Source: Lentimonas sp. (lineage in GTDB: Bacteria > Verrucomicrobiota > Verrucomicrobiia > Opitutales > Coraliomargaritaceae). From it: 64,000 nucleotides of DNA. Shown piece after piece: positions 1 through 64,000 of the stretch (positions are counted from its first letter, which is position 1; the number at the start of each line of letters is the position of its first letter). Under the pieces are notes generated by a model. The model had not been told where the DNA came from and made no database searches. It was given only the letters and a program-made list of their open reading frames with translations. The translations under genes were made by a program, and so were the position numbers. The stretch spans positions 241 through 64,240 of the forward strand of contig JBLHTV010000001.1 of assembly GCA_047627755.1 (NCBI GenBank). The letters are read 5' to 3'.

Positions 1-921
1 AAGCATGCCGACCTTCTCCAGCTTCACGGTTTTCGATAGCGGCGTGAAGTTATGAATGCGCTGAGCATTGCCACTGACAAATGCCTGCAAGTTATCCAAC
101 GCACCGTGCTCCTCAAATAGCTCGACCAGAGTCGGCAAACAAACCGGCGCGGTGAAGAGCCCTGCCGCACAACCGCAGCACTCCTTCTTGGAGATTGGGT
201 GTGGCGCGGAATCGCTACCAAACATCAATTTAGGATGAGCTTGCAAAGCGGCCGCCAACAACGCTTCGCGATCCTCCGGACGCTTCGCGATCGGCTTACA
301 GAACAGGTGCGGCTGCAACATGCCGCCCGCCACATCGTTCAGTGTAATGATTAGGTGGTGCAGCGTGACCGTGGCATATAGATTCTCGTAGCGATCCAGC
401 ATCTCGACCGCGTCACGGGTCGTGATATGCTCCATCGTGATCTTCAGCTTGGGAAATTTCTGCGCGAGATACTCATAACTGGCGAGAAACTCCTTCTCGC
501 GATCCATCACGAAGCCATGCGTCTCGCCGTGAATCATCAACGGAATTCCCATTTCTTCCATTAACTTGAACGTGCCCTCGACTGCACTGAGCTCTTTGAC
601 GCCTGCTTCGCTATTGGTGGTCGCACCAGCCGGATAGAGCTTGATGCCAAAGATGTGCTCACGCGCAGCGGCTAGCTCGGCCTCACTGTAGTTGCGAAAA
701 AACAACATCATCAACGGGTCAAAGACCGTGTCGCCCTTAGCCACATTGATCTGATCACGATACACCCGTAGGCGTTCCAGATTATCAACTGGCGGCACCA
801 GATTCGGCATAATGATCGCTCCGGAAAAATGCTCCGCGCTGAGCGGCGTCACGCGCTCCATCATTGCCCCCTCGCGGAGGTGCAAGTGCATATCAAGTGG
901 TGAATCAAAAACAAATTCCAT
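1..921 (-). CDS. pyrC: Dihydroorotase (homodimeric type), 3' end runs off the window
   Basis: Not in the ORF track. Manual translation from ATG at 921 gives [44 protein letters not shown]..., with Hx[25 protein letters not shown] and FGSDSAPH motifs. Confidence 0.95.
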
Positions 922-1141
922 ACCAGTACGCTACGCCGCCCCACCCTCAGCTGCAAAGCATAAAGCGACCGAGAGGGTGAAGAAATCATTCCTGGCACTC
1001 GAACCATTCAATCGCTGGAGTAAACCCGCTCGCTACGACTTTAGCTATTATTCGTAGCACTGTTTATGCCAGCAGTCATTCAAGCAGAAATACCAGAGTC
1101 ACACCCTCTGCTGTTAACAGCGGAAGGATGCCGTTTGTCAT

Positions 1142-1741
1142 TTATTTTTCCAAGATACTGCACATCAACTCGACCGCTTTTGCGCGATGGCTGAGCTGGC
1201 TCTTCACCGCATCACCGAGTTGCGCAAAGCTTTCACTATAGCCATTCGGAATAAAGATCGGGTCATAACCGAAGCCGCCATCGCCATGGACTTCGGTATC
1301 GATGCGACCTTCGCAACATCCATCGTAATGCGTGATGTAGCCATCGTGGTCGATCACGCACAACACGCAACGAAAGCGTGCAGTGCGCTCTGCCTTCGGC
1401 ACATCCTTCAATGCGTCGAGCAGTTTCACTACATTGTCTTGGTCGCTCGCGTCCACCCCGGCGTAACGTGCAGAATAGATCCCTGGCGCCCCGTCGAGTG
1501 CATCCACTTCAAGACCGGAGTCGTCCGCCATCACCCAAGCATCTGCAGGCGCCAGCTTACGCAGTGCTTCGGCTTTGATTTGCGCATTCGCGGCAAAGGT
1601 CGAACCGTTCTCATCCACATCAGGCATGCCGCCACAGGCTTTTGCGGAAACCACTTCGAATGGAAGTCCCTTGAGTAGTAGTTCGAATTCTTCGACTTTG
1701 TGAGCGTTGCCAGTGGCGATAATGAGTGAGTGTTGTGTCAT
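1142..1741 (-). CDS. rdgB: RdgB/HAM1 non-canonical purine NTP pyrophosphatase
   Basis: [36 protein letters not shown] and SHR motifs. Start moved to MTQHSL (ATG 1741) because the ORF-track extension runs through a repeat. Confidence 0.95.
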
Positions 1742-1775
1742 AATTGTAGTTCGTAATTTTAAAGCTGTAATTTTG

Positions 1776-1854
1776 TGGAGGGCAACGCTCAGTCGTTGCC
1801 GCCGATCAGAGAGAGCGAAACCTACGCATGGCAATGACGGAGCATTGCCCTCCA
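1776..1854. repeat. REP/REPIN-like intergenic palindromic element
   Basis: Outer inverted repeat TGGAGGGCAACGCTC...GAGCATTGCCCTCCA. Each arm also forms its own hairpin (GGCAACG-6nt-CGTTGCC; GGCAATG-6nt-CATTGCC). Confidence 0.7.
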
Positions 1855-1879
1855 AGTTTTTCGATTATTCTAAGCACTA

Positions 1880-2995
1880 CTAAAAACTGCCGCGGGTGAG
1901 AATATCTTCCCCTAAAATTGCGTGGCGCACATGATTGAGCTGCAGCGCGTCGCGCATCGACTGCGTATCGCGCGCACTACCGATACCCGGGGTCGCGCAA
2001 TCGCTCATAAACTTCGGCGCTTGATAAATAAAGGCATAATCGACCAGCTGCCGCTCCAGTAAACTGGAGGCCAGTGTCGGCCCAGTCTCGACATACACGC
2101 CGCAGATTTCCTCCTCTGCGCAACGCTTACGGAAAGCCTCCCAATCTAAATGCCCATCGACTTCTGGCAATTCCCAGACGCTCACGCCATGAGCAATGAG
2201 TTGACCGCGCAGATCAACATCCGCTGCCGGCCCACACAGCACAGTCGAGCGCCCCTGGTGCGCGTCGGTATACAGCTGCGGCCAGCGCGTTTCGCGCACA
2301 GTGCGCAAACTCCGATCAAATACAAAACGCCGCGGACACCAGGTCGACTCGCCAATCCGGCTCGTCAGGCTCGGATCATCGCGCAGCACCGTATTCGCTC
2401 CCACTGCGATCGCCGGAAAATAGCGCCGCCAACGCATTACATCCGCCCGTGCCGCCTCCCCCGTCACCCATTGCGAGTGCCCCGAAGCCGCCGCAAATTT
2501 ACCGTCCAAGGTAAGCGCCATCTTCGCCGCGATCAGCGGCCGGTTGCTCACAATCCAATGGTTGAAAATTAAATTCAGATCAGTGCAATCCTGCGTCAGC
2601 AGCCCTTCGATCACATTGACGCCCGCTGCGCGTAACAGCGCAAGCCCCTGCCCGGCATGGTCTGGGTTCGGATCGACTGCGCCGACGACCACATTCCGTA
2701 TGCCCGACTCAAGAATCGCAGTGGTGCAAGCGCCGGTGCGGCCACAGCTGCTGCAAGGCTCTAAAGTTACATAAATCGTCGCACCAGCAGCCGGCTTGCG
2801 TCCCAGCGCTTGCAGTGCTTCGATCTCAGCGTGCGGTTGCCCCGCCGCATGATGCCAGCCTTCAGCCACAATCTGTCCCTGTTCGACGATCACCGCACCG
2901 ACCATAGGGTTCGGGTGCGTTTGCCCCCAGGCTCGCTGCGCTAATTTAAGCGCATGCGCCATAAAGGCTTGGTGCAACTGGTCAGCTGAACTCAT
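1880..2995 (-). CDS. ribD: Bifunctional riboflavin deaminase/reductase
   Basis: PNPMVGAV, HAE and TLEPC zinc-deaminase motifs, followed by a reductase domain (TLDGK, SQWVTG, DDPSLT). Confidence 0.95.
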   Translation of the reverse strand: MSSADQLHQAFMAHALKLAQRAWGQTHPNPMVGAVIVEQGQIVAEGWHHAAGQPHAEIEALQALGRKPAAGATIYVTLEPCSSCGRTGACTTAILESGIRNVVVGAVDPNPDHAGQGLALLRAAGVNVIEGLLTQDCTDLNLIFNHWIVSNRPLIAAKMALTLDGKFAAASGHSQWVTGEAARADVMRWRRYFPAIAVGANTVLRDDPSLTSRIGESTWCPRRFVFDRSLRTVRETRWPQLYTDAHQGRSTVLCGPAADVDLRGQLIAHGVSVWELPEVDGHLDWEAFRKRCAEEEICGVYVETGPTLASSLLERQLVDYAFIYQAPKFMSDCATPGIGSARDTQSMRDALQLNHVRHAILGEDILTRGSF

Positions 2996-3624
2996 GCGCG
3001 TACAAATGGATTACCGCCTTTTTCTTGGGCGACCGAGGTATTTGGGCCATGCCCTGGATAGATAACCGTCGCATCCGGCAGCGTATAAACCTGCGTTTTG
3101 ATCGATTGCTCGAGCACTGAAAAGTCGCCGCCCGGTAAATCGTAACGTCCGACGCTCCCAGCAAAAATCACATCGCCAACGATCGCCGCCTGTGCGCTAG
3201 CCACATAGACTAAGATATTACCTGGGCAATGGCCGGGCACGTGACGGATCTCCAACTGATCGCCCAGTAGATCGAGCGTATCGCCCGCTTTGATCCAGTG
3301 GTCAATCGGCACAGGCAACAAGTCCAGCCCTGGAATCGCATAGCTCGCCATTTTCGAAGGCGCCGCAAACATTTCAGTGTCGGCCAGATGCCCATAGGTC
3401 GGAATCCCCGCTGCGGCAAACTTGTGGCCATCCAAAATATGATCCCAGTGTCCATGTGTTAAAATCAGCGCCACAATCTGGCAGCCATGCTGCTGCGCAA
3501 CTTGCATCGCCCAATCGTAGGCCTCGGCGGGTGCATCGACAATCACACACTCCTTGCGTGACGGTTCAATCAGGGCAAACGCATTGGTGCCGATCGGAGG
3601 CAATTCTTGGGATTCAATAATCAT
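2992..3624 (-). CDS. MBL-fold metallohydrolase (glyoxalase II-like)
   Basis: THGHWDH, PGHCPG, GDVIF and YPGHG motifs. Overlaps the ribD start by 4 nt. Alternative GTG start at 3630. Confidence 0.9.
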   Translation of the reverse strand: MIIESQELPPIGTNAFALIEPSRKECVIVDAPAEAYDWAMQVAQQHGCQIVALILTHGHWDHILDGHKFAAAGIPTYGHLADTEMFAAPSKMASYAIPGLDLLPVPIDHWIKAGDTLDLLGDQLEIRHVPGHCPGNILVYVASAQAAIVGDVIFAGSVGRYDLPGGDFSVLEQSIKTQVYTLPDATVIYPGHGPNTSVAQEKGGNPFVRA

Positions 3625-3865
3625 GTGCACTTGACGATGCAGCGCATGCGCTGGGTTTCAACCAAGAACACAGCACTTTCGGTGCGGTCATCCATTGTCT
3701 GCAACTCATGGCTGCACCCCATCGCGACGCGATGCCCTGCTACGCTTCGCTCCGTCTAATTTTCTAAAAATGCGATAGCGTGGCCGCGTAAAAAATCGTC
3801 TGTAAATTAGTCCAAGCTGGTTGAGAGTGCTTGTTTGTGTTTACGTATTACAGATTAGTTTTTAT

Positions 3866-5035
3866 TTATTTTTTGATATAGGTTTTTCCAGTCTCCCATT
3901 CCTCTGAGACTTCCATGAGTATTGCAGTAACGAGCCTGAGAATCGAGTCTGTATTTGGAAAAAGTCCAGCAACCTTTGTTCGGCGTTTGATCTGAGTGTT
4001 GAGAGTCTCACATGCATTTGAGGTGCGCAGCCGTTTCCTCTTATGCTCCGGTAGATTGAAGATTTCAAGTCCCTCTGGAATAGCACTTTGCATCCAAGCA
4101 CTTAGCTCAGGTGCGCTCTTACTGTATTTTTCAACAATAGAATCAAGTTGCTCTTCTGCATGCGCGAGATCGGGGGCATTGAAGACTGTGCGTATGTCGG
4201 CACCGACAGCTTCGCGCATGTCGACTTTTGGCACATAAGCCTGTGCATTTTGCTGAAGATGGAACTGACAGCGTTGCCATGGTGTGGCATTGAAAACCGC
4301 TCTGAGAGCAGCTTTGATGCCTTCGTGTGCATCTGAGGTGATTGACTCGGGAATACCTATCCCTCGTTCTTTCAATGACACTAAAAAGGTGCGCCAATGC
4401 ACTTCGGCGTCAGAAAGTGCGGCAGATACGCCTAGGATCATACGCTTACCGTCGTCGCGTCGGACTCCGATTGCGGTGAAGACTGCGCAGTCTCGCACTG
4501 AACCTCCGATACGAACTTTAATGTAGGTCGCATCTATGATCATGTGAGCAATGGGCGGCAAGGGACGTTTGCGCCAGAGTTCAAAGGTTCCGTCGAGTTC
4601 AGCGGTCAATCTAGAGACTTGAGCGGAGCTCACTTCGAGTCCACATAGCTTCTCCATGACTTTGGTCACACGCCTGGTTGAGACGCCTTGCAAATACATC
4701 TCAGCGATGGCGACTTTGAGTGATCGATCCGAGCGCGAACCAGTCTCCAGCATGGACGGGCGATAGGGTTCGTCGGCGTCACGAGTTTGAGGAACGCGCA
4801 ATTTGAGCGGCCCCACGGCACTATGGAAGCTCCTGTTCTTGAATCCATTAGCATAGCCGTTGCGGCCTTCGCTACGTTCATATGGGTCAGTGCGAAGATG
4901 GCTGCTACGCTCAATGAGCATCGCTGCGTTCATTAGCATCTCAGCGATCTGAGGTAAGCCCTCGGAAAGGCCGTGTTCGAGAAGAAGATTGATTGGATCT
5001 TCTGTGTGAGTATCTTGTTTGTGGTGTCTGGTCAT
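3866..5035 (-). CDS. IS256 (Mutator) DDE transposase
   Basis: EMYLQGVSTRRV, DATYIKVR, SDAHEGI, WQRCQFH and RTSNACETLN motifs. Likely start MTRHH (5035). Confidence 0.95.
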   Translation of the reverse strand: MTRHHKQDTHTEDPINLLLEHGLSEGLPQIAEMLMNAAMLIERSSHLRTDPYERSEGRNGYANGFKNRSFHSAVGPLKLRVPQTRDADEPYRPSMLETGSRSDRSLKVAIAEMYLQGVSTRRVTKVMEKLCGLEVSSAQVSRLTAELDGTFELWRKRPLPPIAHMIIDATYIKVRIGGSVRDCAVFTAIGVRRDDGKRMILGVSAALSDAEVHWRTFLVSLKERGIGIPESITSDAHEGIKAALRAVFNATPWQRCQFHLQQNAQAYVPKVDMREAVGADIRTVFNAPDLAHAEEQLDSIVEKYSKSAPELSAWMQSAIPEGLEIFNLPEHKRKRLRTSNACETLNTQIKRRTKVAGLFPNTDSILRLVTAILMEVSEEWETGKTYIKK

Positions 5036-5117
5036 TGTTGGTGCTGTGTTTGGATTAAGCACCCTCAGCTTCCAGCTGTGGCCAGACGCCTTCAACCCCT
5101 GATATAGCATAACGGCC

Positions 5118-5166
5118 TCCGGCCCTTCGGGGGATTCCGCTACGCTCCATCCCCCGAAGGGCCGGA
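5118..5166. repeat. Perfect 18-bp stem-loop upstream of the IS256 transposase
   Basis: TCCGGCCCTTCGGGGGAT, 13-nt loop TCCGCTACGCTCC, ATCCCCCGAAGGGCCGGA. Confidence 0.9.
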
Positions 5167-5319
5167 ACCGACGTCTCGCCTAGGCTCGACTGAATTTACA
5201 GACAATTTGTTGCACCGCCAAACGTGTTGTCGCGGAACTGCCAAATTTCAGAACCTGTTTGCTTAGGCCGCAACATCCCGCTCTACCTCCCTAGAATACC
5301 ACAGTAAAGCAAACCTGCC

Positions 5320-5339
5320 TATCACGTGATCACGTGATA
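5320..5339. repeat. Perfect 20-bp palindrome, possible operator
   Basis: TATCACGTGATCACGTGATA is its own reverse complement. Function is unknown. Confidence 0.7.
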
Positions 5340-5397
5340 AGCATATCCTTCTACATATGTCGGAGGGGCGTGAATATTCCTAGAAAAACGTATATCA

Positions 5398-6779
5398 GGG
5401 AACTTCTGAAAACCTACCCCCGATCAGCTATCGCTGACTCAGGAGCAGGCTTTCAGTTTTTAGCTAAATTTCTTCAAAAAAACATCAGCACCAACAACTC
5501 AAATCTTTACTTCGTTAGTCAAAGTATTACTCTTTCATTATGAGATATCACGACCCCAAAAAAGAGAATGATTTGTTCAGCATGATCGAGCACCAGCAGT
5601 CAGTTCATGCTGAGGTAAAGGGAATCAACAAGCTCAATGAGGTGATCGACTGGGAGCTTTTTCGTGACGAATTGGAGTCGATACTGGGCTACGATAAACG
5701 CGACCCAAAGCGTGGCGGACGCCCTCCATTTGATGCCGTTCTAATGTTGCAGGTTCTGGTATTGCAGAAGTATTACGGTCTGAGCGATGAGGAGACAGTT
5801 CCGAGGAACGTAGTGACGACAACAGCGAAGCGTTCATTTCAGGTCATGGATCGCTTTAGCTTCCTGCAGTTCTTAGGTCTACAGGCAGGCGACAATGTGC
5901 CAGATGCGCGAACGATTTGGGACTTTAAGCAGCTACTAGAGAAGGATGATCGCGACGGGACGCGCCGTCTTTTTGAGCAATTTGGTAAGTTGCTTAGCTC
6001 CGAAGGATTATTGGCGAAAGAAGGCAGCATTGTGGACGCGAGCTTCGTAGCAGCCCCCCGTCAGCGTAACAGCCGCGAAGAGAATCAAGATATCAAAGAT
6101 GGTAAACGCCCTGCGGGCTTTGAATCAGATACGCCGAAAGGGCGTCAGAAAGATTGCGATGCACGTTGGACGAAGAAGAATAATGAGACGCACTACGGCT
6201 ATAAAAACCACGCCAAAGTGGATGCGAAAAGCAAGCTCGTGGATGGCTACACTACGACCGCTGCAAGTGTGCATGACAGTCAGGTTTTCAAGGACTTAAT
6301 TAACGATGAAGACGAAGCAGTCTTTGCTGATAGTCCTATGCTTCAGAGGATCATGACGATTTTCTGCTCTCGAAGGACTGCCAAAACTTTATCATGTTTA
6401 AGGGCAGTCGAGGGCATCCGCTCAGTGAAGAAGAGCAAGTAACCAACAAGCTCAGGAGTCGAATACGAGTGCGATGCGAACATGTCTTCGGTCGAATGAG
6501 CCAAATGGCTATGGACCGATTGCGAAGCATCGGTCTAAAGCGGGCTCATCAACACAACGGATTCTGTAACCTAGTTTACAATATGGATCGCTATGCCTTC
6601 TTATGTAGATGATAGGCGATCTGGGCCGCCAGAACGGCCAGATCTCGCCAATTAACCCCAAATTACGCCGAAAAAACCACTTCCCAGCAACCAACATCGC
6701 TCTCTCAAACCACCATTAAAACTGAAAAGCGGCTTTTGAGTCGCCTCCGGCGACCAAAAGGCGTTTTTCAGAAGTCCCC
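5398..6779 (+). mobile_element. IS5-family insertion sequence (defective)
   Basis: TIRs GGGAACTTCTGAAAA / TTTTCAGAAGTCCCC (14/15 match). 4-bp target duplication ATCA at 5394-5397 and 6780-6783. Confidence 0.92.
5540..6612 (+). pseudogene. IS5-family transposase, frameshifted
   Basis: GGRPPFD, LSDE, VPDARTIW, IVDASF, DARWTKK and YGYKNH motifs. One base is missing at ~6335 (GAT AGT -CC TAT GCT, expected DSAY). The C-terminus (RVRCEHVFG) is in another frame, ending at 6612. Confidence 0.9.
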
Positions 6780-6784
6780 ATCAC

Positions 6785-6943
6785 TTGGACTTATCAAACT
6801 GTTGCAAAACCTCAGACTCTCACGACTGTTTTTTTCGCAGAATGATTTCTCACTGAGGACTCGACTCAATTTTTCATAAGTCGTTGGCAAGAAGAACAGA
6901 TGCTAAAGTTGAACCCCGCACGGGTAGATTTTCAGAAGTCCCC
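6785..6943. mobile_element. Orphan IS5-type end, possible MITE or IS remnant
   Basis: 6921-6943 reverse-complements to GGGGACTTCTGAAAATCTACCCG, close to the IS5 left end GGGAACTTCTGAAAACCTACCCC. A degenerate partner GGACTTATCAAA lies at 6787. Confidence 0.5.
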
Positions 6944-8464
6944 TTAAAGTGCCTTCTCGATTTCACTCCAATAACGAGAGTCTTTCAGAAACTCGGACAT
7001 GCGGTCAAAGTCTTCGGATGTTTCGGCGTCGACTTTTAAGCGTTCTATGAGGCTGCTCAGTGTTTCCTCTGAATCCAGTGTTTGCATGCCCTCTTCCTCA
7101 TGGTCGACGATATTTGAATAGGCATTACCACTAAAGCGAACACGCTTATGATTGATTGGCTTCTGGTATTTCCAAAGCCCCATACCTGAGCCATCCCATG
7201 TGCCTTGGTAGATCTGTGCTTCACCTTTAGTGTAGAACAGGTTGTCACGCACTTCGACCGATTCTGCAAAGCGACCAGCTTCCCATGGTGTATCAACCAT
7301 TAGCTGATAGTGCTCTTCAATCGTGTTATAGACGATATTTTGGTAGATCTTTACGCCGCTGACAGGTCCATTTAGAACGAAACCACGCAGATGATCGTTC
7401 AAACTGATGTTGTGGCGAATTACGGTATTTTTGTTGCCGATGGACTGTCCCGAGTCTTGGTGTTTCGACCAATCACAGATAAGGAAAAAGCCACCGGCGT
7501 TGTCCGCACTCAAGTTGTATTCAAACACGGTGCCATCACAATTGAAGTCAGAGTCGAGTCCCTGCCCATCAAAGGTGCCGGCATAGCCCCAGACCTCATT
7601 GAAACGGATTTGCGTGTTGAGGCTGCTCCACGGCCAAATGCCGATACTGGGCCCTGCATGCTGCGTGACCTCTTTTGTGTCTAAATCGGCAATGCGCTGT
7701 CGGGCACCATAAAGACGATTGTATTCGACCACGGCGTGCTCTGTGCCAATGGGCACGATGCCATCCCCTCCGATATCTTCGAGTAAGTTGCCTCGTATTA
7801 CCACATTTGTGCTGAGGTGCGACAAATCATCCCATGGATCCATCCAACCTTTAATCGCATCGCGATCACAGCGAAGGATATGGCAGTCTTCAATCAATAA
7901 ACCATCAATCTTAGTTGGCACCTTTCGTGTATCGACCTCCCAGCGGATGCCTGTGCCGCCTCCTTTGTCCTTTGAAAACACACCGTTGACATCACGCACT
8001 AACGAATTTCGCAAAGTAATATCCTGAACCAAACCTGCATTTTTAGCGAACACCAGTAATCCGGCTCGCTTCGCTTCGCGCTGAGCCCCCGTGTTGGTGA
8101 TCTCAATCCCATCAATCACCCAGTGTGACAGATTCTCAAGAAAGACCGCCGAACGCGTCACTCCCCCACCTGCGATGACCGGCTTCGGGCCATCGAAATA
8201 GCTCGTCAGTGTAATCGGCAGCCCCTGCGCGCCTGATGTGCTCGGCTTAAACTGCCCCTGAAACACCTGCCCACTTCGCAGGTGAATGGTATCCCCAGGC
8301 TCGAATTGCTGCTGATTGGCAGCAGCAAGACTCGACCATGCTGTTTTAGGGCAGAGACCCACCAAAGCATCATCGCCATGCAGGGCATCAATATAATAGT
8401 CTGCCGCAGAAAGCACAGAACAAGACAGCCAACTTAGACCGAAAGCGAATGAGAGTAACTTCAT
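6944..8464 (-). CDS. Secreted right-handed parallel beta-helix protein, putative polysaccharide-active enzyme
   Basis: Signal peptide MKLLSFAFG...LSA; YYID..GDD....W..L.......PGDTI.L N-terminus; repeated V.I..N..... coils; acidic motifs DIGGDG and DGQGLDSD. Confidence 0.8.
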   Translation of the reverse strand: MKLLSFAFGLSWLSCSVLSAADYYIDALHGDDALVGLCPKTAWSSLAAANQQQFEPGDTIHLRSGQVFQGQFKPSTSGAQGLPITLTSYFDGPKPVIAGGGVTRSAVFLENLSHWVIDGIEITNTGAQREAKRAGLLVFAKNAGLVQDITLRNSLVRDVNGVFSKDKGGGTGIRWEVDTRKVPTKIDGLLIEDCHILRCDRDAIKGWMDPWDDLSHLSTNVVIRGNLLEDIGGDGIVPIGTEHAVVEYNRLYGARQRIADLDTKEVTQHAGPSIGIWPWSSLNTQIRFNEVWGYAGTFDGQGLDSDFNCDGTVFEYNLSADNAGGFFLICDWSKHQDSGQSIGNKNTVIRHNISLNDHLRGFVLNGPVSGVKIYQNIVYNTIEEHYQLMVDTPWEAGRFAESVEVRDNLFYTKGEAQIYQGTWDGSGMGLWKYQKPINHKRVRFSGNAYSNIVDHEEEGMQTLDSEETLSSLIERLKVDAETSEDFDRMSEFLKDSRYWSEIEKAL

Positions 8465-8480
8465 ATTAGTTATGTAAATG

Positions 8481-9572
8481 CTAGCGTTGCACACGACCAG
8501 AGGCATTGCCTCGCATCAAGGTTTCCACTTCTTCACGTGAATTATAATTAAAATCTCCTTTGATCGAATGCGCGAGACAAGATGCTGCCACGGCGAAATC
8601 AACCTGCTCTTGAGGCGTCGCAAAGTCAGCCGTCGTCATGGCATAGATCAACCCCGCAGCAAAGGAATCGCCCCCACCGACACGATCAACGATGTTACGC
8701 ATCTTGTAGGATTGATACGTGGCACCGTTCATCGGCGCAAACGCGGCTACATCGCTGGCAACATCGAAGAGCATCGCACCCCAATTGTTATGCGTCGCAG
8801 AAATACTCTCGCGCAAGGTGATCGCCACCTTTTCCACCTTATCGAAGCGTTGCGCGATTTGACGCGCCACGTCGGGATACTGCGCGATTTCCAAGCTGCC
8901 GGCATGCACATCGGTATCGCCCGCATGAATGTCGAGCACATCCGCAGCATCTTCTTCATTGCCAATGATGACGTTCACATTCTCCAGAAACTCCGGCATG
9001 ATGCCGCGGGCTAAGCTGCGCGCATCGGTGCCCGGGCGCCAACGCCATAAGTTCTTACGGAAATTCAAATCACAGGACACCTTCACGCCCGCAGCCTGTG
9101 CCTTATCGGCAGCGAGCACCGCCGCACGTGCAGCAGTTTCTGAAATCGCGAGTGTAATGCCCGAAATATGCAGCCACTGTGCATCGGCAAAGATTGCATC
9201 CCAATCATACTCCTCACCGGGGCACAGTGAAACCGCACTGTAGTCGCGGTCATAGATCACGCGACTCGGGCGCTGATTGGCCCCCGTCTCTACGTAATAA
9301 ACCCCGAAACGACCTTCTTCGCGCCGCAACACATGATCGACATCGACATTGAAGCCGCGCATTTGACGCACAAACGCATCCGCGACCGCATGCTCGGGCA
9401 ACGCGCTGACAAAGCGCGAACTGCCACCGAGCATCGAAACCGATGCGGCCACACTACTCTCAGCGCCACCGAAGGTTAGATCCATCGATCCGGGACAGAC
9501 TTGTGCAAAACGATAATTCTCACTGGGCGCGAGGCGCACCATAACTTCTCCAAACGTAACTACTTTTTTCAT
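8481..9572 (-). CDS. kdgK: 2-keto-3-deoxy-sugar-acid kinase (PfkB family, KdgK/DauC-like)
   Basis: VVTFGEVMVRL, DLNFRKNLW and DRVGGGDSFAAG motifs. AGGAG RBS precedes ATG 9572. Confidence 0.9.
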   Translation of the reverse strand: MKKVVTFGEVMVRLAPSENYRFAQVCPGSMDLTFGGAESSVAASVSMLGGSSRFVSALPEHAVADAFVRQMRGFNVDVDHVLRREEGRFGVYYVETGANQRPSRVIYDRDYSAVSLCPGEEYDWDAIFADAQWLHISGITLAISETAARAAVLAADKAQAAGVKVSCDLNFRKNLWRWRPGTDARSLARGIMPEFLENVNVIIGNEEDAADVLDIHAGDTDVHAGSLEIAQYPDVARQIAQRFDKVEKVAITLRESISATHNNWGAMLFDVASDVAAFAPMNGATYQSYKMRNIVDRVGGGDSFAAGLIYAMTTADFATPQEQVDFAVAASCLAHSIKGDFNYNSREEVETLMRGNASGRVQR

Positions 9573-9591
9573 ATAAATCTCCTGTATCAAA

Positions 9592-10236
9592 TTATGAACG
9601 ACTCATGACGGCGGTCGCACGCTGGGTAATGCCTGCCCAATCGCCTTCTCTGATCGCACTAGCGCTCGCGATCCACGAACCACCGACGGCGAGAATTATA
9701 TCTTCCTTTAAATAATCTTCTGCATTGTCAGCAGTGAGCCCACCCAGCGGGATGAACTGCAAGCCCAGATGCGCATACGGAGCCTGCATATTTTTGAGAT
9801 ACGCGAGTCCTCCCATCGGTTCCGCAGGGAATAGCTTCAATATATCGCAACCAAACTCCAGCGCATGTTCAATCTCACTGGGAGTCGCAATGCCAGGAGC
9901 AAACGGTAGCTGAGCATCCAGAGCCGCCTGCACAACGCGTGCGTTCATCCCCGGCGCAACTGCACAACTCGCACCAGCGTCTTGCACCTGTCGCACTTGA
10001 GTTGGTGTAATCACAGTGCCAGCCATCACTAGCATCTCGCTATAGTTCTCGGCGATAACCTGCATCACCTGCAGCGCAGCCGGAGTGCGCATGGTGATTT
10101 CAACCGCTTTAATACTACCGGCAAGAAGCGCTTCAGCCAGAGGCTTGGCATCGTCAACATTTTCCACGGTCACCGTGGCAATCGCGCGTGACGCAGCAAG
10201 TTGCGCACGCATTCGTGGTGTAAATAAAGTCTTCAT
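9592..10236 (-). CDS. eda: KDPG/KDPGal/KHG aldolase (Eda/DauD-like)
   Basis: EITMRT, PGIATPSE, KLFPA, IPLGG and VGGSW motifs. Confidence 0.92.
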   Translation of the reverse strand: MKTLFTPRMRAQLAASRAIATVTVENVDDAKPLAEALLAGSIKAVEITMRTPAALQVMQVIAENYSEMLVMAGTVITPTQVRQVQDAGASCAVAPGMNARVVQAALDAQLPFAPGIATPSEIEHALEFGCDILKLFPAEPMGGLAYLKNMQAPYAHLGLQFIPLGGLTADNAEDYLKEDIILAVGGSWIASASAIREGDWAGITQRATAVMSRS

Positions 10237-10248
10237 TTTATTGTTCTA

Positions 10249-11424
10249 TTATTCGACCACCGCAAAGCTGGACTCGTCTTTAGCATTAGGATCGATGACA
10301 AACGGCTGCATCGCCACTTCATTCACTTCGACGCCAAGGCCCGGTAGTTCATTAAAATGTAGCTTTCCATCAATCACTTCATGGGCCGCCGAAAAGATCG
10401 AATCACGCACCGAATGCTCGGTTTGGTCCATCTCCAGCATGACTAGACGACGCTCAAAGCGACCGGGATTCTCCGGCACCATACTGATCGCGGATGCGGC
10501 CACTGCTTGATTGATTTTTAACCCCCAGCAATGCGGCACCATGTCCGTATGCGATGCACTCGCGATTGCATTGATTTTCACAAACTCCGTAATACCACCA
10601 CAGTAAGCGATATCGGGCTGCATAATATCTAAACAAGCGCCGCTTGATAAGCGCTCAAACCCATAGCGAGTCTGCTCACATTCCCCCGCCGCAATTGGCA
10701 CACTCAGTTGTTCACGCAGCCGAGCCATATCACGGTAGTTCTCCGGAGAGAGTGGTTCTTCAAACCAGCAATAGTCATTCGCCTCTAACACACGACCTAT
10801 GCGAATCGCCTCTTTATAATTGTAGGCATGATTGGAGTCCGCTCCGATCTGTGTCGTTGGGAAACGACTACGAAAGGCTTCGATCAGCTTGGTATCGAAC
10901 TCTATGTTTTTACCGATCTTGACCTTCAGCATCGTGTAGCCTTGCGCAACATAACCAGCAGCCTCTTCGAGCAACTCTTCGAGCATTTCGTCCTCTGGCT
11001 TGTCGTCGCGAAAATACATACCCGTCGCGTAACAAGGCACAGGCTCATCCGAACCACCTAACAAGGTGCGGACAGGTGTATTCAAGGCTTTGCCCTTGAG
11101 ATCCCAGAATGCTATATCCAGACCTGAAATGGCAGCCATGAAGATACCATGACGATTAAAGTCGCAAAACGCCTTCCACATCAGGTTCCACAGCACTTCG
11201 TTTTGCAGCGGATTCTTACCCAATAGTAATGGCTTAAAGTGGTGCTCTACAGCCGCAGCAATTGCTAGGTTCGGCCCATAGCATTCGCCCCATCCTACAG
11301 TTCCATCACTGCAGGTCACTTTGAGGACGAAGTTGCTCTTCACCGGATAATACCACTGCGAAAAGCCGATGGATCGGCTCAACTTAGTGCGCAATGGAAA
11401 ACATTGAATATCGACGATTTTCAT
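10249..11424 (-). CDS. Mandelate racemase/enolase-superfamily enzyme, probable 3,6-anhydrogalactonate cycloisomerase (DauB-like)
   Basis: GWGECYG, KVKIG, DSNHAY, WFEEP, AAGE, QPD and PHCWG motifs. The specific function is inferred from context and from recalled similarity (FSQWxY N-terminus). Confidence 0.8.
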   Translation of the reverse strand: MKIVDIQCFPLRTKLSRSIGFSQWYYPVKSNFVLKVTCSDGTVGWGECYGPNLAIAAAVEHHFKPLLLGKNPLQNEVLWNLMWKAFCDFNRHGIFMAAISGLDIAFWDLKGKALNTPVRTLLGGSDEPVPCYATGMYFRDDKPEDEMLEELLEEAAGYVAQGYTMLKVKIGKNIEFDTKLIEAFRSRFPTTQIGADSNHAYNYKEAIRIGRVLEANDYCWFEEPLSPENYRDMARLREQLSVPIAAGECEQTRYGFERLSSGACLDIMQPDIAYCGGITEFVKINAIASASHTDMVPHCWGLKINQAVAASAISMVPENPGRFERRLVMLEMDQTEHSVRDSIFSAAHEVIDGKLHFNELPGLGVEVNEVAMQPFVIDPNAKDESSFAVVE

Positions 11425-11443
11425 AATTATGGAGACTTAAAAA

Positions 11444-12856
11444 TTAACGCTTAATCGAGATGCGTTTGATATCGTAGTAATCCTCGAGTGCGAGACGGCT
11501 CACGTCCTTACCGTAGCCGCTTTGCTTGAGCCCACCATGCGGCAATTGCAGCGAATAGTAGGCTTCGTTAATGAGGATATTGCCGAAGATCAGACGCTTC
11601 TCGGCCTCGAGTGCACGAGAGAGGTTTTGGGTATAGACGTAGGCGGACAATCCATACTCGGTATCATTCGCCAAGGCGAAGGCATCGTCGCTGTCATCAA
11701 ACGGCATGACAGGCATGATCGGCCCGAAAATTTCTTCACAGGTCAAAGCACTGTCGCGTGCGACGTCTTTAATCAAAGTCGGCTGCATGAAATACCCGGG
11801 GCGACTCGCGCGTTTGCCACCAGTAACCACTGTGCCCTTATGCGTCTCTGGTTGGCAGAACTTGACCATCTGCTCCACGCTCGCCTCTGACACGACCGGA
11901 CTCAGCTCAGGCCCGGCGCCCGAGTCGCCGACATAACGATACGACTCCATCAGCGCCTTCGCCTTCTCGATGAAAGCCGCATAAATGCTGCGGTGCACAA
12001 AGACACGATTCGGTGCGACACAGATCTGTCCGGCATTGGCCAACTTCAGGCCAACAATGTCAGCCACTGCGGCATCCAGATCCGCATCTTCAAAGACCAG
12101 CACGGGTGCATCGCCACCGAGCTCCAGAGACAGTCGCTTCACTGTCGTCGGTGATTGCTCTATCAGTTTCTTGCCGGCAAAAGTCGATCCTATCATGGTC
12201 AGTAGACGTGGGATTGGGCTTTGCGCCAAGGCATCGCTGACGAGCTTACCACGACCACAGAGTAAATTCACGGTGCCCTTTGGAAATGCGACTTCATTGA
12301 TTAATTCAGCCACTCGCATCGAAGCCATCGGTGTCTTATCGGATATTTTAAACACCGAGGCACAGCCACTCGCCAATGCAGGGCCTAGCTTATAGCCCAG
12401 ATTTAGCAGAGGGAAGTTCCATGTCAGTAAGCCAGCGACGACACCAATGGGTTGATACGAAAGAAAGTTCAGATGCCCGCCGTCATAGTCCGGAATGGTT
12501 TCTCCGTAGTGGCGCTTCACTTCCTCGATGTAGTAGCCGAGGCAGTCAACCAGCATATTAAAATCGTAGCTTGCGACATCCTGTGTTTTGCCAGTCTCTT
12601 GAATCAGTAGATCAACGATATTCGCCTCGTCCGCCTTCAGATTGACAATCAGCTCATCGACCAATGCTTTACGCTCATTGATCGAGAGTTGACCATATGC
12701 TTCCGAGGCGATCTTCGCCACATCAAGTGCACGATTCACATCTTCAGTCGTCGCGCTCGCAACTTGTCCAATTTTTGCCGCAGTCGCAGGATTATACACA
12801 TCCAGATGTGCGTCACTATCGACGAATTCGTTTCCTATGTAATTCTTTATATTCAT
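11444..12856 (-). CDS. NAD(P)-dependent aldehyde dehydrogenase, probable 3,6-anhydro-D-galactose dehydrogenase (DauA-like)
   Basis: WNFPLLNL, TMIGST, LELGG, AGQICVAPNR and EEIFGP motifs. First gene of the four-gene cluster. Confidence 0.8.
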   Translation of the reverse strand: MNIKNYIGNEFVDSDAHLDVYNPATAAKIGQVASATTEDVNRALDVAKIASEAYGQLSINERKALVDELIVNLKADEANIVDLLIQETGKTQDVASYDFNMLVDCLGYYIEEVKRHYGETIPDYDGGHLNFLSYQPIGVVAGLLTWNFPLLNLGYKLGPALASGCASVFKISDKTPMASMRVAELINEVAFPKGTVNLLCGRGKLVSDALAQSPIPRLLTMIGSTFAGKKLIEQSPTTVKRLSLELGGDAPVLVFEDADLDAAVADIVGLKLANAGQICVAPNRVFVHRSIYAAFIEKAKALMESYRYVGDSGAGPELSPVVSEASVEQMVKFCQPETHKGTVVTGGKRASRPGYFMQPTLIKDVARDSALTCEEIFGPIMPVMPFDDSDDAFALANDTEYGLSAYVYTQNLSRALEAEKRLIFGNILINEAYYSLQLPHGGLKQSGYGKDVSRLALEDYYDIKRISIKR

Positions 12857-12890
12857 TTTATTTTTATAAATCTGTTATCTGCCTCTGAGG

Positions 12891-12940
12891 AATATGATCA
12901 CGACTGTGCATACCTACTTTTGAGTGATATTGATCATATT
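12891..12940. promoter_or_regulatory. Candidate operator upstream of the dehydrogenase operon
   Basis: Perfect 10-bp inverted repeat AATATGATCA-N30-TGATCATATT ending 35 bp before the start codon. Confidence 0.5.
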
Positions 12941-12976
12941 TTAGAAATGCCGTTCATCTGGCCCGCTTCGGTCGGT

Positions 12977-14704
12977 CTATTTATTGTTCTTATGCTTGTG
13001 ATACTCTTGCCATGTGAGCATGCCGTCTTTGTTAACGTCGGCCTCAGGGTTTTTCTTGAAATATTGGTTCTTCCATTTTTCGTCATTACTAGAGGAATCC
13101 TTCTTCACGGGCTTAGCGGTTGCTGGTTTTGCTGTGTTTTCCAAACGCGCATCGAGATGCTTACGAAATGATGCGAGCTTCACTGCATACTCGGGGTTGC
13201 TTGCCAGATTCTCCCATTCGTTCTTGTCGATTCGATGATCGTAAAGTTCTTCGTCGCCAGTGTGATACCGAATATAGCGCCAGTCCTGCGTGCGTAGCGA
13301 ATAGTTCTGCATCATGGGGTCCGGAGCTTTCCACTTGTGAACCGCAGTGAGTGCTGCCTCAGGCCCACCCCAATCGTTCAACTTTGGATTTTCAAGAAAC
13401 GATACCAGGCTCGTGCCATCCAGTGGAGCGCCTTTCTCATTACGACGTGTATCACCGCTCAGACCGCAGAGCTCGATCAATGTCGGATACAGGTCTACCA
13501 ACGAAGCTGGATGCATTACGTTTGCACCAGCTTGTGCCACGCCTGGAGCGCGAATAATAAACGGCACGCGTGTGCTCTCTTCCCAAAGTGAATTCTTATA
13601 GACGTAATCCTTCGGACCGGTGCCCCAACCATGGTCACTGGTAAGCACGATGATCGTGTTATCTTTTAGCGATGAATTATCGACGACATCCAAAATCATA
13701 CCGAGCAACTCATCCACAGATGCGACACAGGCCAAATACGCTTGTGTAAAATGCTTCAGCGCCAACTCTTGGTCACCGCCGTAGGAAGCGACCAGACTTT
13801 CAAAGATCTTCACACCGCGATCATTGCCACCACGCGATTTAGTCAAATACGTGTCATCGGCATCTCCGTTAAGAATCGGAGGCAGCTCCAAAGTATCCAC
13901 AGGAAACTGATCGAAGAAGCGCTGCGGAACAATCAAAGGTGTGTGCGGGCGCATGAAGCCCACTCCCATGAAAAAAGGTTTCTTCTCATCACCGGCAGAA
14001 TAAGCCTGCAATGTCTCAGCAGCCCATTGCGCATTAGCCTCATCTGCGGTCAAGTCACGCTCTCCGGATTTGGGGAATGCCAAGTCAAAGCTATTTCTCC
14101 AATTACCGCGCTGCCATGTATAGGACTTCCCGTCCCCAAAGTCTTTGCCTTCCAAAGAGACGAATGGGCCGAACGAACCGTCAATTTTACCGAAGTCATC
14201 ACGCAGCGGCACAGGTGTCATCGGGTGCGGCACTTGCTTATTGCCATCAAAAGCATAGGGTCCGTAGTCCGCTTCTTCACGAAATTCGTCCCAATCCTGA
14301 TGCGCATGATGATGCATCAATTTACCTGTTCCAATGGTGCGATACCCATTGGCTTGGAAGTGCGCGAACATTGTCTTTGAATTCGCCAATACCTCATTTT
14401 GATTCCAGTTATCCATACCAAAATTATTTGAAGTATGTGGATAGATTCCGGTGAAGAAGCTAGATCGTGACGGTGCACAGATCGGGATCGTGCAATGCAT
14501 TTGCTGGAAAGTCACACCACTATCCATGAGCCGCGTCATGTTGGGCGTCTGAGTTTGTGGATGGCCTCCAAAGCCTTCGATGTCGGTATTCAGATCATCA
14601 CAGACGATCAAAATTACATTCGGTTTGGTAGCCTGTAGACACACTGCCGCACAGAGTGCGACCAGTCCCAAGCAGAGAGAACGGAGTATTGATGACATAT
14701 TCAT
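12977..14704 (-). CDS. S1 sulfatase (iduronate-2-sulfatase-like, probably S1_7) with EF-hand-like tail
   Basis: Signal peptide; DDLN, CAPSR, GKLMH, RPHTP and SDHG motifs; tail DVNKDGMLTWQE. Confidence 0.92.
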   Translation of the reverse strand: MNMSSILRSLCLGLVALCAAVCLQATKPNVILIVCDDLNTDIEGFGGHPQTQTPNMTRLMDSGVTFQQMHCTIPICAPSRSSFFTGIYPHTSNNFGMDNWNQNEVLANSKTMFAHFQANGYRTIGTGKLMHHHAHQDWDEFREEADYGPYAFDGNKQVPHPMTPVPLRDDFGKIDGSFGPFVSLEGKDFGDGKSYTWQRGNWRNSFDLAFPKSGERDLTADEANAQWAAETLQAYSAGDEKKPFFMGVGFMRPHTPLIVPQRFFDQFPVDTLELPPILNGDADDTYLTKSRGGNDRGVKIFESLVASYGGDQELALKHFTQAYLACVASVDELLGMILDVVDNSSLKDNTIIVLTSDHGWGTGPKDYVYKNSLWEESTRVPFIIRAPGVAQAGANVMHPASLVDLYPTLIELCGLSGDTRRNEKGAPLDGTSLVSFLENPKLNDWGGPEAALTAVHKWKAPDPMMQNYSLRTQDWRYIRYHTGDEELYDHRIDKNEWENLASNPEYAVKLASFRKHLDARLENTAKPATAKPVKKDSSSNDEKWKNQYFKKNPEADVNKDGMLTWQEYHKHKNNK

Positions 14705-14712
14705 TATTAAAA

Positions 14713-17571
14713 TTATCGCATGTCTTTCACGATCAAATAGATTGGGGTTTCAGTAAATGGGATCCGAACAACGCCATTTTCAGGAGTTAATTCGAAAGGA
14801 TTTCCGTAAAGGTCGCGGCCAGCCACGATTGAGTCGGTCTGTAGCTCACGCGCCTGCTCTGCGCCTTCACTCCACAAGACGACAAAGTCAAACTCTGGAC
14901 CGCTAAAGCGTGTCTGCCAGCATCCATCGCCAAGGTCATCCTGACCGTCACACTCGACATCATACATGATATCACAAGCCGCAGCAGCTGCGATGAATCC
15001 AGATTCGACGGTGCGCCCCCCTGGGCCGACCCAGCCCTGTAGCCAACGATCCAGCAGGTCGCCCTCTAGCAGGATAAAGTAGAAGGACTTTTCGACTCCG
15101 TTAGCAAATGCCGTAGAGACCGCTTGTATATACGCCGATGCACACTCCTCCTCGTTAAGTATCTCGCGAGCAACAAATGGATTTTTATAAGGCACAAAAG
15201 GCTTCGCATCCTCTGCCAAACTGAAGTAGCCAAACTCGGTTGCCCAAAATGACGGGGCTTCGCCAAATTCAGACACCGCCTCGTCAAACCCCTGCACCAC
15301 TTCACGGAAATCTCCACGTGCTGGATGGCGACGCCCTTCGGTGTAAGGGTGGTATGAAATCGCATCGAACGGTTCCAAGCCGGTGTGTCCGAGTAACTCC
15401 TTCAGGAAATGATTATGAGTCTCAGCTGGCGTGGCTAGTCCCAGACCCACGACTTCGATATTGGGGTCTTTCGCCTTAATGAGCTCATAGGCATGCGTCG
15501 TAAAGTCGGCCATTTCTTTAACCGTGCCACGATAGAACAGTGGGATGTCCGGCTCATTCCATGTTTCAATGGCATGCAAGCGGCCATCCGCTAAGTCAAT
15601 CAAACGGTTCAAATAGTCATCAAACTCAGCTTGCACATCATCACGATGCGTGTAGGCACGCGAGGCAGACGAACCGACTGGCGCACGCGAAGCCCATTTC
15701 GGCATGCCGGGCCCGATGACCGCCAGCGGCGTCACTCCAAAAGATGCTTGATAATCGAGCACGGCATCCAGCTTTGCGGCCTGTCTTTCATTCCAGACGC
15801 CTTTCTTAGTCATCAAACTCCCAAGCCCACAATCAAAGGCAAAACGCGACCACCCAAGGCCAATGCGCTCCATCGCCCAAAACTCGCGTAGGTCGCTGAT
15901 ATTTGTTCCAAAGCGAATGGAAGGATCAACTTGCTTACTTGTGCGAGCACGCACCACAGCGAGCGAGATGCGATGTAAGTCTTCGCCAACTGAGACTACA
16001 ACACGATACATTCCCTGAAGCACAAAGCCTGGCGTCTCCCAAGCAATTATTGCATTCGACTGTGCGGCGATCTCACCAACACCCCGCTCACTCTCAAATA
16101 CCACATTACCATGCGTATCAAGGATACTAATACGTGCAGGGGGCGAGATTGTGACATCCGAGTTATTACGAATCACTGTGACTACATCAAAGGCTTCGTT
16201 TGGTTCATAGACGCGATGATAACGCACCGTATCGGAATTAGACTCAATCACTCGCTGCGGCTTGTAATCGGCATTACCTTTGGGTGTCACGGCCACGGCA
16301 TCCAAATAGACTTCCACTGCATCCGGTGTGGGTGGAATGGCAACTGCGATGGCATAGGCGTTTTTCGCAGCTAAAGGCAGACGCACATCGAAGGAATAGC
16401 GGGCCCAATCTTGAGTAAGTGTCACAGTCTTTTCAATCAAGTTGCTACCACGGTTTGGCACCAAGGCCGTCGGCACGTAGCGCACCTGTAGCTTCACTTT
16501 CTGCCCTGGCGCACTTGCCTTCATGTCCGCCGAAACGGTCAATCGATCCAAGGCATGAGCCTCAAAATAGTCCGAAGCAATCGTAGCGTGCTTTGCCACT
16601 GGTTCAAACGCCGTGTTTTGAGGCACCAACGACACTCTCAAACTCTGTTGCCCATGCGAGGCGGCATCCTCAGTAAGATCCCATCCGGAACTGACGTCAG
16701 TTTTATTAAAAATCACACCCCACTCTTCACGGCCCAACTCAAAGCTACTGTTATTTAGAATGTTCTGTGTCACAGGGTCCGAGTCCAGAGAGGAGCCATC
16801 TGTGTCGGATACGGGTAAGAGTAAATCGTAAACGATATGTTGCCCATCAACAGCATAGAGATTCACCCAAATCGAGCGATGCCCTTTCCAGTCGACAGCA
16901 TTAAGCACTTCAATCTCCAACTCCCTCTGCGGCAACAGCACGAAACCATCATCAGAATCACTCAGTGAACTAAATGACTGAAACGGCTGACGCTTGAGTA
17001 GCACCGACCGATGCTTTTGTGATGTCGAATAATTAAAGCGCTCTCCATCCACCTCGAAGGCCTGTTCGTCATAGAAACCAATCGGCAGGTTAAGCGTCTC
17101 ACGCTCGGCACTGTAGCCTGTTGCCGAAAAATCCAAATCAAAGCGTAAGGCGCGCTCATCAGTGATCGTGGTTGCCACTTTCAAGTGGCCCGCCGCGCCC
17201 TTGATTTTGATCGGTTCATTGAAAACCAATGCGTCCGCATGCACTTGATATCGAACCTCCCATGGAAGTAGATTTGAATGTTGAGAACCGTTCGGAGCTT
17301 TAATGGTAAAACTGCTGCCTTCAATGAGCACACCACTGGTCGATACCAGATACATCGTATTACCGTCTGGTTTCGCCTGATAGTGTAGATCGTCCCACTG
17401 AATCGACGCATCTTCGTGAACTATCGGTGTAGTCGAAGGTCTGCAGTCTGTAGCGCCTTCGTTCTGCCCAGGGGCAATTGTCGGGGCCGATGGCACGCAA
17501 GCGACACTGAAAGCAGACAGCACGAGCGCACAAGACAAGCGACATTGTAAGGATTTGGATATAGAAGACAT
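14713..17571 (-). CDS. Multidomain clan GH-A-like glycoside hydrolase lipoprotein (GH39/GH5-like) with CBM-like domain
   Basis: Lipobox-like FSVAC; NILNNSSFE...LTQDWARY...YLDAV beta-sandwich; TIM-barrel motifs ETWNEPD, ISYHPY and WATEFG. Confidence 0.7.
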   Translation of the reverse strand: MSSISKSLQCRLSCALVLSAFSVACVPSAPTIAPGQNEGATDCRPSTTPIVHEDASIQWDDLHYQAKPDGNTMYLVSTSGVLIEGSSFTIKAPNGSQHSNLLPWEVRYQVHADALVFNEPIKIKGAAGHLKVATTITDERALRFDLDFSATGYSAERETLNLPIGFYDEQAFEVDGERFNYSTSQKHRSVLLKRQPFQSFSSLSDSDDGFVLLPQRELEIEVLNAVDWKGHRSIWVNLYAVDGQHIVYDLLLPVSDTDGSSLDSDPVTQNILNNSSFELGREEWGVIFNKTDVSSGWDLTEDAASHGQQSLRVSLVPQNTAFEPVAKHATIASDYFEAHALDRLTVSADMKASAPGQKVKLQVRYVPTALVPNRGSNLIEKTVTLTQDWARYSFDVRLPLAAKNAYAIAVAIPPTPDAVEVYLDAVAVTPKGNADYKPQRVIESNSDTVRYHRVYEPNEAFDVVTVIRNNSDVTISPPARISILDTHGNVVFESERGVGEIAAQSNAIIAWETPGFVLQGMYRVVVSVGEDLHRISLAVVRARTSKQVDPSIRFGTNISDLREFWAMERIGLGWSRFAFDCGLGSLMTKKGVWNERQAAKLDAVLDYQASFGVTPLAVIGPGMPKWASRAPVGSSASRAYTHRDDVQAEFDDYLNRLIDLADGRLHAIETWNEPDIPLFYRGTVKEMADFTTHAYELIKAKDPNIEVVGLGLATPAETHNHFLKELLGHTGLEPFDAISYHPYTEGRRHPARGDFREVVQGFDEAVSEFGEAPSFWATEFGYFSLAEDAKPFVPYKNPFVAREILNEEECASAYIQAVSTAFANGVEKSFYFILLEGDLLDRWLQGWVGPGGRTVESGFIAAAAACDIMYDVECDGQDDLGDGCWQTRFSGPEFDFVVLWSEGAEQARELQTDSIVAGRDLYGNPFELTPENGVVRIPFTETPIYLIVKDMR

Positions 17572-17805
17572 GAATGCAGCAATCAACAGGGGTCGAGAGA
17601 TAACGATGTGGTTATTTAAACAGTATCCTCACCTTTCCGCGTTCGCGAAATGGTAATATACATTCGCAGCACGCCAATCTACCCAATAAAACAAAATAAT
17701 GTGAATTTTATATATCGGCTGCCTGAATGAGATCGAGACCGCCAGCCGGACAAGTACATGCTCAACAAAACTTAAGCCCTACAATTCCTACCACAGTTCG
17801 CCTCC

Positions 17806-17847
17806 AAATTTCACATATTGAGACACAGTTTTTACGCTTTGAGAGAC
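17806..17847 (+). promoter_or_regulatory. 21-bp tandem direct repeat, candidate AraC-type site in the divergent promoter region
   Basis: AAATTTCACATATTGAGACAC / AGTTTTTACGCTTTGAGAGAC (14/21 identical), upstream of TAATAT/TATACT. Confidence 0.4.
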
Positions 17848-17908
17848 GCAAAGGCATACGTCATGTAATATACTAATGACAAAAGACACCTCACCCAACT
17901 GTTATTCA

Positions 17909-18619
17909 ATGCGCACATCCAAGCCGACTCAGTCCCCTAGGGGGTTTACACTTATCGAACTCCTGACAGTCATCGCCATTATTGCGATCTTGGCTGGGAT
18001 CCTCATTCCCGCGATAGGCAAGGTGCGCAAAAAGGCCGCTACAGTTAAGGCCGTCAACAATGTCCGCCAAATCGGCATGGCCAACTCACTCTATTCGCAA
18101 GAAAACAATGGTAAGATCATCGGGCAAGAGGAAGGAAAGTTCATGAATGCGATGCAGAACATCGCCGAATACATCTCCACGGAAAAAGAGCTCAATTGGG
18201 ATCAACAAATCGCCACACTAGCCCTAACGAATGACCCTAATGTGCCGGAAAATATGATCAGAATAGGAGGCCTCCCCTTCACGTATGCGATCAATTCTGT
18301 ATTCAACCAGAAATATGGACGCTCGGTCGATGGCAAAGCAGCATGGAAGCCAGCCGCGCAACAAAGCTCTAACCAACGACGCATGGCAGAGTTCGATTAT
18401 CCTTCGGACACGATCTATGCCGTCAGTGGCAGTTATCAATTAACGGTATCCGCAGCGGCAAACGCTTCGCTCCTTCAGGAACCAAGCGCTCGACAGTCAA
18501 TTTTCTATTTACACGGCAACAATGATAGCACACCAGCAGTCTTCTTAGACGGCCATAGCGAGCTAATCACCTATCCGATCGATCCTAAGCAGATCAATCC
18601 ACGGGAACGCACGAAGTAG
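17909..18619 (+). CDS. Prepilin-type N-terminal cleavage/methylation protein with C-terminal H-X9-DG-type motif (DUF1559-like)
   Basis: G|[29 protein letters not shown] and [15 protein letters not shown]. Alternative start at 17876. Confidence 0.9.
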
Positions 18620-18770
18620 CCAAATCCAGACAGTGTGCGACTAAAGGCGCAAAGAGTCGCAACATTGATCATTGATCGGTTGCAAATTACCGTCTGGGAA
18701 ACATAATTCGCAGTGTGAATCACGCAGCATTCGCGAAACAGTATAGTATACCTCTATCTACACATAGAAT

Positions 18771-19550
18771 ATGCACACCTCATTCGACCTTTATCCCAGT
18801 TATTTACGGCGCTTTAACAATGATATAGCAGCCAATCGTCCACTACGTTTACGCTACGATCTCCATGCGATGCGCAACTATGAGTATCGTAACGAAGGTG
18901 GTAAACGCGTCGGACCGTTTCCTCAAGTGCGCCCTGAGGGCACTCTTGAGATCCAAAGCACCACAAACTCCATCGGCAAAAATTCGATGACCGTGAAGCA
19001 TTCTCGCGAATGGTCGACATGGACTGGACAAGCGCCTGCCTCCAAACAAGACATTACGGCGAAAATAGACTACGCAGACGATGCCATCGGCACACTGCAA
19101 CACTGGCAAATGAGCTATGCCTCCACCCCCATACTGCCAGTGAAATCCTATCGCTATGATAAGCTAGGACCGATGCAAAAGCACGGTCGAGTTAAGGATG
19201 GAACCATCGAATTGACCGCTGCCAGCAAAGGAACGTCGAATATGGAGCTCGCCTCCTCCTCCCACGTCACATCGCTATACACGCTGATCGAACGCTTTCA
19301 GCGCTCCACGATCCAACCTACTACAGTCGATTATCTAGACGACCTGACCATGCTCCGACCGGGCCTAGAAATCACCCCACTGCCCGATGATACGATCGAG
19401 ATCGAAGGCGTGAAGACAAACGTTCATGGATACGCACTCGTTGGGCCAGCGATTCTGCCTCTGTTCTTTTGGATGGATACGCACTCCAACGTGCTCGCTG
19501 TCATCGGCCGCAACGTCGCCTACACACTAACAGAAGCTCAAAACGTCTAA
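18771..19550 (+). CDS. Hypothetical protein, beta-rich, no obvious signal peptide
   Basis: 259-aa ORF that fills the gap between genes and is co-oriented, ending 13 nt before the Tat sulfatase. Confidence 0.75.
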   Translation: MHTSFDLYPSYLRRFNNDIAANRPLRLRYDLHAMRNYEYRNEGGKRVGPFPQVRPEGTLEIQSTTNSIGKNSMTVKHSREWSTWTGQAPASKQDITAKIDYADDAIGTLQHWQMSYASTPILPVKSYRYDKLGPMQKHGRVKDGTIELTAASKGTSNMELASSSHVTSLYTLIERFQRSTIQPTTVDYLDDLTMLRPGLEITPLPDDTIEIEGVKTNVHGYALVGPAILPLFFWMDTHSNVLAVIGRNVAYTLTEAQNV

Positions 19551-19563
19551 TTACGCTGTTTTC

Positions 19564-20961
19564 ATGTTACACTCTACAGACTCAAGCAGTTTCTCCCGAC
19601 GCGACTTCCTAAAGGCCGGCAGCGCACTCACAATGTCGGCTTTTTTCACGCACTCAGATGCTGCCCCAAGTGTAGCACTACAAAAGACAGGCCCCGACAC
19701 TCGGCCCAATCTCCTCTTTCTTAATCTGGACCAACTCAGCCACATGGCCTTGAGCTGCCACGGGAACCCACACCTCCAGACACCTAATATCGACCGCTTG
19801 GCCGCGCGCAGTGTTGATTTCTCAAAAAGCTACACGCCAGACCCTATCTGCTGCCCTGCCCGTGCCAGTTGGGCCACTGGTCACTTTCCAAGCGAGAATA
19901 ATGTAGCAGTCAACAACCGCCCCTTGCGCGACGATCTACCCGATTATGGTCAATGGCTGGGCAAGAATGGCTATCAAACCGTGCACATCGGCAAATGGCA
20001 CGTGCCGGGGCGCCCCTTACATAAGTCCTTTCAACTTGTGCCACACAATTCACACCCACAGGGCGAATACAGCGACAACCTCGTCGCTCTCTCATTTGAA
20101 ACCTTCCTCGCCAACCGCGATCAAACACGCCCCTTCTTCGCCCAAGTCGGGTTAATGAACCCACATGACTGTGGCAATGCCCCCCGCACTTCGGAACACC
20201 CGTTCCCGTTTCCACACCTAAAGGATCAGCTACCGCCGTTCCCACCCAACTTCGACTTCGACCGCCGTGAGCCCGAGCAGCTTAAGCAGATGCACAACGG
20301 CCTCATTAAATTTACAGAGAACTGGACGGAAGAGAACTGGGGGCATCAAGCCTGGCTCTACTACCGGATGGTTGAAATGGTCGATGTCAATGTAGGCTAT
20401 ATTCTCGATACATTGGAGCGATCTCCCGAACATGAGAATACAGTCATCATTTTCAGCTCCGACCATGGCGATGCAAACGGCTACCATCGCATGCTGTTTA
20501 AAGATAATTTCTACGAAACGTCCTCACGCGTGCCGACCATGATCTGCTTCCCCGGAAAAGTGCCAGAGGGCGTCGTCGATGAGACCCACTTGGTATCAGG
20601 TTTAGACTTCTTCCCTACGCTGTGTGACTATGCCGGGATCGAAGCTCCAAAGGGGCTGAAAGGCCTAAGCCTTCGTCCACTCCTTGAAGCAGAACCTACG
20701 ACAGAGTGGCGCGAATATTTGCACGCACAGAGTAAGGCGACCGGACGGATGGTCGTAGATGATCAGTATAAGTTCATTCGATATTATGGTTCGGAGACCA
20801 CACAGCTCTTCGACTTGAAGAATGATCCATGGGAAACCGTCAATCTTGCATTTGACGATGAACATCAAGCGGTCTGCAAGCGAATGGCAACTGAAATTGA
20901 TCGCATGGAACAGACACTCGACAACGTTGATTTACCCGATGCCCTTATGCGGCGAACCTAA
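19564..20961 (+). CDS. Tat-exported S1 sulfatase (choline-sulfatase-like fold)
   Basis: SRRDFLK twin-arginine signal; CCPAR, GKWH, NPHD and SDHG motifs. Confidence 0.92.
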   Translation: MLHSTDSSSFSRRDFLKAGSALTMSAFFTHSDAAPSVALQKTGPDTRPNLLFLNLDQLSHMALSCHGNPHLQTPNIDRLAARSVDFSKSYTPDPICCPARASWATGHFPSENNVAVNNRPLRDDLPDYGQWLGKNGYQTVHIGKWHVPGRPLHKSFQLVPHNSHPQGEYSDNLVALSFETFLANRDQTRPFFAQVGLMNPHDCGNAPRTSEHPFPFPHLKDQLPPFPPNFDFDRREPEQLKQMHNGLIKFTENWTEENWGHQAWLYYRMVEMVDVNVGYILDTLERSPEHENTVIIFSSDHGDANGYHRMLFKDNFYETSSRVPTMICFPGKVPEGVVDETHLVSGLDFFPTLCDYAGIEAPKGLKGLSLRPLLEAEPTTEWREYLHAQSKATGRMVVDDQYKFIRYYGSETTQLFDLKNDPWETVNLAFDDEHQAVCKRMATEIDRMEQTLDNVDLPDALMRRT

Positions 20962-20991
20962 CCTCTAATATCACCCCAACCCCAATAAATT

Positions 20992-21894
20992 ATGCCCATT
21001 GATCTACCAGAAGGTATTTACTCCGGCTTCAGTATGTATGGAGACGAAGTCATGGTCCCCGGAGTCAATTCCCTCGGCGAGCACTGGTCGTCACCACGCC
21101 TAAAGCCTGTTTCCAAAAAACTCACAAACTGGACCTGCCTCCTTCAACTCGAAGGCGAATGCTACTTCCACATCAACGGTAAGGACGAACGACTCACCAA
21201 CGGCAATCTACTCTTGCTCTCCAACGGCACAACCATGGAGCGCCTTGATCAGAAATTTTCCTACAACCATACACTCTGGATCGGTTTTTCAATGCGCCGT
21301 GCGCTACAAGATGCCCCTGATCTACTTGAAGCGTGGAAGAGCTTCAGTTACGTTAATAAGCGTTTCCTCCCAAAGCATAAATCACTACTCAAAACGATCG
21401 TCAACGAGCACGCACCCCCGGGGCAATTCAGTGAGCAAATTTCCCGCATGACCTTTCAGGCGTTTGTCTATTCACTGCAGGAATTCGTCAATGATGAGGA
21501 CGTCGAATCCATCATCCCCGCAGGTTTGGCGCAAAATCCGACTGTGCTTCTTGCCACAGATCTCTTCGAGCGTGAATACAGCGAGCACTGGGACCTTAAA
21601 AAACTGTCCGACCGCCTCGCTGTGTCCGAAAGTAAATTAGCCAAGGCATTTCGCGTCGCCACCGGCGAGAGCCCGATGGCTAGCCTATGGAAGATCCGTC
21701 TAATTAAAGGCTATGAGCTGCTCGTGGGCTCATCTATGAATGTCACAGAAATAGCCATGATGGTCGGCTTCCAAAGTAGCCAGAGCTTCGCAACTGCTTT
21801 TAAGCGCTCATTCAAATGCACCCCTCGCGATGTCAAAAACGGAAACGTCGAACAAATAGAACCGCGCGAATTTCTACACCAAAAAGAAGACTAA
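20992..21894 (+). CDS. AraC-family transcriptional regulator
   Basis: Cupin-like N-terminus; C-terminal double HTH (VTEIAMMVGFQSSQSFATAFKR...TP). Confidence 0.93.
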   Translation: MPIDLPEGIYSGFSMYGDEVMVPGVNSLGEHWSSPRLKPVSKKLTNWTCLLQLEGECYFHINGKDERLTNGNLLLLSNGTTMERLDQKFSYNHTLWIGFSMRRALQDAPDLLEAWKSFSYVNKRFLPKHKSLLKTIVNEHAPPGQFSEQISRMTFQAFVYSLQEFVNDEDVESIIPAGLAQNPTVLLATDLFEREYSEHWDLKKLSDRLAVSESKLAKAFRVATGESPMASLWKIRLIKGYELLVGSSMNVTEIAMMVGFQSSQSFATAFKRSFKCTPRDVKNGNVEQIEPREFLHQKED

Positions 21895-21915
21895 TATCGG
21901 ACTCACCTAACACTT

Positions 21916-23301
21916 ATGATCACACGCTTTTTACTCTGTCTTGCAACAAGTCTACCCACCTGCGCACTCTACGCAAAGTCTCCGAATCTAATTATCATTC
22001 TAACCGATGACCAAGGCTACAACGATGTCGGCTTCAACGGATGCACCGACATCCCCACGCCACACTTAGACAAACTCGCAGACGACGGGGTTATATTTAC
22101 GGATGGCTATGTCTCCTACCCAGTGTGCGGACCAAGTCGCGCAGGTCTTCTCACCGGACGCTATCAAGATCGCTTTGGGTTCACCACGAACCCAACCATT
22201 GATCCTAGTAATCCAGATGCAGGTCTTCCAAAGTCCGAAGAAAACATTGCGGAGGTGCTCAACAAAGCGAACTACTACAGCGCTATCATCGGCAAGTGGC
22301 ACATGGGCAGTCACCCAAGCAATCACCCGCTCAACCGTGGTTTTGAGTATTTCTACGGATTCCTTTCGGGTGGGCATAGTTACTTTCCTAGAAACTATAA
22401 GCTCAACGATCTTACCGAGGTCACACGCTCCTGGGAGTGGTACAACACACGACTATTAGAAAACTTTGACCGTATTGATGTGCAGGAAGACTACCTTACC
22501 GATGTCCTTACAGATGCGGCCACTGGGTTTATTGACGCGAAGGCAAAGGCCAATCAGCACTTCCTGCTCTACCTCGCCTATAACGCTCCTCACGCACCAT
22601 TACAGGCTACCGAAAAATACCTATCACGATTCCCTGACATCGCCGACGAGGAACGCCGCACCTATGCGGCTATGGTCAGCTGTGTTGACGATGGTGTAGG
22701 CCGCGTCATGGAGAGTCTTCGCCGCAACAATATCGAGGAAGACACCATCGTCGTATTCCTCTCCGACAATGGTGGTGCGATCACTAAAAATGCCTCTAAC
22801 AACGGCGCTCTGCGAGGAGCCAAGTCGGATCTCTTCGAAGGCGGCATCCGCGTGCCGTTTGCAATGCAGTGGAAAAGTACCATTCCTGCGGGACAAATCT
22901 ACTCTCACCCAGTCATCTCACTCGACATCATGGGCACGATCACCGCACTGGCAGGGGTCAAAATTGCAGAAGATCGACCCTTGGATGGCGTCAACTTAAT
23001 CCCCTACCTGACAGGCCAAAATAACGAAGCACCCCACGACCAACTTTTCTGGCGCAAATGGGAGCAGCAAGGCATGTGTATTCGTGATGGCGATACAAAG
23101 CTGGTAGCCAACACACAGCGACACAAAAACAGCTACCAGCTATTCAACGTCACGAATGACCTCAGCGAGAGAAAGAACCTACGCAAACAAAGACCAGAAA
23201 AAAGCAAACAACTCCTAGAAGCATGGGAAGAGTGGAACGATCAACTCAAAGACCGTACCTTCCCAACACTGATGGCGGATAAATGGTGGGAGCGCCTGTA
23301 A
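21916..23301 (+). CDS. S1 sulfatase (S1_19-like, candidate galactose-4-sulfatase)
   Basis: DDQGYNDVGFNG, CGPSRAGLLTGRYQDRFG, GKWH, YNAPH and SDNGG motifs. Subfamily is from recall. Confidence 0.9.
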   Translation: MITRFLLCLATSLPTCALYAKSPNLIIILTDDQGYNDVGFNGCTDIPTPHLDKLADDGVIFTDGYVSYPVCGPSRAGLLTGRYQDRFGFTTNPTIDPSNPDAGLPKSEENIAEVLNKANYYSAIIGKWHMGSHPSNHPLNRGFEYFYGFLSGGHSYFPRNYKLNDLTEVTRSWEWYNTRLLENFDRIDVQEDYLTDVLTDAATGFIDAKAKANQHFLLYLAYNAPHAPLQATEKYLSRFPDIADEERRTYAAMVSCVDDGVGRVMESLRRNNIEEDTIVVFLSDNGGAITKNASNNGALRGAKSDLFEGGIRVPFAMQWKSTIPAGQIYSHPVISLDIMGTITALAGVKIAEDRPLDGVNLIPYLTGQNNEAPHDQLFWRKWEQQGMCIRDGDTKLVANTQRHKNSYQLFNVTNDLSERKNLRKQRPEKSKQLLEAWEEWNDQLKDRTFPTLMADKWWERL

Positions 23302-23347
23302 GTGTTTCGAACCTGACTAGGCCATCACTTCCAACAAATACGCCAAA

Positions 23348-24805
23348 ATGATTGATCGAATCCGGCAAATGATACTGGGATTCTTTGCGACCGTAGCATG
23401 TGCACTCAGCCTCCACTCGACAGAGCGCCCCAACATTCTCATCTTTCTCATCGACGACATGGGACTGATGGACACTTCAGTGCCCTTTCTCACAGAAGAC
23501 GGAACCTCCAAAGCCTACCCACTCAACGAACGTTATCGTACGCCCGCAATGAAGCAACTCGCCAATCAAGGGCTACGCTTCGAGCGCTACTACGCAAACA
23601 GCGTCTGCTCCCCCTCACGCGTTTCACTCATCACAGGGCAAAACTCCGCACGTCACCGCACCACTCAATGGATTAATCCCTATACCCGTAATGCGGATCG
23701 ATACGCCCCCACAGATTGGAACTGGCCAGGGTTGCGTGAAAATTCCGTGACACTGCCCAGTCTTTTATCGAACGCAGGCTACCATACTATCCATGTTGGT
23801 AAAGCTCACTGGGGTCCACTCGACCACTACGGATCCGACCCACTACACATTGGCTTCGATCGAAATGTCGCAGGAGCCGCGTGGGGTCGTCCTGGTAGTT
23901 ATTACGGTGCGCAGAACTTCACAAACGCCCAGCAACTCCGACAGCCTCCACACCTCGAAGCCTACCACGGCGAAGCTATCCACCTTGCAGAAGCCCTAAC
24001 AAACGAAATGCTCAAGCAACTCGATGTAGCTCATGCCACTGGCAAACCGATCTTCGCACATATGGCATTCTATGCGGTGCATGGGCCATTCGAGGCCGAC
24101 CCTCAGTTTCTCGCCAACTACCCCAGCGATCAACCAGGCAGAGAATTTGCCGCAATGATCGAGGGCATGGATCACGCAGTCGGTCTTATTCTCAAACATC
24201 TTGAAATACTAGGCATCGCGGAAGATACACTCGTTTTCTTCCTCGGCGACAATGGCTCTGTTCATAGCAGCGAACCGCTACGAGGCAAGAAAGCAGAACG
24301 TTTTGAAGGAGGGACTCGTGTACCTTTCATCGTTAGTTGGGCTAAACCAAGTGATAGTGAAATACAATCGAGGTGGCCGATTCAAGCTGGTACACACCAT
24401 ACGGAAAGCTTCGGTACAATTCTCGACCTCATGCCAACAATCCTAAACCTAACCGATACCCAGGCTCCTGAAGGATACATTCTCGATGGCTATGACCTGC
24501 GGGCAGTTCACGAGGGGGAAACCAAACAAACCTTCCTAATGCATTTTCCCCACAAGCATCGATCTTCCTATTTCACGACATGGCATAACGGAGACTGGAA
24601 GCTCATTTACCAATATCATAGCGAGCCTCGTCTCCAATTGTTCAATCTCGCAAAAGACCGCAACGAGCGCAACGACTTAGCTGAACAAAACCCCGAATTA
24701 CTGCAAGTCATGCTAAGTGAAATGAATGACGCACTTAATGACTCAGGAGCCCTTTTTCCTGCAAGCCAAAAACATGGCGAGTCTACCCAACCGCATCTGA
24801 ACTAA
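23348..24805 (+). CDS. S1 sulfatase
   Basis: Signal peptide; DDMG, CSPSR, GKAH, YAVH and GDNG motifs. Confidence 0.92.
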   Translation: MIDRIRQMILGFFATVACALSLHSTERPNILIFLIDDMGLMDTSVPFLTEDGTSKAYPLNERYRTPAMKQLANQGLRFERYYANSVCSPSRVSLITGQNSARHRTTQWINPYTRNADRYAPTDWNWPGLRENSVTLPSLLSNAGYHTIHVGKAHWGPLDHYGSDPLHIGFDRNVAGAAWGRPGSYYGAQNFTNAQQLRQPPHLEAYHGEAIHLAEALTNEMLKQLDVAHATGKPIFAHMAFYAVHGPFEADPQFLANYPSDQPGREFAAMIEGMDHAVGLILKHLEILGIAEDTLVFFLGDNGSVHSSEPLRGKKAERFEGGTRVPFIVSWAKPSDSEIQSRWPIQAGTHHTESFGTILDLMPTILNLTDTQAPEGYILDGYDLRAVHEGETKQTFLMHFPHKHRSSYFTTWHNGDWKLIYQYHSEPRLQLFNLAKDRNERNDLAEQNPELLQVMLSEMNDALNDSGALFPASQKHGESTQPHLN

Positions 24806-26361
24806 TGAATCTAAACAGCACTCATATAAAAGCCGTACCTCTAGTTTTGGCATTGCTCTTAAGCGTGGCATGTCTGACCTCGCATGCGTCAATCAAGCAA
24901 CCCAACGTCATCATCATCTACGGAGACGACGTTGGCTACGGCGATGTCGGCGCCTACGGATCGAAACAAATTCCGACGCCTCACATCGATGCACTCGCTG
25001 CAAGTGGACTCCGGTTCACCGATGGGCATTGCTCTGCCGCCACTTGCAGTCCTTCTCGTTTCTCGATGCTAACTGGCATCCATGGTTTCCGTGCCAATGT
25101 GAGGATCCTCGCACCCAATGCACCACTGGCGATCCCAGTAGATACCTACACCTTGGCTGACCTCTTTAAAGATGCAGGCTATCAAACCGCAGTCATCGGA
25201 AAATGGCACCTCGGCCTCGGCAGCAAAGACGCTCCTGCTGACTGGAATGCCGAAGTCAAACCGGGCCCACTCGAAATCGGTTTCGATTACAGTTTCCTCC
25301 TCCCCTCCACAAACGACCGTGTGCCCTGCGTCTATTTGGAGAACTACAAGGTCGTCAACTATGACCCAAACGATCCGATCTACGTCGGCTTCAGTCCGGA
25401 TAAAGTCAATCGCCCAGGTAGCACGACGTATCCCGATGGCAAGGTCGACCGTGAGGCCATGACCTACTACCAAAGCAGCCATGGGCACAATCACAGCGTG
25501 ATCAATGGCATCGGACGCATCGGATATATGGCCGGCGGCAAAGCAGCGCTCTGGAATGATGAAACGATGGCCGATGTTTTTATTGATAAAGCCCGTAAAT
25601 ATATCAGCAGCACTAAGGACACTCCCTTCTTCTTGTTCTTCTCCTCCCAAGACATTCATGTGCCCCGCGCCCCACACCAACGTTTCCAAGGCAAGACCGA
25701 ACTCGGCTACCGCGGCGATGCCATGGTTCAATTCGATTGGAGTGTCGGCCAAATCATCGACGCACTCAAATCCAACGGCTTACTAGAAAACACCATCGTC
25801 ATCTTCTCCAGCGACAACGGGCCAACCTATGATGACGGCTACGTTGACGGCTCTAAGGTCAAAACTTCCAAGGCAGATAACGACAAGGGGCACTATGGCG
25901 CTGGCCCTTATCGTGGGGGGAAATATCAAATCTACGAAGGTGGCACCCGCGTGCCACTGATCATCAGTTGGCCTGCTAAGATCAAAGCCGGCACCTCCGA
26001 TGCGATGGTCAACCAAATCGACTTCCTCCACTCCTTTGCCAGCTTCCTAAAGCTTGAGCTGCCCGAAGGAGCTGCCGTTGATAGCCGAGACACGCTCGAC
26101 ACATTCCTAGGCAAGTCCAAACGTGGGCTCCCATTTATGCTCGAAGAGGCAGCCAACGCTGCTGCGATTCGAAAAGATCAATGGAAGTATATCGAATTCC
26201 ATGCCAGTAAATATCAACCAACCCCCGGTGCACCTGAGCTCTATGACTTGGGTCAAGACATCGCAGAAGCAAACAATGTCATCGCAGAGTATCCAGAAGT
26301 CGCAGAATCACTGCGCGAACAATTGCGCACAATTCAACAATCCGATGGCATCCGTAACTAA
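24805..26361 (+). CDS. S1 sulfatase (S1_15-like), secreted
   Basis: Signal peptide; DDVGYGD, CSPSR, GKWHLG, NDRVPC, HVPR and SDNG motifs. Confidence 0.92.
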   Translation: MNLNSTHIKAVPLVLALLLSVACLTSHASIKQPNVIIIYGDDVGYGDVGAYGSKQIPTPHIDALAASGLRFTDGHCSAATCSPSRFSMLTGIHGFRANVRILAPNAPLAIPVDTYTLADLFKDAGYQTAVIGKWHLGLGSKDAPADWNAEVKPGPLEIGFDYSFLLPSTNDRVPCVYLENYKVVNYDPNDPIYVGFSPDKVNRPGSTTYPDGKVDREAMTYYQSSHGHNHSVINGIGRIGYMAGGKAALWNDETMADVFIDKARKYISSTKDTPFFLFFSSQDIHVPRAPHQRFQGKTELGYRGDAMVQFDWSVGQIIDALKSNGLLENTIVIFSSDNGPTYDDGYVDGSKVKTSKADNDKGHYGAGPYRGGKYQIYEGGTRVPLIISWPAKIKAGTSDAMVNQIDFLHSFASFLKLELPEGAAVDSRDTLDTFLGKSKRGLPFMLEEAANAAAIRKDQWKYIEFHASKYQPTPGAPELYDLGQDIAEANNVIAEYPEVAESLREQLRTIQQSDGIRN

Positions 26362-26376
26362 CTAAGCTGCATCCTT

Positions 26377-29085
26377 ATGGTTTCTTTGACTATCCGCTCA
26401 CTCCTTTTGGGAGCTCTCACTAGTATCGCCTTGGCGAATACAACACAGGCCTACACACCTGAATACTCGACCGCAGGCTTCTATCAAACGGACACCTCCG
26501 TGCGCGAAGCGATCAACTTCAATGTCGGCTGGCGTTTTATCAAGCGCGACCTTCAAGGCGCTGAAACCATGGAATTCGACGACAGCGAGTGGAAGCTCGT
26601 AAACTTACCCGATGGCATGGAGCTTCTGCCACTCACCGCAAGTGGTGGTGTCAATTACCAAGGTCCTTCATGGTATCGCAAAACCTTCCAGGTCGACCCC
26701 AAGCTCGAAGGGCGGAAAGTCATGCTGCACTTCGAGGGCATCATGGGGAAGTCCAAGGTATGGCTGAATGGTAAACTCATCGCCGAGAACTTTGGCAGCT
26801 ACTTCCCCATTCACATCGACCTGAGCGAGCACCTCAACTATTCGGCAGAAAACATCCTCGCAGTCCGTGCAGACAACAGCAACGACCCAGACTTTCCGCC
26901 CGGCAAAGATCAGGAAGCACTTGATTTCACCTATTTCGGCGGCATCTATCGCGACGCATGGTTAATCACCCATAACACCACCTATGTGACACATCCACTC
27001 GCCGTGGATAAAGTCGCGGGTGGCGGTGTCTTCGTCCATTATGAGGACCTTTCCAAAAACTCTGCACGCGTTTTGGTCGATACCGATATCGCCAATGAAG
27101 GCAGGCCCAAAACTGTAAAAGTGCAACTGTCACTCAAAGACAAAGACGGCGCTCTTGCAGCCACTCACAGCACAACGCTCGAACTGCCCGCCAACGGCGC
27201 CGCCACCGCCTCACAAGAGATGACCATCGATCAGCCCAGGCTCTGGCAACCCGACAGCCCGCATCTTTATAATCTCCATGTGCGTATTGAAGATGCTTCC
27301 GGAAACGTTCTGGATCAGTTCCGTAAACGAATCGGCCTACGCACGATCGAAATGCGTGGACGCGAGGGCTTTTACTTGAATGGCAAGCCCTACCCCCAAT
27401 TGTTGCTGGGCGCCAACCGTCACCAAGACTTTGCTCACATCGGGCATGCACTCCCAAATAACCTGCACTACCGAGATGCCTTAAAATTGCGCCAAACAGG
27501 CATGCGCGTCATCCGCTCAGCGCACTACATTCAAGATCCGGCTTTCATGGATGCCTGCGATGAGCTCGGTCTCTTCATGGTGGCTGCCATCCCCGGTTGG
27601 CAGTTTTGGAATGACAAACCGATCTTCACGGAGCGCATGCTCAAGGATGTGCGCAACATGGTGCGTTTGGAGCGCAATCGCCCTTCAATTCTTATTTGGG
27701 AAGTCGTTCCGAATGAAACCCACTTCCCCATCGAATTCGCGGAACAAACCGCTAAAGCCACCCAAGAAGAATATCCCTACCCCGGTCGCTACACCGCGAC
27801 GGACTCGCGCACTAAGCGCGGTAAGAACCAACATCTTTTCGATGTGCTCTATGCGGACGACACTGTATTGGGCGAGCACGAAGACAAGAACGTCTTCAAG
27901 CGTGAATGGGGTGACTTCGTCGACAACTGGGTGGATCACAACTCCGCCAGTCGCGTGGCCAAGCAATGGGGAGAAGCCGCTCAGATACGACAAGCTATGC
28001 ACTACTTCATTGAGGAATGGACTGACGACGGTAAAGATAAGGAATGGCCATCCATGACCAAGGTATTCAAGGCCAGTAAGTCGCTGGTCGGCGCCACGCT
28101 TTGGCACTCCTTCGATCACCAACGCGGCTACCACCCCGATCCATTCTGGGGCGGCATTATGGATGCCTATCGCCAACCAAAGTTTTCTTACTATTTATTC
28201 AAGAGCTTGCTACCGACAAGTGGATTGGACGACGTGCCCATGGTCGACGCAGAGCCCTTTGTCTATATCTCGCATTTGATGACTCCGGCCTCTCCCGAAG
28301 ATGTGGTCGTCTTTACGAATTGTGACGCCGTCAAACTCACGATGTATGGTAACGAAGTTGGCACCAAACCAGCCACGAATATCAACAGCCCAGTCCCACG
28401 TGTGCCTGTCGTCTTCGAAGACGTCTTTCGCTACGTCGATGCCCGCAATAAAAACAAAAAGAGCTACGGTAAGATCGACCAAGAGTATGTTGAAGGTGCG
28501 AGCATCAAAGCAGAAGGCATCATCAATGGTAAAGTGGTCACCGAACACCTACGCTGGCCAGTGGGACGCAAACGTCGGCTTATCCTTAAAGTCGACGACA
28601 CCTCGATTCAACCGCTCGCGGATGGCAGCGATATCACGACAGTCGTCGCTTACCTCGTTGACGCCGGCGGAGCGGTGAAGCGCCTCAGCGATGAATATAT
28701 TCGTTTCGCTGTTAGTGGCGAAGGCGAACTGATCGGCGGCACGGAAAACGAGATCAACCCACAGAAATTACTCTGGGGTGAAGCGGTTGCGCTCGTTCGC
28801 TCAGGAACCAACCCCGGCGATATCACCGTCCGTGCCGAAGTCCTGAAGGATGGCCCAAACACGCCCGACAGCGCTGAAGTCACCTTCAGCACCCAAGCCC
28901 CGACACAGACACTACTCTATCAAGAACTCCCCGAACTCGGCCGACAGCAAGCCACCCAAACGGTGATTATCGACGAGAGTGAAGCGCTCAGGAAACTGCG
29001 CGATGAACTGCGCACAACTCAGAAGAAACTCCAGGAGTATCGCCTCAACGAAGTCGGCCAACAACAGCAGGACTTCATCCAGTAA
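26377..29085 (+). CDS. GH2 beta-galactosidase-like, secreted
   Basis: Signal peptide; WYRKTF, LHFEG, GGIYRD, GANRHQ, RSAHY, WEVVPNE (acid/base) and REWG (nucleophile). Confidence 0.92.
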   Translation: MVSLTIRSLLLGALTSIALANTTQAYTPEYSTAGFYQTDTSVREAINFNVGWRFIKRDLQGAETMEFDDSEWKLVNLPDGMELLPLTASGGVNYQGPSWYRKTFQVDPKLEGRKVMLHFEGIMGKSKVWLNGKLIAENFGSYFPIHIDLSEHLNYSAENILAVRADNSNDPDFPPGKDQEALDFTYFGGIYRDAWLITHNTTYVTHPLAVDKVAGGGVFVHYEDLSKNSARVLVDTDIANEGRPKTVKVQLSLKDKDGALAATHSTTLELPANGAATASQEMTIDQPRLWQPDSPHLYNLHVRIEDASGNVLDQFRKRIGLRTIEMRGREGFYLNGKPYPQLLLGANRHQDFAHIGHALPNNLHYRDALKLRQTGMRVIRSAHYIQDPAFMDACDELGLFMVAAIPGWQFWNDKPIFTERMLKDVRNMVRLERNRPSILIWEVVPNETHFPIEFAEQTAKATQEEYPYPGRYTATDSRTKRGKNQHLFDVLYADDTVLGEHEDKNVFKREWGDFVDNWVDHNSASRVAKQWGEAAQIRQAMHYFIEEWTDDGKDKEWPSMTKVFKASKSLVGATLWHSFDHQRGYHPDPFWGGIMDAYRQPKFSYYLFKSLLPTSGLDDVPMVDAEPFVYISHLMTPASPEDVVVFTNCDAVKLTMYGNEVGTKPATNINSPVPRVPVVFEDVFRYVDARNKNKKSYGKIDQEYVEGASIKAEGIINGKVVTEHLRWPVGRKRRLILKVDDTSIQPLADGSDITTVVAYLVDAGGAVKRLSDEYIRFAVSGEGELIGGTENEINPQKLLWGEAVALVRSGTNPGDITVRAEVLKDGPNTPDSAEVTFSTQAPTQTLLYQELPELGRQQATQTVIIDESEALRKLRDELRTTQKKLQEYRLNEVGQQQQDFIQ

Positions 29086-29109
29086 TTTTTAAGCAAGCTA
29101 TATCATATT

Positions 29110-30699
29110 ATGAACATTCGATCCGTAGTCGCACTTGCCACCACATTCATCGCGGGCACACAGCTCCATGCGGAGATCAATCTCGCCCCTACCTTTTCGG
29201 ACAACATGATCTTGCAACGCGAGGTGACCATCCCCCTACGTGGCACCGCAGACAGTGAGCAAAAAGTAACCGTCCAGTTCAATGACGCACAGTATACCAG
29301 CGCCGTCATTGATGGACGCTGGAAAGTCATATTGCCGGCGATGGCCGCAGGCGGCGCCTACGAAATCGTCGTCACCGGATCAGACAATTCAATCACACTC
29401 AAGAATGTGACCTTCGGTGATATCTGGCTTTGCGCGGGCCAATCCAACATGGATAGCGCCATCGAAACTTATAAGAGGAAGTTTCCCGAACTCTACGAAG
29501 GCCATCCCGTCAAACAGCACGATCAAATCCGCATCTTTCGAGCGGAGCGTGTCCCGATCGACGAACCGCAAGAGTTTATCACACGTGAACACCGTTTCGA
29601 CAAAGGCTGGTATCCGATCGAGCCACGCACACGCACTCGCCTCTTCAGCGCGACCGGTTACTTCTTTGGCATATATCTCGCGGAAGCAATCGATGTGCCC
29701 ATTGGCTTGATACAGTCTTGCCGCGGGGGCACTCCGATCACCGCATGGATGCCGCCGGGATCACTCGAAGCTCGCGAAGAATACGCCCACATCCTTGAAA
29801 ACTATCAGCAATCCATCGTCGATTGGCCCACCACCAAGATCGAATACGATCGCAGAGTGAAAGAGTGGGAAGCCAAGAAAGCCAGTGGTGCCAAAGTCAG
29901 CTGGAAACCTGAGCCTCCGCTGGGACCAATTAGCAATAAACGCCCTTATGCCTTACACAATGGCATGATTCACCCACTCTACGAACTCCCAATCAAAGGA
30001 GTCCTCTGGTATCAGGGCGAAGGTAATTCAAGAACACGTGAAGATTCGGTCCAATACGAAGCGCTGCTAAAAGACCTAGTCGCACTATGGCGGAAGAACT
30101 GGAATAATCCGACCATGCCATGCCTGGTCGTTCAATTACCCGGATTCGGTAAAGCCACCAAGGAGCCAAACAACAATAACAACTGGCCATGGATACGTGA
30201 GTCGCAAAAGAACATCGACACGATCGAGAACTGCCAGGCCATTTGCATTCTAGATAGTGGCATGGAAGAAGACATCCACCCACCCTACAAAGAAAATGTC
30301 GGCAAGCGCCTCGCTTACGCAGCACGCAGTATGGTTTACGGACAAACGAACGCGCCACAGTCACCGCAATACAGCGCACACCAAGCTGATGGCGAGGCCA
30401 CAATCATCACTTTCACAAAAGTCGGAAGCGGACTCACCACAGGCACTCCACTACTTGAAGACGCCAGTCATCAATCCGGTGACGTGCTCGGCTTTATCGT
30501 GATGGATAGCCAGGGAAAGTATCAGCGTGCCAGCGCCCAGATCGTCGCTCCAAATCAGATCAGAGTGAACCATCCGGGCATTACCAATCCAAAATCCATC
30601 CGTTATGGCTGGAAAAACTTTCCTAATGTCAACCTGTATGGAGAAGATGATATGCCTGCGTTCCCATTTCGCACCGACACATTCTCATCAGACAAATAG
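29110..30699 (+). CDS. Sialate O-acetylesterase-like SGNH carbohydrate esterase
   Basis: FSDNMILQRE, GDIWLCAGQSNM, WYQGEGN, DIHP and PAFPFRTD motifs. Confidence 0.9.
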   Translation: MNIRSVVALATTFIAGTQLHAEINLAPTFSDNMILQREVTIPLRGTADSEQKVTVQFNDAQYTSAVIDGRWKVILPAMAAGGAYEIVVTGSDNSITLKNVTFGDIWLCAGQSNMDSAIETYKRKFPELYEGHPVKQHDQIRIFRAERVPIDEPQEFITREHRFDKGWYPIEPRTRTRLFSATGYFFGIYLAEAIDVPIGLIQSCRGGTPITAWMPPGSLEAREEYAHILENYQQSIVDWPTTKIEYDRRVKEWEAKKASGAKVSWKPEPPLGPISNKRPYALHNGMIHPLYELPIKGVLWYQGEGNSRTREDSVQYEALLKDLVALWRKNWNNPTMPCLVVQLPGFGKATKEPNNNNNWPWIRESQKNIDTIENCQAICILDSGMEEDIHPPYKENVGKRLAYAARSMVYGQTNAPQSPQYSAHQADGEATIITFTKVGSGLTTGTPLLEDASHQSGDVLGFIVMDSQGKYQRASAQIVAPNQIRVNHPGITNPKSIRYGWKNFPNVNLYGEDDMPAFPFRTDTFSSDK

Positions 30700-30701
30700 T
30701 A

Positions 30702-31583
30702 ATGACACGACTCCTCTGCTCTCTACTCATCCTCTCAGCGTCACTTTGCCATGCACAGCAACCAGTAGGTCGTGCGTCTGCAAACGCCCCCAAAGTGCCG
30801 GATGGCATTTCGTATTCAGTGCACCAATACAGGGAGTCCGACCCGCTACGCGCGGGTCAACTGGGCATTGCAATGCCCAATGATACCAAAGGATCATTGC
30901 CCGTGGTCGTTTGTATTCATGGCGGTGGTTGGGCGAAGGGCGACAAAGACCAGATGGCTTGGATGGCCATCCGCTATGCCCAGCGCGGCTATATCGGCGT
31001 GACAATCAGTTATCGACTCAATCACGAAGCTCCGCTGCCAGCCTGCATCCTCGATGTCAAAGAAACCATTCGCTACGTGAAAAGCATCAGCGATGATCTC
31101 CACGCAGATCCGGAACGCATCGCAGTGCTCGGTTACAGCGCTGGTGCGCACTTGGCGTTAATGATCGGCCTCAGCCCCGAAGCCGCAGAATTCAACAGCG
31201 CCGCTTATCCCGAACAAGACTCGTCAGTCGATTGTGTCGTCGCCATCTCCGCCCCCGCAGATCTCAGCGAACGACTCAAACGTCGTGGCAAACTCGGCTT
31301 CATCGCTGAGGGCCAAGCAACGGATGCCAACTTCATTCGCTCCATCTCACCACTGACTTGGATGAATCGACAACAAGTCCCAGTGCTCATGCTCCACGGC
31401 GACCAGGATCCCATTGTCCCCTCTTACAACTATGAGAACTTCGCAGACAAGTGTGATGACCTAGCCATTGACAATTTCGAACTCTACGTGAACGAAGGCG
31501 GGAAGCACATGTTCTTCTTCAAAGAGCAAGCGACCACACACCCCATCGTTGATCGCTTTCTGGCAAAGCACCTTAAACCTTAG
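30702..31583 (+). CDS. Alpha/beta hydrolase (HSL/BD-FAE-like esterase)
   Basis: HGGGW, GYSAG nucleophile elbow, HGDQDPIVP and GGKH motifs; signal peptide. Confidence 0.9.
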   Translation: MTRLLCSLLILSASLCHAQQPVGRASANAPKVPDGISYSVHQYRESDPLRAGQLGIAMPNDTKGSLPVVVCIHGGGWAKGDKDQMAWMAIRYAQRGYIGVTISYRLNHEAPLPACILDVKETIRYVKSISDDLHADPERIAVLGYSAGAHLALMIGLSPEAAEFNSAAYPEQDSSVDCVVAISAPADLSERLKRRGKLGFIAEGQATDANFIRSISPLTWMNRQQVPVLMLHGDQDPIVPSYNYENFADKCDDLAIDNFELYVNEGGKHMFFFKEQATTHPIVDRFLAKHLKP

Positions 31584-31611
31584 TCGTTCAGATCGAAACT
31601 CAGCATATAAG

Positions 31612-33252
31612 ATGAGACGCATACGGCACGCACTACTGACTCTTCTTCTCGCAGTATCACCGCTGGTGCTCGTGGCAGAGAGCTTGTTGTATGACTTCAG
31701 CTCGAATGACAATACAGCCACACTCAGTATTCAGTCAGGTAAAGCTGAAATCAACGAGGACGGACTATTTATCGAAGCAACGCCTCATGAAGCGATTGAG
31801 CTGACATTCGAAGGTGACTTTGATTTCAGCGACTGGATCTACCTAAGCTGGGATATGGAGTATCGATCATCGCCTGAAGCTCGCTTCGATATAAACATCG
31901 CAGGCGAGTATAAGGATGTGCCTTGGGGGCCGCGTAAGTTCAAACAGACACACAGCGGCTTTCTCAAAAACAAGGAAACGAGGCGCTTTGACTGCACACT
32001 CGTGAGAACCTACAACAGCACGCCCATGACTCCACTGGCAAAGGAGTTCACGGCTATGAATGCTTATCCCAATGGCCTGTCATATAACCATCATGGAATC
32101 ATTCCTCCGGGTGTCAAAAGCGTCTCCTTCCGCATGGAGCCAAACAATACGACACGAAAACTTTGGATCCGGAAGATCCGCTTGATCCGGCCAGCACAAC
32201 ATCCGTTGCACGCAAAACACAAGGATGCCTTCTTTCCTTTTATCGACGCCTACGGCCAGTTCAAACACGAAACCTGGCCGGGCAAAATCATGCATGACGA
32301 TGACTTCAAGCAATCGCTGCAAGCAGAGGATCAATTCTTCAAAGAGCACCCACGGCCCAAGCACGTATCCAAGTATGGAGGTAACAAAGAAGGGCCACGT
32401 CTACATGCCACCGGCCGGTTTCGTGTCGACCAACACGAAGGCCGCTGGACGCTCGTCGACCCTGAAGGCTACCTCTTTGTATCAACAGGCGTAAATATTG
32501 TAGGAAGTGTCCTGACTTCAACCAAGGTGCATGAGCGCTCGCATTACTTCGAAGGCTTGCCTCCAATCGATGGCATGTTCAGCGACTGCTATAAGCACGG
32601 CAAGCAATCTTTCAACCACGGCGAAGCCAACCTGATCCGCAAATATGGCCAGCAATACGAGTCCGCTTACGTTGAGCGCTGTCTCAAACGTCTACAACAC
32701 TGGGGCTTCAATACACTCGGTGGTTGGTCGATCGATGATTTCTCGGGCATTCCCGAGAGCCTCCGCATCCCCTACACGCTCAACCTGAATGTGACTTGGA
32801 AACTGCCACGCCCATGGATCAACAAGAAGATGATGGACGTTTACGATCCACGCTGGGAGCAGCAACTAGAAGCAGAGTTTGCAGCCTATTCAAAACGCGT
32901 GAAAGACGACCCCTGGCTGATCGGCGCCTTCGTCAACAACGAGCTACACTGGGAGAAGCCGAAAGCCTTTGCTAAATCGCTCCTAAGTATGGAGATGGCC
33001 GTGCCCGGTAAACAGCGCTACATCGAATGCTTAAGAGAAGAACTACAAACAATCAACATCTATATGGACAGCGTGTTGGCAGACCCCAAGTGCCTCGGCG
33101 CCCATTGGTTCATGATGGCCGACGAAGCCACAGCCGGATTCAATGGAAACGAAAGTTATAATAGTGGCTTTCTTTCGGTCGCCGACCAGCCCTACTACGA
33201 ATTCCTCGAACAGGTAATTGCCTATAACAACGGCTTGTATTCCAGGTTCTAG
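31612..33252 (+). pseudogene. GH50 beta-agarase-like protein with probable in-frame internal deletion
   Basis: FIDAYGQF..WPGK, ATGRFRV...RWTLVDPEGY, WGFNTLGGWS, VNNEL.W and GAHWF...E.YN.G motifs. The segment that carries the nucleophile (GEF.F-like) appears absent. Confidence 0.7.
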
Positions 33253-33294
33253 AGCCTTCTATTTCTTTGAATTTTGTAGCCTGCAGCTTAAGCA

Positions 33295-34692
33295 CTACTC
33301 AAACTTGACGAGTGCTTCAGCTTCAGCTTCTTCACTGTATTTTGGGTTAAGGTCCGATGGAACCGGTGCCCCGATACGCTGCCGCCAATTATCGAGGACA
33401 CGCTTCAGCTCTGCGGTCTTCTCTGGCTGTGCTGCTGCCAGATTATGACGCTCGCCGCGATCTTTGGATAGATCGTAAAGCTCGAGCGCACCCTCTTCGA
33501 AATATTCGTGTAACTTCCACTGACCGACACGCACCGCAGAACCCGGACGTGTGCGAAATAGCGGATCACGTGCCTGATCTTTTGCCCCATTATAGGCCTG
33601 TAGATACACCGGAAAATGCCAGAATTGCGGAACCGCTTTCCAGTCGCCTGTCCCAGTTAACAGTGGCATCAGGCTGACGCCATCGAGGTCAGGCGAACAA
33701 TCCAGTCCAGCAACCTCCATAAAGGTCGGATAAAAATCGAGCGCATTGACGACTTCCTCTGAACGTCCGGCTTTGATCGTGCCCGGCCAACTCAAGATCA
33801 TCGGCTCACGAATCCCACCTTCGTAATACGAGCCCTTACCTGCACGCCAAGGCATCTGTGCATTGACAGCCGCGATACCGCCATTATCGGAGCAAAACAC
33901 AACTAGTGTTGTTTCCGTCAGACCATTTATCTCTAAAGCTGCTAGCACTTTGCCAATCGCTTCATCTAACTTCTCCACCATCGACGCATAGGCGGTGTCC
34001 GACCACGAACCGGTATAATGGTCCACATACTCAGGCACAGCCGTAATCGGTCCATGCACTAAGTAAGGTGAGAAATGAATGAACATCGGTTCCTCGCGAT
34101 ACATTTCGATGAAGCGCACAGCTTCCTCGGCAAAGATATCGATACGGTGCGTCTTCTCTGGAACAGTGTCCGACCATGCTTCCATCGAGCCCCCCTTCCA
34201 CGGAGAGAAATAACCTCCACCTTTTGGCCCACCCGTATGATCACCACCAATATTGACTTCAAATCCGTCCTGTAACGGGTCTTCACCAATATGGTATTTC
34301 CCCAAATGAATCGTGCGGTAACCGCCAGCTCTCAAAGCCTCTGCCATCGTCACTACCTCACCTGGCAGATGAATACGATTCTTGGTTGGAATCAATTTCC
34401 GATACGCCGACTTGCCCCGCTCCGAGGTTCCAACCGTATAGACTCCATGCCGTGCTCCCCACTGTCCGCTATGCACACACGCACGACTAGGTGCACAGTT
34501 GGCAGCTGGCGCATAGCCATTTTCAAATACTAAACCTTCTGCTGCTAAACGATCCAGATGCGGCGTGCGAAACTTTGAATTATTATACCCGACATCCATG
34601 ACACCTAAATCATCCGCGTTAATGTAGAGGATATTAGGCGACGCAGATACCAGACCTGCTGATACTAAAAAAGCGAACATTCGAATCATCAT
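33295..34692 (-). CDS. S1 sulfatase
   Basis: DDLG, CAPSR, GKYH, SDNGG, WHFPVYL and FRTRP motifs. Confidence 0.92.
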   Translation of the reverse strand: MMIRMFAFLVSAGLVSASPNILYINADDLGVMDVGYNNSKFRTPHLDRLAAEGLVFENGYAPAANCAPSRACVHSGQWGARHGVYTVGTSERGKSAYRKLIPTKNRIHLPGEVVTMAEALRAGGYRTIHLGKYHIGEDPLQDGFEVNIGGDHTGGPKGGGYFSPWKGGSMEAWSDTVPEKTHRIDIFAEEAVRFIEMYREEPMFIHFSPYLVHGPITAVPEYVDHYTGSWSDTAYASMVEKLDEAIGKVLAALEINGLTETTLVVFCSDNGGIAAVNAQMPWRAGKGSYYEGGIREPMILSWPGTIKAGRSEEVVNALDFYPTFMEVAGLDCSPDLDGVSLMPLLTGTGDWKAVPQFWHFPVYLQAYNGAKDQARDPLFRTRPGSAVRVGQWKLHEYFEEGALELYDLSKDRGERHNLAAAQPEKTAELKRVLDNWRQRIGAPVPSDLNPKYSEEAEAEALVKFE

Positions 34693-34747
34693 AGCCTCAG
34701 ATTCTCCTTTAGCAGCTCAATCGCAACCGAATACATATATAGAAGTG

Positions 34748-35431
34748 CTATGGAGCCTCTGTAGCTACAATTGCAATATTATCAACGGACAGCCCTACGG
34801 GAGTCGTGCCATCAATTCCCACCTCAATACGAAACGCGACTGTTTGCCCAGGCTCTAAAAGCAGATCACCCATCTTAGCTAAAGTAACATCCGAATCATA
34901 CCAGATCCGCTCACTTGGGCGCAGCTTATCAGTCACACAGAACCCCGCCCATGGCAGGTCCTCTAAGTCACTCACCCCAGACAGGTGAGAGATTTGCACC
35001 CATGATTCTCCATAAGTTCCATAAATCAACTTGCAGTCAAAATGTATCGATTTTAACTCGACGATTCGCTCAGTCATATTGGTCAACATAAAGTCCAAAC
35101 GACCAATGTTCTTATTCACACCGTTGGCGCACAGCAATACTCCTGAATCCAATTCTACGGGCGTATTCACAGCATATAAGCTGCCATAGTAATTGGGGGA
35201 TTCTTTTGTGTTGAATTTGACGACCTTCTGGCCACCACCTGCACCACCGACAATCTGATCAATGACAACGTTTCCCATCGTTGCTCTAAACCCCGGAGCA
35301 ATCTCATCAGGTGCCTCAGTAGCCAGGGGCTGCCCCATGGTCTCAAAGCTATGCCAGCCGACAATGACCTCATCAGCTTTTACGAACGAAACAAATAAGA
35401 ACGATACTAGAATTGGATAAATAATACGCAT
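34748..35431 (-). CDS. Secreted hypothetical beta-sandwich protein
   Basis: Signal peptide ending VKA. Alternating hydrophobic strands, ending in DNIAIV. Confidence 0.75.
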   Translation of the reverse strand: MRIIYPILVSFLFVSFVKADEVIVGWHSFETMGQPLATEAPDEIAPGFRATMGNVVIDQIVGGAGGGQKVVKFNTKESPNYYGSLYAVNTPVELDSGVLLCANGVNKNIGRLDFMLTNMTERIVELKSIHFDCKLIYGTYGESWVQISHLSGVSDLEDLPWAGFCVTDKLRPSERIWYDSDVTLAKMGDLLLEPGQTVAFRIEVGIDGTTPVGLSVDNIAIVATEAP

Positions 35432-35502
35432 AACAGTCTGGGGTGGATTTCAACGGAACCGACGTCTCACAAGTAGATACTGTTTAAGTGAGAACTGGCA
35501 CA

Positions 35503-35572
35503 ACTTAACTGACTCAAAGACACCAATGACAAGCCATTCCAGCAAAACTACGATTCTACAAACAACATAGCC
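35503..35572 (-). promoter_or_regulatory. Conserved promoter/activator site, copy 1
   Basis: 49/70 ungapped identity to 46709-46778. Minus-strand consensus TGTTTGTAGrATCGTAG-N14-CTTGTCAT-N16-GTTAAGT. Confidence 0.75.
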
Positions 35573-35651
35573 TCAATCGATAAGGTTACATCATTGCATG
35601 CCGCCTCTGTTCGAGCATTTTAGGCGAAACAATTTCACGCACAGAATTTAC

Positions 35652-36578
35652 TTACAGTGCGTCGTCATTTAAGTAAGACGATAGACTACCATAATGGTGT
35701 AACATGATACACCGAACCTGTAAATTGCCAGCATAGCGAATTCGTAGACTGTCGAGAGCTGCTCGAAATTCTGTAGCAGGCACACCTCCAAAACTGATGT
35801 GCGCTTCTTTACCGGAAAGCTTACTGGTCTCCATCGCCGGAGCTACGGAGCGAAACATCGATTGGTCTGCCGCGTATTTTATCTCATCGGCAACCAATAG
35901 AGCCGTCGTGCCTGGATCCCTCCGATACGACATAATTCCGACCCAATCGACTCGATCCTGAATATGATATACAAAGCGTTTCGTGCTCCCCTCATAACGC
36001 AGTTCATGTTCAGCCTTGTCCCACCAGAAAGGCACATCCACTGCTAGTTCTAGCTCAGGAGCTTCGGCATTCAAATACACCCGTGCCTCATCTAGAAAAC
36101 TCAGATAATCGAACATGACCGTCTTACGCGACTCGCCCCCCGCTTTCCACTCAGCAGTTAGATAGGGTTCTACATCAAACTTAATGCCTAACAGCTTCGC
36201 GCCCTCCGGCAGTGTTTGAATAGAGGCAACGATGGCCTCAATTGCGGACATCGTGCGCGTGTGATTCTCCGCAAAGAACATCTTCTTGTCGCCTCGCAAA
36301 GCATTCACCGTGATTCCGCGTTCAGCCGCCTCGATAATTAATTGCCTAAAGGCATCCGCGTTCGCGATCGCCCCATTACGTATACTCACATGCTGATCAA
36401 TGTGCGTAATCCCCTCTCGCTCACAAAAGTCGAACATAGTCACACGTGACTCGGGACGATCAAAATGAGCTTGTTTCCACGCCCACATGCCAAGATCGGA
36501 ACGTGACTCATTGGCCACGCAAAAACTCCCAGCGATCATTAGACTCAAAGCTGCAAATAGTGATCGGATCATTACCAT
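35652..36578 (-). CDS. Secreted hypothetical protein, possible TIM-barrel glycosidase-like fold
   Basis: Signal peptide from ATG 36578/36572; MWAW, GIKFDVEPY, DVPFWWD, IMSYR and MET motifs. Confidence 0.7.
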   Translation of the reverse strand: MVMIRSLFAALSLMIAGSFCVANESRSDLGMWAWKQAHFDRPESRVTMFDFCEREGITHIDQHVSIRNGAIANADAFRQLIIEAAERGITVNALRGDKKMFFAENHTRTMSAIEAIVASIQTLPEGAKLLGIKFDVEPYLTAEWKAGGESRKTVMFDYLSFLDEARVYLNAEAPELELAVDVPFWWDKAEHELRYEGSTKRFVYHIQDRVDWVGIMSYRRDPGTTALLVADEIKYAADQSMFRSVAPAMETSKLSGKEAHISFGGVPATEFRAALDSLRIRYAGNLQVRCIMLHHYGSLSSYLNDDAL

Positions 36579-36685
36579 ATTCAAATATAAGCCCACCAAG
36601 GACTCTATGAGCAACAAAAACTCATTCAAAAGACCGTAAAAGGAAGCCCAATACCTGATGAGAAATGTTTTAGATCGTATCACGA

Positions 36686-37033
36686 ATGCAAAGCCGTCCG
36701 TTTCGAAGTAAGATGCCAACCTCACCTCGATTCTCTTCCGCTTACTCAGAAATAATTAGTTTAAAAGATGAACAATCGGTCAATTCAGGCACCGGCACTG
36801 CAATGGCTGCCCTCAGCGATAATTGGGGAAGTCTCGACGGAAATGGCCATCTGGTGATCAGTCAAAGTGCAGGACGAAACAATCCATTCATGGGCTCCGC
36901 GGCCTTTAGCGGTCAGATCGACACACCGAACGCCATCGACAGTCAGCTAGAATGCGTGACATCGAACATTTCATCCGACAGCGATCAGTATTTCTATCGC
37001 GTAGAGCTAAACAGAATCGACCCGCTGCTCTAG
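36686..37033 (+). pseudogene. Probable remnant of a large secreted protein with an FYRV C-terminal tail
   Basis: Short Ser/Asn/Gly-rich ORF ending VTSNISSDSDQYFYRVEL. No credible signal peptide. Confidence 0.4.
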
Positions 37034-37098
37034 GCATGTTTGATTCCATCAGAACACGGCCATTTGATGAAAATGGAACGTAAACAAGCTCAAATACT

Positions 37099-38502
37099 AT
37101 GCTCAGATACACCCTCCTCCTCCTTGTATGCTGTAGTCACCTCTTCGCTGAGGTGCACATGGGCAATGGCATCAAGATCGGCGAAGTCGATTCGGACAGT
37201 GCCATCATTTGGACACGCCTCACCGCCACCCCAGAGCGCAACACCGAGGGGCAGCTATTTCCGCCTTCGATCCCCGGTGATCCGAACAGCGTGTGGCCAA
37301 AGACACAGCCCGACTTCCCAGATCTGAGCAGTATGCAAGGCAGCCTCATCGGTGCCAAGGGCGAGGTGCGCTTCCACTACTGGCCCGCAGGCGCACAAGA
37401 CAACACGGCAACGTCAAAGTGGCAGACTGTGTATCCGAAGAACGACTACACGCATCAGTTTCAGCTGAAGTCACTCACGCCCGCAACACAGTATCAGCTG
37501 CTCGTAGAAGGACGAAACGCCCAAGGCTCATCCAGTCAACTAAAGGGCAGCTTTCGCACTGCACCCGCAGCAAAGAGCTCTAGCGACATACGCTTCGTCG
37601 TCACCACATGTGGCGATTATCCACGTCGTGACGATCCGCTAAACGGACATAGAATCTACCCACAAATGCAGACACTCGATCCGGACTTCTTCGTCCATAC
37701 CGGCGACATCGAGTATTACGACAAACCCGCCCCCTACGCCAAGAATCTAGAACTCGCGCGCTTCAAATGGAACCGCATCTACTCAATGCCGTTCTTGCGA
37801 ACGTTCCACAATCAAACGGCCAGCTACTTCATGAAGGATGACCATGACACCACCTGCGACGACGCATGGCCAGGCAAAGACTACTTCGACCTGACCTGGG
37901 AGCAAGGCCTTGCGACCTTCCGCGAACAAGTGCCCATGGGCGAAAAGACCTATCGGACCATCCGCTGGGGCAAAGACCTGCAAATCTGGCTCGTCGAAGG
38001 CCGCGATTTCCGCAGTGCAAACGACAGTCCCGATGGCCCCGAGAAAACCATCTGGGGGGCCGAGCAAAAACAATGGTTTTACGATACCGTGCAAGCATCT
38101 GACGCTACTTTCAAAGTATTGATCAGCCCCACTCCCATCGTGGGTCCGGATCGTAGCAATAAAAACGACAACCATGCCAATAAGGGCTTCACTCATGAAG
38201 GTGATGAGATTCGCGCATTCCTCGCAGCACAGCCGAACATGACGATCGTCTGTGGAGACCGCCATTGGCAATATGCATCCATCGATCCGGACACCGGACT
38301 CCGCGAATTTTCCTGCGGCCCCGCATCTGATCGACATGCCGCGGGCTACAGCGAAAATCAGCGTAAAGATATGCATCGCTTCCTACGCATTAAAGGTGGA
38401 TTCCTAAGAGTCGACGTCGATAGCGCTGAGCAGACGATCCATTTCAACCACCATGCAGTCGATGGTAGCGTCGTCTATCACGAGCGCTTTCAAGCAAACT
38501 AA
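37099..38502 (+). CDS. phoD: PhoD-family metallophosphoesterase
   Basis: SAIIWTR, FRTAP, HTGDIEYYD, DDHD, WGAEQKQW and GDRHW motifs. Confidence 0.88.
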   Translation: MLRYTLLLLVCCSHLFAEVHMGNGIKIGEVDSDSAIIWTRLTATPERNTEGQLFPPSIPGDPNSVWPKTQPDFPDLSSMQGSLIGAKGEVRFHYWPAGAQDNTATSKWQTVYPKNDYTHQFQLKSLTPATQYQLLVEGRNAQGSSSQLKGSFRTAPAAKSSSDIRFVVTTCGDYPRRDDPLNGHRIYPQMQTLDPDFFVHTGDIEYYDKPAPYAKNLELARFKWNRIYSMPFLRTFHNQTASYFMKDDHDTTCDDAWPGKDYFDLTWEQGLATFREQVPMGEKTYRTIRWGKDLQIWLVEGRDFRSANDSPDGPEKTIWGAEQKQWFYDTVQASDATFKVLISPTPIVGPDRSNKNDNHANKGFTHEGDEIRAFLAAQPNMTIVCGDRHWQYASIDPDTGLREFSCGPASDRHAAGYSENQRKDMHRFLRIKGGFLRVDVDSAEQTIHFNHHAVDGSVVYHERFQAN

Positions 38503-38514
38503 GCCCCAGCAAAG

Positions 38515-39942
38515 ATGTTACGGATAGGACTCATAACACTCGCCTTCACCTGCTCTAGCTTAGCTACAGTTGCATCGGATCAACTAAACGTTCTCCTCAT
38601 TTGCATCGATGACTTAAGGCCTGAGCTTAACTGCTTTGGTGCCGACTATATCCATTCGCCCAATATTGACCGCCTAAGCGCCAGTGGTCGGGCATTTCAT
38701 CATCATTACGTGAATGCGCCCACCTGCGGAGCCTCGCGCTACACCCTGCTCACTGGCACCTACGGGCCCAGCTCCAATTACGGTCTCTTTGAGCGCGTCA
38801 AACGCCTGAATCAACGACTCGATACGGTCACCCCCAGTATGCCTGCCTGGTTCCGCAGCAATGGCTACACTACAGTGGCTGTTGGTAAAGTGTCCCACCA
38901 CCCGGGTGGGCTCGGAGGCAGTGACTGGAACCTGCCCGACCGAATGGAAATGCCCAATTCCTGGGATAAAAGTCTACAACCGGTCGGAGACTGGCAGCAC
39001 CCGCGCGGAGTGATGCATGCCCTCGCCCAGGGTAATATCCGTGAAAAATCCAATGAGCACCCCGTATATGAAGCCTTCGAGCGCGACGACCAAAGCTACC
39101 CCGATGGATGGATTACCGACGCGGCCATAAGTGAGCTCAAGGCTCTAGGGGAAGCCGATCAGCCCTTCTTTCTCGCGGTCGGCTTGATTCGTCCTCACCT
39201 ACCGTTTGGAGCACCCAAAAACTATCTCGATATATACGACGCAGTCGAACTCCCCCCCATCCCCCATCCGAAAAAACCCACACACCAGAGCACCTGGCAC
39301 AGATCGGGCGAGTTCATGAAATACCAACGCTGGTCACTGAACCCGAATACCGATGCCGACTTTGCAAGCGAAGTGCGCCGTCACTATGCCGCTTGTGTCA
39401 GCTACGCCGATGCCCAAGTCGGCAAACTACTCGACCAGCTCGAACAATCCCGCCTCAACGACAATACCATCGTCATCCTCTGGGGCGATCACGGATGGCA
39501 CCTCGGTGAACACGCAGTCTGGGGCAAACATACCCTGTTCGAAGAATCTCTACGCGCACCACTGATTATTCGCTATCCCGACATCCCAACCCCCGGCTCT
39601 GCAAGCGCTGCCATCGTCGAAACGATCGACCTGTTTCCCACCCTGTGCGAACTGGCAGCGCTTCCCGCTCCGAAATTCTCAGACGGGCAAGCACTCACTC
39701 CACAGCTCAAAGACCCCAAGCAACCAGGCCACTCCGCCATCGGCTATCAAGCCAAGCGACAGACGATTCGAACTGTGCGTTATCGACTGATCGTCCATTC
39801 AAACGGTTACACCGAACTCTACGACCACCAAAGTTCCGAATTGGAAACCAAAAATATTGCAGTAGATCATCCGAAACTAGTCCAAAAACTGAGCAAGGAG
39901 CTCAGCCAACGACTAAATTCATCTGACGACTTTTCAGAGTAA
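38515..39942 (+). CDS. S1 sulfatase (iduronate-2-sulfatase-like) with CxAxR motif
   Basis: DDLRP, CGASR, GKVSH, RPHLPF, GDHG and WGKH motifs. Confidence 0.92.
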
Positions 39943-39983
39943 TACCACCTCCCCTAACGCATGCTCTACTCATGAAACCGATT

Positions 39984-40691
39984 CTAGTATAGCGCCTCTG
40001 GGAGTCGATCTGAAAAGGTAAAGAGCTCCACTTCGAGATTTGAGCTTTGTTCCGCCCCATCACTTTTAGCCTGCCGACCGCCCTCGCGCAGCAGCGCGAC
40101 CGCAGTCATACGACTGTTTGGCAAAATCACCTTTGGGCTATTGAAAAACTGCTCCCATTCACCGCCGGATCGTTTGTAGACCGCAATGAGTCCAACCACT
40201 GGCCGACGGCCTTTATGTGCGACTGGTAACACTTCGAAACCACCGGCCTCGACTTCGACGACGTCGTCGCCGATTTTAAGCATCACTTCAACTGGCAACG
40301 AATTCACCAAACGTAGCTGACAATTTTCTTTCATTTTAAAAGAGTCATCCAGCACCGCCATAGACCATTTATTTGGGCTACACCTTAACAATGCCGTATG
40401 TGGATTTTCGACTGATCGAATAGACGCTGAAGCCACGCTCTCGTAGACTGCTTCGCCTTCGACCATTTTTTTTCGAAAGAAGCTGACTGTCTGCCCAGAT
40501 CCCATTGCAACCTGGAAATACCGACCGATACGGTATGGTGTAATTTCCAGACTCTGGTAAGCACCTTCGACGTCCATGTAGTAAAGATCGGTGCCTGTGG
40601 TATTGATTGCCAAGACGCGCACCGTTGCAGCTTCAACGGCTAAAGAGAGCGAAGCAAATAAGAGGTAAAGAACTACGAATCGTTGGATCAT
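39984..40691 (-). CDS. Secreted hypothetical protein, downstream partner of the PilX-like protein
   Basis: Signal peptide ending VEA; all-beta pattern; starts 15 nt after the giant gene's stop. Confidence 0.75.
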   Translation of the reverse strand: MIQRFVVLYLLFASLSLAVEAATVRVLAINTTGTDLYYMDVEGAYQSLEITPYRIGRYFQVAMGSGQTVSFFRKKMVEGEAVYESVASASIRSVENPHTALLRCSPNKWSMAVLDDSFKMKENCQLRLVNSLPVEVMLKIGDDVVEVEAGGFEVLPVAHKGRRPVVGLIAVYKRSGGEWEQFFNSPKVILPNSRMTAVALLREGGRQAKSDGAEQSSNLEVELFTFSDRLPEALY

Positions 40692-40706
40692 AAAAGCACT
40701 GGTTGT

Positions 40707-43700
40707 TTATATTTCGGAGGGTTCGAGAAATCGGCATTGAACAATTTCAAACTTCCGTCCGGCCAAAACATTGTTAGCGCCAAGATCGACAGTTGGTGTT
40801 TCAGGCGTATCGGAAGCATCCACATATTCAGGCAGACGTTGCACGGTCGCTTCGATGTAGCTCTCTGAGCGTATCTCACCCGTGATTGGATCTTGATACG
40901 ATCCATAGCTACGGATCGTGAAAGTATCTGAGCGACTCGACAATGCGGGCGCGAGCGACTGAAGGAGATCGCCTTGCAAGACCCAACTTGGAACACTCGC
41001 AGCAGTTGAAGCCGCAGCTCCAGAAACCGTTGAACCATCACTCTCGTAGATCGCCCCTGTGCCAAGGTGCTGCTGTAGGCTAGCATCTCCGTCGCTCGAG
41101 CTATAGATATAGTGGCGATCCGCATTGGCTGCATCCACCTCATACTCTTCGATCTGGGCGATATCGACATTCACCACTCGATCAAGCGCGGCCTGAAGTG
41201 GACCGGATAAGCCTTGGTGAGCCAGTGGACCCGCATCATCGACCAACTTACGATTCACAAAATCAGACATGCTCAAAAATGGGCCACGTGCTTTGACTTC
41301 ATCCACGATCGCTTCAGCTAATTGATACAGCTGAGAAGCTGCAGGATCGGTATCATCTGACTGTAAGTGACGCCAGCCCTTCCATGTGTCCTGTAAATCT
41401 TCGTCATTTAGTGCCACGGACTCAAGCGAAGTAGGATCTTGATACAACGACCTAGGAAACACGCCTCGCGTATCCGCTGCAGCAACATCTCCATATTCAA
41501 CGCCCCTAAACGAGGATAACAAAGCATACCATGCCTCAACCGAAGTTGAATTCACATTGAATCCGCCATCAACATACAGTGCGTGGGCAGTTGCTGTCGC
41601 AGTTTCAGGCAACGCACTCAAGTCTGTTGAGCCATCGATTCGTTGCAGACGCCCATTTTGAAGACTCTCAGGATTTGTCGCGGAGCTCGGAGTATATCCT
41701 GAAAAGAAATAGCGATCAAAAAGTATATCGTTCAAAACATAGGACCAGTCGACCAGTTGCCGTCCATCGTCCGTCCGTGAAGAGATCGCTTCACGATTCA
41801 CAAAGGGACTCGCATAACTCGAACCAATGGTGAATGTCGGCGTGTAGACCAACGAAGAGTCGTCAACTGTGTCGAGTGGATCATCACCGTCATCCCACTC
41901 AGTATAACCACTCGCATCAAAGTGTTGCAACTGCCCCACTGAGCTCAGGTAACTTTCACCGGTCGTAGCATTCTGTCGTGGTAAATCAAAAAGCATCACT
42001 TGACGCGGCAAACCAGTCGGTCGATCGCCCTGATACGAAACACCTGCTCCCCATGGGAATCCATACTCCCCGAGTGCTAGGTTATCAGATGCATCGTCAG
42101 TCAATCCTGCGTAGACCCAAGCGCCATGATTTTGAGTCGTTAAGCGATACATGCCCTTATTCCAACTCTCTTGGAAAGGCACATCAGTCGCAAGGCTCGC
42201 GAAGCGCTTACCACGCAGGTTGGTATCAGTCGCCCAGCCGTCATTCGTCGTAAACGTATCTGCATTTGCGGTTGTGTTTGCCGCGCTGAGTAAATTCAGA
42301 AAGATCGAAGACGCCGAAGGGTTAACATTCATCTTCTGCCATTGTGAAGTCGGCGGATTTGTCGATGCATTCACGATTAATGAATAATCCTGCGAACCAT
42401 TTTGATAGAGACCATTGAAGCGACTCGTAGAACGTGGCAAAAAGGCACGATTCACAGGCCAATACCCCAATGCAGTGACTGACTTTGCCGTCCCGCACCA
42501 ACTCGGCCCGATATACTGAATAAGTTCCTCATCCGCAGGCACAGAATGACTCGTCAACTCTGGGATGCCGTTGACATAGGTTCTTACATATAGATTTGCT
42601 CCCTGAGAAAACTGCCATGCGAGTTTTGCAATACGTTGCTTTGTTCTCCCTCCCCAATAAGGGTTCAGGCTATCGTCTGTAATCTCCAAGACGTCTCCGG
42701 TTCGTGTGATGCCCGGATTAATACGGATAGTCGAATTCCCTAGGTCGAAAGGCTCCGCATTCGACGAGTCCAAGGGAGTGCCACGTGCATTTTCAACAAA
42801 AATGTATTGTTTCTCCGGGTTGCTATTCGCGCTACCTACGTTAAAGAACGCGTAATAGTCCTCCCCCCCTGCGAGTCCATACTTAAAACTATAGTCATAC
42901 GCGGGGTGGTCATTGTAATCCAGTCCGTAGAGCTTCGACTGCCCTGGCGCTAGATTGACCTCAGGCACAGTAAAGACCAAATTTCCCAAAAAATCGCGCA
43001 TGTCAGCTTCGAAGGCTATAATCTGCCCTGCGTTGGGCCCTTCATCAACACTCAGCTCGATCTTCATCTCATCATCCACATCAAAGCGAATGCGGTAATT
43101 CTCTGCACGTAGTGTCACATTGTAAGGATTTGATAATACAAACCAAGGACGAATCTGATGATGGATCTGGTAATTGCGCTCCGAAGGTAGCTGCGTCGAT
43201 ACGGGGGACGCATCGAAGCCTCCCTGATCCTTTAGGGTCACTCCAAAGTTTAACTTCAGCATACTGAGTAACGGCGCCACACCATATTGATCTTCAGTAT
43301 GTCCACGTGCCTGAACGGCCCCTGTCGACGCCTCCTGAGCAAGCCCGTTAAGCGATGCCAACTGCTCCCATGTGACACGTTCAAATTGAGGGTCCAAATC
43401 ACTCTCATAATCTGTGCCTACTATGATTGCACCAGTGGGTGAACCGGTGCCACCATCCAAAATGTATGAGAGATCTTGCTTCAAGCCGCCGTGTTTCACG
43501 TCTGTCAACAGCGAGCGACTGGTCGCACTGATATCGTGAAAATTATCAGTGAGGACTGTCTCGAAACTTGAGTTGAGCACTGAAAATTGTTCACGACTTG
43601 TAATACGATCGAGTCCAGAGCGGAAGTCAGGATCATCGTATGTATAATCAGCCCCCATTGCAGCGAGCGATTCAATGCCCCAACGACCAGCCACACGTAA

Positions 43701-44330
43701 GCGGTCCAACTGCTCCACACTGTTATAGAGCGTGTCAGGTTCGGCCATATCGAAGCGCGCCTTCACACCCTCATCCCCCACCCACCATGCACATTCACCC
43801 GAAGTGCTACGATGCCCCTGGATCTGCAATGGCTCTGCGCGCACCTCAGGAACCAGTCCGGAATCACGCTCCGACACCAAGAGCGGCCACGTGGCATCCG
43901 GAGTCTGAGCAGGATCAAAGTTATCTGGATCGATCGAAGAGACGAGCCAATCAATGGGGGCAGTAGCAGTAGGATCGGTCGCATCCCATACGACAGTGTG
44001 ATGTTCCAGAGAGCTGTCGCTATTTGCAACCAGTTCACCAGTCGATGTGACACGTTGGTCTGGCCCTGCTGCGACCTGCAAACGCCCGACTGCCAGTTGT
44101 AGTCCTAGCAGTGCATTTTGTCTGGCAAGCAATTGCTCCTTACTTTGCTCCGCGACACTGGTTTCCACACGCACCAAGGTCGTGATGCTAAGCAACAGCA
44201 ACAACACAAAGGCCATCAGGCTCAGCGCAATGACCAAGGCAAACCCTTGCTTCGACACATGGGTATGGGATGGAATGAATCGATGTGGAGACAGCCATCG
44301 CTCCCGTGACGTGTAAGAAATAGCATTCAT
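40707..44330 (-). CDS. Giant PilX-like protein (Verru_Chthon cassette protein A-like)
   Basis: G|FALVIALSLMAFVLLLLL (no Glu5), ARQNAL, GPDQRVT, WWVGDEGVKA, GGLKQDL, FNVNSTS, GPFLSMSDFVNR and RSDTFTIRSYG motifs. Confidence 0.85.
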   Translation of the reverse strand: MNAISYTSRERWLSPHRFIPSHTHVSKQGFALVIALSLMAFVLLLLLSITTLVRVETSVAEQSKEQLLARQNALLGLQLAVGRLQVAAGPDQRVTSTGELVANSDSSLEHHTVVWDATDPTATAPIDWLVSSIDPDNFDPAQTPDATWPLLVSERDSGLVPEVRAEPLQIQGHRSTSGECAWWVGDEGVKARFDMAEPDTLYNSVEQLDRLRVAGRWGIESLAAMGADYTYDDPDFRSGLDRITSREQFSVLNSSFETVLTDNFHDISATSRSLLTDVKHGGLKQDLSYILDGGTGSPTGAIIVGTDYESDLDPQFERVTWEQLASLNGLAQEASTGAVQARGHTEDQYGVAPLLSMLKLNFGVTLKDQGGFDASPVSTQLPSERNYQIHHQIRPWFVLSNPYNVTLRAENYRIRFDVDDEMKIELSVDEGPNAGQIIAFEADMRDFLGNLVFTVPEVNLAPGQSKLYGLDYNDHPAYDYSFKYGLAGGEDYYAFFNVGSANSNPEKQYIFVENARGTPLDSSNAEPFDLGNSTIRINPGITRTGDVLEITDDSLNPYWGGRTKQRIAKLAWQFSQGANLYVRTYVNGIPELTSHSVPADEELIQYIGPSWCGTAKSVTALGYWPVNRAFLPRSTSRFNGLYQNGSQDYSLIVNASTNPPTSQWQKMNVNPSASSIFLNLLSAANTTANADTFTTNDGWATDTNLRGKRFASLATDVPFQESWNKGMYRLTTQNHGAWVYAGLTDDASDNLALGEYGFPWGAGVSYQGDRPTGLPRQVMLFDLPRQNATTGESYLSSVGQLQHFDASGYTEWDDGDDPLDTVDDSSLVYTPTFTIGSSYASPFVNREAISSRTDDGRQLVDWSYVLNDILFDRYFFSGYTPSSATNPESLQNGRLQRIDGSTDLSALPETATATAHALYVDGGFNVNSTSVEAWYALLSSFRGVEYGDVAAADTRGVFPRSLYQDPTSLESVALNDEDLQDTWKGWRHLQSDDTDPAASQLYQLAEAIVDEVKARGPFLSMSDFVNRKLVDDAGPLAHQGLSGPLQAALDRVVNVDIAQIEEYEVDAANADRHYIYSSSDGDASLQQHLGTGAIYESDGSTVSGAAASTAASVPSWVLQGDLLQSLAPALSSRSDTFTIRSYGSYQDPITGEIRSESYIEATVQRLPEYVDASDTPETPTVDLGANNVLAGRKFEIVQCRFLEPSEI

Positions 44331-44550
44331 AGTGGTAGAGTAGTATTGGGAGGGAGTGGGGAAGGTCGCGCTCCCCCAATGCTCTATGCTACTATGGCTG
44401 AGGCATTCTAATACGAGAAGCGCGACCTATCAGCACACGTTAAACGCATACTTTTGAATAGTTGAGGGATCTGTTCGTAGTATAGCACTCTAGCCTCCGC
44501 CTTGCATTATACGTAGCGGTAAAAATGTTACTCCAACCGTATTTTTTAAA

Positions 44551-46608
44551 TCAAACCGCGTCGACACATACATAACTCGCATACGGCTCTAGTTCCATAC
44601 AGCCTTCGAGCACCTCTCCACTTGCCCATTCACGCAAGCGGAGTTGTTTCAAATCAAAAGTTTGTGACGTGCGTGTATAATTAAATAAAAAGGTCAGTGT
44701 GCCCTGACTTGATTGACGCTGACGTAGCACAACACCTTCCGGCAATCCTACCTGCGTAGACAATGCATGCGACTCTAACAAGGATGCGTAAAATTCACTT
44801 AAACTAGCATCGGCCAATTTCGCACCCAAATAATATGCGCTGCCTTCACCGCTGCGATTCGATGTAATGACAGGTGATCCTTTATAAAACTCAGACCCCG
44901 TCCGTGCAAGCACATCAGCCGACTCCACATGTAAGACTTCTATCACATCTGATGCCACGCCTGGATACGGTTTGCCCGAATTATGCACGAGCAGAACCTC
45001 AGTCTCGTCGTGTAAATAGTCCACTTCCTCGTTCCAGATGCCAAAGGTCTCCCGCAAGCCCGCGCCGGGGAAGCCGCCAAGGTGGCAGCGATTCATCTCG
45101 TCCACATAGCCGGTCAAATAACTACCAACCAGGATTCCACCCTGATCAACAAAAGCCTGCAGGCGCGCACCGAGTGCATCGGACACCAGATACAGCGCGG
45201 GTATCACAAGCACCTTATAGTCGGCAAACTCAGACTGAGCCGATAGCACATCCACCGATTGCCCAGCCACCGTCAACGCACGGTAATGCGCTTGGCAGGC
45301 TTCGGTATAAATATCTGACGGATACGGATGCACCTCTTTTGCTTTCTTCGGCCCACAGGATGCATTGAGCGCCCAACGACTCTCCCAATCATACACGATT
45401 GCAATGCATGCTTGTGGTATATCCTGCTGACACAGTGATTCGAGCGACGATAGCTCATAACCGACCGCAGCGCACTCTTGATACACGCGCCCCTGATCAC
45501 TACCTTCATGGTCGACCACTGCACCATGATATTTTTCAAAACCACCGCGCCCCTTGCGCCACTGGAAATAATGAATGGTATCGGCACCATTGGCGACCGC
45601 CTGTAGCACCTCTTGCCGATGCACGCCCGGACGCTTCAATTTATTGATCTGCCCCCAGTTCACCGAACTCGGCGAGCACTCCAATAACATCCACGGCTTA
45701 CCACCGCTCATGCCGCGCATCATACTATGAATGAAATCAGAAGCAATAGATTGCTTCCACGTGTGCTCCCGATCATCTGGCATCGGATATAAATCATTCG
45801 AGATCACATCCAGATGCTCCGACCATTGCCAATAATTCGTGCCCTCGTGCGTGCCCATATAGTTAGTGGTGCATGGCACATTCGGCGTTAACTCACGCAG
45901 CGGCTTCATCTCGTTTAGAATGAAAGAGACATGCTGGTCATTGGTAAATCGCAACCAGTCCAACCCCAGTCCATCGATACTCTCATCAAAAGTCGGCACT
46001 TGGCTCCAGTCTGTAAAGGTATGATTCCAGAAGCTCGCCCACCAAGCCTCGTTCAGTGCTGTAAGTGTTTGGTATTTTTCTTTCAACCACGCCTGAAAGC
46101 CCGCTCGGCAAGTAGCACAATGACACTCGCCACTAAATTCGTTCCCCACATGCCACAGCGCCAGTGCAGGATGATCTTTATAGCGCTCAGCCAAGGCTCG
46201 GTTCATTTGCGCGGCCTTCGCACGATACACCGGCGAACTCATGCAGTGATTATGGCGGCCACCGGATCGATCACGCATGCCATCCTGATTCACACGACGC
46301 ACCTCCGGATATTTCTCCGACAGCCACATCGGCTTACTACCACTCGGCGTGGCCAAGAACACGAACATACCTTCCTCGGCAAACCGATCCATCACCCGAT
46401 CTAACCATTCAAAAGTATAGCGCCCCTCTTCCGGTTCCAGTGCTGTCCATCCAAAGATACCCACAGAGGCAGAGGTCACGCCCGCCTGTTTCATCAGCTC
46501 GATATCACGCTCTAGGACCTCCGGTGAATGCTGCCATTGGTCCGGATTATAATCTGCCCCATAAAAGAGTTTCGTTTGCTTGGGAATGCCTACCTTGGGT
46601 GTGATCAT
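44551..46608 (-). CDS. GH42 beta-galactosidase, cytoplasmic
   Basis: YGADYNPDQW, WHVGNE, Cys cluster CHCATC, MLLECSP, YFQWR and EKYHG motifs. No signal peptide. Confidence 0.95.
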   Translation of the reverse strand: MITPKVGIPKQTKLFYGADYNPDQWQHSPEVLERDIELMKQAGVTSASVGIFGWTALEPEEGRYTFEWLDRVMDRFAEEGMFVFLATPSGSKPMWLSEKYPEVRRVNQDGMRDRSGGRHNHCMSSPVYRAKAAQMNRALAERYKDHPALALWHVGNEFSGECHCATCRAGFQAWLKEKYQTLTALNEAWWASFWNHTFTDWSQVPTFDESIDGLGLDWLRFTNDQHVSFILNEMKPLRELTPNVPCTTNYMGTHEGTNYWQWSEHLDVISNDLYPMPDDREHTWKQSIASDFIHSMMRGMSGGKPWMLLECSPSSVNWGQINKLKRPGVHRQEVLQAVANGADTIHYFQWRKGRGGFEKYHGAVVDHEGSDQGRVYQECAAVGYELSSLESLCQQDIPQACIAIVYDWESRWALNASCGPKKAKEVHPYPSDIYTEACQAHYRALTVAGQSVDVLSAQSEFADYKVLVIPALYLVSDALGARLQAFVDQGGILVGSYLTGYVDEMNRCHLGGFPGAGLRETFGIWNEEVDYLHDETEVLLVHNSGKPYPGVASDVIEVLHVESADVLARTGSEFYKGSPVITSNRSGEGSAYYLGAKLADASLSEFYASLLESHALSTQVGLPEGVVLRQRQSSQGTLTFLFNYTRTSQTFDLKQLRLREWASGEVLEGCMELEPYASYVCVDAV

Positions 46609-46708
46609 GATATTTATTATAAAAGGAAAATAGGACAGTCACTGAAGTGATCAACTGTGGACACCATCGAGTCCAAAGGCAGCCCATCAATACCTGCTGC
46701 TAAATGAT

Positions 46709-46778
46709 ACTTAACCTGATCGATAACACCCATGACAAGGTTATCCCATATATCTACGATCCTACAAACACTTTAGCC
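46709..46778 (-). promoter_or_regulatory. Conserved promoter/activator site, copy 2
   Basis: 49/70 ungapped identity to 35503-35572. Located ~100 bp upstream of the GH42 start. Confidence 0.75.
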
Positions 46779-46884
46779 ATGCCCAATAACACAGATATCA
46801 TCTCTTACACTCTACGAGAAACTCCCCTAATCCCGATGCAATCCAAGTATACGATACACAGATAAGGACTCACACCACTGAGAC

Positions 46885-46920
46885 AAAAAAAGGCCGCCTG
46901 CCACATGTGCAGACGACCTT
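46885..46920 (-). terminator. Rho-independent terminator of the PEP-CTERM gene
   Basis: Minus strand AAGGTCGTCTGC-7nt-GCAGGCGGCCTT then a T run, 25 nt after the stop codon. Confidence 0.85.
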
Positions 46921-46945
46921 ACCCTATATAACCCTGAAATATAAA

Positions 46946-47656
46946 TTATTTGCGACGGCGAACCATGACCGCAGTCAGTGCGAGTGCGCCTGCAATCAAA
47001 GCATAAGTGCCTGGCTCAGGAATCGCAATTATTTGAACACCTCCTAATACTGCTGTTCCAGCTGAGGTGTTACTAAATACAACATCGAAACTGTCTGCCG
47101 TTAGACCACTGAAAAGAATAGAATCACCACCGACAGAGCCCGTCCCAGCCCATGATAGTGTAGTCCCTCCAATTGTCACATCTCCAGCTGTGGCGGTAGC
47201 GTTGAACCCCACGTAGACAATCACATCATAAGTCGATGCAAAAGAATTAACATCACTAAATGCTACCGCTGGGTTTCTAGTAGTACCGGCAAAGGCGGCA
47301 ATGCCCGCCTTATACGCTGTATTGTTCAAGCCAGCATCAAATAAGGTCTGCACATTATTGAAGACAGAAGTTGCATCAACCGAGGATGTAACCCCATTAC
47401 TATCCGTCAGGTTCAACTGGTCACCAGCGGAAACAATTATGTTGTTCCAATTAGACACGTCAGTAGTAGTGCCCAAACCGTCATAATCAACGAGGCCAAA
47501 TGTTTCTGCGCCAGTAAGGTTCTCAGAAAAACGGCTTCCGTTGGCTCCATTAATGTCAAGTCTTACAAAGTTGGCGCTAATTATGTCTTGCGCACTCGCA
47601 GAAGCAACCAGCCCAAGGGCCAGCAGTGTAGTAGTTAGGAGTATTTTTTTATTCAT
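46946..47656 (-). CDS. PEP-CTERM surface protein (exosortase substrate)
   Basis: Signal peptide; C-terminal IPEPGTYALIAGALALTAVMVRRRK. Confidence 0.95.
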   Translation of the reverse strand: MNKKILLTTTLLALGLVASASAQDIISANFVRLDINGANGSRFSENLTGAETFGLVDYDGLGTTTDVSNWNNIIVSAGDQLNLTDSNGVTSSVDATSVFNNVQTLFDAGLNNTAYKAGIAAFAGTTRNPAVAFSDVNSFASTYDVIVYVGFNATATAGDVTIGGTTLSWAGTGSVGGDSILFSGLTADSFDVVFSNTSAGTAVLGGVQIIAIPEPGTYALIAGALALTAVMVRRRK

Positions 47657-48436
47657 TATTTTATGTGGGATTAATTTAGTTTAGGATGAATAGCGCAAAA
47701 CACAAAGGGTCCTGCGTTCAGGCTTCAAAAACTACCTAATAATCAAGCGATTCAAGCGAATTCACCCAAATAGCCGAAGGGCGAACGTTTTCGACAAACA
47801 CACGAACATTCCATAAATTTAGAGGACTTTAATTGAAAATCTAAAGATACCATGAATGACTGAATTCATCGATTTAAAGGACCGTAAAATGATCCAACAA
47901 ACAGCAGTCATGGTATTCAAAGAACCCTGACGAATGCCTAGGCAACCAACATGATTAAATGAATCCACTTAGCCCGTGAAGTAACGCTAAAAAAACTAAG
48001 ACCGACCTGCCAATCATGCCGCGCTGGTTTGTATCGACGCCAAATGGCTTCAAGAATTCATTTAACCAAAGATGCGCCTCGATTAAACTGAGAGACTCCA
48101 TCCCCAGTGACGATTCACGAAAAATCCTCTGCTAGACTAAACACTCCATCGGAGCACTCGTTTCTCTTGAAATACACGTAAAGAGAAAGACCCGTAGTAT
48201 TCTGCATGTGGACCCCCCAGAACAACCCCCAATGCAATGCATAATAGGATGCGGATCAGGGAAACAGAAAAATGAAAATCAAATCCAACGTGAATTGAAT
48301 CCTGAGAGCACAGAGAGGCAAAAGAGGAGCAATCAATATTTACCAAAACTCAGCACCCTCAACCGAAGCAGGCGGTTCATCCACTTCAGAGTCATTATTC
48401 TAAAGAAATTGAAGATCACAGTTACACGTCGTGCTA

Positions 48437-48463
48437 AATAAGCGTTCAATAAGCGTTAATAAG
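48437..48463 (+). repeat. Short tandem direct repeat, possible regulator site
   Basis: AATAAGCGTT-C-AATAAGCGTT-AATAAG, 10-11 bp period. Confidence 0.55.
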
Positions 48464-48732
48464 TGGCTCTATGCACCCACTCCTCGGTAAATGACGAAGA
48501 GGCCCTTTTTTTATCATGCAATGGCATTGGCAGAAAACCAGTCACGACGACGCAGGACACATCATCCACTCAAACAGGCCCGCCACATACAAGATGTTCG
48601 CGAAGCCGTATAAGTTCACAGCCAAACCTGCATTTTACAGATTATCGTTGGTCAGCCATCGCCTTTTCGTTTGTTTCGATGTATCTCCTACAAGTCGCCC
48701 CGCGACCATACTTCAACATAGACGGACCACTT

Positions 48733-50226
48733 ATGAAACTGCCCAACTTCATTATTATTTATGCCGACGACCTCGGCTTCGGTGATCTCACTTGCTACGG
48801 CGCATCCGAATTGCCGACACCGCACCTCGACCAAATGGCCGACGAAGGCATGCGCTATACCAATAGTTATGCGACCGCAGCCACTTGCACTCCGTCGCGC
48901 TACAGCCTCCTCACCGGTGCCTATCCATGGCGCAATAAAGATGCACAAATTCTGCCGGGCGATGCGCCGATGATTATCGGCAAGGACGAACGCACCCTCC
49001 CCGGCACACTGCGCGCAGCAGGCTATAAGACGGCTGTCATCGGCAAATGGCACATCGGCCTCGGAGATGGCACCGTTGACTGGAACGGCAAGATCAGCCC
49101 TTGCCCGCTCGACGTAGGCTTTGATCAGTCCTATGTCATGGCAGCGACCAACGACCGCGTGCCATGCGTGTTTGTCGATGGGCGTGTCGTTGACAACCTC
49201 GACCCGAACGATCCGATCTCTGTCGTCTACGGCGGCGAAAACCCTTTCCCCGAAGTGCCGACCGGCAAAGACAACCCCGAACTGCTGACCATGAAGCACA
49301 GCGACCAGCAGCACTACGATACGATCGTCAACGGTGTCGGGCGTATCGGTTTTTGTCGTGGCGGAAAGTCCGCAACATGGGACGACGAAACCATGACGGA
49401 AGTATTCCTCGAACGCGCAAAAAACTTCGTCACCGAGAACCAGGAGCAACCCTTTTTTCTTTACTACGCACTACACCAGCCACACGTGCCGCGTATCCCG
49501 AGCCCACGCTTCGCAGGGGCCACCGGTAAAGGGCCACGCGGCGATGTGATTGCCGAACTCGATTGGTGCGTGGGCGAAATACTGGCACACTTAAAAGCAC
49601 AAGGACTGGACGAAGACACCATCGTGGTCTTCTCCAGCGACAACGGCCCTGTGCTCGACGACGGCTACGATGATGACGCTCGCGAAAAATGCGGCGCGCA
49701 CAAACCCGCCGGCCCCTTACGCGGCGGCAAATACAGTATGTTCGACGGCGGCTCACGCGTGCCGATGATTGTGCGCGCTCCGGGGCGCGTCGAAGCCGGC
49801 AGCGAGACCCCTGCCCTCTTTAGCCATGCCGACTTCCTTGCAAGTTTTGCGCAAATGGGAGGCGCCAACATCCCGCCCGAAGAAGCTGCCGACAGCCAAG
49901 ACATGACCGGCGTGTTACTCGGCACCGATACTGTCGGCCGTGAGAACCTGGTCACCGAAGGCATCGGCTCGAAAACCGTAGTTCGCCAAGGCAAGTGGGT
50001 TTACATTCCACCACACGAAGGCCCCACACTCTTTGGCGACAAAGGCATCGAGACCGGTAACGACTTGAACCCTCAGCTTTACGACATGAGTGCCGACATC
50101 GGTCAACGCGACAACATCGCCCAAGCCAACCAAGGCAAAGTCACCGAACTGAATGCACTACTCGAAAGCATCCACGGTGACACACCACCGTCAGGCCACA
50201 GCCCGTCGGATGTGTGCTCACTATAG
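48733..50226 (+). CDS. S1 sulfatase (S1_15-like), no signal peptide
   Basis: Likely start MKLPNFIIIYADDLG at 48733; CTPSR, GKWH, NDRVPC and HVPR motifs. Confidence 0.92.
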   Translation: MKLPNFIIIYADDLGFGDLTCYGASELPTPHLDQMADEGMRYTNSYATAATCTPSRYSLLTGAYPWRNKDAQILPGDAPMIIGKDERTLPGTLRAAGYKTAVIGKWHIGLGDGTVDWNGKISPCPLDVGFDQSYVMAATNDRVPCVFVDGRVVDNLDPNDPISVVYGGENPFPEVPTGKDNPELLTMKHSDQQHYDTIVNGVGRIGFCRGGKSATWDDETMTEVFLERAKNFVTENQEQPFFLYYALHQPHVPRIPSPRFAGATGKGPRGDVIAELDWCVGEILAHLKAQGLDEDTIVVFSSDNGPVLDDGYDDDAREKCGAHKPAGPLRGGKYSMFDGGSRVPMIVRAPGRVEAGSETPALFSHADFLASFAQMGGANIPPEEAADSQDMTGVLLGTDTVGRENLVTEGIGSKTVVRQGKWVYIPPHEGPTLFGDKGIETGNDLNPQLYDMSADIGQRDNIAQANQGKVTELNALLESIHGDTPPSGHSPSDVCSL

Positions 50227-50401
50227 AGCCTGGTATCTTGTGGAATTGCACTTGAACGCAGGGACTTAGCGCAGGCAGAGTGCCACCTCCCACCGATTAA
50301 CGGAGGAACGCCGCAAGGCCTCGGCATTCAATCGCAGCGGCATCGACCACCACGGCGCAAAAAAGAGATCTACACCTCCGCCCCACCCATTGATTTCGCC
50401 C

Positions 50402-53275
50402 ATGCAAAAGATATCACTCATACTAGCGCTCGGTTCATCAGTCATTACACCACTCATTGCCGCTCCAGGCGATACCGCCGGGGCGAGCCTGCCGAATGTC
50501 GTATTCATATTTGCTGACGATCTCGGCGTTGGTGATGTGGCTTATTACCACGAGTATTTCATCAATCAGGGAATGGTGTCGCAAAACCATTTCAACTACG
50601 AAGGCACCACACCTGAGACAGTCATCGCGACGCCCAACATGGATCGAATTTGCGAACAAGGTATGATATTTACCGATGCGCAGCTTCCCGCCGCGCTTTG
50701 CGCACCCAACCGTTTCTGCGTGCTGACCGGCAATACGACTATCCGCTCACGTGAATTCGGAACATGGGGAAACAACGAGAGTTCGGGGCTGAATTTTGCC
50801 AACTCCAAGAATGGACAGACCGCCAAATTGATGACCTACGACAATGGCGTCGTCGTGGTAGACGGCAGTGGCAATCCGGCGACAGGCGCCATCAACGGAT
50901 TCGGAGATCGTCGAAACAACCCGCATGATACCCTCGGTAATATCCTACAAGCAGCGGGCTACCACACAGGCTACTTTGGTAAAATGCACATCGGAGGCGA
51001 CTTTTACGACTGGGATGGAGATCTGCTACGCTACAACTTTTTCCCCTCAAACCCGAATGGCTACGATGCTTACGATTATAGCCGTCAGTTTGGGCAAGGC
51101 ATGCTTGAGCACGGCTTCGACTACACCTTTGTCAGTCCCGACGGCATCCAAGGCAGACTCTACATGTATTTCGAAAACGATACCTACAAGCCGATTGATA
51201 CATTCGATCAGGATGTAGAAAACTGGTGGCCAGGCTCGATGAACAGTGCCCCCCTCGGCACCAACTCCACACTACGCTACTTTGATCCAACACGATTTAC
51301 CGGCAAAAACCTAGCCGGCCCTTTCGCAGGCACCTATGCCGCCAATACCGTTTATGGCGACAAAGGTAAACTCGTCACCACCTCCGGAAACAGTGACATG
51401 GTCAACACCCATGGCGAAATCTACGCCCGAGGCTTTGGCGACTCACGCTTTGACACCAGCGAACACGGCCCGATCCTCGCCTACCATGCGGTCAAATTTA
51501 TCGAAGAACACGTCGCAGCCAACGCCAACCAGCCATTCATGCTGTTCTACGCCGCTCCCGCGATTCACGTCCCCCTGACGCCATCCGCACATGCCCTTGG
51601 CAGCACAGGGCTAGGCAAGCGTTCGGACTTCGTAGTCGACCTGGATCAACAAGTCGGGAAAATACTCGACGCACTCGATTCGCTGAATATCGCAGACAAT
51701 ACGTTGGTCATCCTCTCCAGTGATAATGGAGGTACAGTCACCAATATCGCACAACAGGAGACCTCCAACCGTCAGCACCCCAGCGGCCCATGGCGGGGCG
51801 CCAAAAGCTCGATTTATGAAGGCGGCCACCGCGTCCCCTTCGCGTTCAAATGGGGTGACAACACAAATCTAAAATCCGTCATCGAACCGGGCACCATTTG
51901 TGATCACCATATCTCAATCATTGATGTGGCGGCATCCCTAATGGATCTAACCGGACAATCTACAGCGAGCGACCAACATCAAGATTCCATCAGCTTACTC
52001 CCCTTCCTCATGAGCGAAACCCCGAGCAGTGAAGACGCAATCCGCACGCACCATTTCTACACCATCAACAAAAGCACCGCTTACAACAAATCCGTCCGCA
52101 TGGATGATACCGAAGGCAAATGGCTCTACCTGCGGCCCTACACGCATTCCGGAACGAGCACACTGCAGGAACTAGAACTCTACGACCTCGCAACCGATCC
52201 GGGGCAGCAAACCAACCTCGCAACAGGCTATACCGACGTCGCGGATGTCCCTGCAGGCAATGCCTATAAGGCAAAATTGATAGCACTGGAGGATTGGTTT
52301 CAGAACCACAACAGCACCTTTGATGCCCGCACAGAGGAAGCACTAAACTACGATCCGAAAGGAGCAGAAGTGACTCACCAAATTGTCACTACAGGCAGCA
52401 TCGTCAGCGTGAACTTCACGAACAGTAGCGGAGGGGGTGCAATCAGCATTTTTGGCGTAGATAGCGAAGGCACAGTTTCAAGCAACTGGGAGAATCTATC
52501 AACCTCGACCAATGACCTGGCAGATGAAACAGGGATCGCCACGACGGTCGACATCACGATCCCCGGCACACCGAGCCCCACATGGTTCGGCGCGGACTAC
52601 AGTGGCACTCCCATACACGTAGGCAACCTATCCAACGGTTCCAGCAGCATCACCTTTTCCGACCTCAACGCAACATTCCCGAACGGTTACAAAGCAATTG
52701 CTTACTTGGGTGGATACACCGGCAATACCGACGCATCGATCTCGGACGGCACCACGACCTACTACTATCAAACACTTAATCCCACCCAAGTCATCTCGAG
52801 TGCCACAATCACACGAACAACGGACACAAGCAACAATAGCAGTTCCCCCACCGCGCAATACGCACTCTTTGGCAGCGAAACAATACTCAGCAGCGACAAT
52901 CTCACCCTGACACTGAGCAAACTTTCCGGTGGTGGTGCCGCCCTATGCGGAGTGCAGATCTTCGACGTCAACGTAAGCGAAGAGAGTATCATTCAATACT
53001 CCAAAACACCACTCATCGTGCCCACCAAACAGCCAAAGATCACCATCGACCCTGTCAATTTAAGCGTTGAATATAGCAACTTGGAGCTCTCACACCCTTA
53101 CACAATACTGACAACGACGGATCTCACACGACCATGGACACCGATGCCAACAGCCATCGAACTCTTCAGCGGTTCCTCCGTATCCGAACAAATCACAGAA
53201 AATGAATCCACCCAATTTTATCGCCTGAGCTACCCCGCAAAAACCACTAAGCACACATTACCACTAGGGCCATAA
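50402..53275 (+). CDS. Large modular S1 sulfatase with extra C-terminal beta domain and FYR tail
   Basis: Signal peptide; DDLG, CAPNR, GKMH, HVP and SDNGG motifs; ~290-aa extension ending STQFYRLSYP. Confidence 0.9.
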   Translation: MQKISLILALGSSVITPLIAAPGDTAGASLPNVVFIFADDLGVGDVAYYHEYFINQGMVSQNHFNYEGTTPETVIATPNMDRICEQGMIFTDAQLPAALCAPNRFCVLTGNTTIRSREFGTWGNNESSGLNFANSKNGQTAKLMTYDNGVVVVDGSGNPATGAINGFGDRRNNPHDTLGNILQAAGYHTGYFGKMHIGGDFYDWDGDLLRYNFFPSNPNGYDAYDYSRQFGQGMLEHGFDYTFVSPDGIQGRLYMYFENDTYKPIDTFDQDVENWWPGSMNSAPLGTNSTLRYFDPTRFTGKNLAGPFAGTYAANTVYGDKGKLVTTSGNSDMVNTHGEIYARGFGDSRFDTSEHGPILAYHAVKFIEEHVAANANQPFMLFYAAPAIHVPLTPSAHALGSTGLGKRSDFVVDLDQQVGKILDALDSLNIADNTLVILSSDNGGTVTNIAQQETSNRQHPSGPWRGAKSSIYEGGHRVPFAFKWGDNTNLKSVIEPGTICDHHISIIDVAASLMDLTGQSTASDQHQDSISLLPFLMSETPSSEDAIRTHHFYTINKSTAYNKSVRMDDTEGKWLYLRPYTHSGTSTLQELELYDLATDPGQQTNLATGYTDVADVPAGNAYKAKLIALEDWFQNHNSTFDARTEEALNYDPKGAEVTHQIVTTGSIVSVNFTNSSGGGAISIFGVDSEGTVSSNWENLSTSTNDLADETGIATTVDITIPGTPSPTWFGADYSGTPIHVGNLSNGSSSITFSDLNATFPNGYKAIAYLGGYTGNTDASISDGTTTYYYQTLNPTQVISSATITRTTDTSNNSSSPTAQYALFGSETILSSDNLTLTLSKLSGGGAALCGVQIFDVNVSEESIIQYSKTPLIVPTKQPKITIDPVNLSVEYSNLELSHPYTILTTTDLTRPWTPMPTAIELFSGSSVSEQITENESTQFYRLSYPAKTTKHTLPLGP

Positions 53276-53462
53276 AACAACTGCTTGACGCTGACCACAG
53301 ACCGTTGAACGCGCCCCATCCTGACACACATGGATTGAAAACTTTAAAATCCGATCCGAGCGACAAATACGGTTCAGCGAACAGTTTTAGCGCTTTGGAA
53401 ACCGATGCGGCGGCTAACATTTGCTATGATGGTGTTTTTCAAATCGGACAACCTCCTTTTTC

Positions 53463-56375
53463 ATGGACACTCTTTGCCTCAATCGCACCTGGAAATTTAA
53501 ACTCGACCCCGAGAACGTTGGTCTCAGCGAGCACTGGCAAGTCAACACACAGCAACTCGAACAAGGCTGCGTCGACATTCAAGTGCCTTCCTGCTGGGAA
53601 GAGCTGGAGCAAGACTACGAAGGTGTCGCATGGTATAGCACACAAGTCGATATCGACGCCGACAAAGTCGGCCAAATCTGCCGTATTGCCTTTCAAGCAT
53701 CCAACTACCGCACTGGAGTATGGATCAACGGCAAGGCAGTCGGCTCACATGACGGCGGCTACACTCCCTTCAATTTTGAAATACAGGACTTTCTCAACTA
53801 CGGAGCCCCCAACCAGATCACGGTGCGAATCGTCAGCCCGATCATTACCAAAGACATCCGTGTCGACGATCTTGGCCCCAACAACATGCCGCACTGGCGC
53901 GGCGGCCTCACTGCCGGCATTTGGCAGGCTGCAACGCTGGAATTCAATCAATCCGTCTGGATCCAGCACGCCTTCTACCAGCCCAAGCTAAAAGACTCGA
54001 CCTTCGACCTCGACCTCAAGCTTCGTTGCAATGAGTCCACCACGCAGACGGCGACTTTAACCATCGACGTATTCGATGCGAATGGCGACCGCGCTTATCA
54101 AACCGAACAAACATTCCAGCTACAACCGGGCAACACACTGCTCAACCATAGCATCGCACTTGAAGATGCGAAACTCTGGAGCTGCGAAATACCACACCTT
54201 TACACCGCGCACGCACGCATTTCATTGAACGGCAAAGTCGTCGCTGAATCCACTGAGCGTATCGGATTGCGTGAATTCACCTACAAGAATGAGCGTTTCT
54301 GCCTCAACGGTAAACGCATCTACCTGCGCGGCGGCTTCTGGGAGGGCGTCTATGCCAAACATCAATCGTATCCGGAATCTCGCGAAGAAGTGCGCCGCGA
54401 GATCAAGCTCGCTCAAGAAGCTGGCCTCAACTTGCTGCGCCCATGGCGACGCCCTGTCCCTCCTATGATTTTGGAAGAAGCTGACGCCGCTGGCCTACTT
54501 GTGATCGCATCCCCCGCAGTCGAGTGTATGAGCTGTTGGCCAACCGCAACGCCTGAGGCCCCCACACGGATTAAGCATGAAATTTGTCAACTCGTGCTGC
54601 GCGACCGCAACCACGCCTCCATTATTTGGTGGGAAATGTTCAATGAAGTCACGCGTATCGAACTCGCACGCTTGATGCCCGCGATGTCGCTCGCCGCACG
54701 CGAACTCGACCCGACTCGCCTCATTCTCGATGAATCCGGCGGCTGGGCCTCTGGTGCACATTTTTACCTTCCGCATAGCACTGAAAAACAAACACTCAGC
54801 GAGCTCCACAGTTATGTGCGCGCACCGGTATCTGAGAAACATTGGAAGCTCTATCAAGATCTCGGTAAAACAGACACCAATGAGGGAAACACAGAGATCA
54901 AAGCGGGCACAGGTTTGTTTGTCTCCGAATTCGGATTTGGCGGACTCCCAGAGATCGAAAAAAACTGCCAACTCTTCCAAAAGCATGGCAACGAAAAGCT
55001 CCCCGCCTATCGCCACCACCATCAGATACTAGACGCGCTCAAGCAAAGTATGGATGCCTGTGAATTCAACGACATCTACGAAAATGTAGACGCCTTCTGC
55101 CGTGCATCTCAAGCAGTGCAAGCACGTGGAAATCGACGTCAACTCGAGGCACTCCTCTCAAATGAGAATGTATCCGGATACTGCATACATGCTTTTACCG
55201 ATGGCGACTGGATTCTTGGTGCGGGCCTAATCGATCACTGGCAACGCCCCAAAGCAGCCTACCATGCCATCGCCGAGGCCAACAAAACACCATCCATCCT
55301 GTGCTTTCCTGAGCAACGAAATATCAAGCAAGGCGAGTCAGTCAATTTCTCTATCGTGCTGCGCGGCTTAAATCACTCGGTGCCGACATGCATTGAACTC
55401 TGCAATGACGACACCGCATTCAAACTCACTGATCTGGACTGGTCAGGTGAGCATAATTTCCAGCAGGCGCAGGCATACATCCCAAGCTCATTACTCAAAA
55501 CCGGGGCGAATACGATCACGATTCGCGCCTATAATTTAGAAGGACAAATCGAGCGTTCAAATACGATCGAACTGTTTGTCACTCCAGCACCTGTCACCGC
55601 GACAGAAGCAGACCTGGTCGTATATGATCCGGAAGCCGACATTACCCCCTGGCTTGACGATGCGGGCATTCGCTATACAGCCCTGTCGAATTGGTCGGCA
55701 AATGACTCGCTGACGACTTTCCTTATCGTGCCAGAGGATGCTTCAGCAGAGGCCGATTTGACATACCTCAAAGCCGCCATGCTGCGTGTCGAACAAGGCA
55801 CCGCCAATGCGCTCTACTTGGAGCCACCTGCTGAACATGACTCTGCCTGTATGCTGCAAGAGTATGAAGCCAGCAATGCTCCGGCAATCCAGAGCAATCA
55901 ACTCCTGCAATCAGGCATCTTCCCATTCAAGCTCATCGCGCGACCGTCGTTCTCATTCTGGGAATCAAGCATGCATGTCGCGAAACAGCACCCGATATTC
56001 GAAGGGCTACCGACAGACTGCATGATGGACGAGCCCTACCACGAAGTTGCTCCCGCAGAAAGTTTCTATGAGCTCGAAGCAGACGAGGCACCGGCGCAGA
56101 CCATCACCTGGTTCCGCCCTGAAGAAATCCCGACCAAAGCAGCCAAGCGCACCTATCTCGGCGGCGAGGAGCTCTGGCATGGAACTGATCTTGCAGTCAA
56201 AGCACACGGAAAAGGCAATATATTACTCAGCACACTGATATTGCGCCAAAAAGTTAGTCACGACCCGGTTGCGCAATTGCTACTGAGCAATCTATTGCAA
56301 TACTCAGACACTTTGCACACACGGCATACCTCCGCACAAACAAAGGCAGAAGCGATGACCTTCGTCGCTAAATAG
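53463..56375 (+). CDS. GH2 glycoside hydrolase, cytoplasmic
   Basis: YEGVAWY, HDGGYTPF, GIWQ, RDRNHASII.W..FNE and VSEFG motifs. No signal peptide. Confidence 0.9.
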   Translation: MDTLCLNRTWKFKLDPENVGLSEHWQVNTQQLEQGCVDIQVPSCWEELEQDYEGVAWYSTQVDIDADKVGQICRIAFQASNYRTGVWINGKAVGSHDGGYTPFNFEIQDFLNYGAPNQITVRIVSPIITKDIRVDDLGPNNMPHWRGGLTAGIWQAATLEFNQSVWIQHAFYQPKLKDSTFDLDLKLRCNESTTQTATLTIDVFDANGDRAYQTEQTFQLQPGNTLLNHSIALEDAKLWSCEIPHLYTAHARISLNGKVVAESTERIGLREFTYKNERFCLNGKRIYLRGGFWEGVYAKHQSYPESREEVRREIKLAQEAGLNLLRPWRRPVPPMILEEADAAGLLVIASPAVECMSCWPTATPEAPTRIKHEICQLVLRDRNHASIIWWEMFNEVTRIELARLMPAMSLAARELDPTRLILDESGGWASGAHFYLPHSTEKQTLSELHSYVRAPVSEKHWKLYQDLGKTDTNEGNTEIKAGTGLFVSEFGFGGLPEIEKNCQLFQKHGNEKLPAYRHHHQILDALKQSMDACEFNDIYENVDAFCRASQAVQARGNRRQLEALLSNENVSGYCIHAFTDGDWILGAGLIDHWQRPKAAYHAIAEANKTPSILCFPEQRNIKQGESVNFSIVLRGLNHSVPTCIELCNDDTAFKLTDLDWSGEHNFQQAQAYIPSSLLKTGANTITIRAYNLEGQIERSNTIELFVTPAPVTATEADLVVYDPEADITPWLDDAGIRYTALSNWSANDSLTTFLIVPEDASAEADLTYLKAAMLRVEQGTANALYLEPPAEHDSACMLQEYEASNAPAIQSNQLLQSGIFPFKLIARPSFSFWESSMHVAKQHPIFEGLPTDCMMDEPYHEVAPAESFYELEADEAPAQTITWFRPEEIPTKAAKRTYLGGEELWHGTDLAVKAHGKGNILLSTLILRQKVSHDPVAQLLLSNLLQYSDTLHTRHTSAQTKAEAMTFVAK

Positions 56376-56403
56376 CCAACATTCTTTCGCCCCCAGACCC
56401 TAA

Positions 56404-57819
56404 ATGCAGACCGAATCAGAGACTAGCTCCCCCAAGGAGTCCACGAAAGCATCGCTTCCCTTCAAAGAGAAGGTCGCATTCGGCACCGGTGAGTTTACCA
56501 ACCGTTACGGCGAAAACGGCGTCAACGACATCGCGACACCTGTTTACAACATGATTCTAGGCATGAGCCCGGCACTGATCGGCACCGTGCTGATGCTCAT
56601 GCGTCTATGGGATGCGATTACCGACCCCATCATGGGCTACGTCTCTGATAACTGGAAAAGTAAATTCGGCCGTCGAAAACCATTCCTCCTGTTCGGCTCG
56701 ATCCTTATGGCAATAACCTATCCATTGATTTGGTTTGCCTCACCCGAGTGGACTGAACAATCGAAGACCATCTACTTATTCTGCCTCTCGATCATTTTCT
56801 TTACGGCCTATACGATCTATTCAGTGCCCTTTCGAGCACTCGCCACGGAAATGACTCCAGACTATGAAGAGCGCACAACCATCCGAATCTATTCTGCCTT
56901 CTTCAATAAGATCTTTATGCTGATGCTACCATGGATCTTTCCACTCACTCAAAGTGACCTATTCTCGGATCCAGTCACAGGCATTCGTGTCTTATCCGGC
57001 ATCTCCAGCATATTAATACTAGTATCAGGGATCATTTGTGCGAAGTATCCACAAGAGCGCTACCATAAGGTCGCCGCGAACCAGGAACGCGTGCAGCTGA
57101 TCAGTAGCTTCAAGTCCTTCATCAAAGATCGCAACTTCCTCATCCTTCATGGCGTCGGCCTTGGCTTACTCTGCAGCATCTTACTCGTAGCAACGTTCGG
57201 GCTATACGTGAACATCTACTATGTATGGGAAGGCGATAAGCTTACGGGCTCTAGCTACTTCGCTGTCATGCAAAATATAATGCAAGTGTTGGGTTTCGTG
57301 ATACTCTTCGTCATCTCCAAATTTTTAATCAGTGTCGAAAAACGTAAACTCATCTTTCTTTCATTGATCGCAGCGCTCGCAGGTAGCCTCGCGCGATGGG
57401 GGACCTACAATAGCGACATCCCACAGCTCATCTTCCTCGATCCTTTCTTTTTCGCCCCAGCTTACACGATTTTTTGGGCAATTTTCCTCTCAATGCTCGG
57501 CGACTATTGCGACTATGACGAATTCACCCACGGGCAACGTCGTGAAGGCCTATTCAGCGCAATTAGCGGCTGGATCATGAAGGCCGGCAGCTCGATTGCC
57601 TTTGGCGTGTCCGGTATACTTCTAGCTTGGACACATTTCAGCCAAGAACTCGGGGGCGATCAACCCGAAGGCACGCTACTAAAGATGCGCCTATTACTGA
57701 TCGGACTACCGATTCTGTGCTTGCTGGTCGCAATGGTGCTCAATGCACGTTACCCATTGACCAAAGCACGTATGGCTGAAATCCGCAGCGAACTCGAAGC
57801 CCGTCGCGGCACCGTTTAG
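56404..57819 (+). CDS. GPH-family (MelB-like) MFS sugar:cation symporter
   Basis: RLWDAITDPIMG, GRRKPF, EMTPDYEERT and RREGLF motifs; about 12 hydrophobic segments. Confidence 0.92.
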   Translation: MQTESETSSPKESTKASLPFKEKVAFGTGEFTNRYGENGVNDIATPVYNMILGMSPALIGTVLMLMRLWDAITDPIMGYVSDNWKSKFGRRKPFLLFGSILMAITYPLIWFASPEWTEQSKTIYLFCLSIIFFTAYTIYSVPFRALATEMTPDYEERTTIRIYSAFFNKIFMLMLPWIFPLTQSDLFSDPVTGIRVLSGISSILILVSGIICAKYPQERYHKVAANQERVQLISSFKSFIKDRNFLILHGVGLGLLCSILLVATFGLYVNIYYVWEGDKLTGSSYFAVMQNIMQVLGFVILFVISKFLISVEKRKLIFLSLIAALAGSLARWGTYNSDIPQLIFLDPFFFAPAYTIFWAIFLSMLGDYCDYDEFTHGQRREGLFSAISGWIMKAGSSIAFGVSGILLAWTHFSQELGGDQPEGTLLKMRLLLIGLPILCLLVAMVLNARYPLTKARMAEIRSELEARRGTV

Positions 57820-57910
57820 CTCGCAAGACACGATGCATGATTCGAACTCTGCAACCTAAGCAGCAGAGGCGTGTCACATATATCCTTTACTGCCCCCGAT
57901 TCACATCACC

Positions 57911-59572
57911 ATGAAACGATACTTCCAGTTCTGCTCACTACTCGTTACGAGTTGTGCCGCTCTTTACGCAAAACAGCCGAATGTCATCTTCGTCATGCTC
58001 GACGACTTCGGCCACGCGCAACTCGAAACCTACGCCGAAGGCCTCACCGTTGACGATCTGGATCCGGCACTCATCGAACACGTCGCCGAGCGGGGGGAAT
58101 ATACCCCAGAGCAAGCGTTCGAAGCGGTTCGTAAAGCCAGCCCGACCCTGAGCCGCTTGGCCAACGAAGGCGCCCGCTTTAACAATGCCTTCGCCTCCAG
58201 TAATCTGTGCGCACCTGCGCGCCTGAGCGTCGCGACCGGCGTGCTCCAAAACCGCTGGGGCATTTACCGCAACATCGACACCGAGGCACATGGCTTGAAG
58301 CCGAACTCGCACCTCGCAGAGCAACTACATGCCCAAGGCTATGCGACCGCACATATCGGCAAATGGCATGTCGGCTCACGCGACTACGCAATGGTGCCGA
58401 ACTACCTGCGCGCCGCGGGCGTCGAAGCCCCGGAAAGCGTCAAAGTCAATAACAACTGGAACGCCACTTACTATAACAATAAAAACCACCAACATGTGTC
58501 GAAGAAGCTCAAAGCCGAAGGCTTTGAAGGCTCGGTCGCTCCCAAGGATCACCCACTCAACAACGGTTTCGATTATTACTTCGGCTATAACCAATGGGAG
58601 TCCCCATTCTACAATGCCACCAACGTCTGGAAGAATTTCGATCACGCAGGACTGATCCAAGGCTACAACACCGACGTCTTTACCGACGAAGCGCTGCAAT
58701 TCATGAAACAAAGCCTAGACGCGGCAAAACCTTTCTATGTGCAGCTCCATTATCACGCAGTGCATTCCCCACTCAAACCAAAGGCTCCAGCTAGCTACCA
58801 GGAACCGTTTCATTCCGGATCACGAACACTCGATAACTTCTACGCGCACATCTACGCCGTCGACCAAAACGTTCAACGTATGCTCGACTACCTCGAAACG
58901 CGTGGTGCAGCCGACAACACCATCGTCGTTTTCACTTCCGATAACGGCGGCTCCGTAGGTAATCTCTCCTGCCTGCCCGGCAACGCACCTTACCGTGGAC
59001 ACAAAGGAATGCTACTCCTCGGTGGCTTTCGCGTGCCGCTCTTCTTCCACTGGCCGAAGGGCATCCAACAACCACAACAACTCGATCAGGTCGTGTCAAC
59101 AATGGATATTATTCCGACTCTGATCGCTGCTGCAGGTGGCAAGGTCCCTACCGATATCGATGGTAAGTCACTCTTGCCGCAAGTCACTACCGGTTCGACG
59201 GAGCCCGTGCGCGACTACTTTGCCGTCGGCGGTATCCATGCACGCGTCTGGGGCTTCCATGGAGCGAGCTCCTTCTTCACCCACAATGTCTCACGCGAAA
59301 AAGCCCCCGCAGGCTACATCGTAGCCGACAATCGCTACATCCTTCGCTATGTCGGTCCAATCATACCAGACCTCTACAAAGACGCCGTCGAAGGCCTACC
59401 AGAGTCGTTTGAAATCTATGACTACATCAATGACCCCATGGAACAGACCAACCTCATCCATCAACTCCCCGAAAAAACAGCTCAACTCAAGGCCATCTGG
59501 AAAAAGGAATCCGCTGCATTTCCAGCGCCAATAAAATGGGATCTGCCCAAGTGGGAAATGATGATGCAATAA
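57911..59572 (+). CDS. S1 sulfatase (YdeN-like)
   Basis: DDFGHAQL, AFEAVRKASPTL insertion, CAPAR, GKWH and SDNGG motifs. Confidence 0.9.
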   Translation: MKRYFQFCSLLVTSCAALYAKQPNVIFVMLDDFGHAQLETYAEGLTVDDLDPALIEHVAERGEYTPEQAFEAVRKASPTLSRLANEGARFNNAFASSNLCAPARLSVATGVLQNRWGIYRNIDTEAHGLKPNSHLAEQLHAQGYATAHIGKWHVGSRDYAMVPNYLRAAGVEAPESVKVNNNWNATYYNNKNHQHVSKKLKAEGFEGSVAPKDHPLNNGFDYYFGYNQWESPFYNATNVWKNFDHAGLIQGYNTDVFTDEALQFMKQSLDAAKPFYVQLHYHAVHSPLKPKAPASYQEPFHSGSRTLDNFYAHIYAVDQNVQRMLDYLETRGAADNTIVVFTSDNGGSVGNLSCLPGNAPYRGHKGMLLLGGFRVPLFFHWPKGIQQPQQLDQVVSTMDIIPTLIAAAGGKVPTDIDGKSLLPQVTTGSTEPVRDYFAVGGIHARVWGFHGASSFFTHNVSREKAPAGYIVADNRYILRYVGPIIPDLYKDAVEGLPESFEIYDYINDPMEQTNLIHQLPEKTAQLKAIWKKESAAFPAPIKWDLPKWEMMMQ

Positions 59573-59668
59573 TAAATCATTTCAAACAGCCATCAAATCA
59601 GTGCACACTACTATTCGCGGCCGACTCGAAGCCATCTCCTAAGTCATGAATATGGCCATGCCTTTCTT

Positions 59669-61402
59669 ATGTTAAAAAATACATTACTCATTCTGTTCCT
59701 ATTCGTCCAAACGCTAGGGCAAACATATGCAGCCAGCAACGATCTAATACGTCCCAACGTTGTCTTCATCATCTGCGATGACCTCAATGACTTCGGCTCC
59801 GTTCATGGGGGTCACCCTCAGGCGCTCACACCACACATGCGTAGCTTTGCGAAGTCCGCAGTGACTTTCCAGCATGCCTATAGTAACAACCCCGTCTGCG
59901 CCCCATCGCGTGCAAGTATCTACACAGGTATTTATCCCCACACTTCCAACAATCTATTCTGGGCTAAGTGGTTTGATAACCCCGTGCTAAAGAACTCCAA
60001 GACGATTATGGAATTCTTCAAAGAGAATGGCTACCATGTCGCCGGAACGGGAAAGAATGAACATGATCACCGACCCGCCGACTGGAGTGAATACAAAAGC
60101 AAGACTGACTACGGGCCTTATTGGTTCGACGGCAAAAAGCGCAATGCTAACCCATGGGTGCCTGCTCCTTTTTCGAATATTGGCGCAATCGACGGCTCAT
60201 TTGGTCCCCTACGTATGGACCATGAAGGACAACCCGCAGGAGCTGGCTGGAAATACGGCTGGGGTAAAGAGCAAGTTCTCGACTTTGGTAACCACGACTC
60301 ACGTGATCTGACTCCCGACGAATTGAACGCTGAATGGGCAGCCAAAACGCTGGAAAAATTTGCCGAGCATACGTCTCCCCAGCCACTTTTTCTTGCGGTA
60401 GGATTTGTCCGTCCACATACACCAATTCATGTGCCTCAAGAGTATTTCGATCGCCTCCCAGTAGATGCGCTCCTACTTCCAGCAAGCATACCAAACGACC
60501 TTGATGACACTTATCTAAAAAGTGCAGATCCATCTGATGGAAACGGGGATGACAAAGGCTACCGCTACTATAAACTTATAGAGGAGTCCTATGGCAGCTC
60601 CGAGCAAGGCATAAAAGCATTCCTGCGCGCCTATCTCGCAGGTGTTGCCGCGGTGGATGACTGCGTCGGCACCGTCATTGATGCAGTTGACAAAAATGGT
60701 CTCGCCGAAAACACGATCGTCATCGTGACCAGTGACCACGGCTGGGACATGGGGCAAAAAGGCTATTTATTTAAAAATACACTGTGGGAAGACAGTACGC
60801 GTATCCCGATGCTTATTCGTGCCCCTGGAATCAGCCAAGCTGGAGGCGTAACGACGCAGCCAGTATCGCTGATCGACCTCTACCCAACGCTCGCCGACCT
60901 CTGCAATCTGCAAGGCGACACGCGCAAGAACAACCAAGGCGCCCCACTCGACGGTTTTAGCATGCGTCCTCTACTCGCGAATCCGCAAGCTGGCAACTGG
61001 GACGGCCCTGACGGTGCCCTCACGATGCGCTTTGCGGGCCCGCAGAATAATAATGTGCCCGCCAAGCAGCACTGGGCCTACCGCACCGAGCGTTACCGCT
61101 ACATCGTTTACAACGACGCCAACGAAGAGCTCTACGACCATTCCAATGATCCGCATGAGTTACGCAACCTCGCCGACAACCCGGAATACGCATCACTCAA
61201 AGCTCAATACAAAAAAGCCATCTTCGACCAGCTCCCCAGCAAAGAAGAAAGCCATAAAACCACTGAAAAGGCTCAAGCAGCCAACAAAGTTGACACCGAA
61301 AAGTGGAAGAATCTCTATTTAAAGAAGCACCCCGAAGCCGATACGAATCAGGACCGCACACTCAGCTGGCCAGAATTCCAAAAACACAAAAAGGGCCAAT
61401 AA
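59669..61402 (+). CDS. S1 sulfatase (probably S1_7), paralogue of 12977-14704, with EF-hand-like tail
   Basis: DDLN, CAPSR, TGIYPHTSNN, IDGSFGP, RPHTP and SDHG motifs; tail DTNQDRTLSWPE. Confidence 0.92.
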   Translation: MLKNTLLILFLFVQTLGQTYAASNDLIRPNVVFIICDDLNDFGSVHGGHPQALTPHMRSFAKSAVTFQHAYSNNPVCAPSRASIYTGIYPHTSNNLFWAKWFDNPVLKNSKTIMEFFKENGYHVAGTGKNEHDHRPADWSEYKSKTDYGPYWFDGKKRNANPWVPAPFSNIGAIDGSFGPLRMDHEGQPAGAGWKYGWGKEQVLDFGNHDSRDLTPDELNAEWAAKTLEKFAEHTSPQPLFLAVGFVRPHTPIHVPQEYFDRLPVDALLLPASIPNDLDDTYLKSADPSDGNGDDKGYRYYKLIEESYGSSEQGIKAFLRAYLAGVAAVDDCVGTVIDAVDKNGLAENTIVIVTSDHGWDMGQKGYLFKNTLWEDSTRIPMLIRAPGISQAGGVTTQPVSLIDLYPTLADLCNLQGDTRKNNQGAPLDGFSMRPLLANPQAGNWDGPDGALTMRFAGPQNNNVPAKQHWAYRTERYRYIVYNDANEELYDHSNDPHELRNLADNPEYASLKAQYKKAIFDQLPSKEESHKTTEKAQAANKVDTEKWKNLYLKKHPEADTNQDRTLSWPEFQKHKKGQ

Positions 61403-61526
61403 TCAGCCCAACAATCGAGTTGCCGTTTGCCTGCAACACTAGAGACTCAGCTACACCCCATCACTCAATCGACACAGCCGTTGCCCAAATCGTCCACAAG
61501 CAAAAACAGACAATTAATCCGGCAAC

Positions 61527-63308
61527 ATGGGGAATCTTATCCTTAAAAAACTAGCGACTATAGTGCGCAGTAGTGGGCTCCGCGCATTTCCACTCAAAGA
61601 CACGCTCAAGAATTACAGCTACGCGAAGGCCAAGTCCGACGCGAAAGCCGCCGTCAACGTCGCCTTACTTGATTTCCCGCAAGCGATGGCTTATGCGCTG
61701 ATCGCAGGGCTTCCGGTGCAAATCGGCATTTATTGCTCGGCACTCTCATCCATAACCGGACCGATGCTCGCGAGCTCGCGTTTTGTCATGCTCGGACCGA
61801 CCAACGCCACCGCAGTCATGCTGCTGAGTGCCTTTCTCACGCTCGGCTACGACCAGCAACAAGCCGTCGCCGCCCTGCCGCTGCTACTGCTGATGGTATC
61901 CGCGTTCATGATACTCGGCGCCCTCTGTAAAGTCGCAAGTATCGTGCAATATGTATCGCGAGCAGTTGTCACTGGATACATCACAGCCGCCGCCTGCTTG
62001 ATCCTGGTGAATCAGCTTAAAACTGTTTGCGGTCTGAACATCCCCCGAGCTGGCACATTTCTAGAATCATTAGTCATCGTGGCCAAGTCGATCCACCTCA
62101 GCGAGTCGAACTCGCTCTTAGTTGCGGGTATCACACTGGCCATCTATTTACCCCTGAAACGCTTCGGCAAAGCGCTGCCCACCGTCGCCGTCACACTCAT
62201 TTTGATTTCCCTCGTGACAGAATTCCTGCTCAAACCAGCAGGCATCAGTGCGCCAATGCTTAGTGGTATCTCTTTCGACTCGTGGCCGCTATCCATGCCG
62301 TCCGCAGTGCTTTCCGACATTCCTCTACTGGCCAATACGGCAATGGCCATCGCCTTCCTCTCGCTACTGGAAAGTGCCTCCATCGCCAAGACACTCGCCG
62401 CTCAAGCGGGTGACCGGATCGACCTAAACCAACAAATGCTCAGCATGGGAGTTGCCAACGCAGCAGGGGCGTTCGGCTCAGGCATGTCCGTATCTGGGTC
62501 GCTCACTCGCTCTGTGCTCAACTTCAACAGTGGTGCAAAAACAGCCGTCTCCAGTATTTTCAGCGGCCTGCTCTTACTCTGTGGCCTCATCTTTCTCGGC
62601 CCGAAGATCGCATACATACCGAAGCCGGCACTCGCCGCACTCGTCATGACAGTGGGCGTCTCTCTCATTAGCAAAGAGCACATTCGACTCTCCCTCAAAA
62701 CAACCAAGAGCGATGCCAGTGTATTTATCGTCACCTTTTTCAGTGGCCTCGTCCTCTCTCTCGACACCGCGATCTATATTGGCACGGCTGCATCCATCGT
62801 CCTATTCGTCCGCAAAGCCGCACGCCCACAATTAAAAGAGATCGCATTCGACCAAAAGGGACAACTCGTTGATAAACAGCTCACGCCAGTCGAAGAACGC
62901 CGACCAAGCATCGCGATCGTCCACGTCGAGGGTGATATGTTCTTTGCCTCATGCGACATGCTTCTACAACAAATGCGCAACCTGGTCGAACATCCCGAGA
63001 TGCGCATCATCATCCTACGCACACGCAACGCTCACCACTTAGACGGGACCGCTGCGATGGCAATCCGGGACCTCATGCGCTTTGCACGTTCGCGTGATCG
63101 CGACCTAATTGTCAGCGGCGCCCATGAAGACGTCGAACGCGTGTTCCGCAATTCGGGCCTCATCGACGAATTAGGCGAAGCCAACTTCCACCGTTGGCAC
63201 CCCAACCAACCAAATATCTCAACCCGAAATGCCCTTAAACGCGCACAAGAAATCCTCGGCAAAGAGAGCGCCGACATCACCATTTACGCCAGCGAAAAGA
63301 AATCATAG
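61527..63308 (+). CDS. sulP: SulP-family anion (sulfate) transporter with STAS domain
   Basis: PQAMAYALIAGLP..GIY, GPT and SGSLTRS motifs; STAS domain (EGDMFFA, LDGT). Confidence 0.92.
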   Translation: MGNLILKKLATIVRSSGLRAFPLKDTLKNYSYAKAKSDAKAAVNVALLDFPQAMAYALIAGLPVQIGIYCSALSSITGPMLASSRFVMLGPTNATAVMLLSAFLTLGYDQQQAVAALPLLLLMVSAFMILGALCKVASIVQYVSRAVVTGYITAAACLILVNQLKTVCGLNIPRAGTFLESLVIVAKSIHLSESNSLLVAGITLAIYLPLKRFGKALPTVAVTLILISLVTEFLLKPAGISAPMLSGISFDSWPLSMPSAVLSDIPLLANTAMAIAFLSLLESASIAKTLAAQAGDRIDLNQQMLSMGVANAAGAFGSGMSVSGSLTRSVLNFNSGAKTAVSSIFSGLLLLCGLIFLGPKIAYIPKPALAALVMTVGVSLISKEHIRLSLKTTKSDASVFIVTFFSGLVLSLDTAIYIGTAASIVLFVRKAARPQLKEIAFDQKGQLVDKQLTPVEERRPSIAIVHVEGDMFFASCDMLLQQMRNLVEHPEMRIIILRTRNAHHLDGTAAMAIRDLMRFARSRDRDLIVSGAHEDVERVFRNSGLIDELGEANFHRWHPNQPNISTRNALKRAQEILGKESADITIYASEKKS

Positions 63309-63313
63309 CCCCC

Positions 63314-64000
63314 ATGCATACATATTCACTCCCCTTCCTCGTCTGCCTCTGCCTCGCGACGCAGTTGGCGACTGCACAGTCGACATCTGCGCAGCCTTTT
63401 TGTGCAGTCGAACCACAGGCAGTTCAGCTCCTCGATTTCACGCAAAACACACTCGCAGTCACAAGCGCCGGAGCTGAGGTGCAGCACAACCAAGGCTATC
63501 ACATCAAGTTTACCGAAACAGAAGGTCACGTAATCTGGAGCGCACCTAAAGGCGGCTGGCATTGGAGTGAGTATGTCGGTATCGGCATCGACCTGAAAAA
63601 TGAAAGCGACCGCACCATTCGTCTCGTCGGCCAACTTGAAGATCGCCCCAATAGCGGCAGCTTCATCTTACTACCACCGCAGACAGAGGATCGATTGGTC
63701 CTCTACCTCCGGCGCAAGGGGCTACCAGAGGATTCTTCGTTTGCGGATATGCGCGGTATTCCCGGTGGGCATATGGCGCATTGGAGTATCCCCGACTCGA
63801 ATAGAATCCGAAGTTTCCAACTACACGATATCGATGGCTGTGGGCTCAATGCCACGATCACCGTCAAAGCCATTTACGGTCTCGGCAAACACGGCGTGCT
63901 CTCGCACCCCGGCAGCGATTCCTTCTTCCCCTTTATCAATGCATACGGTCAATACAAGCACGGCAACTGGCCCGGAAAGATCCATTCGGACTCAGACCTG
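63314..64000 (+). CDS. GH50 beta-agarase-like protein, 5' part only
   Basis: Not in the ORF track. Manual translation MHTYSLPFLVCLCLATQLATAQ...MRGIPGG...FFPFINAYGQYKHGNWPGKIHSDSDL is open to the window end and matches FFPFIDAYGQFKHETWPGKI of 31612-33252. Confidence 0.85.
   Translation, partial: MHTYSLPFLVCLCLATQLATAQSTSAQPFCAVEPQAVQLLDFTQNTLAVTSAGAEVQHNQGYHIKFTETEGHVIWSAPKGGWHWSEYVGIGIDLKNESDRTIRLVGQLEDRPNSGSFILLPPQTEDRLVLYLRRKGLPEDSSFADMRGIPGGHMAHWSIPDSNRIRSFQLHDIDGCGLNATITVKAIYGLGKHGVLSHPGSDSFFPFINAYGQYKHGNWPGKIHSDSDL

Follow-up and report, generated by a model that had tools for sequence, protein, structure and literature searches.

A predicted GH136-type beta-helix glycosidase in the conserved anhydrogalactose operon of planktonic Opitutales

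The 64,000-nucleotide stretch of DNA analyzed here, hereafter the window, contains an operon for the metabolism of anhydrogalactose that ends with the gene of a beta-helix protein (table 1). The longest open reading frame at the locus of this gene, 6944-8506, corresponds to 520 residues, and to 506 residues when read from the ATG at 8464. The latter is the likelier true start, because a typical signal peptide begins there, as in the orthologues, and the start at 8506 is disfavored because it would result in overlap with the kinase gene. The predicted leader reads MKLLSFAFGLSWLSCSVLSA, with ADYY following the cleavage site, and a hydrophobic leader is also found at the N-terminus of the orthologues in four related genomes. 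The kinase gene ends with the stop codon TAG at 8481-8483, and the spacer that follows is too small for a promoter or terminator, so that the two genes are read as co-transcribed. That the beta-helix gene is real rather than a chance reading frame is evident from the more than 1000 homologues of its product, the Pfam match (Beta_helix) and the AlphaFold2 model, which has a mean pLDDT of 94.1 and a pTM of 0.92. The leader, the model and the spacer bear out the original prediction of a secreted beta-helix protein starting 16 nt past the kinase stop. The Pfam content of the protein is Beta_helix only, without PF07944 (GH127) or PF11308 (GH129); the family PF22842, which a protein database lists for homologues, did not come up when the local Pfam copy was used.

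Table 1. Coordinates of the beta-helix gene, its predicted motifs and the associated operon genes in the window.
Feature	Position	Strand	Remarks
IS256 + IS5 insertion ending the operon directly past the beta-helix stop codon	3866..6943	.	transposase families
Beta-helix glycosidase gene, GH136-type	6944..8464	-	506 aa; stop codon 6944-6946; ORF and translation
Predicted catalytic motif DGQGLDSD	7547..7570	-	D299 predicted acid/base, D306 predicted nucleophile
GIWPW motif	7628..7642	-	W279 aligns with ErLnb136 W548
DIGGDG motif	7760..7777	-	GGDG/GGDxI is GH136-wide; D234 invariant
Predicted signal peptide, residues 1-20	8405..8464	-	cleavage after LSA; read from sequence
Spacer, kinase stop to beta-helix ATG	8465..8480	-	16 nt
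dauC-like KDG kinase	8481-9590	-	Pfam, NCBIfam
dauD-like KDPG aldolase	9592-10236	-	Pfam, NCBIfam
dauB-like cycloisomerase	10249-11424	-	Pfam, NCBIfam; PDB match 5olc
dauA-like aldehyde dehydrogenase	11444-12856	-	Pfam, NCBIfam; PDB match 6pnu
Exported S1 sulfatase, second gene in the conserved operon	12977..14704	-	leader, synteny
957-aa exported clan GH-A (GH39-like) glycosidase, lipoprotein, first gene of the operon	14713..17586	-	
Cytoplasmic GH42 beta-galactosidase, displaced in this genome	44551..46608	-	Pfam E 7e-137, PDB E 6e-191

The Dau proteins share only about half of their residues with the characterized ones. The best solved structure for the dauB product is that of Zobellia DauB (5olc, E 1.4e-96, with roughly one residue in two identical, as judged by eye from the printed alignment), the L-isomer enzyme 5xd7 following at 3e-37; for the dauA product it is 6pnu, which is cited by no paper other than the Pseudoalteromonas study on the crystal structure of DauA. 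The operon sulfatase has generic S1 matches only (6hhm and 5g2v), so no subfamily can be assigned to it. The 957-aa protein has no Pfam or PDB sequence match and only 32 homologues, among which its NEP and TEFG motifs are invariant; its model, in which the barrel part is moderately confident, has GH39, GH2 and GH5 enzymes as top Foldseek matches. These barrels, together with the absence of 5opq among the Foldseek matches listed, led us to reject the idea of a DagB-like anhydrogalactosidase for this protein. The displaced GH42 gene is the orthologue of the gene that adjoins the beta-helix gene in related loci, and an IS-end repeat occurs at 6929-6943 and 6765-6779 and, inverted, at 5398-5412. 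Leader peptides are present on the beta-helix protein, the sulfatase and the 957-aa protein, and on neither GH42 nor the Dau proteins. (The window further contains two GH2 genes, about 13 sulfatases and esterases). Pfam scans of all open reading frames of at least 150 residues uphold the earlier statement that no GH127, GH129 or GH16 is recognizable in the window.

Gene order was compared with that of 16 close relatives, defined by at least 56% identity of the beta-helix protein (56-81%) and all coming from marine Opitutales genome assemblies. The order is clan GH-A lipoprotein, sulfatase, dauA, dauB, dauD, dauC and beta-helix, usually followed by the cytoplasmic GH42. In all 16 loci the beta-helix gene is directly preceded by dauA-dauB-dauD-dauC on the same strand, and none of the 64 loci with at most 49% identity has dau neighbors; the tie to anhydrogalactose genes that had been predicted thus extends to every close relative, although the 16 loci are not independent, since they come from a single bacterial order. 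GH42 adjoins the beta-helix gene in 13 of the 16, directly after it in 12 and with one esterase-like gene in between in the remaining one, and the 957-aa gene is co-inherited in all loci long enough to show it. The eight-gene block is passed on as a unit, the remainder of the locus being variable. In the phylogenetic tree, the dau-linked proteins group inside a clade with 100% support. A paralogue of 49% identity without dau neighbors likewise occurs together with a GH42-like gene and sulfatases, and the wider family is common in sulfatase clusters and PULs without dau genes in Pelagicoccus, Pontiella, Novipirellula and Parabacteroides. Members 36-45% identical occur in soil Acidobacteriota, Armatimonadota and gut Parabacteroides, hosts which do not meet carrageenan, so that the family per se is uninformative on red-algal substrates. 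The operon is carried by planktonic Opitutales with small genomes, known from the North Sea and the Mediterranean, from station ALOHA and from Tara samples.

Sequence, profile and fold searches of the beta-helix protein all lead to GH136 and rule out its earlier designation as unclassified. A phmmer search of the PDB returned GH136 chains only, five in number with E from 1.4e-28 to 3.9e-21 (6kqs at 1.4e-28 and 5gqc at 7.9e-26), whereas the family profile retrieved GH136 at 4.6e-80 to 3.8e-64 and the next, non-GH136, structure at 1.3e-8. In fold comparison, the first six Foldseek ranks are all GH136 (E 1e-18 to 1e-20, TM 0.61-0.73), with the next fold at 5e-7, and VIA-align gives Z of 32-33 (33.1 for 435 aligned residues at 26% identity) with an rmsd of about 3 A over 430-435 residues at 26-27% identity. 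The match to the NCBIfam LnbX model (E 2.5e-22) scores 78.7 bits, far under the equivalog cut-off of 2500, and the protein is therefore not an LnbX equivalog. By sequence and modeled fold, the protein is a clear, if distant, homologue of the gut-bacterial GH136 lacto-N-biosidases. A strong match to a characterized family with an unrelated substrate was thus found, yet overall identity to GH136 enzymes is only 22-27%, and membership of GH136 by itself leaves the substrate unfixed. The original prediction had also drawn an analogy with GH82 and GH110. Neither family matched in the phmmer and profile searches of the PDB (E up to 1), and neither is among the Foldseek and VIA-align matches listed, where non-listing does not amount to exclusion; the protein shows no special similarity to either, and kinship with them finds no support in these searches. 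What stands of the initial interpretation is the exported beta-helix, the catalytic motif based on aspartates and the link to the anhydrogalactose genes. To our knowledge, lacto-N-biosidase is the single known activity of GH136, exerted by gut bacteria on human-milk and mucin glycans. In a marine setting a glycan of this kind is hardly to be expected as the substrate, and lacto-N-biosidase activity on Gal-beta-1,3-GlcNAc is unlikely here because of the marine planktonic host, the dau genes and the sulfatase. Our literature search returned no paper functionally linking GH136 to carrageenan or Verrucomicrobiota, the two co-mentions being CAZyme lists.

The GH136 relationship can be correlated with specific signatures in the predicted catalytic region. 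All three motifs rich in aspartate that had been noticed are present, namely DRDA at residues 200-203, DIGGDG at 230-235 and DGQGLDSD at 299-306. The last of these aligns with DGQAWDAD of LnbX, D299 and D306 matching D568 and D575 of ErLnb136, which lie seven apart and act as acid/base and nucleophile, respectively, while W548 of the same enzyme stacks on the -2 galactose (PMC7335108). By this correspondence D299 and D306 are predicted to serve as acid/base and nucleophile, respectively, and W279 as a platform for sugar stacking; D299, D304, D306, D234 and W279 are invariant in a family alignment of 59 sequences. Only R201 of DRDA is invariant in the same alignment and GH136 structures have RTSRWG at this position, hence we discarded DRDA as a catalytic motif. 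About 40 substitutions are specific to the clade, several of them beside the catalytic loop, around which R287, W292, E315, R250 and R257 are grouped. GH136 enzymes have been reported to require a helper subunit or domain, LnbY/GH136I, which is compulsory for activity (PMC7335108); none was found adjacent or fused in the window and in four related genomes examined in full. The beta-helix cap follows directly after the signal peptide, without an extra N-terminal domain, and the gene is flanked by dauC on its upstream side and by GH42 or an IS on the other, with no spacer long enough to accommodate a further gene.

Building on the homology, fold, conserved catalytic residues, export signal and synteny documented here, we propose, giving the proposal about an even chance, that the protein is a periplasmic GH136-type exo-glycosidase which shortens desulfated oligosaccharides of the carrageenan type and supplies GH42 and DauABCD. 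An exported enzyme in a conserved dau operon points to action outside the cytoplasm on desulfated oligosaccharides from a 3,6-anhydro-D-galactose galactan, i.e. of the carrageenan type; we infer this substrate class from the context and, from the family, that the enzyme acts in an exo or 'biosidase' manner. The characterized GH136 relatives clip a beta-galactosyl disaccharide off the non-reducing end for import. By analogy, the exported beta-helix hydrolase, presumably retaining, would most likely clip a small unit, probably a disaccharide, off these oligosaccharides, and the unit would then be imported and finished by GH42 and DauABCD. Family stereochemistry favors cleavage of the Gal-beta-1,4 bond to yield beta-neocarrabiose, a role like that of GH167, whereas the cytoplasmic GH42 and the lack of a GH127 match favor cleavage of the anhydrogalactose-alpha-1,3 bond to yield carrabiose, which GH42 could split into galactose and anhydrogalactose. 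Neither bond is fully satisfactory, for a neocarrabiose product would account neither for the GH42 partner nor for the missing anhydrogalactosidase, and a carrabiose product would require a switch from beta-D to alpha-D specificity. We regard as possible but rather doubtful that the beta-helix protein cuts the 3,6-anhydro-alpha-D-galactosyl-(1,3) bond, freeing either anhydrogalactose or carrabiose for GH42; parts of anhydrogalactose release could just as well fall to the 957-aa clan GH-A protein or to GH42.

The protein could also be taken for the missing exo-alpha-1,3-(3,6-anhydro)-D-galactosidase itself, the third such family after GH127 and GH129, an identification we hold to be unlikely. 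In Zobellia galactanivorans these enzymes are of the GH127 (DagA) and GH129-like (DagB) types (PMC5698469), and carrageenan loci having neither GH127 nor GH129 are a documented open problem (PMC6923384), which speaks for a further family. So does the distribution of GH127: no PF07944 match was found in three operon carriers that are 99-100% complete (G009, G021 and G072), while GH127 is present in all three Verrucomicrobiota genomes that have dauB-like genes without the beta-helix, lying in G141 8 kb from dauB within a GH16/GH127/dau cluster. Conversely, another genome (G018) carries both the operon and GH127. PF11308 had no match anywhere, the same three carriers included, and as the control was equally silent and DagB of Zobellia is too divergent for this profile, the GH129 null is not evidence of absence. 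The operon's other two glycosidases belong to clan GH-A, known for beta-type bonds, which likewise speaks for the identification, but the characterized GH136 enzymes are without exception retaining and act on a beta-D-hexosaminide bond (PMC7335108), while anhydrogalactose release concerns an alpha-D bond. Moreover, release of a monosaccharide in the periplasm gives no account of the conserved cytoplasmic GH42, and the co-inherited 957-aa protein is an equally good candidate. Both known anhydrogalactosidase families, furthermore, derive from families specific for alpha-D/beta-L bonds.

Alternatively, the target of the enzyme might be a different bond within a mixed sulfated galactan, or some other glycan, and the enzyme might for instance release beta-1,3-galactobiose or remove a side branch; its location behind the dau genes would then be due to co-regulation in a locus serving several substrates and not to a step in anhydrogalactose supply. 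The frequency of the family in sulfatase clusters and PULs lacking dau genes, the closest paralogues with their sulfatases and GH42-like gene, and the GH2, sulfatase and esterase genes of the window would all agree with such a role, and a beta-galactosyl disaccharide product would suit GH136 chemistry and the GH42 partner. Yet the strict adjacency of dauC in all orthologous loci, with no regulatory space between, and the inheritance of the eight-gene block as a whole while the remaining locus varies make it improbable in our judgment. Far more remote is a function other than hydrolysis, in which the beta-helix scaffold would serve a polysaccharide lyase, an epimerase or a binding protein. Alginate epimerases, PL6 lyases and tailspikes reach Z of 27-31 in VIA-align, against 33 for GH136, and the N-terminal stretch weakly resembles alginate lyases in sequence and profile searches; but these structural matches are about 100 residues shorter with 11-18% identity, strong E-values in sequence searches are obtained for GH136 only, and both GH136 catalytic aspartates are invariant. 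As far as we know, carrageenan-type galactans contain no uronic acid and hence offer no target to a lyase.

By sequence, then, we find a well-separated GH136-type clade that is fixed in an anhydrogalactose (carrageenan-type) operon of planktonic Opitutales and may give GH136 a second, seaweed-type substrate. If the link is functional, the substrate range of GH136 would be wider, carrageenan loci without GH127 and GH129 would gain a concrete candidate for their unassigned steps, and open-water Verrucomicrobiota would appear to consume galactans containing anhydrogalactose, using a set of clan GH-A (957-aa), GH136-like and GH42 enzymes as opposed to the GH16/GH127 set of Bacteroidota. Should cleavage of the alpha bond prove true, this would be a third, structurally unrelated family liberating anhydrogalactose, GH136 would have its first member acting on an alpha-D substrate other than a hexosaminide, and the substrate source of dau-positive bacteria without a GH127/GH129 match would be explained. 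The enzyme could also be of use in making defined carrageenan oligosaccharides or anhydrogalactose.

Among known systems, the closest are the GH136 lacto-N-biosidases LnbX of Bifidobacterium longum (5gqc), ErLnb136 of Eubacterium ramulus (6kqs/6kqt), TnX (7v6m) and BsaX (7v6i), which have in common with our protein the right-handed beta-helix, the N-terminal cap motif, the GGDG and GIWPW motifs, the D-x4-D-x-D loop and the location outside the cytoplasm. The logic of the system is also the same, an outer exo-enzyme being combined with an intracellular enzyme that splits a beta-galactoside, but the neighbors are dau genes, a sulfatase and GH42 instead of a GNB/LNB transporter and GH112, and the host is a marine verrucomicrobium instead of a gut bacterium. 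The likeness to GH82 iota-carrageenases and GH110 alpha-1,3-galactosidases, the latter acting in lambda-carrageenan loci (PMC12549532), lies in right-handed beta-helix architecture and catalysis by carboxylates, whereas the motifs are those of GH136. DagA and DagB resemble the beta-helix protein in their position beside dauABCD in a carrageenan-type locus, as does the GH127 of G141, placed by the dau genes like the beta-helix and GH42 in the Opitutales operon. They are unrelated to it in sequence and fold, with an (alpha/alpha)6 barrel in GH127 and a TIM barrel in DagB, and differ in catalytic residues and ancestral anomeric specificity. Finally, GH167 has an unrelated, GH42-like (alpha/beta)8 barrel of clan GH-A, and the likeness concerns the proposed role only, that of an exo-enzyme at the membrane or in the periplasm which takes a disaccharide off desulfated oligosaccharides of carrageenan and is encoded in a locus with dau genes but with neither GH127 nor GH129, a role which we consider the most compatible with GH136 chemistry.

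A single open reading frame, on the minus strand, encodes the beta-helix protein, and the ATG at 8464 is preferred as its start, because a signal peptide of the typical kind (MKLLSFAFGLSWLSCSVLSA followed by ADYY, as read from the sequence) opens there and the orthologues begin at the equivalent point. The kinase gene stops with TAG at 8481-8483, leaving 16 nt before this ATG, and the original observation of a secreted beta-helix protein at this distance is confirmed. This is a genuine gene: its homologues number more than 1000, the Pfam domain is Beta_helix, and the AlphaFold2 model is confident (mean pLDDT 94.1, pTM 0.92), with coils of beta-strands over the whole length followed by three C-terminal helices.

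Features of the operon and of the insertion at its end
Feature	Position	Strand	Remarks
Beta-helix ORF, longest frame	6944-8506	minus	520 aa
Beta-helix ORF from ATG at 8464	6944-8464	minus	506 aa
PfkB KDG kinase, KDPG aldolase, enolase-superfamily enzyme, aldehyde dehydrogenase	upstream of beta-helix	minus	
Exported S1 sulfatase	upstream of beta-helix	minus	
Exported 957-aa protein	14713-17586	minus	first gene of the operon
IS256 transposase	3866-5110		directly past beta-helix stop codon, within 3866-6943
IS5 transposase	5540-6442		directly past beta-helix stop codon, within 3866-6943
15-nt IS-end repeat GGGGACTTCTGAAAA	6929-6943		abuts beta-helix stop
15-nt IS-end repeat, further copies	6765-6779; 5398-5412		the latter inverted, one mismatch

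The earlier description of this protein as unclassified is wrong, for NCBIfam, phmmer, a family profile and Foldseek all match it to GH136, the lacto-N-biosidase family. The NCBIfam LnbX model matches it at 2.5e-22, and phmmer against all PDB sequences retrieves five GH136 chains (1.4e-28 to 3.9e-21), beyond which there is just an alginate lyase cap at 5e-4 and a single match at chance level. A profile built from 59 family members finds GH136 in the PDB at 4.6e-80 to 3.8e-64, with the following match at 1.3e-8, while the top six Foldseek hits are GH136 chains (E 1e-18 to 1e-20, TM 0.61-0.73), with the next beta-helix twelve orders of magnitude behind. The VIA-align comparison gives Z 33.1 for GH136, with 26% identity over 435 aligned residues, whereas other beta-helices reach Z 27-31 in alignments that are shorter by about 100 residues and show 11-18% identity; sequence evidence, not the fold score alone, tells GH136 from other beta-helices.

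The three Asp motifs noticed originally are present (DRDA at residues 200-203, DIGGDG at 230-235, DGQGLDSD at 299-306). One of them, DGQGLDSD, is the predicted GH136 catalytic loop, since D299, D306 and W279 are invariant in the 59-member alignment and align by HMMER with D568, D575 and W548 of ErLnb136, which are the acid/base, the nucleophile and the residue stacking on the subsite -2 galactose (Pichler et al., PMC7335108). DIGGDG is a second family motif; within DRDA the Arg alone is conserved. The clade linked to anhydrogalactose (dau) genes differs from the wider family at about 40 fixed positions, those near the catalytic loop including R287 (Q in 62 of 62 others), W292, E315, R250 and R257, a pattern consistent with a remodelled pocket, the purpose of which these residues do not indicate. 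A helper subunit or domain (LnbY/GH136I) is reported to be compulsory for GH136 (PMC7335108); in contrast to the characterised enzymes, the present protein has none, either fused to it or encoded nearby.

The enolase-family protein (dauB, cycloisomerase) is nearest to Zobellia DauB, 5olc (E 1.4e-96), whereas the L-isomer enzyme 5xd7 matches at 3e-37 only, and the dehydrogenase (dauA) is nearest to 6pnu (1e-106), an entry cited solely in the Pseudoalteromonas paper describing the DauA crystal structure. With these as nearest structures, the label of anhydrogalactose operon is reasonable and the D-isomer favoured. The original interpretation is partly supported: its placement of the beta-helix in the pathway has good support. 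Elsewhere the window contains about 13 sulfatases, two GH2 genes, one GH42, esterases, and PEP-CTERM and prepilin-type proteins.

Among 301 genomes sampled from the phylum, orthologues at 63-65% identity occur in four others of the same family, and 4/4 share the block of 957-aa protein, sulfatase, dauA, dauB, dauD (KDPG aldolase), dauC (KDG kinase), beta-helix and GH42. A scan using a single genome for each prokaryotic species yielded 452 relatives, the best 80 of which were taken for context. Among these 80, co-occurrence with dau genes, a check named by the original prediction, is found directly upstream and in the same order in 16/16 loci with at least 56% identity, and within 10 kb in 0/64 loci at 49% or less. 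GH42 adjoins the beta-helix in 13 of the 16 (directly downstream in 12, with one esterase-like gene between in 1). All 16 come from marine Opitutales assemblies, under the labels Puniceicoccaceae, Coraliomargaritaceae or Opitutia, and they represent one well-conserved arrangement rather than 16 independent ones because they descend from one lineage; in the maximum-likelihood tree the Opitutales proteins form one clade with 100% support and a long stem, and a single label change suffices for dau linkage.

At 36-45% identity, the wider family is frequent among soil and gut bacteria and in marine PVC sulfatase clusters, and the family of about 500-aa GH136-like proteins appears uncharacterised as a whole. 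Members at 36-49% identity in Pelagicoccus mobilis, Novipirellula, Pontiella and an Opitutae assembly lie within runs of sulfatase genes, and the Parabacteroides goldsteinii homologue is preceded by two SusC/SusD pairs (loci L067, L093, L095, L032 and L044). At L035:9974-17153, in an Opitutae assembly from Tara Oceans, a paralogue with 49% identity lies in convergent orientation to a divergent cytoplasmic GH42-like gene (Pfam E 1.5e-26) and is followed by two sulfatases; dau genes are absent from this locus, so the pairing of beta-helix and GH42 is not confined to anhydrogalactose loci.

In the window, the operon block ends at IS5 and IS256, directly past the beta-helix stop, no copies of the 15-nt repeat are expected by chance, and the GH42 orthologue lies 37 kb off; the GH42 that usually accompanies the operon has been split off by the insertion. 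The genome is a 1.47-Mb assembly, 55% complete, with one beta-helix copy. Two genomes of the same genus, 98-99% complete (G150 and G198), have neither a beta-helix nor a dauB orthologue, and the operon is therefore accessory within the genus, a status with which the adjacent IS elements are in line.

The 957-aa protein has no match in Pfam or among PDB sequences. Its model combines large N-terminal beta domains with a barrel matching GH39, GH2 and GH5 enzymes, NEP and TEFG motifs are invariant in its family, and its detectable homologues number just 32, all in Opitutales and all at least 52% identical. The protein is a lineage-restricted glycosidase of clan GH-A, presumably retaining and beta-type. 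(In genome G009, L011:14543-17644, a TonB-dependent receptor gene is divergent from the 957-aa gene; the same position in the window, 17876-18619, holds a prepilin-type N-methyl protein.)

As of 2024, the anhydrogalactose step was served by GH127 and GH129 only (PMC10958521), and the Pseudoalteromonas carrageenan loci lacking both are an open problem in which beta-propellers are suspected (PMC6923384). GH127 (PF07944) has no match in three operon-carrying genomes that are 99-100% complete (G009, G021, G072); in G018 it lies about 100 kb from the operon. GH129 (PF11308) gave no matches, a weak negative because the control returned nothing either and Zobellia DagB has diverged far from GH129. 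In the sample, a dauB-like gene (45-48% identity) without the beta-helix occurs in three Verrucomicrobiota genomes, and 3/3 have GH127. One of these loci (L099, G141:C11:84000-103999), a canonical one from a larger genome of the same family as the window, reads GH127, MFS transporter, FG-GAP propeller, dauC, dauD, dauA, dauB, GH16 with CBM, sulfatase and TonB-dependent receptor; it has no beta-helix, its GH127 has no signal peptide, and its propeller recalls the Pseudoalteromonas candidates. Judging from gene content in few, related genomes, the Opitutales operon looks like a variant with the 957-aa clan GH-A protein, the GH136-like protein and GH42 in place of GH16 and GH127.

Characterised GH136 enzymes are outer exo-'biosidases', the released beta-galactosyl disaccharide being imported and split inside the cell (PMC7335108). 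The same layout of outer beta-helix and cytoplasmic GH42 is seen here, leader peptides being present in the beta-helix, sulfatase and 957-aa protein and absent from GH42 and the Dau enzymes. We therefore favour the view that the beta-helix may be a periplasmic exo-enzyme clipping a small unit from desulfated oligosaccharides. Cleavage of the Gal-beta-1,4 bond would release beta-neocarrabiose, which is the role of GH167, and would need the least chemical change because the -1 sugar, a 3-O-substituted beta-D-hexopyranoside, would be exactly as in lacto-N-biose; its drawback is that GH42 would have no obvious substrate and a further anhydrogalactosidase would still be needed. Cleavage of the anhydrogalactose-alpha-1,3 bond, giving carrabiose or free anhydrogalactose, would account for the absent GH127 match and would use every operon gene, since GH42 could split carrabiose inside the cell into galactose and the substrate of DauA. 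The cost would be a switch of specificity from beta-D to alpha-D, which few families show internally, even though the flipped chair of the anhydro sugar makes its alpha bond equatorial. We rate the beta-helix as a GH136-type enzyme that marine Verrucomicrobiota have recruited, without the usual helper, to an operon of the carrageenan type.

Follow-up and report, generated by a model that had tools for sequence, protein, structure and literature searches.

Described anhydrogalactose pathways

3,6-Anhydro-D-galactose is an unusual sugar of red-algal carrageenan. In Zobellia galactanivorans the genes dauA-dauB-dauC-dauD are ZGAL_3155, 3156, 3154 and 3153, respectively; DauC is annotated as a 2-dehydro-3-deoxygalactonokinase of the DgoK type, and the carrageenan locus is under the AraC-family regulator CgrA (Ficko-Blean et al. 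2017, PMC5698469). A characterised DauA comes from Pseudoalteromonas fuliginea PS47 (Hettle et al. 2019, PMC6923384). Genomes of Verrucomicrobiota, Planctomycetota and Kiritimatiellota carry what we refer to as the canonical PVC cluster—dauB-dauA-(Eda-like aldolase)-(PfkB kinase)—often with GH127 within 10 kb; Planctomycetes species without dauC had been noted, with a 'sugar kinase' in a figure legend (PMC5698469). The original prediction for the locus studied here called the pathway less well described in Verrucomicrobia, which is fair for the literature, but canonical dauB-dauA clusters are present in many other Verrucomicrobiota genomes, some of them adjoining GH127.

Two further systems share chemistry with these. 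In the agar L route, an ALDH and then an enolase-superfamily cycloisomerase (AHGD and ACI of Vibrio sp. EJY3; ACI is 5XD7) act on anhydrogalactose, and there are two extra oxidoreductases. Gci of Agrobacterium tumefaciens (4GGB/4HPN) belongs to the same enolase subgroup with the same catalytic machinery, and its genomic context is kdgD with TRAP or ABC transporters.

A compact four-gene cluster

The window analysed is a stretch of 64,000 nucleotides from a Lentimonas sp. MAG (1.47 Mb, 55% complete). The host is a marine member of the Opitutae (Verrucomicrobiota), and the nearest protein relatives come from Opitutae/Coraliomargaritaceae MAGs, in support of the verrucomicrobial origin originally proposed. 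Four close-packed genes, all on the minus strand, encode an ALDH (11444-12856; 470 aa; PF00171 over the full length, E 3.6e-132), an enolase-superfamily enzyme (10249-11424; 391 aa; MR_MLE_N and MR_MLE_C, E 3e-52), a KDPG-type, Eda-like class I aldolase (9592-10236; 214 aa; PF01081, E 1.4e-60) and a PfkB-family 2-keto-3-deoxy-sugar-acid kinase (8481-9572; 363 aa; PF00294, E 1.2e-24), in agreement with the tightly packed set first described. The intergenic gaps are 19, 12 and 1 nt with the open reading frames as called; the kinase frame was called as 8481-9590, and its start is more likely the ATG at 9572, which reads MKKVVTFGEV, has AGGAG 7 nt upstream and agrees with 12 orthologs, making the aldolase-kinase gap 19 nt instead of 1 nt.

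We consider it probable (roughly 65%), judging from sequence comparison, that the cluster encodes a D-anhydrogalactose-type catabolic route, in which a free 3,6-anhydro-D-galactose-type sugar would be converted in the cytoplasm into pyruvate plus glyceraldehyde-3-phosphate. The substrates and stereochemistry that we infer for the four enzymes are as follows: the DauA-like ALDH, a candidate 3,6-anhydro-D-galactose dehydrogenase, would oxidise the open-chain aldehyde to 3,6-anhydro-D-galactonate; the DauB-like candidate 3,6-anhydro-D-galactonate cycloisomerase would open the anhydro ring to give 2-keto-3-deoxy-D-galactonate; the PfkB kinase would add phosphate at C6; and the Eda-derived enzyme, a candidate KDPGal aldolase, would cleave the resulting KDPGal.

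The same four reaction classes make up the Zobellia and Pseudoalteromonas Dau systems, in which the ALDH and cycloisomerase have their best solved relatives, and here too the surroundings include an AraC-family regulator and sulfatases. As far as reaction classes go, the statement that DauA-D have this composition holds; identity to the Bacteroidota Dau proteins is, however, only about 40-42%, the order in the window is A-B-aldolase-kinase, the kinase is of the PfkB rather than the DgoK type, and the Eda-like aldolase falls in another PF01081 subfamily, distinct also in its stereo-site residues. With the canonical PVC clusters the locus shares host superphylum, marine sulfatase-rich settings, kinase family (53-60% identity) and aldolase family (43-58% identity, same Ala and Leu stereo sites), whereas its ALDH and cycloisomerase are 41-49% identical to theirs and form a separate sister clade, and the gene order is inverted.

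Placement of the four enzymes

The best PDB match of the ALDH is 6PNU, the P. fuliginea DauA (361 bits; E. coli GabD scores 312 bits), and its catalytic motifs ELGG at 245 (Glu) and GQIC near 277 (Cys) are intact. In the ALDH tree the window clade (100/99) has a stem branch of 0.46 and is nested in a DauA-type clade of 45 rows (100/100), outside of which lie both GabD (100/99) and the L-AHGD candidates (100/99); identity to canonical DauA is 43-46%. By these comparisons the ALDH groups with the D-type, DauA-like enzymes, apart from L-AHGD and succinate-semialdehyde dehydrogenase.

The cycloisomerase matches 5OLC (ZgDauB) with 327 bits, 4GGB (Gci) with 235 bits and 5XD7 (L-ACI) with 132 bits. 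Read against the published description (PMC5698469), its metal ligands and acid/base residues are all kept (K167/K169, D196, E222, E248, H298 and W300), and the lid-loop motif FSQW-xY is common to the window protein and the canonical and Bacteroidota DauB, and absent in Gci and ACI. In the ENOL tree the window clade (100/100) joins a clade of canonical PVC, Planctomycetota and Gammaproteobacteria sequences (91/86), and L-ACI sits on a separate, very long branch; the labels of the L-ACI and Bacteroidota DauB clades were checked by scores of 483 bits to 5XD7 and 709 bits to 5OLC, respectively. The AU test does no more than fail to reject a monophyletic grouping of all DauB-like rows (p-AU 0.37), and the deep order of Bacteroidota DauB, Gci and the window clade is not fixed. 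Identity of the window cycloisomerase to canonical DauB is 44-47%, a distance comparable to that between the DauB of Gammaproteobacteria and Bacteroidota (44-46%), and Gci is 38-42% identical to the DauB groups, about as high as these are among themselves. The cycloisomerase also appears to group with the D-type (DauB-like) enzymes, apart from the L-specific ACI. The phylogeny proposed as a check thus places both proteins with D-specific DauA/DauB, and the ALDH was not found among the L-specific or succinate-semialdehyde enzymes, the grouping named beforehand as speaking against the proposal.

These placements bear on a route of the agar type, with the pair acting on 3,6-anhydro-L-galactose as AHGD and ACI do in Vibrio sp. 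EJY3. A GH50-like (agarase-family) gene is present in the window (31549-33252), and clan GH-A enzymes are able to act on alpha-L sugars. The GH50-like gene lies outside the conserved block, however, and the window ALDH and cycloisomerase share only 31-35% identity with verified L-type pairs, taken from the same five agarolytic genomes as the canonical copies compared above; those pairs occupy separate, fully supported branches. The two additional oxidoreductases of the L route, an SDR pair for L-KDGal to KDG, are also missing; as originally remarked, no SDR homolog is visible, and none was found on the contig by tblastn with KduD or by Pfam scans. We regard the agar-type route as very improbable.

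An oxidative uronate route, with the cycloisomerase as Gci and the ALDH as ketoglutarate-semialdehyde dehydrogenase, seems still more doubtful. Gci is the second-best solved relative, JGI labels close homologs D-galactarolactone cycloisomerase, and the last step of the Gci pathway is likewise an ALDH; against this, the window protein shares only 34% identity with a protein from a Gci context, its lid loop is unlike that of Gci, neither KdgD nor uronate dehydrogenase is adjacent as kdgD is in true Gci loci, and the kinase and aldolase would be without a role. The score of the ALDH with the KGSADH model, 287 bits where the cut-off is 770, also speaks against a ketoglutarate-semialdehyde dehydrogenase.

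The DauA-like and DauB-like pair is, as judged from the trees, a divergent, long-branched sister clade and not the canonical Dau clade. Its divergence raises a different alternative, in which the chemistry is the same and the substrate has shifted: the pair would oxidise and ring-open another free-aldehyde sugar, such as 3,6-anhydrogalactose bearing a substituent or some other aldose of the anhydro or unsaturated kind, and pass the product to the same kinase and aldolase. Both clades have long stems (0.46 for the ALDH and 1.03, about 1.0 substitution per site, for the cycloisomerase), only 5 of 10 DauB-specific columns are kept in the window cycloisomerase clade, and just after the catalytic His-x-Trp this clade differs from all DauB groups (GT to GL, HF to SA). 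The retained lid loop speaks against such a shift, as do the 88 of 101 columns conserved across the DauB groups that are kept in the window clade.

Of the NCBIfam models, the aldolase passes that for eda, and its score with the DgoA model lies under the cut-off. Selectivity between KDPG and KDPGal is determined in Eda by sites P19, V20 and T161 (PMC4915726), at which the window enzyme has Ala, Thr and Leu, respectively. All 40 complete aldolase sequences from PVC Dau clusters likewise have Ala at the first and Leu at the last of these sites, and a housekeeping, non-cluster paralog in a relative retains Pro-Val...Thr. The stereo sites therefore look galacto-type, although in the DauD-like aldolase of Bacteroidota the T161 site is occupied by Thr, so the T161 rule is not universal. 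Among NCBIfam models, the kinase scores best with that for the kinase half of aldolase/kinase fusions (427 bits) and with that for the bifunctional KDG/KDGal kinase of haloarchaea (181 bits); a DgoK-type identity was rejected in favour of the PfkB family, and the enzyme is no ortholog of Zobellia DauC.

Three of five relatives have no Eda-like gene besides the cluster aldolase, and a uronate isomerase (UxaC) is encoded in the MAG to which the window belongs, from which it follows that this aldolase may also serve KDG metabolism. The same facts would suit chance neighbours that form no single pathway: the ALDH would be a semialdehyde dehydrogenase of generic type, the second enzyme an unrelated dehydratase of sugar acids, and the other two a housekeeping pair of KDG kinase and Eda such as UxaC would require. 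That we find hardly credible, given that the four genes are adjacent in about 15 species, that the same functions are adjacent, in another order, in more than 20 canonical PVC loci, and that the aldolase is unlike housekeeping Eda at its stereo sites.

The conserved neighbourhood and the glycan source

The four-gene block is kept in about 15 small-genome Coraliomargaritaceae species, in the order PslG/GH39-like hydrolase, sulfatase, the four genes, GH136-like beta-helix protein and GH42. In the window, the first gene of the co-oriented block (14713-17586, minus strand) encodes a secreted protein of 957 aa with no Pfam match and no PDB sequence match; orthologs (52-60% identity) occupy the same place in related loci, and their alignment keeps NEP-Glu, HxY and TE-Glu, with weak matches to GH39, GH10 and GH42. 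An AF2 model of residues 540-957 (pLDDT 93) retrieved PslG (5BX9) as its best fold match (TM 0.76, E 3e-24), and the model suggests a hydrolase of clan GH-A whose catalytic domain is PslG/GH39-like. The S1 sulfatase that follows, upstream of the ALDH gene (12977-14704, minus strand; PF00884), has orthologs of 62-79% identity at the same place in 11 related loci and is distant from every solved sulfatase (best match 126 bits).

The last gene of the block in the window (6944-8464, minus strand; PF13229) encodes a right-handed beta-helix protein with a visible signal peptide, whose PDB matches are the lacto-N-biosidases 6KQS (E 1.6e-28) and 5GQC (E 1e-25); its orthologs (56-80% identity) directly follow the kinase in 14 related loci, and a GH42 ortholog (57-69% identity) comes directly after it in 10. 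The usual GH42 place is occupied in the window by IS256 and IS5 transposases, and the GH42 beta-galactosidase gene is displaced to 44551-46608 (minus strand; PF02449, E 7e-137). An AraC-family gene (20992-21894, plus strand; HTH_18/HTH_AraC), with orthologs of 75-78% identity just upstream of the block in four related loci (L005, L007, L011 and L016), is a candidate regulator of the block.

The inference that the locus targets carrageenan-type galactans was not borne out by these neighbours. The window has no recognisable GH82, GH150, GH167, GH127 or GH129, and Pfam gave no GH16; GH127 was likewise not found in the 55% complete MAG, and of five related genomes with 91-100% completeness four lack it. 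The enzymes that normally release the anhydro sugar are missing. What is conserved next to the cluster is instead the PslG/GH39-like hydrolase, the GH136-like protein and GH42. The cluster thus differs from the canonical PVC clusters in having no GH127, and from the Zobellia and Pseudoalteromonas systems in having no GH127, GH129-like gene or known carrageenase nearby.

This entirely different neighbourhood would also suit the shifted substrate, a sugar that the PslG-like or GH136-like enzymes would free from a sulfated glycan of planktonic origin. So would the source of the host genomes, which by their record titles come from open-water metagenomes (ALOHA, North Sea and Tara runs), a setting in which one does not expect carrageenan. 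Pseudoalteromonas carrageenan loci without GH127 and GH129 are, however, found in strains that nonetheless grow on carrageenan (PMC6923384), so the missing GH127 is no argument for a new substrate, and in the sister lineage (L041) the DauB-like gene overlaps a GH127 gene. We consider a substrate shift unlikely, if worth keeping in view.

The D-anhydrogalactose-type route is thus preferred, with one amendment to the complete D-type pathway first proposed: the D-type relatives and galacto-type aldolase sites uphold it, but the ALDH and cycloisomerase are not canonical Dau enzymes. The cluster is a divergent variant of a known pathway and not a plain dauABCD, and the conserved block around it presumably yields the sugar out of a sulfated galactan.

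The four-gene run and its conserved block

The ALDH gene (11444-12856; PF00171, residues 12-465), the enolase-superfamily gene encoding a candidate cycloisomerase (10249-11424), the KDPG/KHG-type aldolase gene (9592-10236; PF01081, E 1.4e-60) and the kinase gene (8481-9590 as called; PfkB family match) all lie on the minus strand and are separated, as called, by 19, 12 and 1 nt. The original prediction of a tightly packed four-gene run is thus confirmed in families and coordinates, with the catalytic residues of the first two proteins intact. For the kinase, the ATG at 9572 is a more probable start than the called 9590 end, since AGGAG is present 7 nt upstream and the N-termini of 12 orthologs agree. 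Promoter and terminator scans returned sites no more numerous than in shuffled sequence. The MAG is 1.47 Mb and 55% complete, the contig is typical of it in composition, and the proteins closest to those of the window are from Opitutae/Coraliomargaritaceae MAGs.

In relatives these genes are kept within a co-oriented block consisting of a 957-aa protein, a sulfatase, the four genes, a beta-helix protein and GH42, and chance adjacency of the four is an unlikely explanation of the run. The window has the genes for the secreted 957-aa protein (14713-17586, minus strand; no Pfam or PDB sequence match), an S1 sulfatase (12977-14704, minus strand), for which the PDB sequence search returned no close solved sulfatase, and a GH136-like beta-helix protein (6944-8464, minus strand) with PDB matches to lacto-N-biosidases (E 1.6e-28). 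The GH42 gene directly follows the beta-helix gene in 10 related loci; in the window that place is taken by two transposase genes, one of the IS256 family (3866-5110, minus strand) and one of the IS5 family (5540-6442, plus strand), and the GH42 ortholog (44551-46608, minus strand) is displaced by 36 kb. It looks as if an IS-associated rearrangement has split the conserved block.

Neither the 957-aa protein nor a 1207-aa protein has a match in PDB sequence searches. The family of the former has 146 representatives at E < 1e-10, with an invariant NEP-Glu, TE-Glu (TExG) and HxY and weak clan GH-A Pfam matches. A whole-protein AF2 model was discarded (pLDDT 30-50 in the catalytic part); a domain model of residues 540-957, built with a deeper alignment, has pLDDT 93, and its closest fold is PslG (TM 0.76, E 3e-24), an endo-acting GH39 hydrolase of exopolysaccharide. 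We place the protein in an unclassified clan GH-A family; besides the PslG/GH39-like catalytic domain it has a CBM4_9-like region and, at its N-terminus, beta domains.

The rest of the window encodes about 13 sulfatases, two GH2 proteins, a GH50-like protein, two esterases, an AraC regulator, an MFS_2 transporter and a sulfate permease. The GH50-like gene (31549-33252; 567 aa) is outside the conserved block of the relatives, and its product, some 200 aa short of the length of the GH50 beta-agarases 6XJ9 and 4BQ2, matches these in three stretches only (E 2e-40). GH16 is present in four of five relatives, distant from the block, in a family too broad to interpret. The protein atlas gave only leads below 0.9.

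Relationship of the ALDH and cycloisomerase to DauA and DauB

The genome scan used one genome per species, and its 80 best loci, among which Zobellia does not appear, are of two types. Window-type loci (L002-L016) are all from Opitutae/Coraliomargaritaceae MAGs, have ALDHs 63-87% and enolase-superfamily proteins 65-81% identical, and have the gene order ALDH, cycloisomerase, aldolase, kinase. Canonical-type loci are 41-49% identical and have the cycloisomerase gene before the ALDH gene; in PVC bacteria this pair is followed by genes for an Eda-like aldolase and a PfkB kinase, and in Gammaproteobacteria DgoK-type and DgoA-type genes are found elsewhere in the locus.

The window ALDH retains the catalytic motifs ELGG at 245 and GQIC near 277. 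Its best solved relative by PDB sequence search is 6PNU (361 bits, compared with 312 bits for Escherichia coli GabD), the ALDH entry among the structures deposited by the study that solved DauA of P. fuliginea PS47 (PMC6923384). In the careful ALDH tree the window clade (100/99) is nested within a 45-row DauA-type clade (100/100) that holds the ALDHs encoded beside DauB genes, with the GabD and L-AHGD clades (100/99 each) both outside; the gammaproteobacterial DauA anchor is a weak one, being a partial Psychrosphaera ALDH with 320 bits to 6PNU. The window subclade is 43-46% identical to the canonical copies. The grouping with L-AHGD or GabD that would have told against the original prediction was not found, and we regard the window ALDH as a candidate 3,6-anhydro-D-galactose dehydrogenase rather than an L-AHGD or a succinate-semialdehyde dehydrogenase.

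Five agarolytic Gammaproteobacteria have two pairs of these genes per genome. One is an adjacent DauB/DauA-like pair that shares 44-47% and 43-46% identity with the window proteins; the other, with members 2-3 kb apart, is 31-35% and 32-35% identical and is of the L type, since one member scores 483 bits to the L-specific ACI 5XD7. The L-anhydrogalactose pathway (AHGD, ACI and two oxidoreductases) was considered for the window and rejected on low identity, separate clades and the lack of SDR steps, and an L route is unlikely. The original prediction had remarked that SDR oxidoreductases for this route were missing, and this extends to the 55%-complete MAG, where no SDR pair for it was found; the only KduD-like matches are FabG, beside a FabF-type beta-ketoacyl synthase, and an SDR beside UxaC.

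The candidate cycloisomerase has K167/K169, D196, E222, E248, H298, W300 and D88 invariant (alignment A1); the reference residues of ZgDauB/AtGci are the Asp/Glu/Glu metal ligands, the base Lys, the acid His, Asp87 and Trp298 (PMC5698469). It scores 327 bits to 5OLC, the DauB of Zobellia (PMC5698469), 235 bits to the Gci 4GGB and 132 bits to 5XD7. Pairwise identities overlap, at 44-46% between gammaproteobacterial and Bacteroidota DauB, 47% between the window protein and gammaproteobacterial DauB, and 38-42% between Gci and either DauB group, so that identity alone does not decide between DauB and Gci.

The lid loop, which is flexible and disordered in 5OLC, discriminates better, a criterion derived in this analysis. 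Its sequence is (F/I)GFSQW-xY in the canonical clade as in that of the window, and the Bacteroidota clade (including ZgDauB) has FYFSQW-xY; outside the DauB groups it is ESASM or SSQA in the Gci-context clade, defined by genes adjoining kdgD, and SDAKH in ACI. In place of Zobellia sequences, the Bacteroidota were anchored by the Maribacter protein P0309, whose 709 bits to 5OLC place the family of ZgDauB in this clade, and by a Flammeovirga plasmid locus (GH127, dauB, dauA, DgoK). A Gci route is unlikely, the Gci lid loop being different. In the careful cycloisomerase tree the Bacteroidota DauB, Gci-context and PVC/Gammaproteobacteria clades form a trichotomy. An AU test does not reject a single clade of all DauB-like rows (p-AU 0.37), a value that decides no deep branching order.

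In this tree a stem of some 1.0 substitution per site leads to the window-type clade (100/100), which, with one Armatimonadota and one Desulfarculaceae sequence (94/93), is sister to the canonical clade (99/98); support for their union is 91/86. The L-ACI group forms a very long separate branch. A Spirochaetota contig carries the window-type relatives P0035 and P0154. The principal alternative to a D-anhydrogalactose substrate is that the divergent ALDH and cycloisomerase pair has shifted to another one: the window clade keeps only 5 of 10 DauB-specific columns and diverges directly after the catalytic His-x-Trp. Of 101 columns that the DauB groups have in common, the clade also retains 88, and we consider such a shift improbable.

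A PfkB kinase and an Eda-like aldolase

In Zobellia, the first annotation of DauC was 2-dehydro-3-deoxygalactonokinase and that of DauD KDPGal aldolase (PMC5698469). The original prediction of a DauA-D composition holds at the level of reaction classes alone: Zobellia DauC is of the DgoK type, whereas the window kinase is a PfkB protein outside the DgoK family, and the window aldolase is Eda-like. In NCBIfam the kinase matches best the kinase half of aldolase/kinase fusions and the haloarchaeal bifunctional KDG/KDGal kinase, and tblastn with E. coli and Flammeovirga DgoK queries found no DgoK in the 55%-complete MAG. The PfkB kinase could do the job of DauC without being a member of its family.

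The aldolase has the equivalents of E45, K133 (the Schiff-base Lys) and F135, passes the NCBIfam eda model, and scores 99.6 against the DgoA model (cut-off 207). Selectivity between KDPG and KDPGal is set by two sites, one in beta1 (Pro19 in Eda, Ala11 in DgoA) and one in beta7 (Thr161 in Eda, Val154 in DgoA; PMC4915726). The cluster aldolases have Ala at the beta1 site, and the 40 complete aldolases from PVC Dau clusters (canonical L017-L081 together with the window type) all combine this Ala with Leu at the Thr161 site. The Eda Val20 site is Thr in the window-clade aldolases, and in the canonical PVC clusters it is Gly in most cases. One relative has a housekeeping paralog, encoded outside the cluster, with Pro-Val...Thr, identical to E. 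coli Eda. By its stereo-site residues the cluster aldolase resembles KDPGal aldolase, and these residues would fit a galacto-configured substrate, hence the D route; the score below the DgoA cut-off, and the Thr that the Flammeovirga DauD-like protein carries at the Thr161 site, keep this match tentative. It looks as though the galacto type arose independently within the Eda branch, the Eda-derived aldolase having seemingly converged on galacto-type residues.

The cluster aldolase is the sole Eda-like gene product in three of five relatives, and for this reason may also serve KDG metabolism. Another contig of the MAG (L126:4347-8786, contig C40) carries UxaC, SDR, 2-hydroxyacid dehydrogenase and Ldh_2 genes beside a sulfatase and an AraC regulator; this UxaC run would need a KDG kinase and Eda, and in the 55%-complete MAG copies of these were found in the cluster alone.

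Substrate, distribution and implications

The core of the carrageenan utilisation locus is the GH127 gene dagA, for an alpha-1,3-(3,6-anhydro)-D-galactosidase, together with dauA, dauB and dauD (Ficko-Blean 2017). A tblastn search of the 55%-complete MAG, window included, found no GH127, and among five window-type relatives that are 91-100% complete PF07944 occurs in only one, GH127 being absent from the other four. The original suggestion of carrageenan as the target is thus not borne out. GH127 is within 10 kb of 12 canonical loci among the best 80, including those of Verrucomicrobiota L037, L066 and L074. The absence of GH127 does not disqualify the Dau reading, because Pseudoalteromonas carrageenan loci have the same gap, their anhydrogalactosidase being still unknown (PMC6923384). 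In an Armatimonadota MAG of the sister lineage (L041:481-3665) the DauB-like gene shares 4 nt with the start of a GH127 gene, and a GH39-like gene lies downstream; a cycloisomerase gene and an anhydrogalactosidase-family gene are thus compactly paired outside the usual phyla.

A DauB-like gene is present in 21 of the 101 genomes of the GTDB family, that of the window included. Apart from the latter, the window type is found in five genera, whose genomes measure 1.2-2.2 Mb. Within the genus of the window, one of 22 other genomes has a DauB-like gene, of the canonical type (47% identity); the nearest window-type cycloisomerase copies (80-81%) come from a different genus within the family. The distribution is patchy, and transfer or repeated loss may be behind it. 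We found no paper linking Verrucomicrobia with dauA or dauB.

We propose, with a probability of roughly 65%, that the cluster works as a D-anhydrogalactose-type route, as its sequence relationships suggest. New in the pathway are the divergent DauA/DauB, the non-orthologous kinase, the Eda-derived aldolase and a conserved set of neighbours that lacks GH127. To our knowledge, biochemical proof of 3,6-anhydrogalactose catabolism is confined to Bacteroidota and Gammaproteobacteria that degrade red macroalgae. A bolder and doubtful proposal is that streamlined pelagic Coraliomargaritaceae have in this block a novel type of system for using anhydro-sugars, in which the GH136-like or the PslG-like protein, not GH127/GH129, would free a 3,6-anhydrogalactose-type sugar from a planktonic rather than macroalgal sulfated galactan; if so, such planktonic glycans would exist in open-ocean organic matter.

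If the D-anhydrogalactose route is correct, the pathway would reach small-genome planktonic Verrucomicrobiota, with its kinase replaced and its aldolase derived from Eda, and the block would offer candidates for the missing anhydrogalactosidase, a gap common to the Pseudoalteromonas loci (PMC6923384). One would also have to ask which sulfated glycan with anhydro-sugars open water has to offer. Should the route prove wrong, the divergent pair would point to a new substrate for the pairing of an ALDH with a cycloisomerase.
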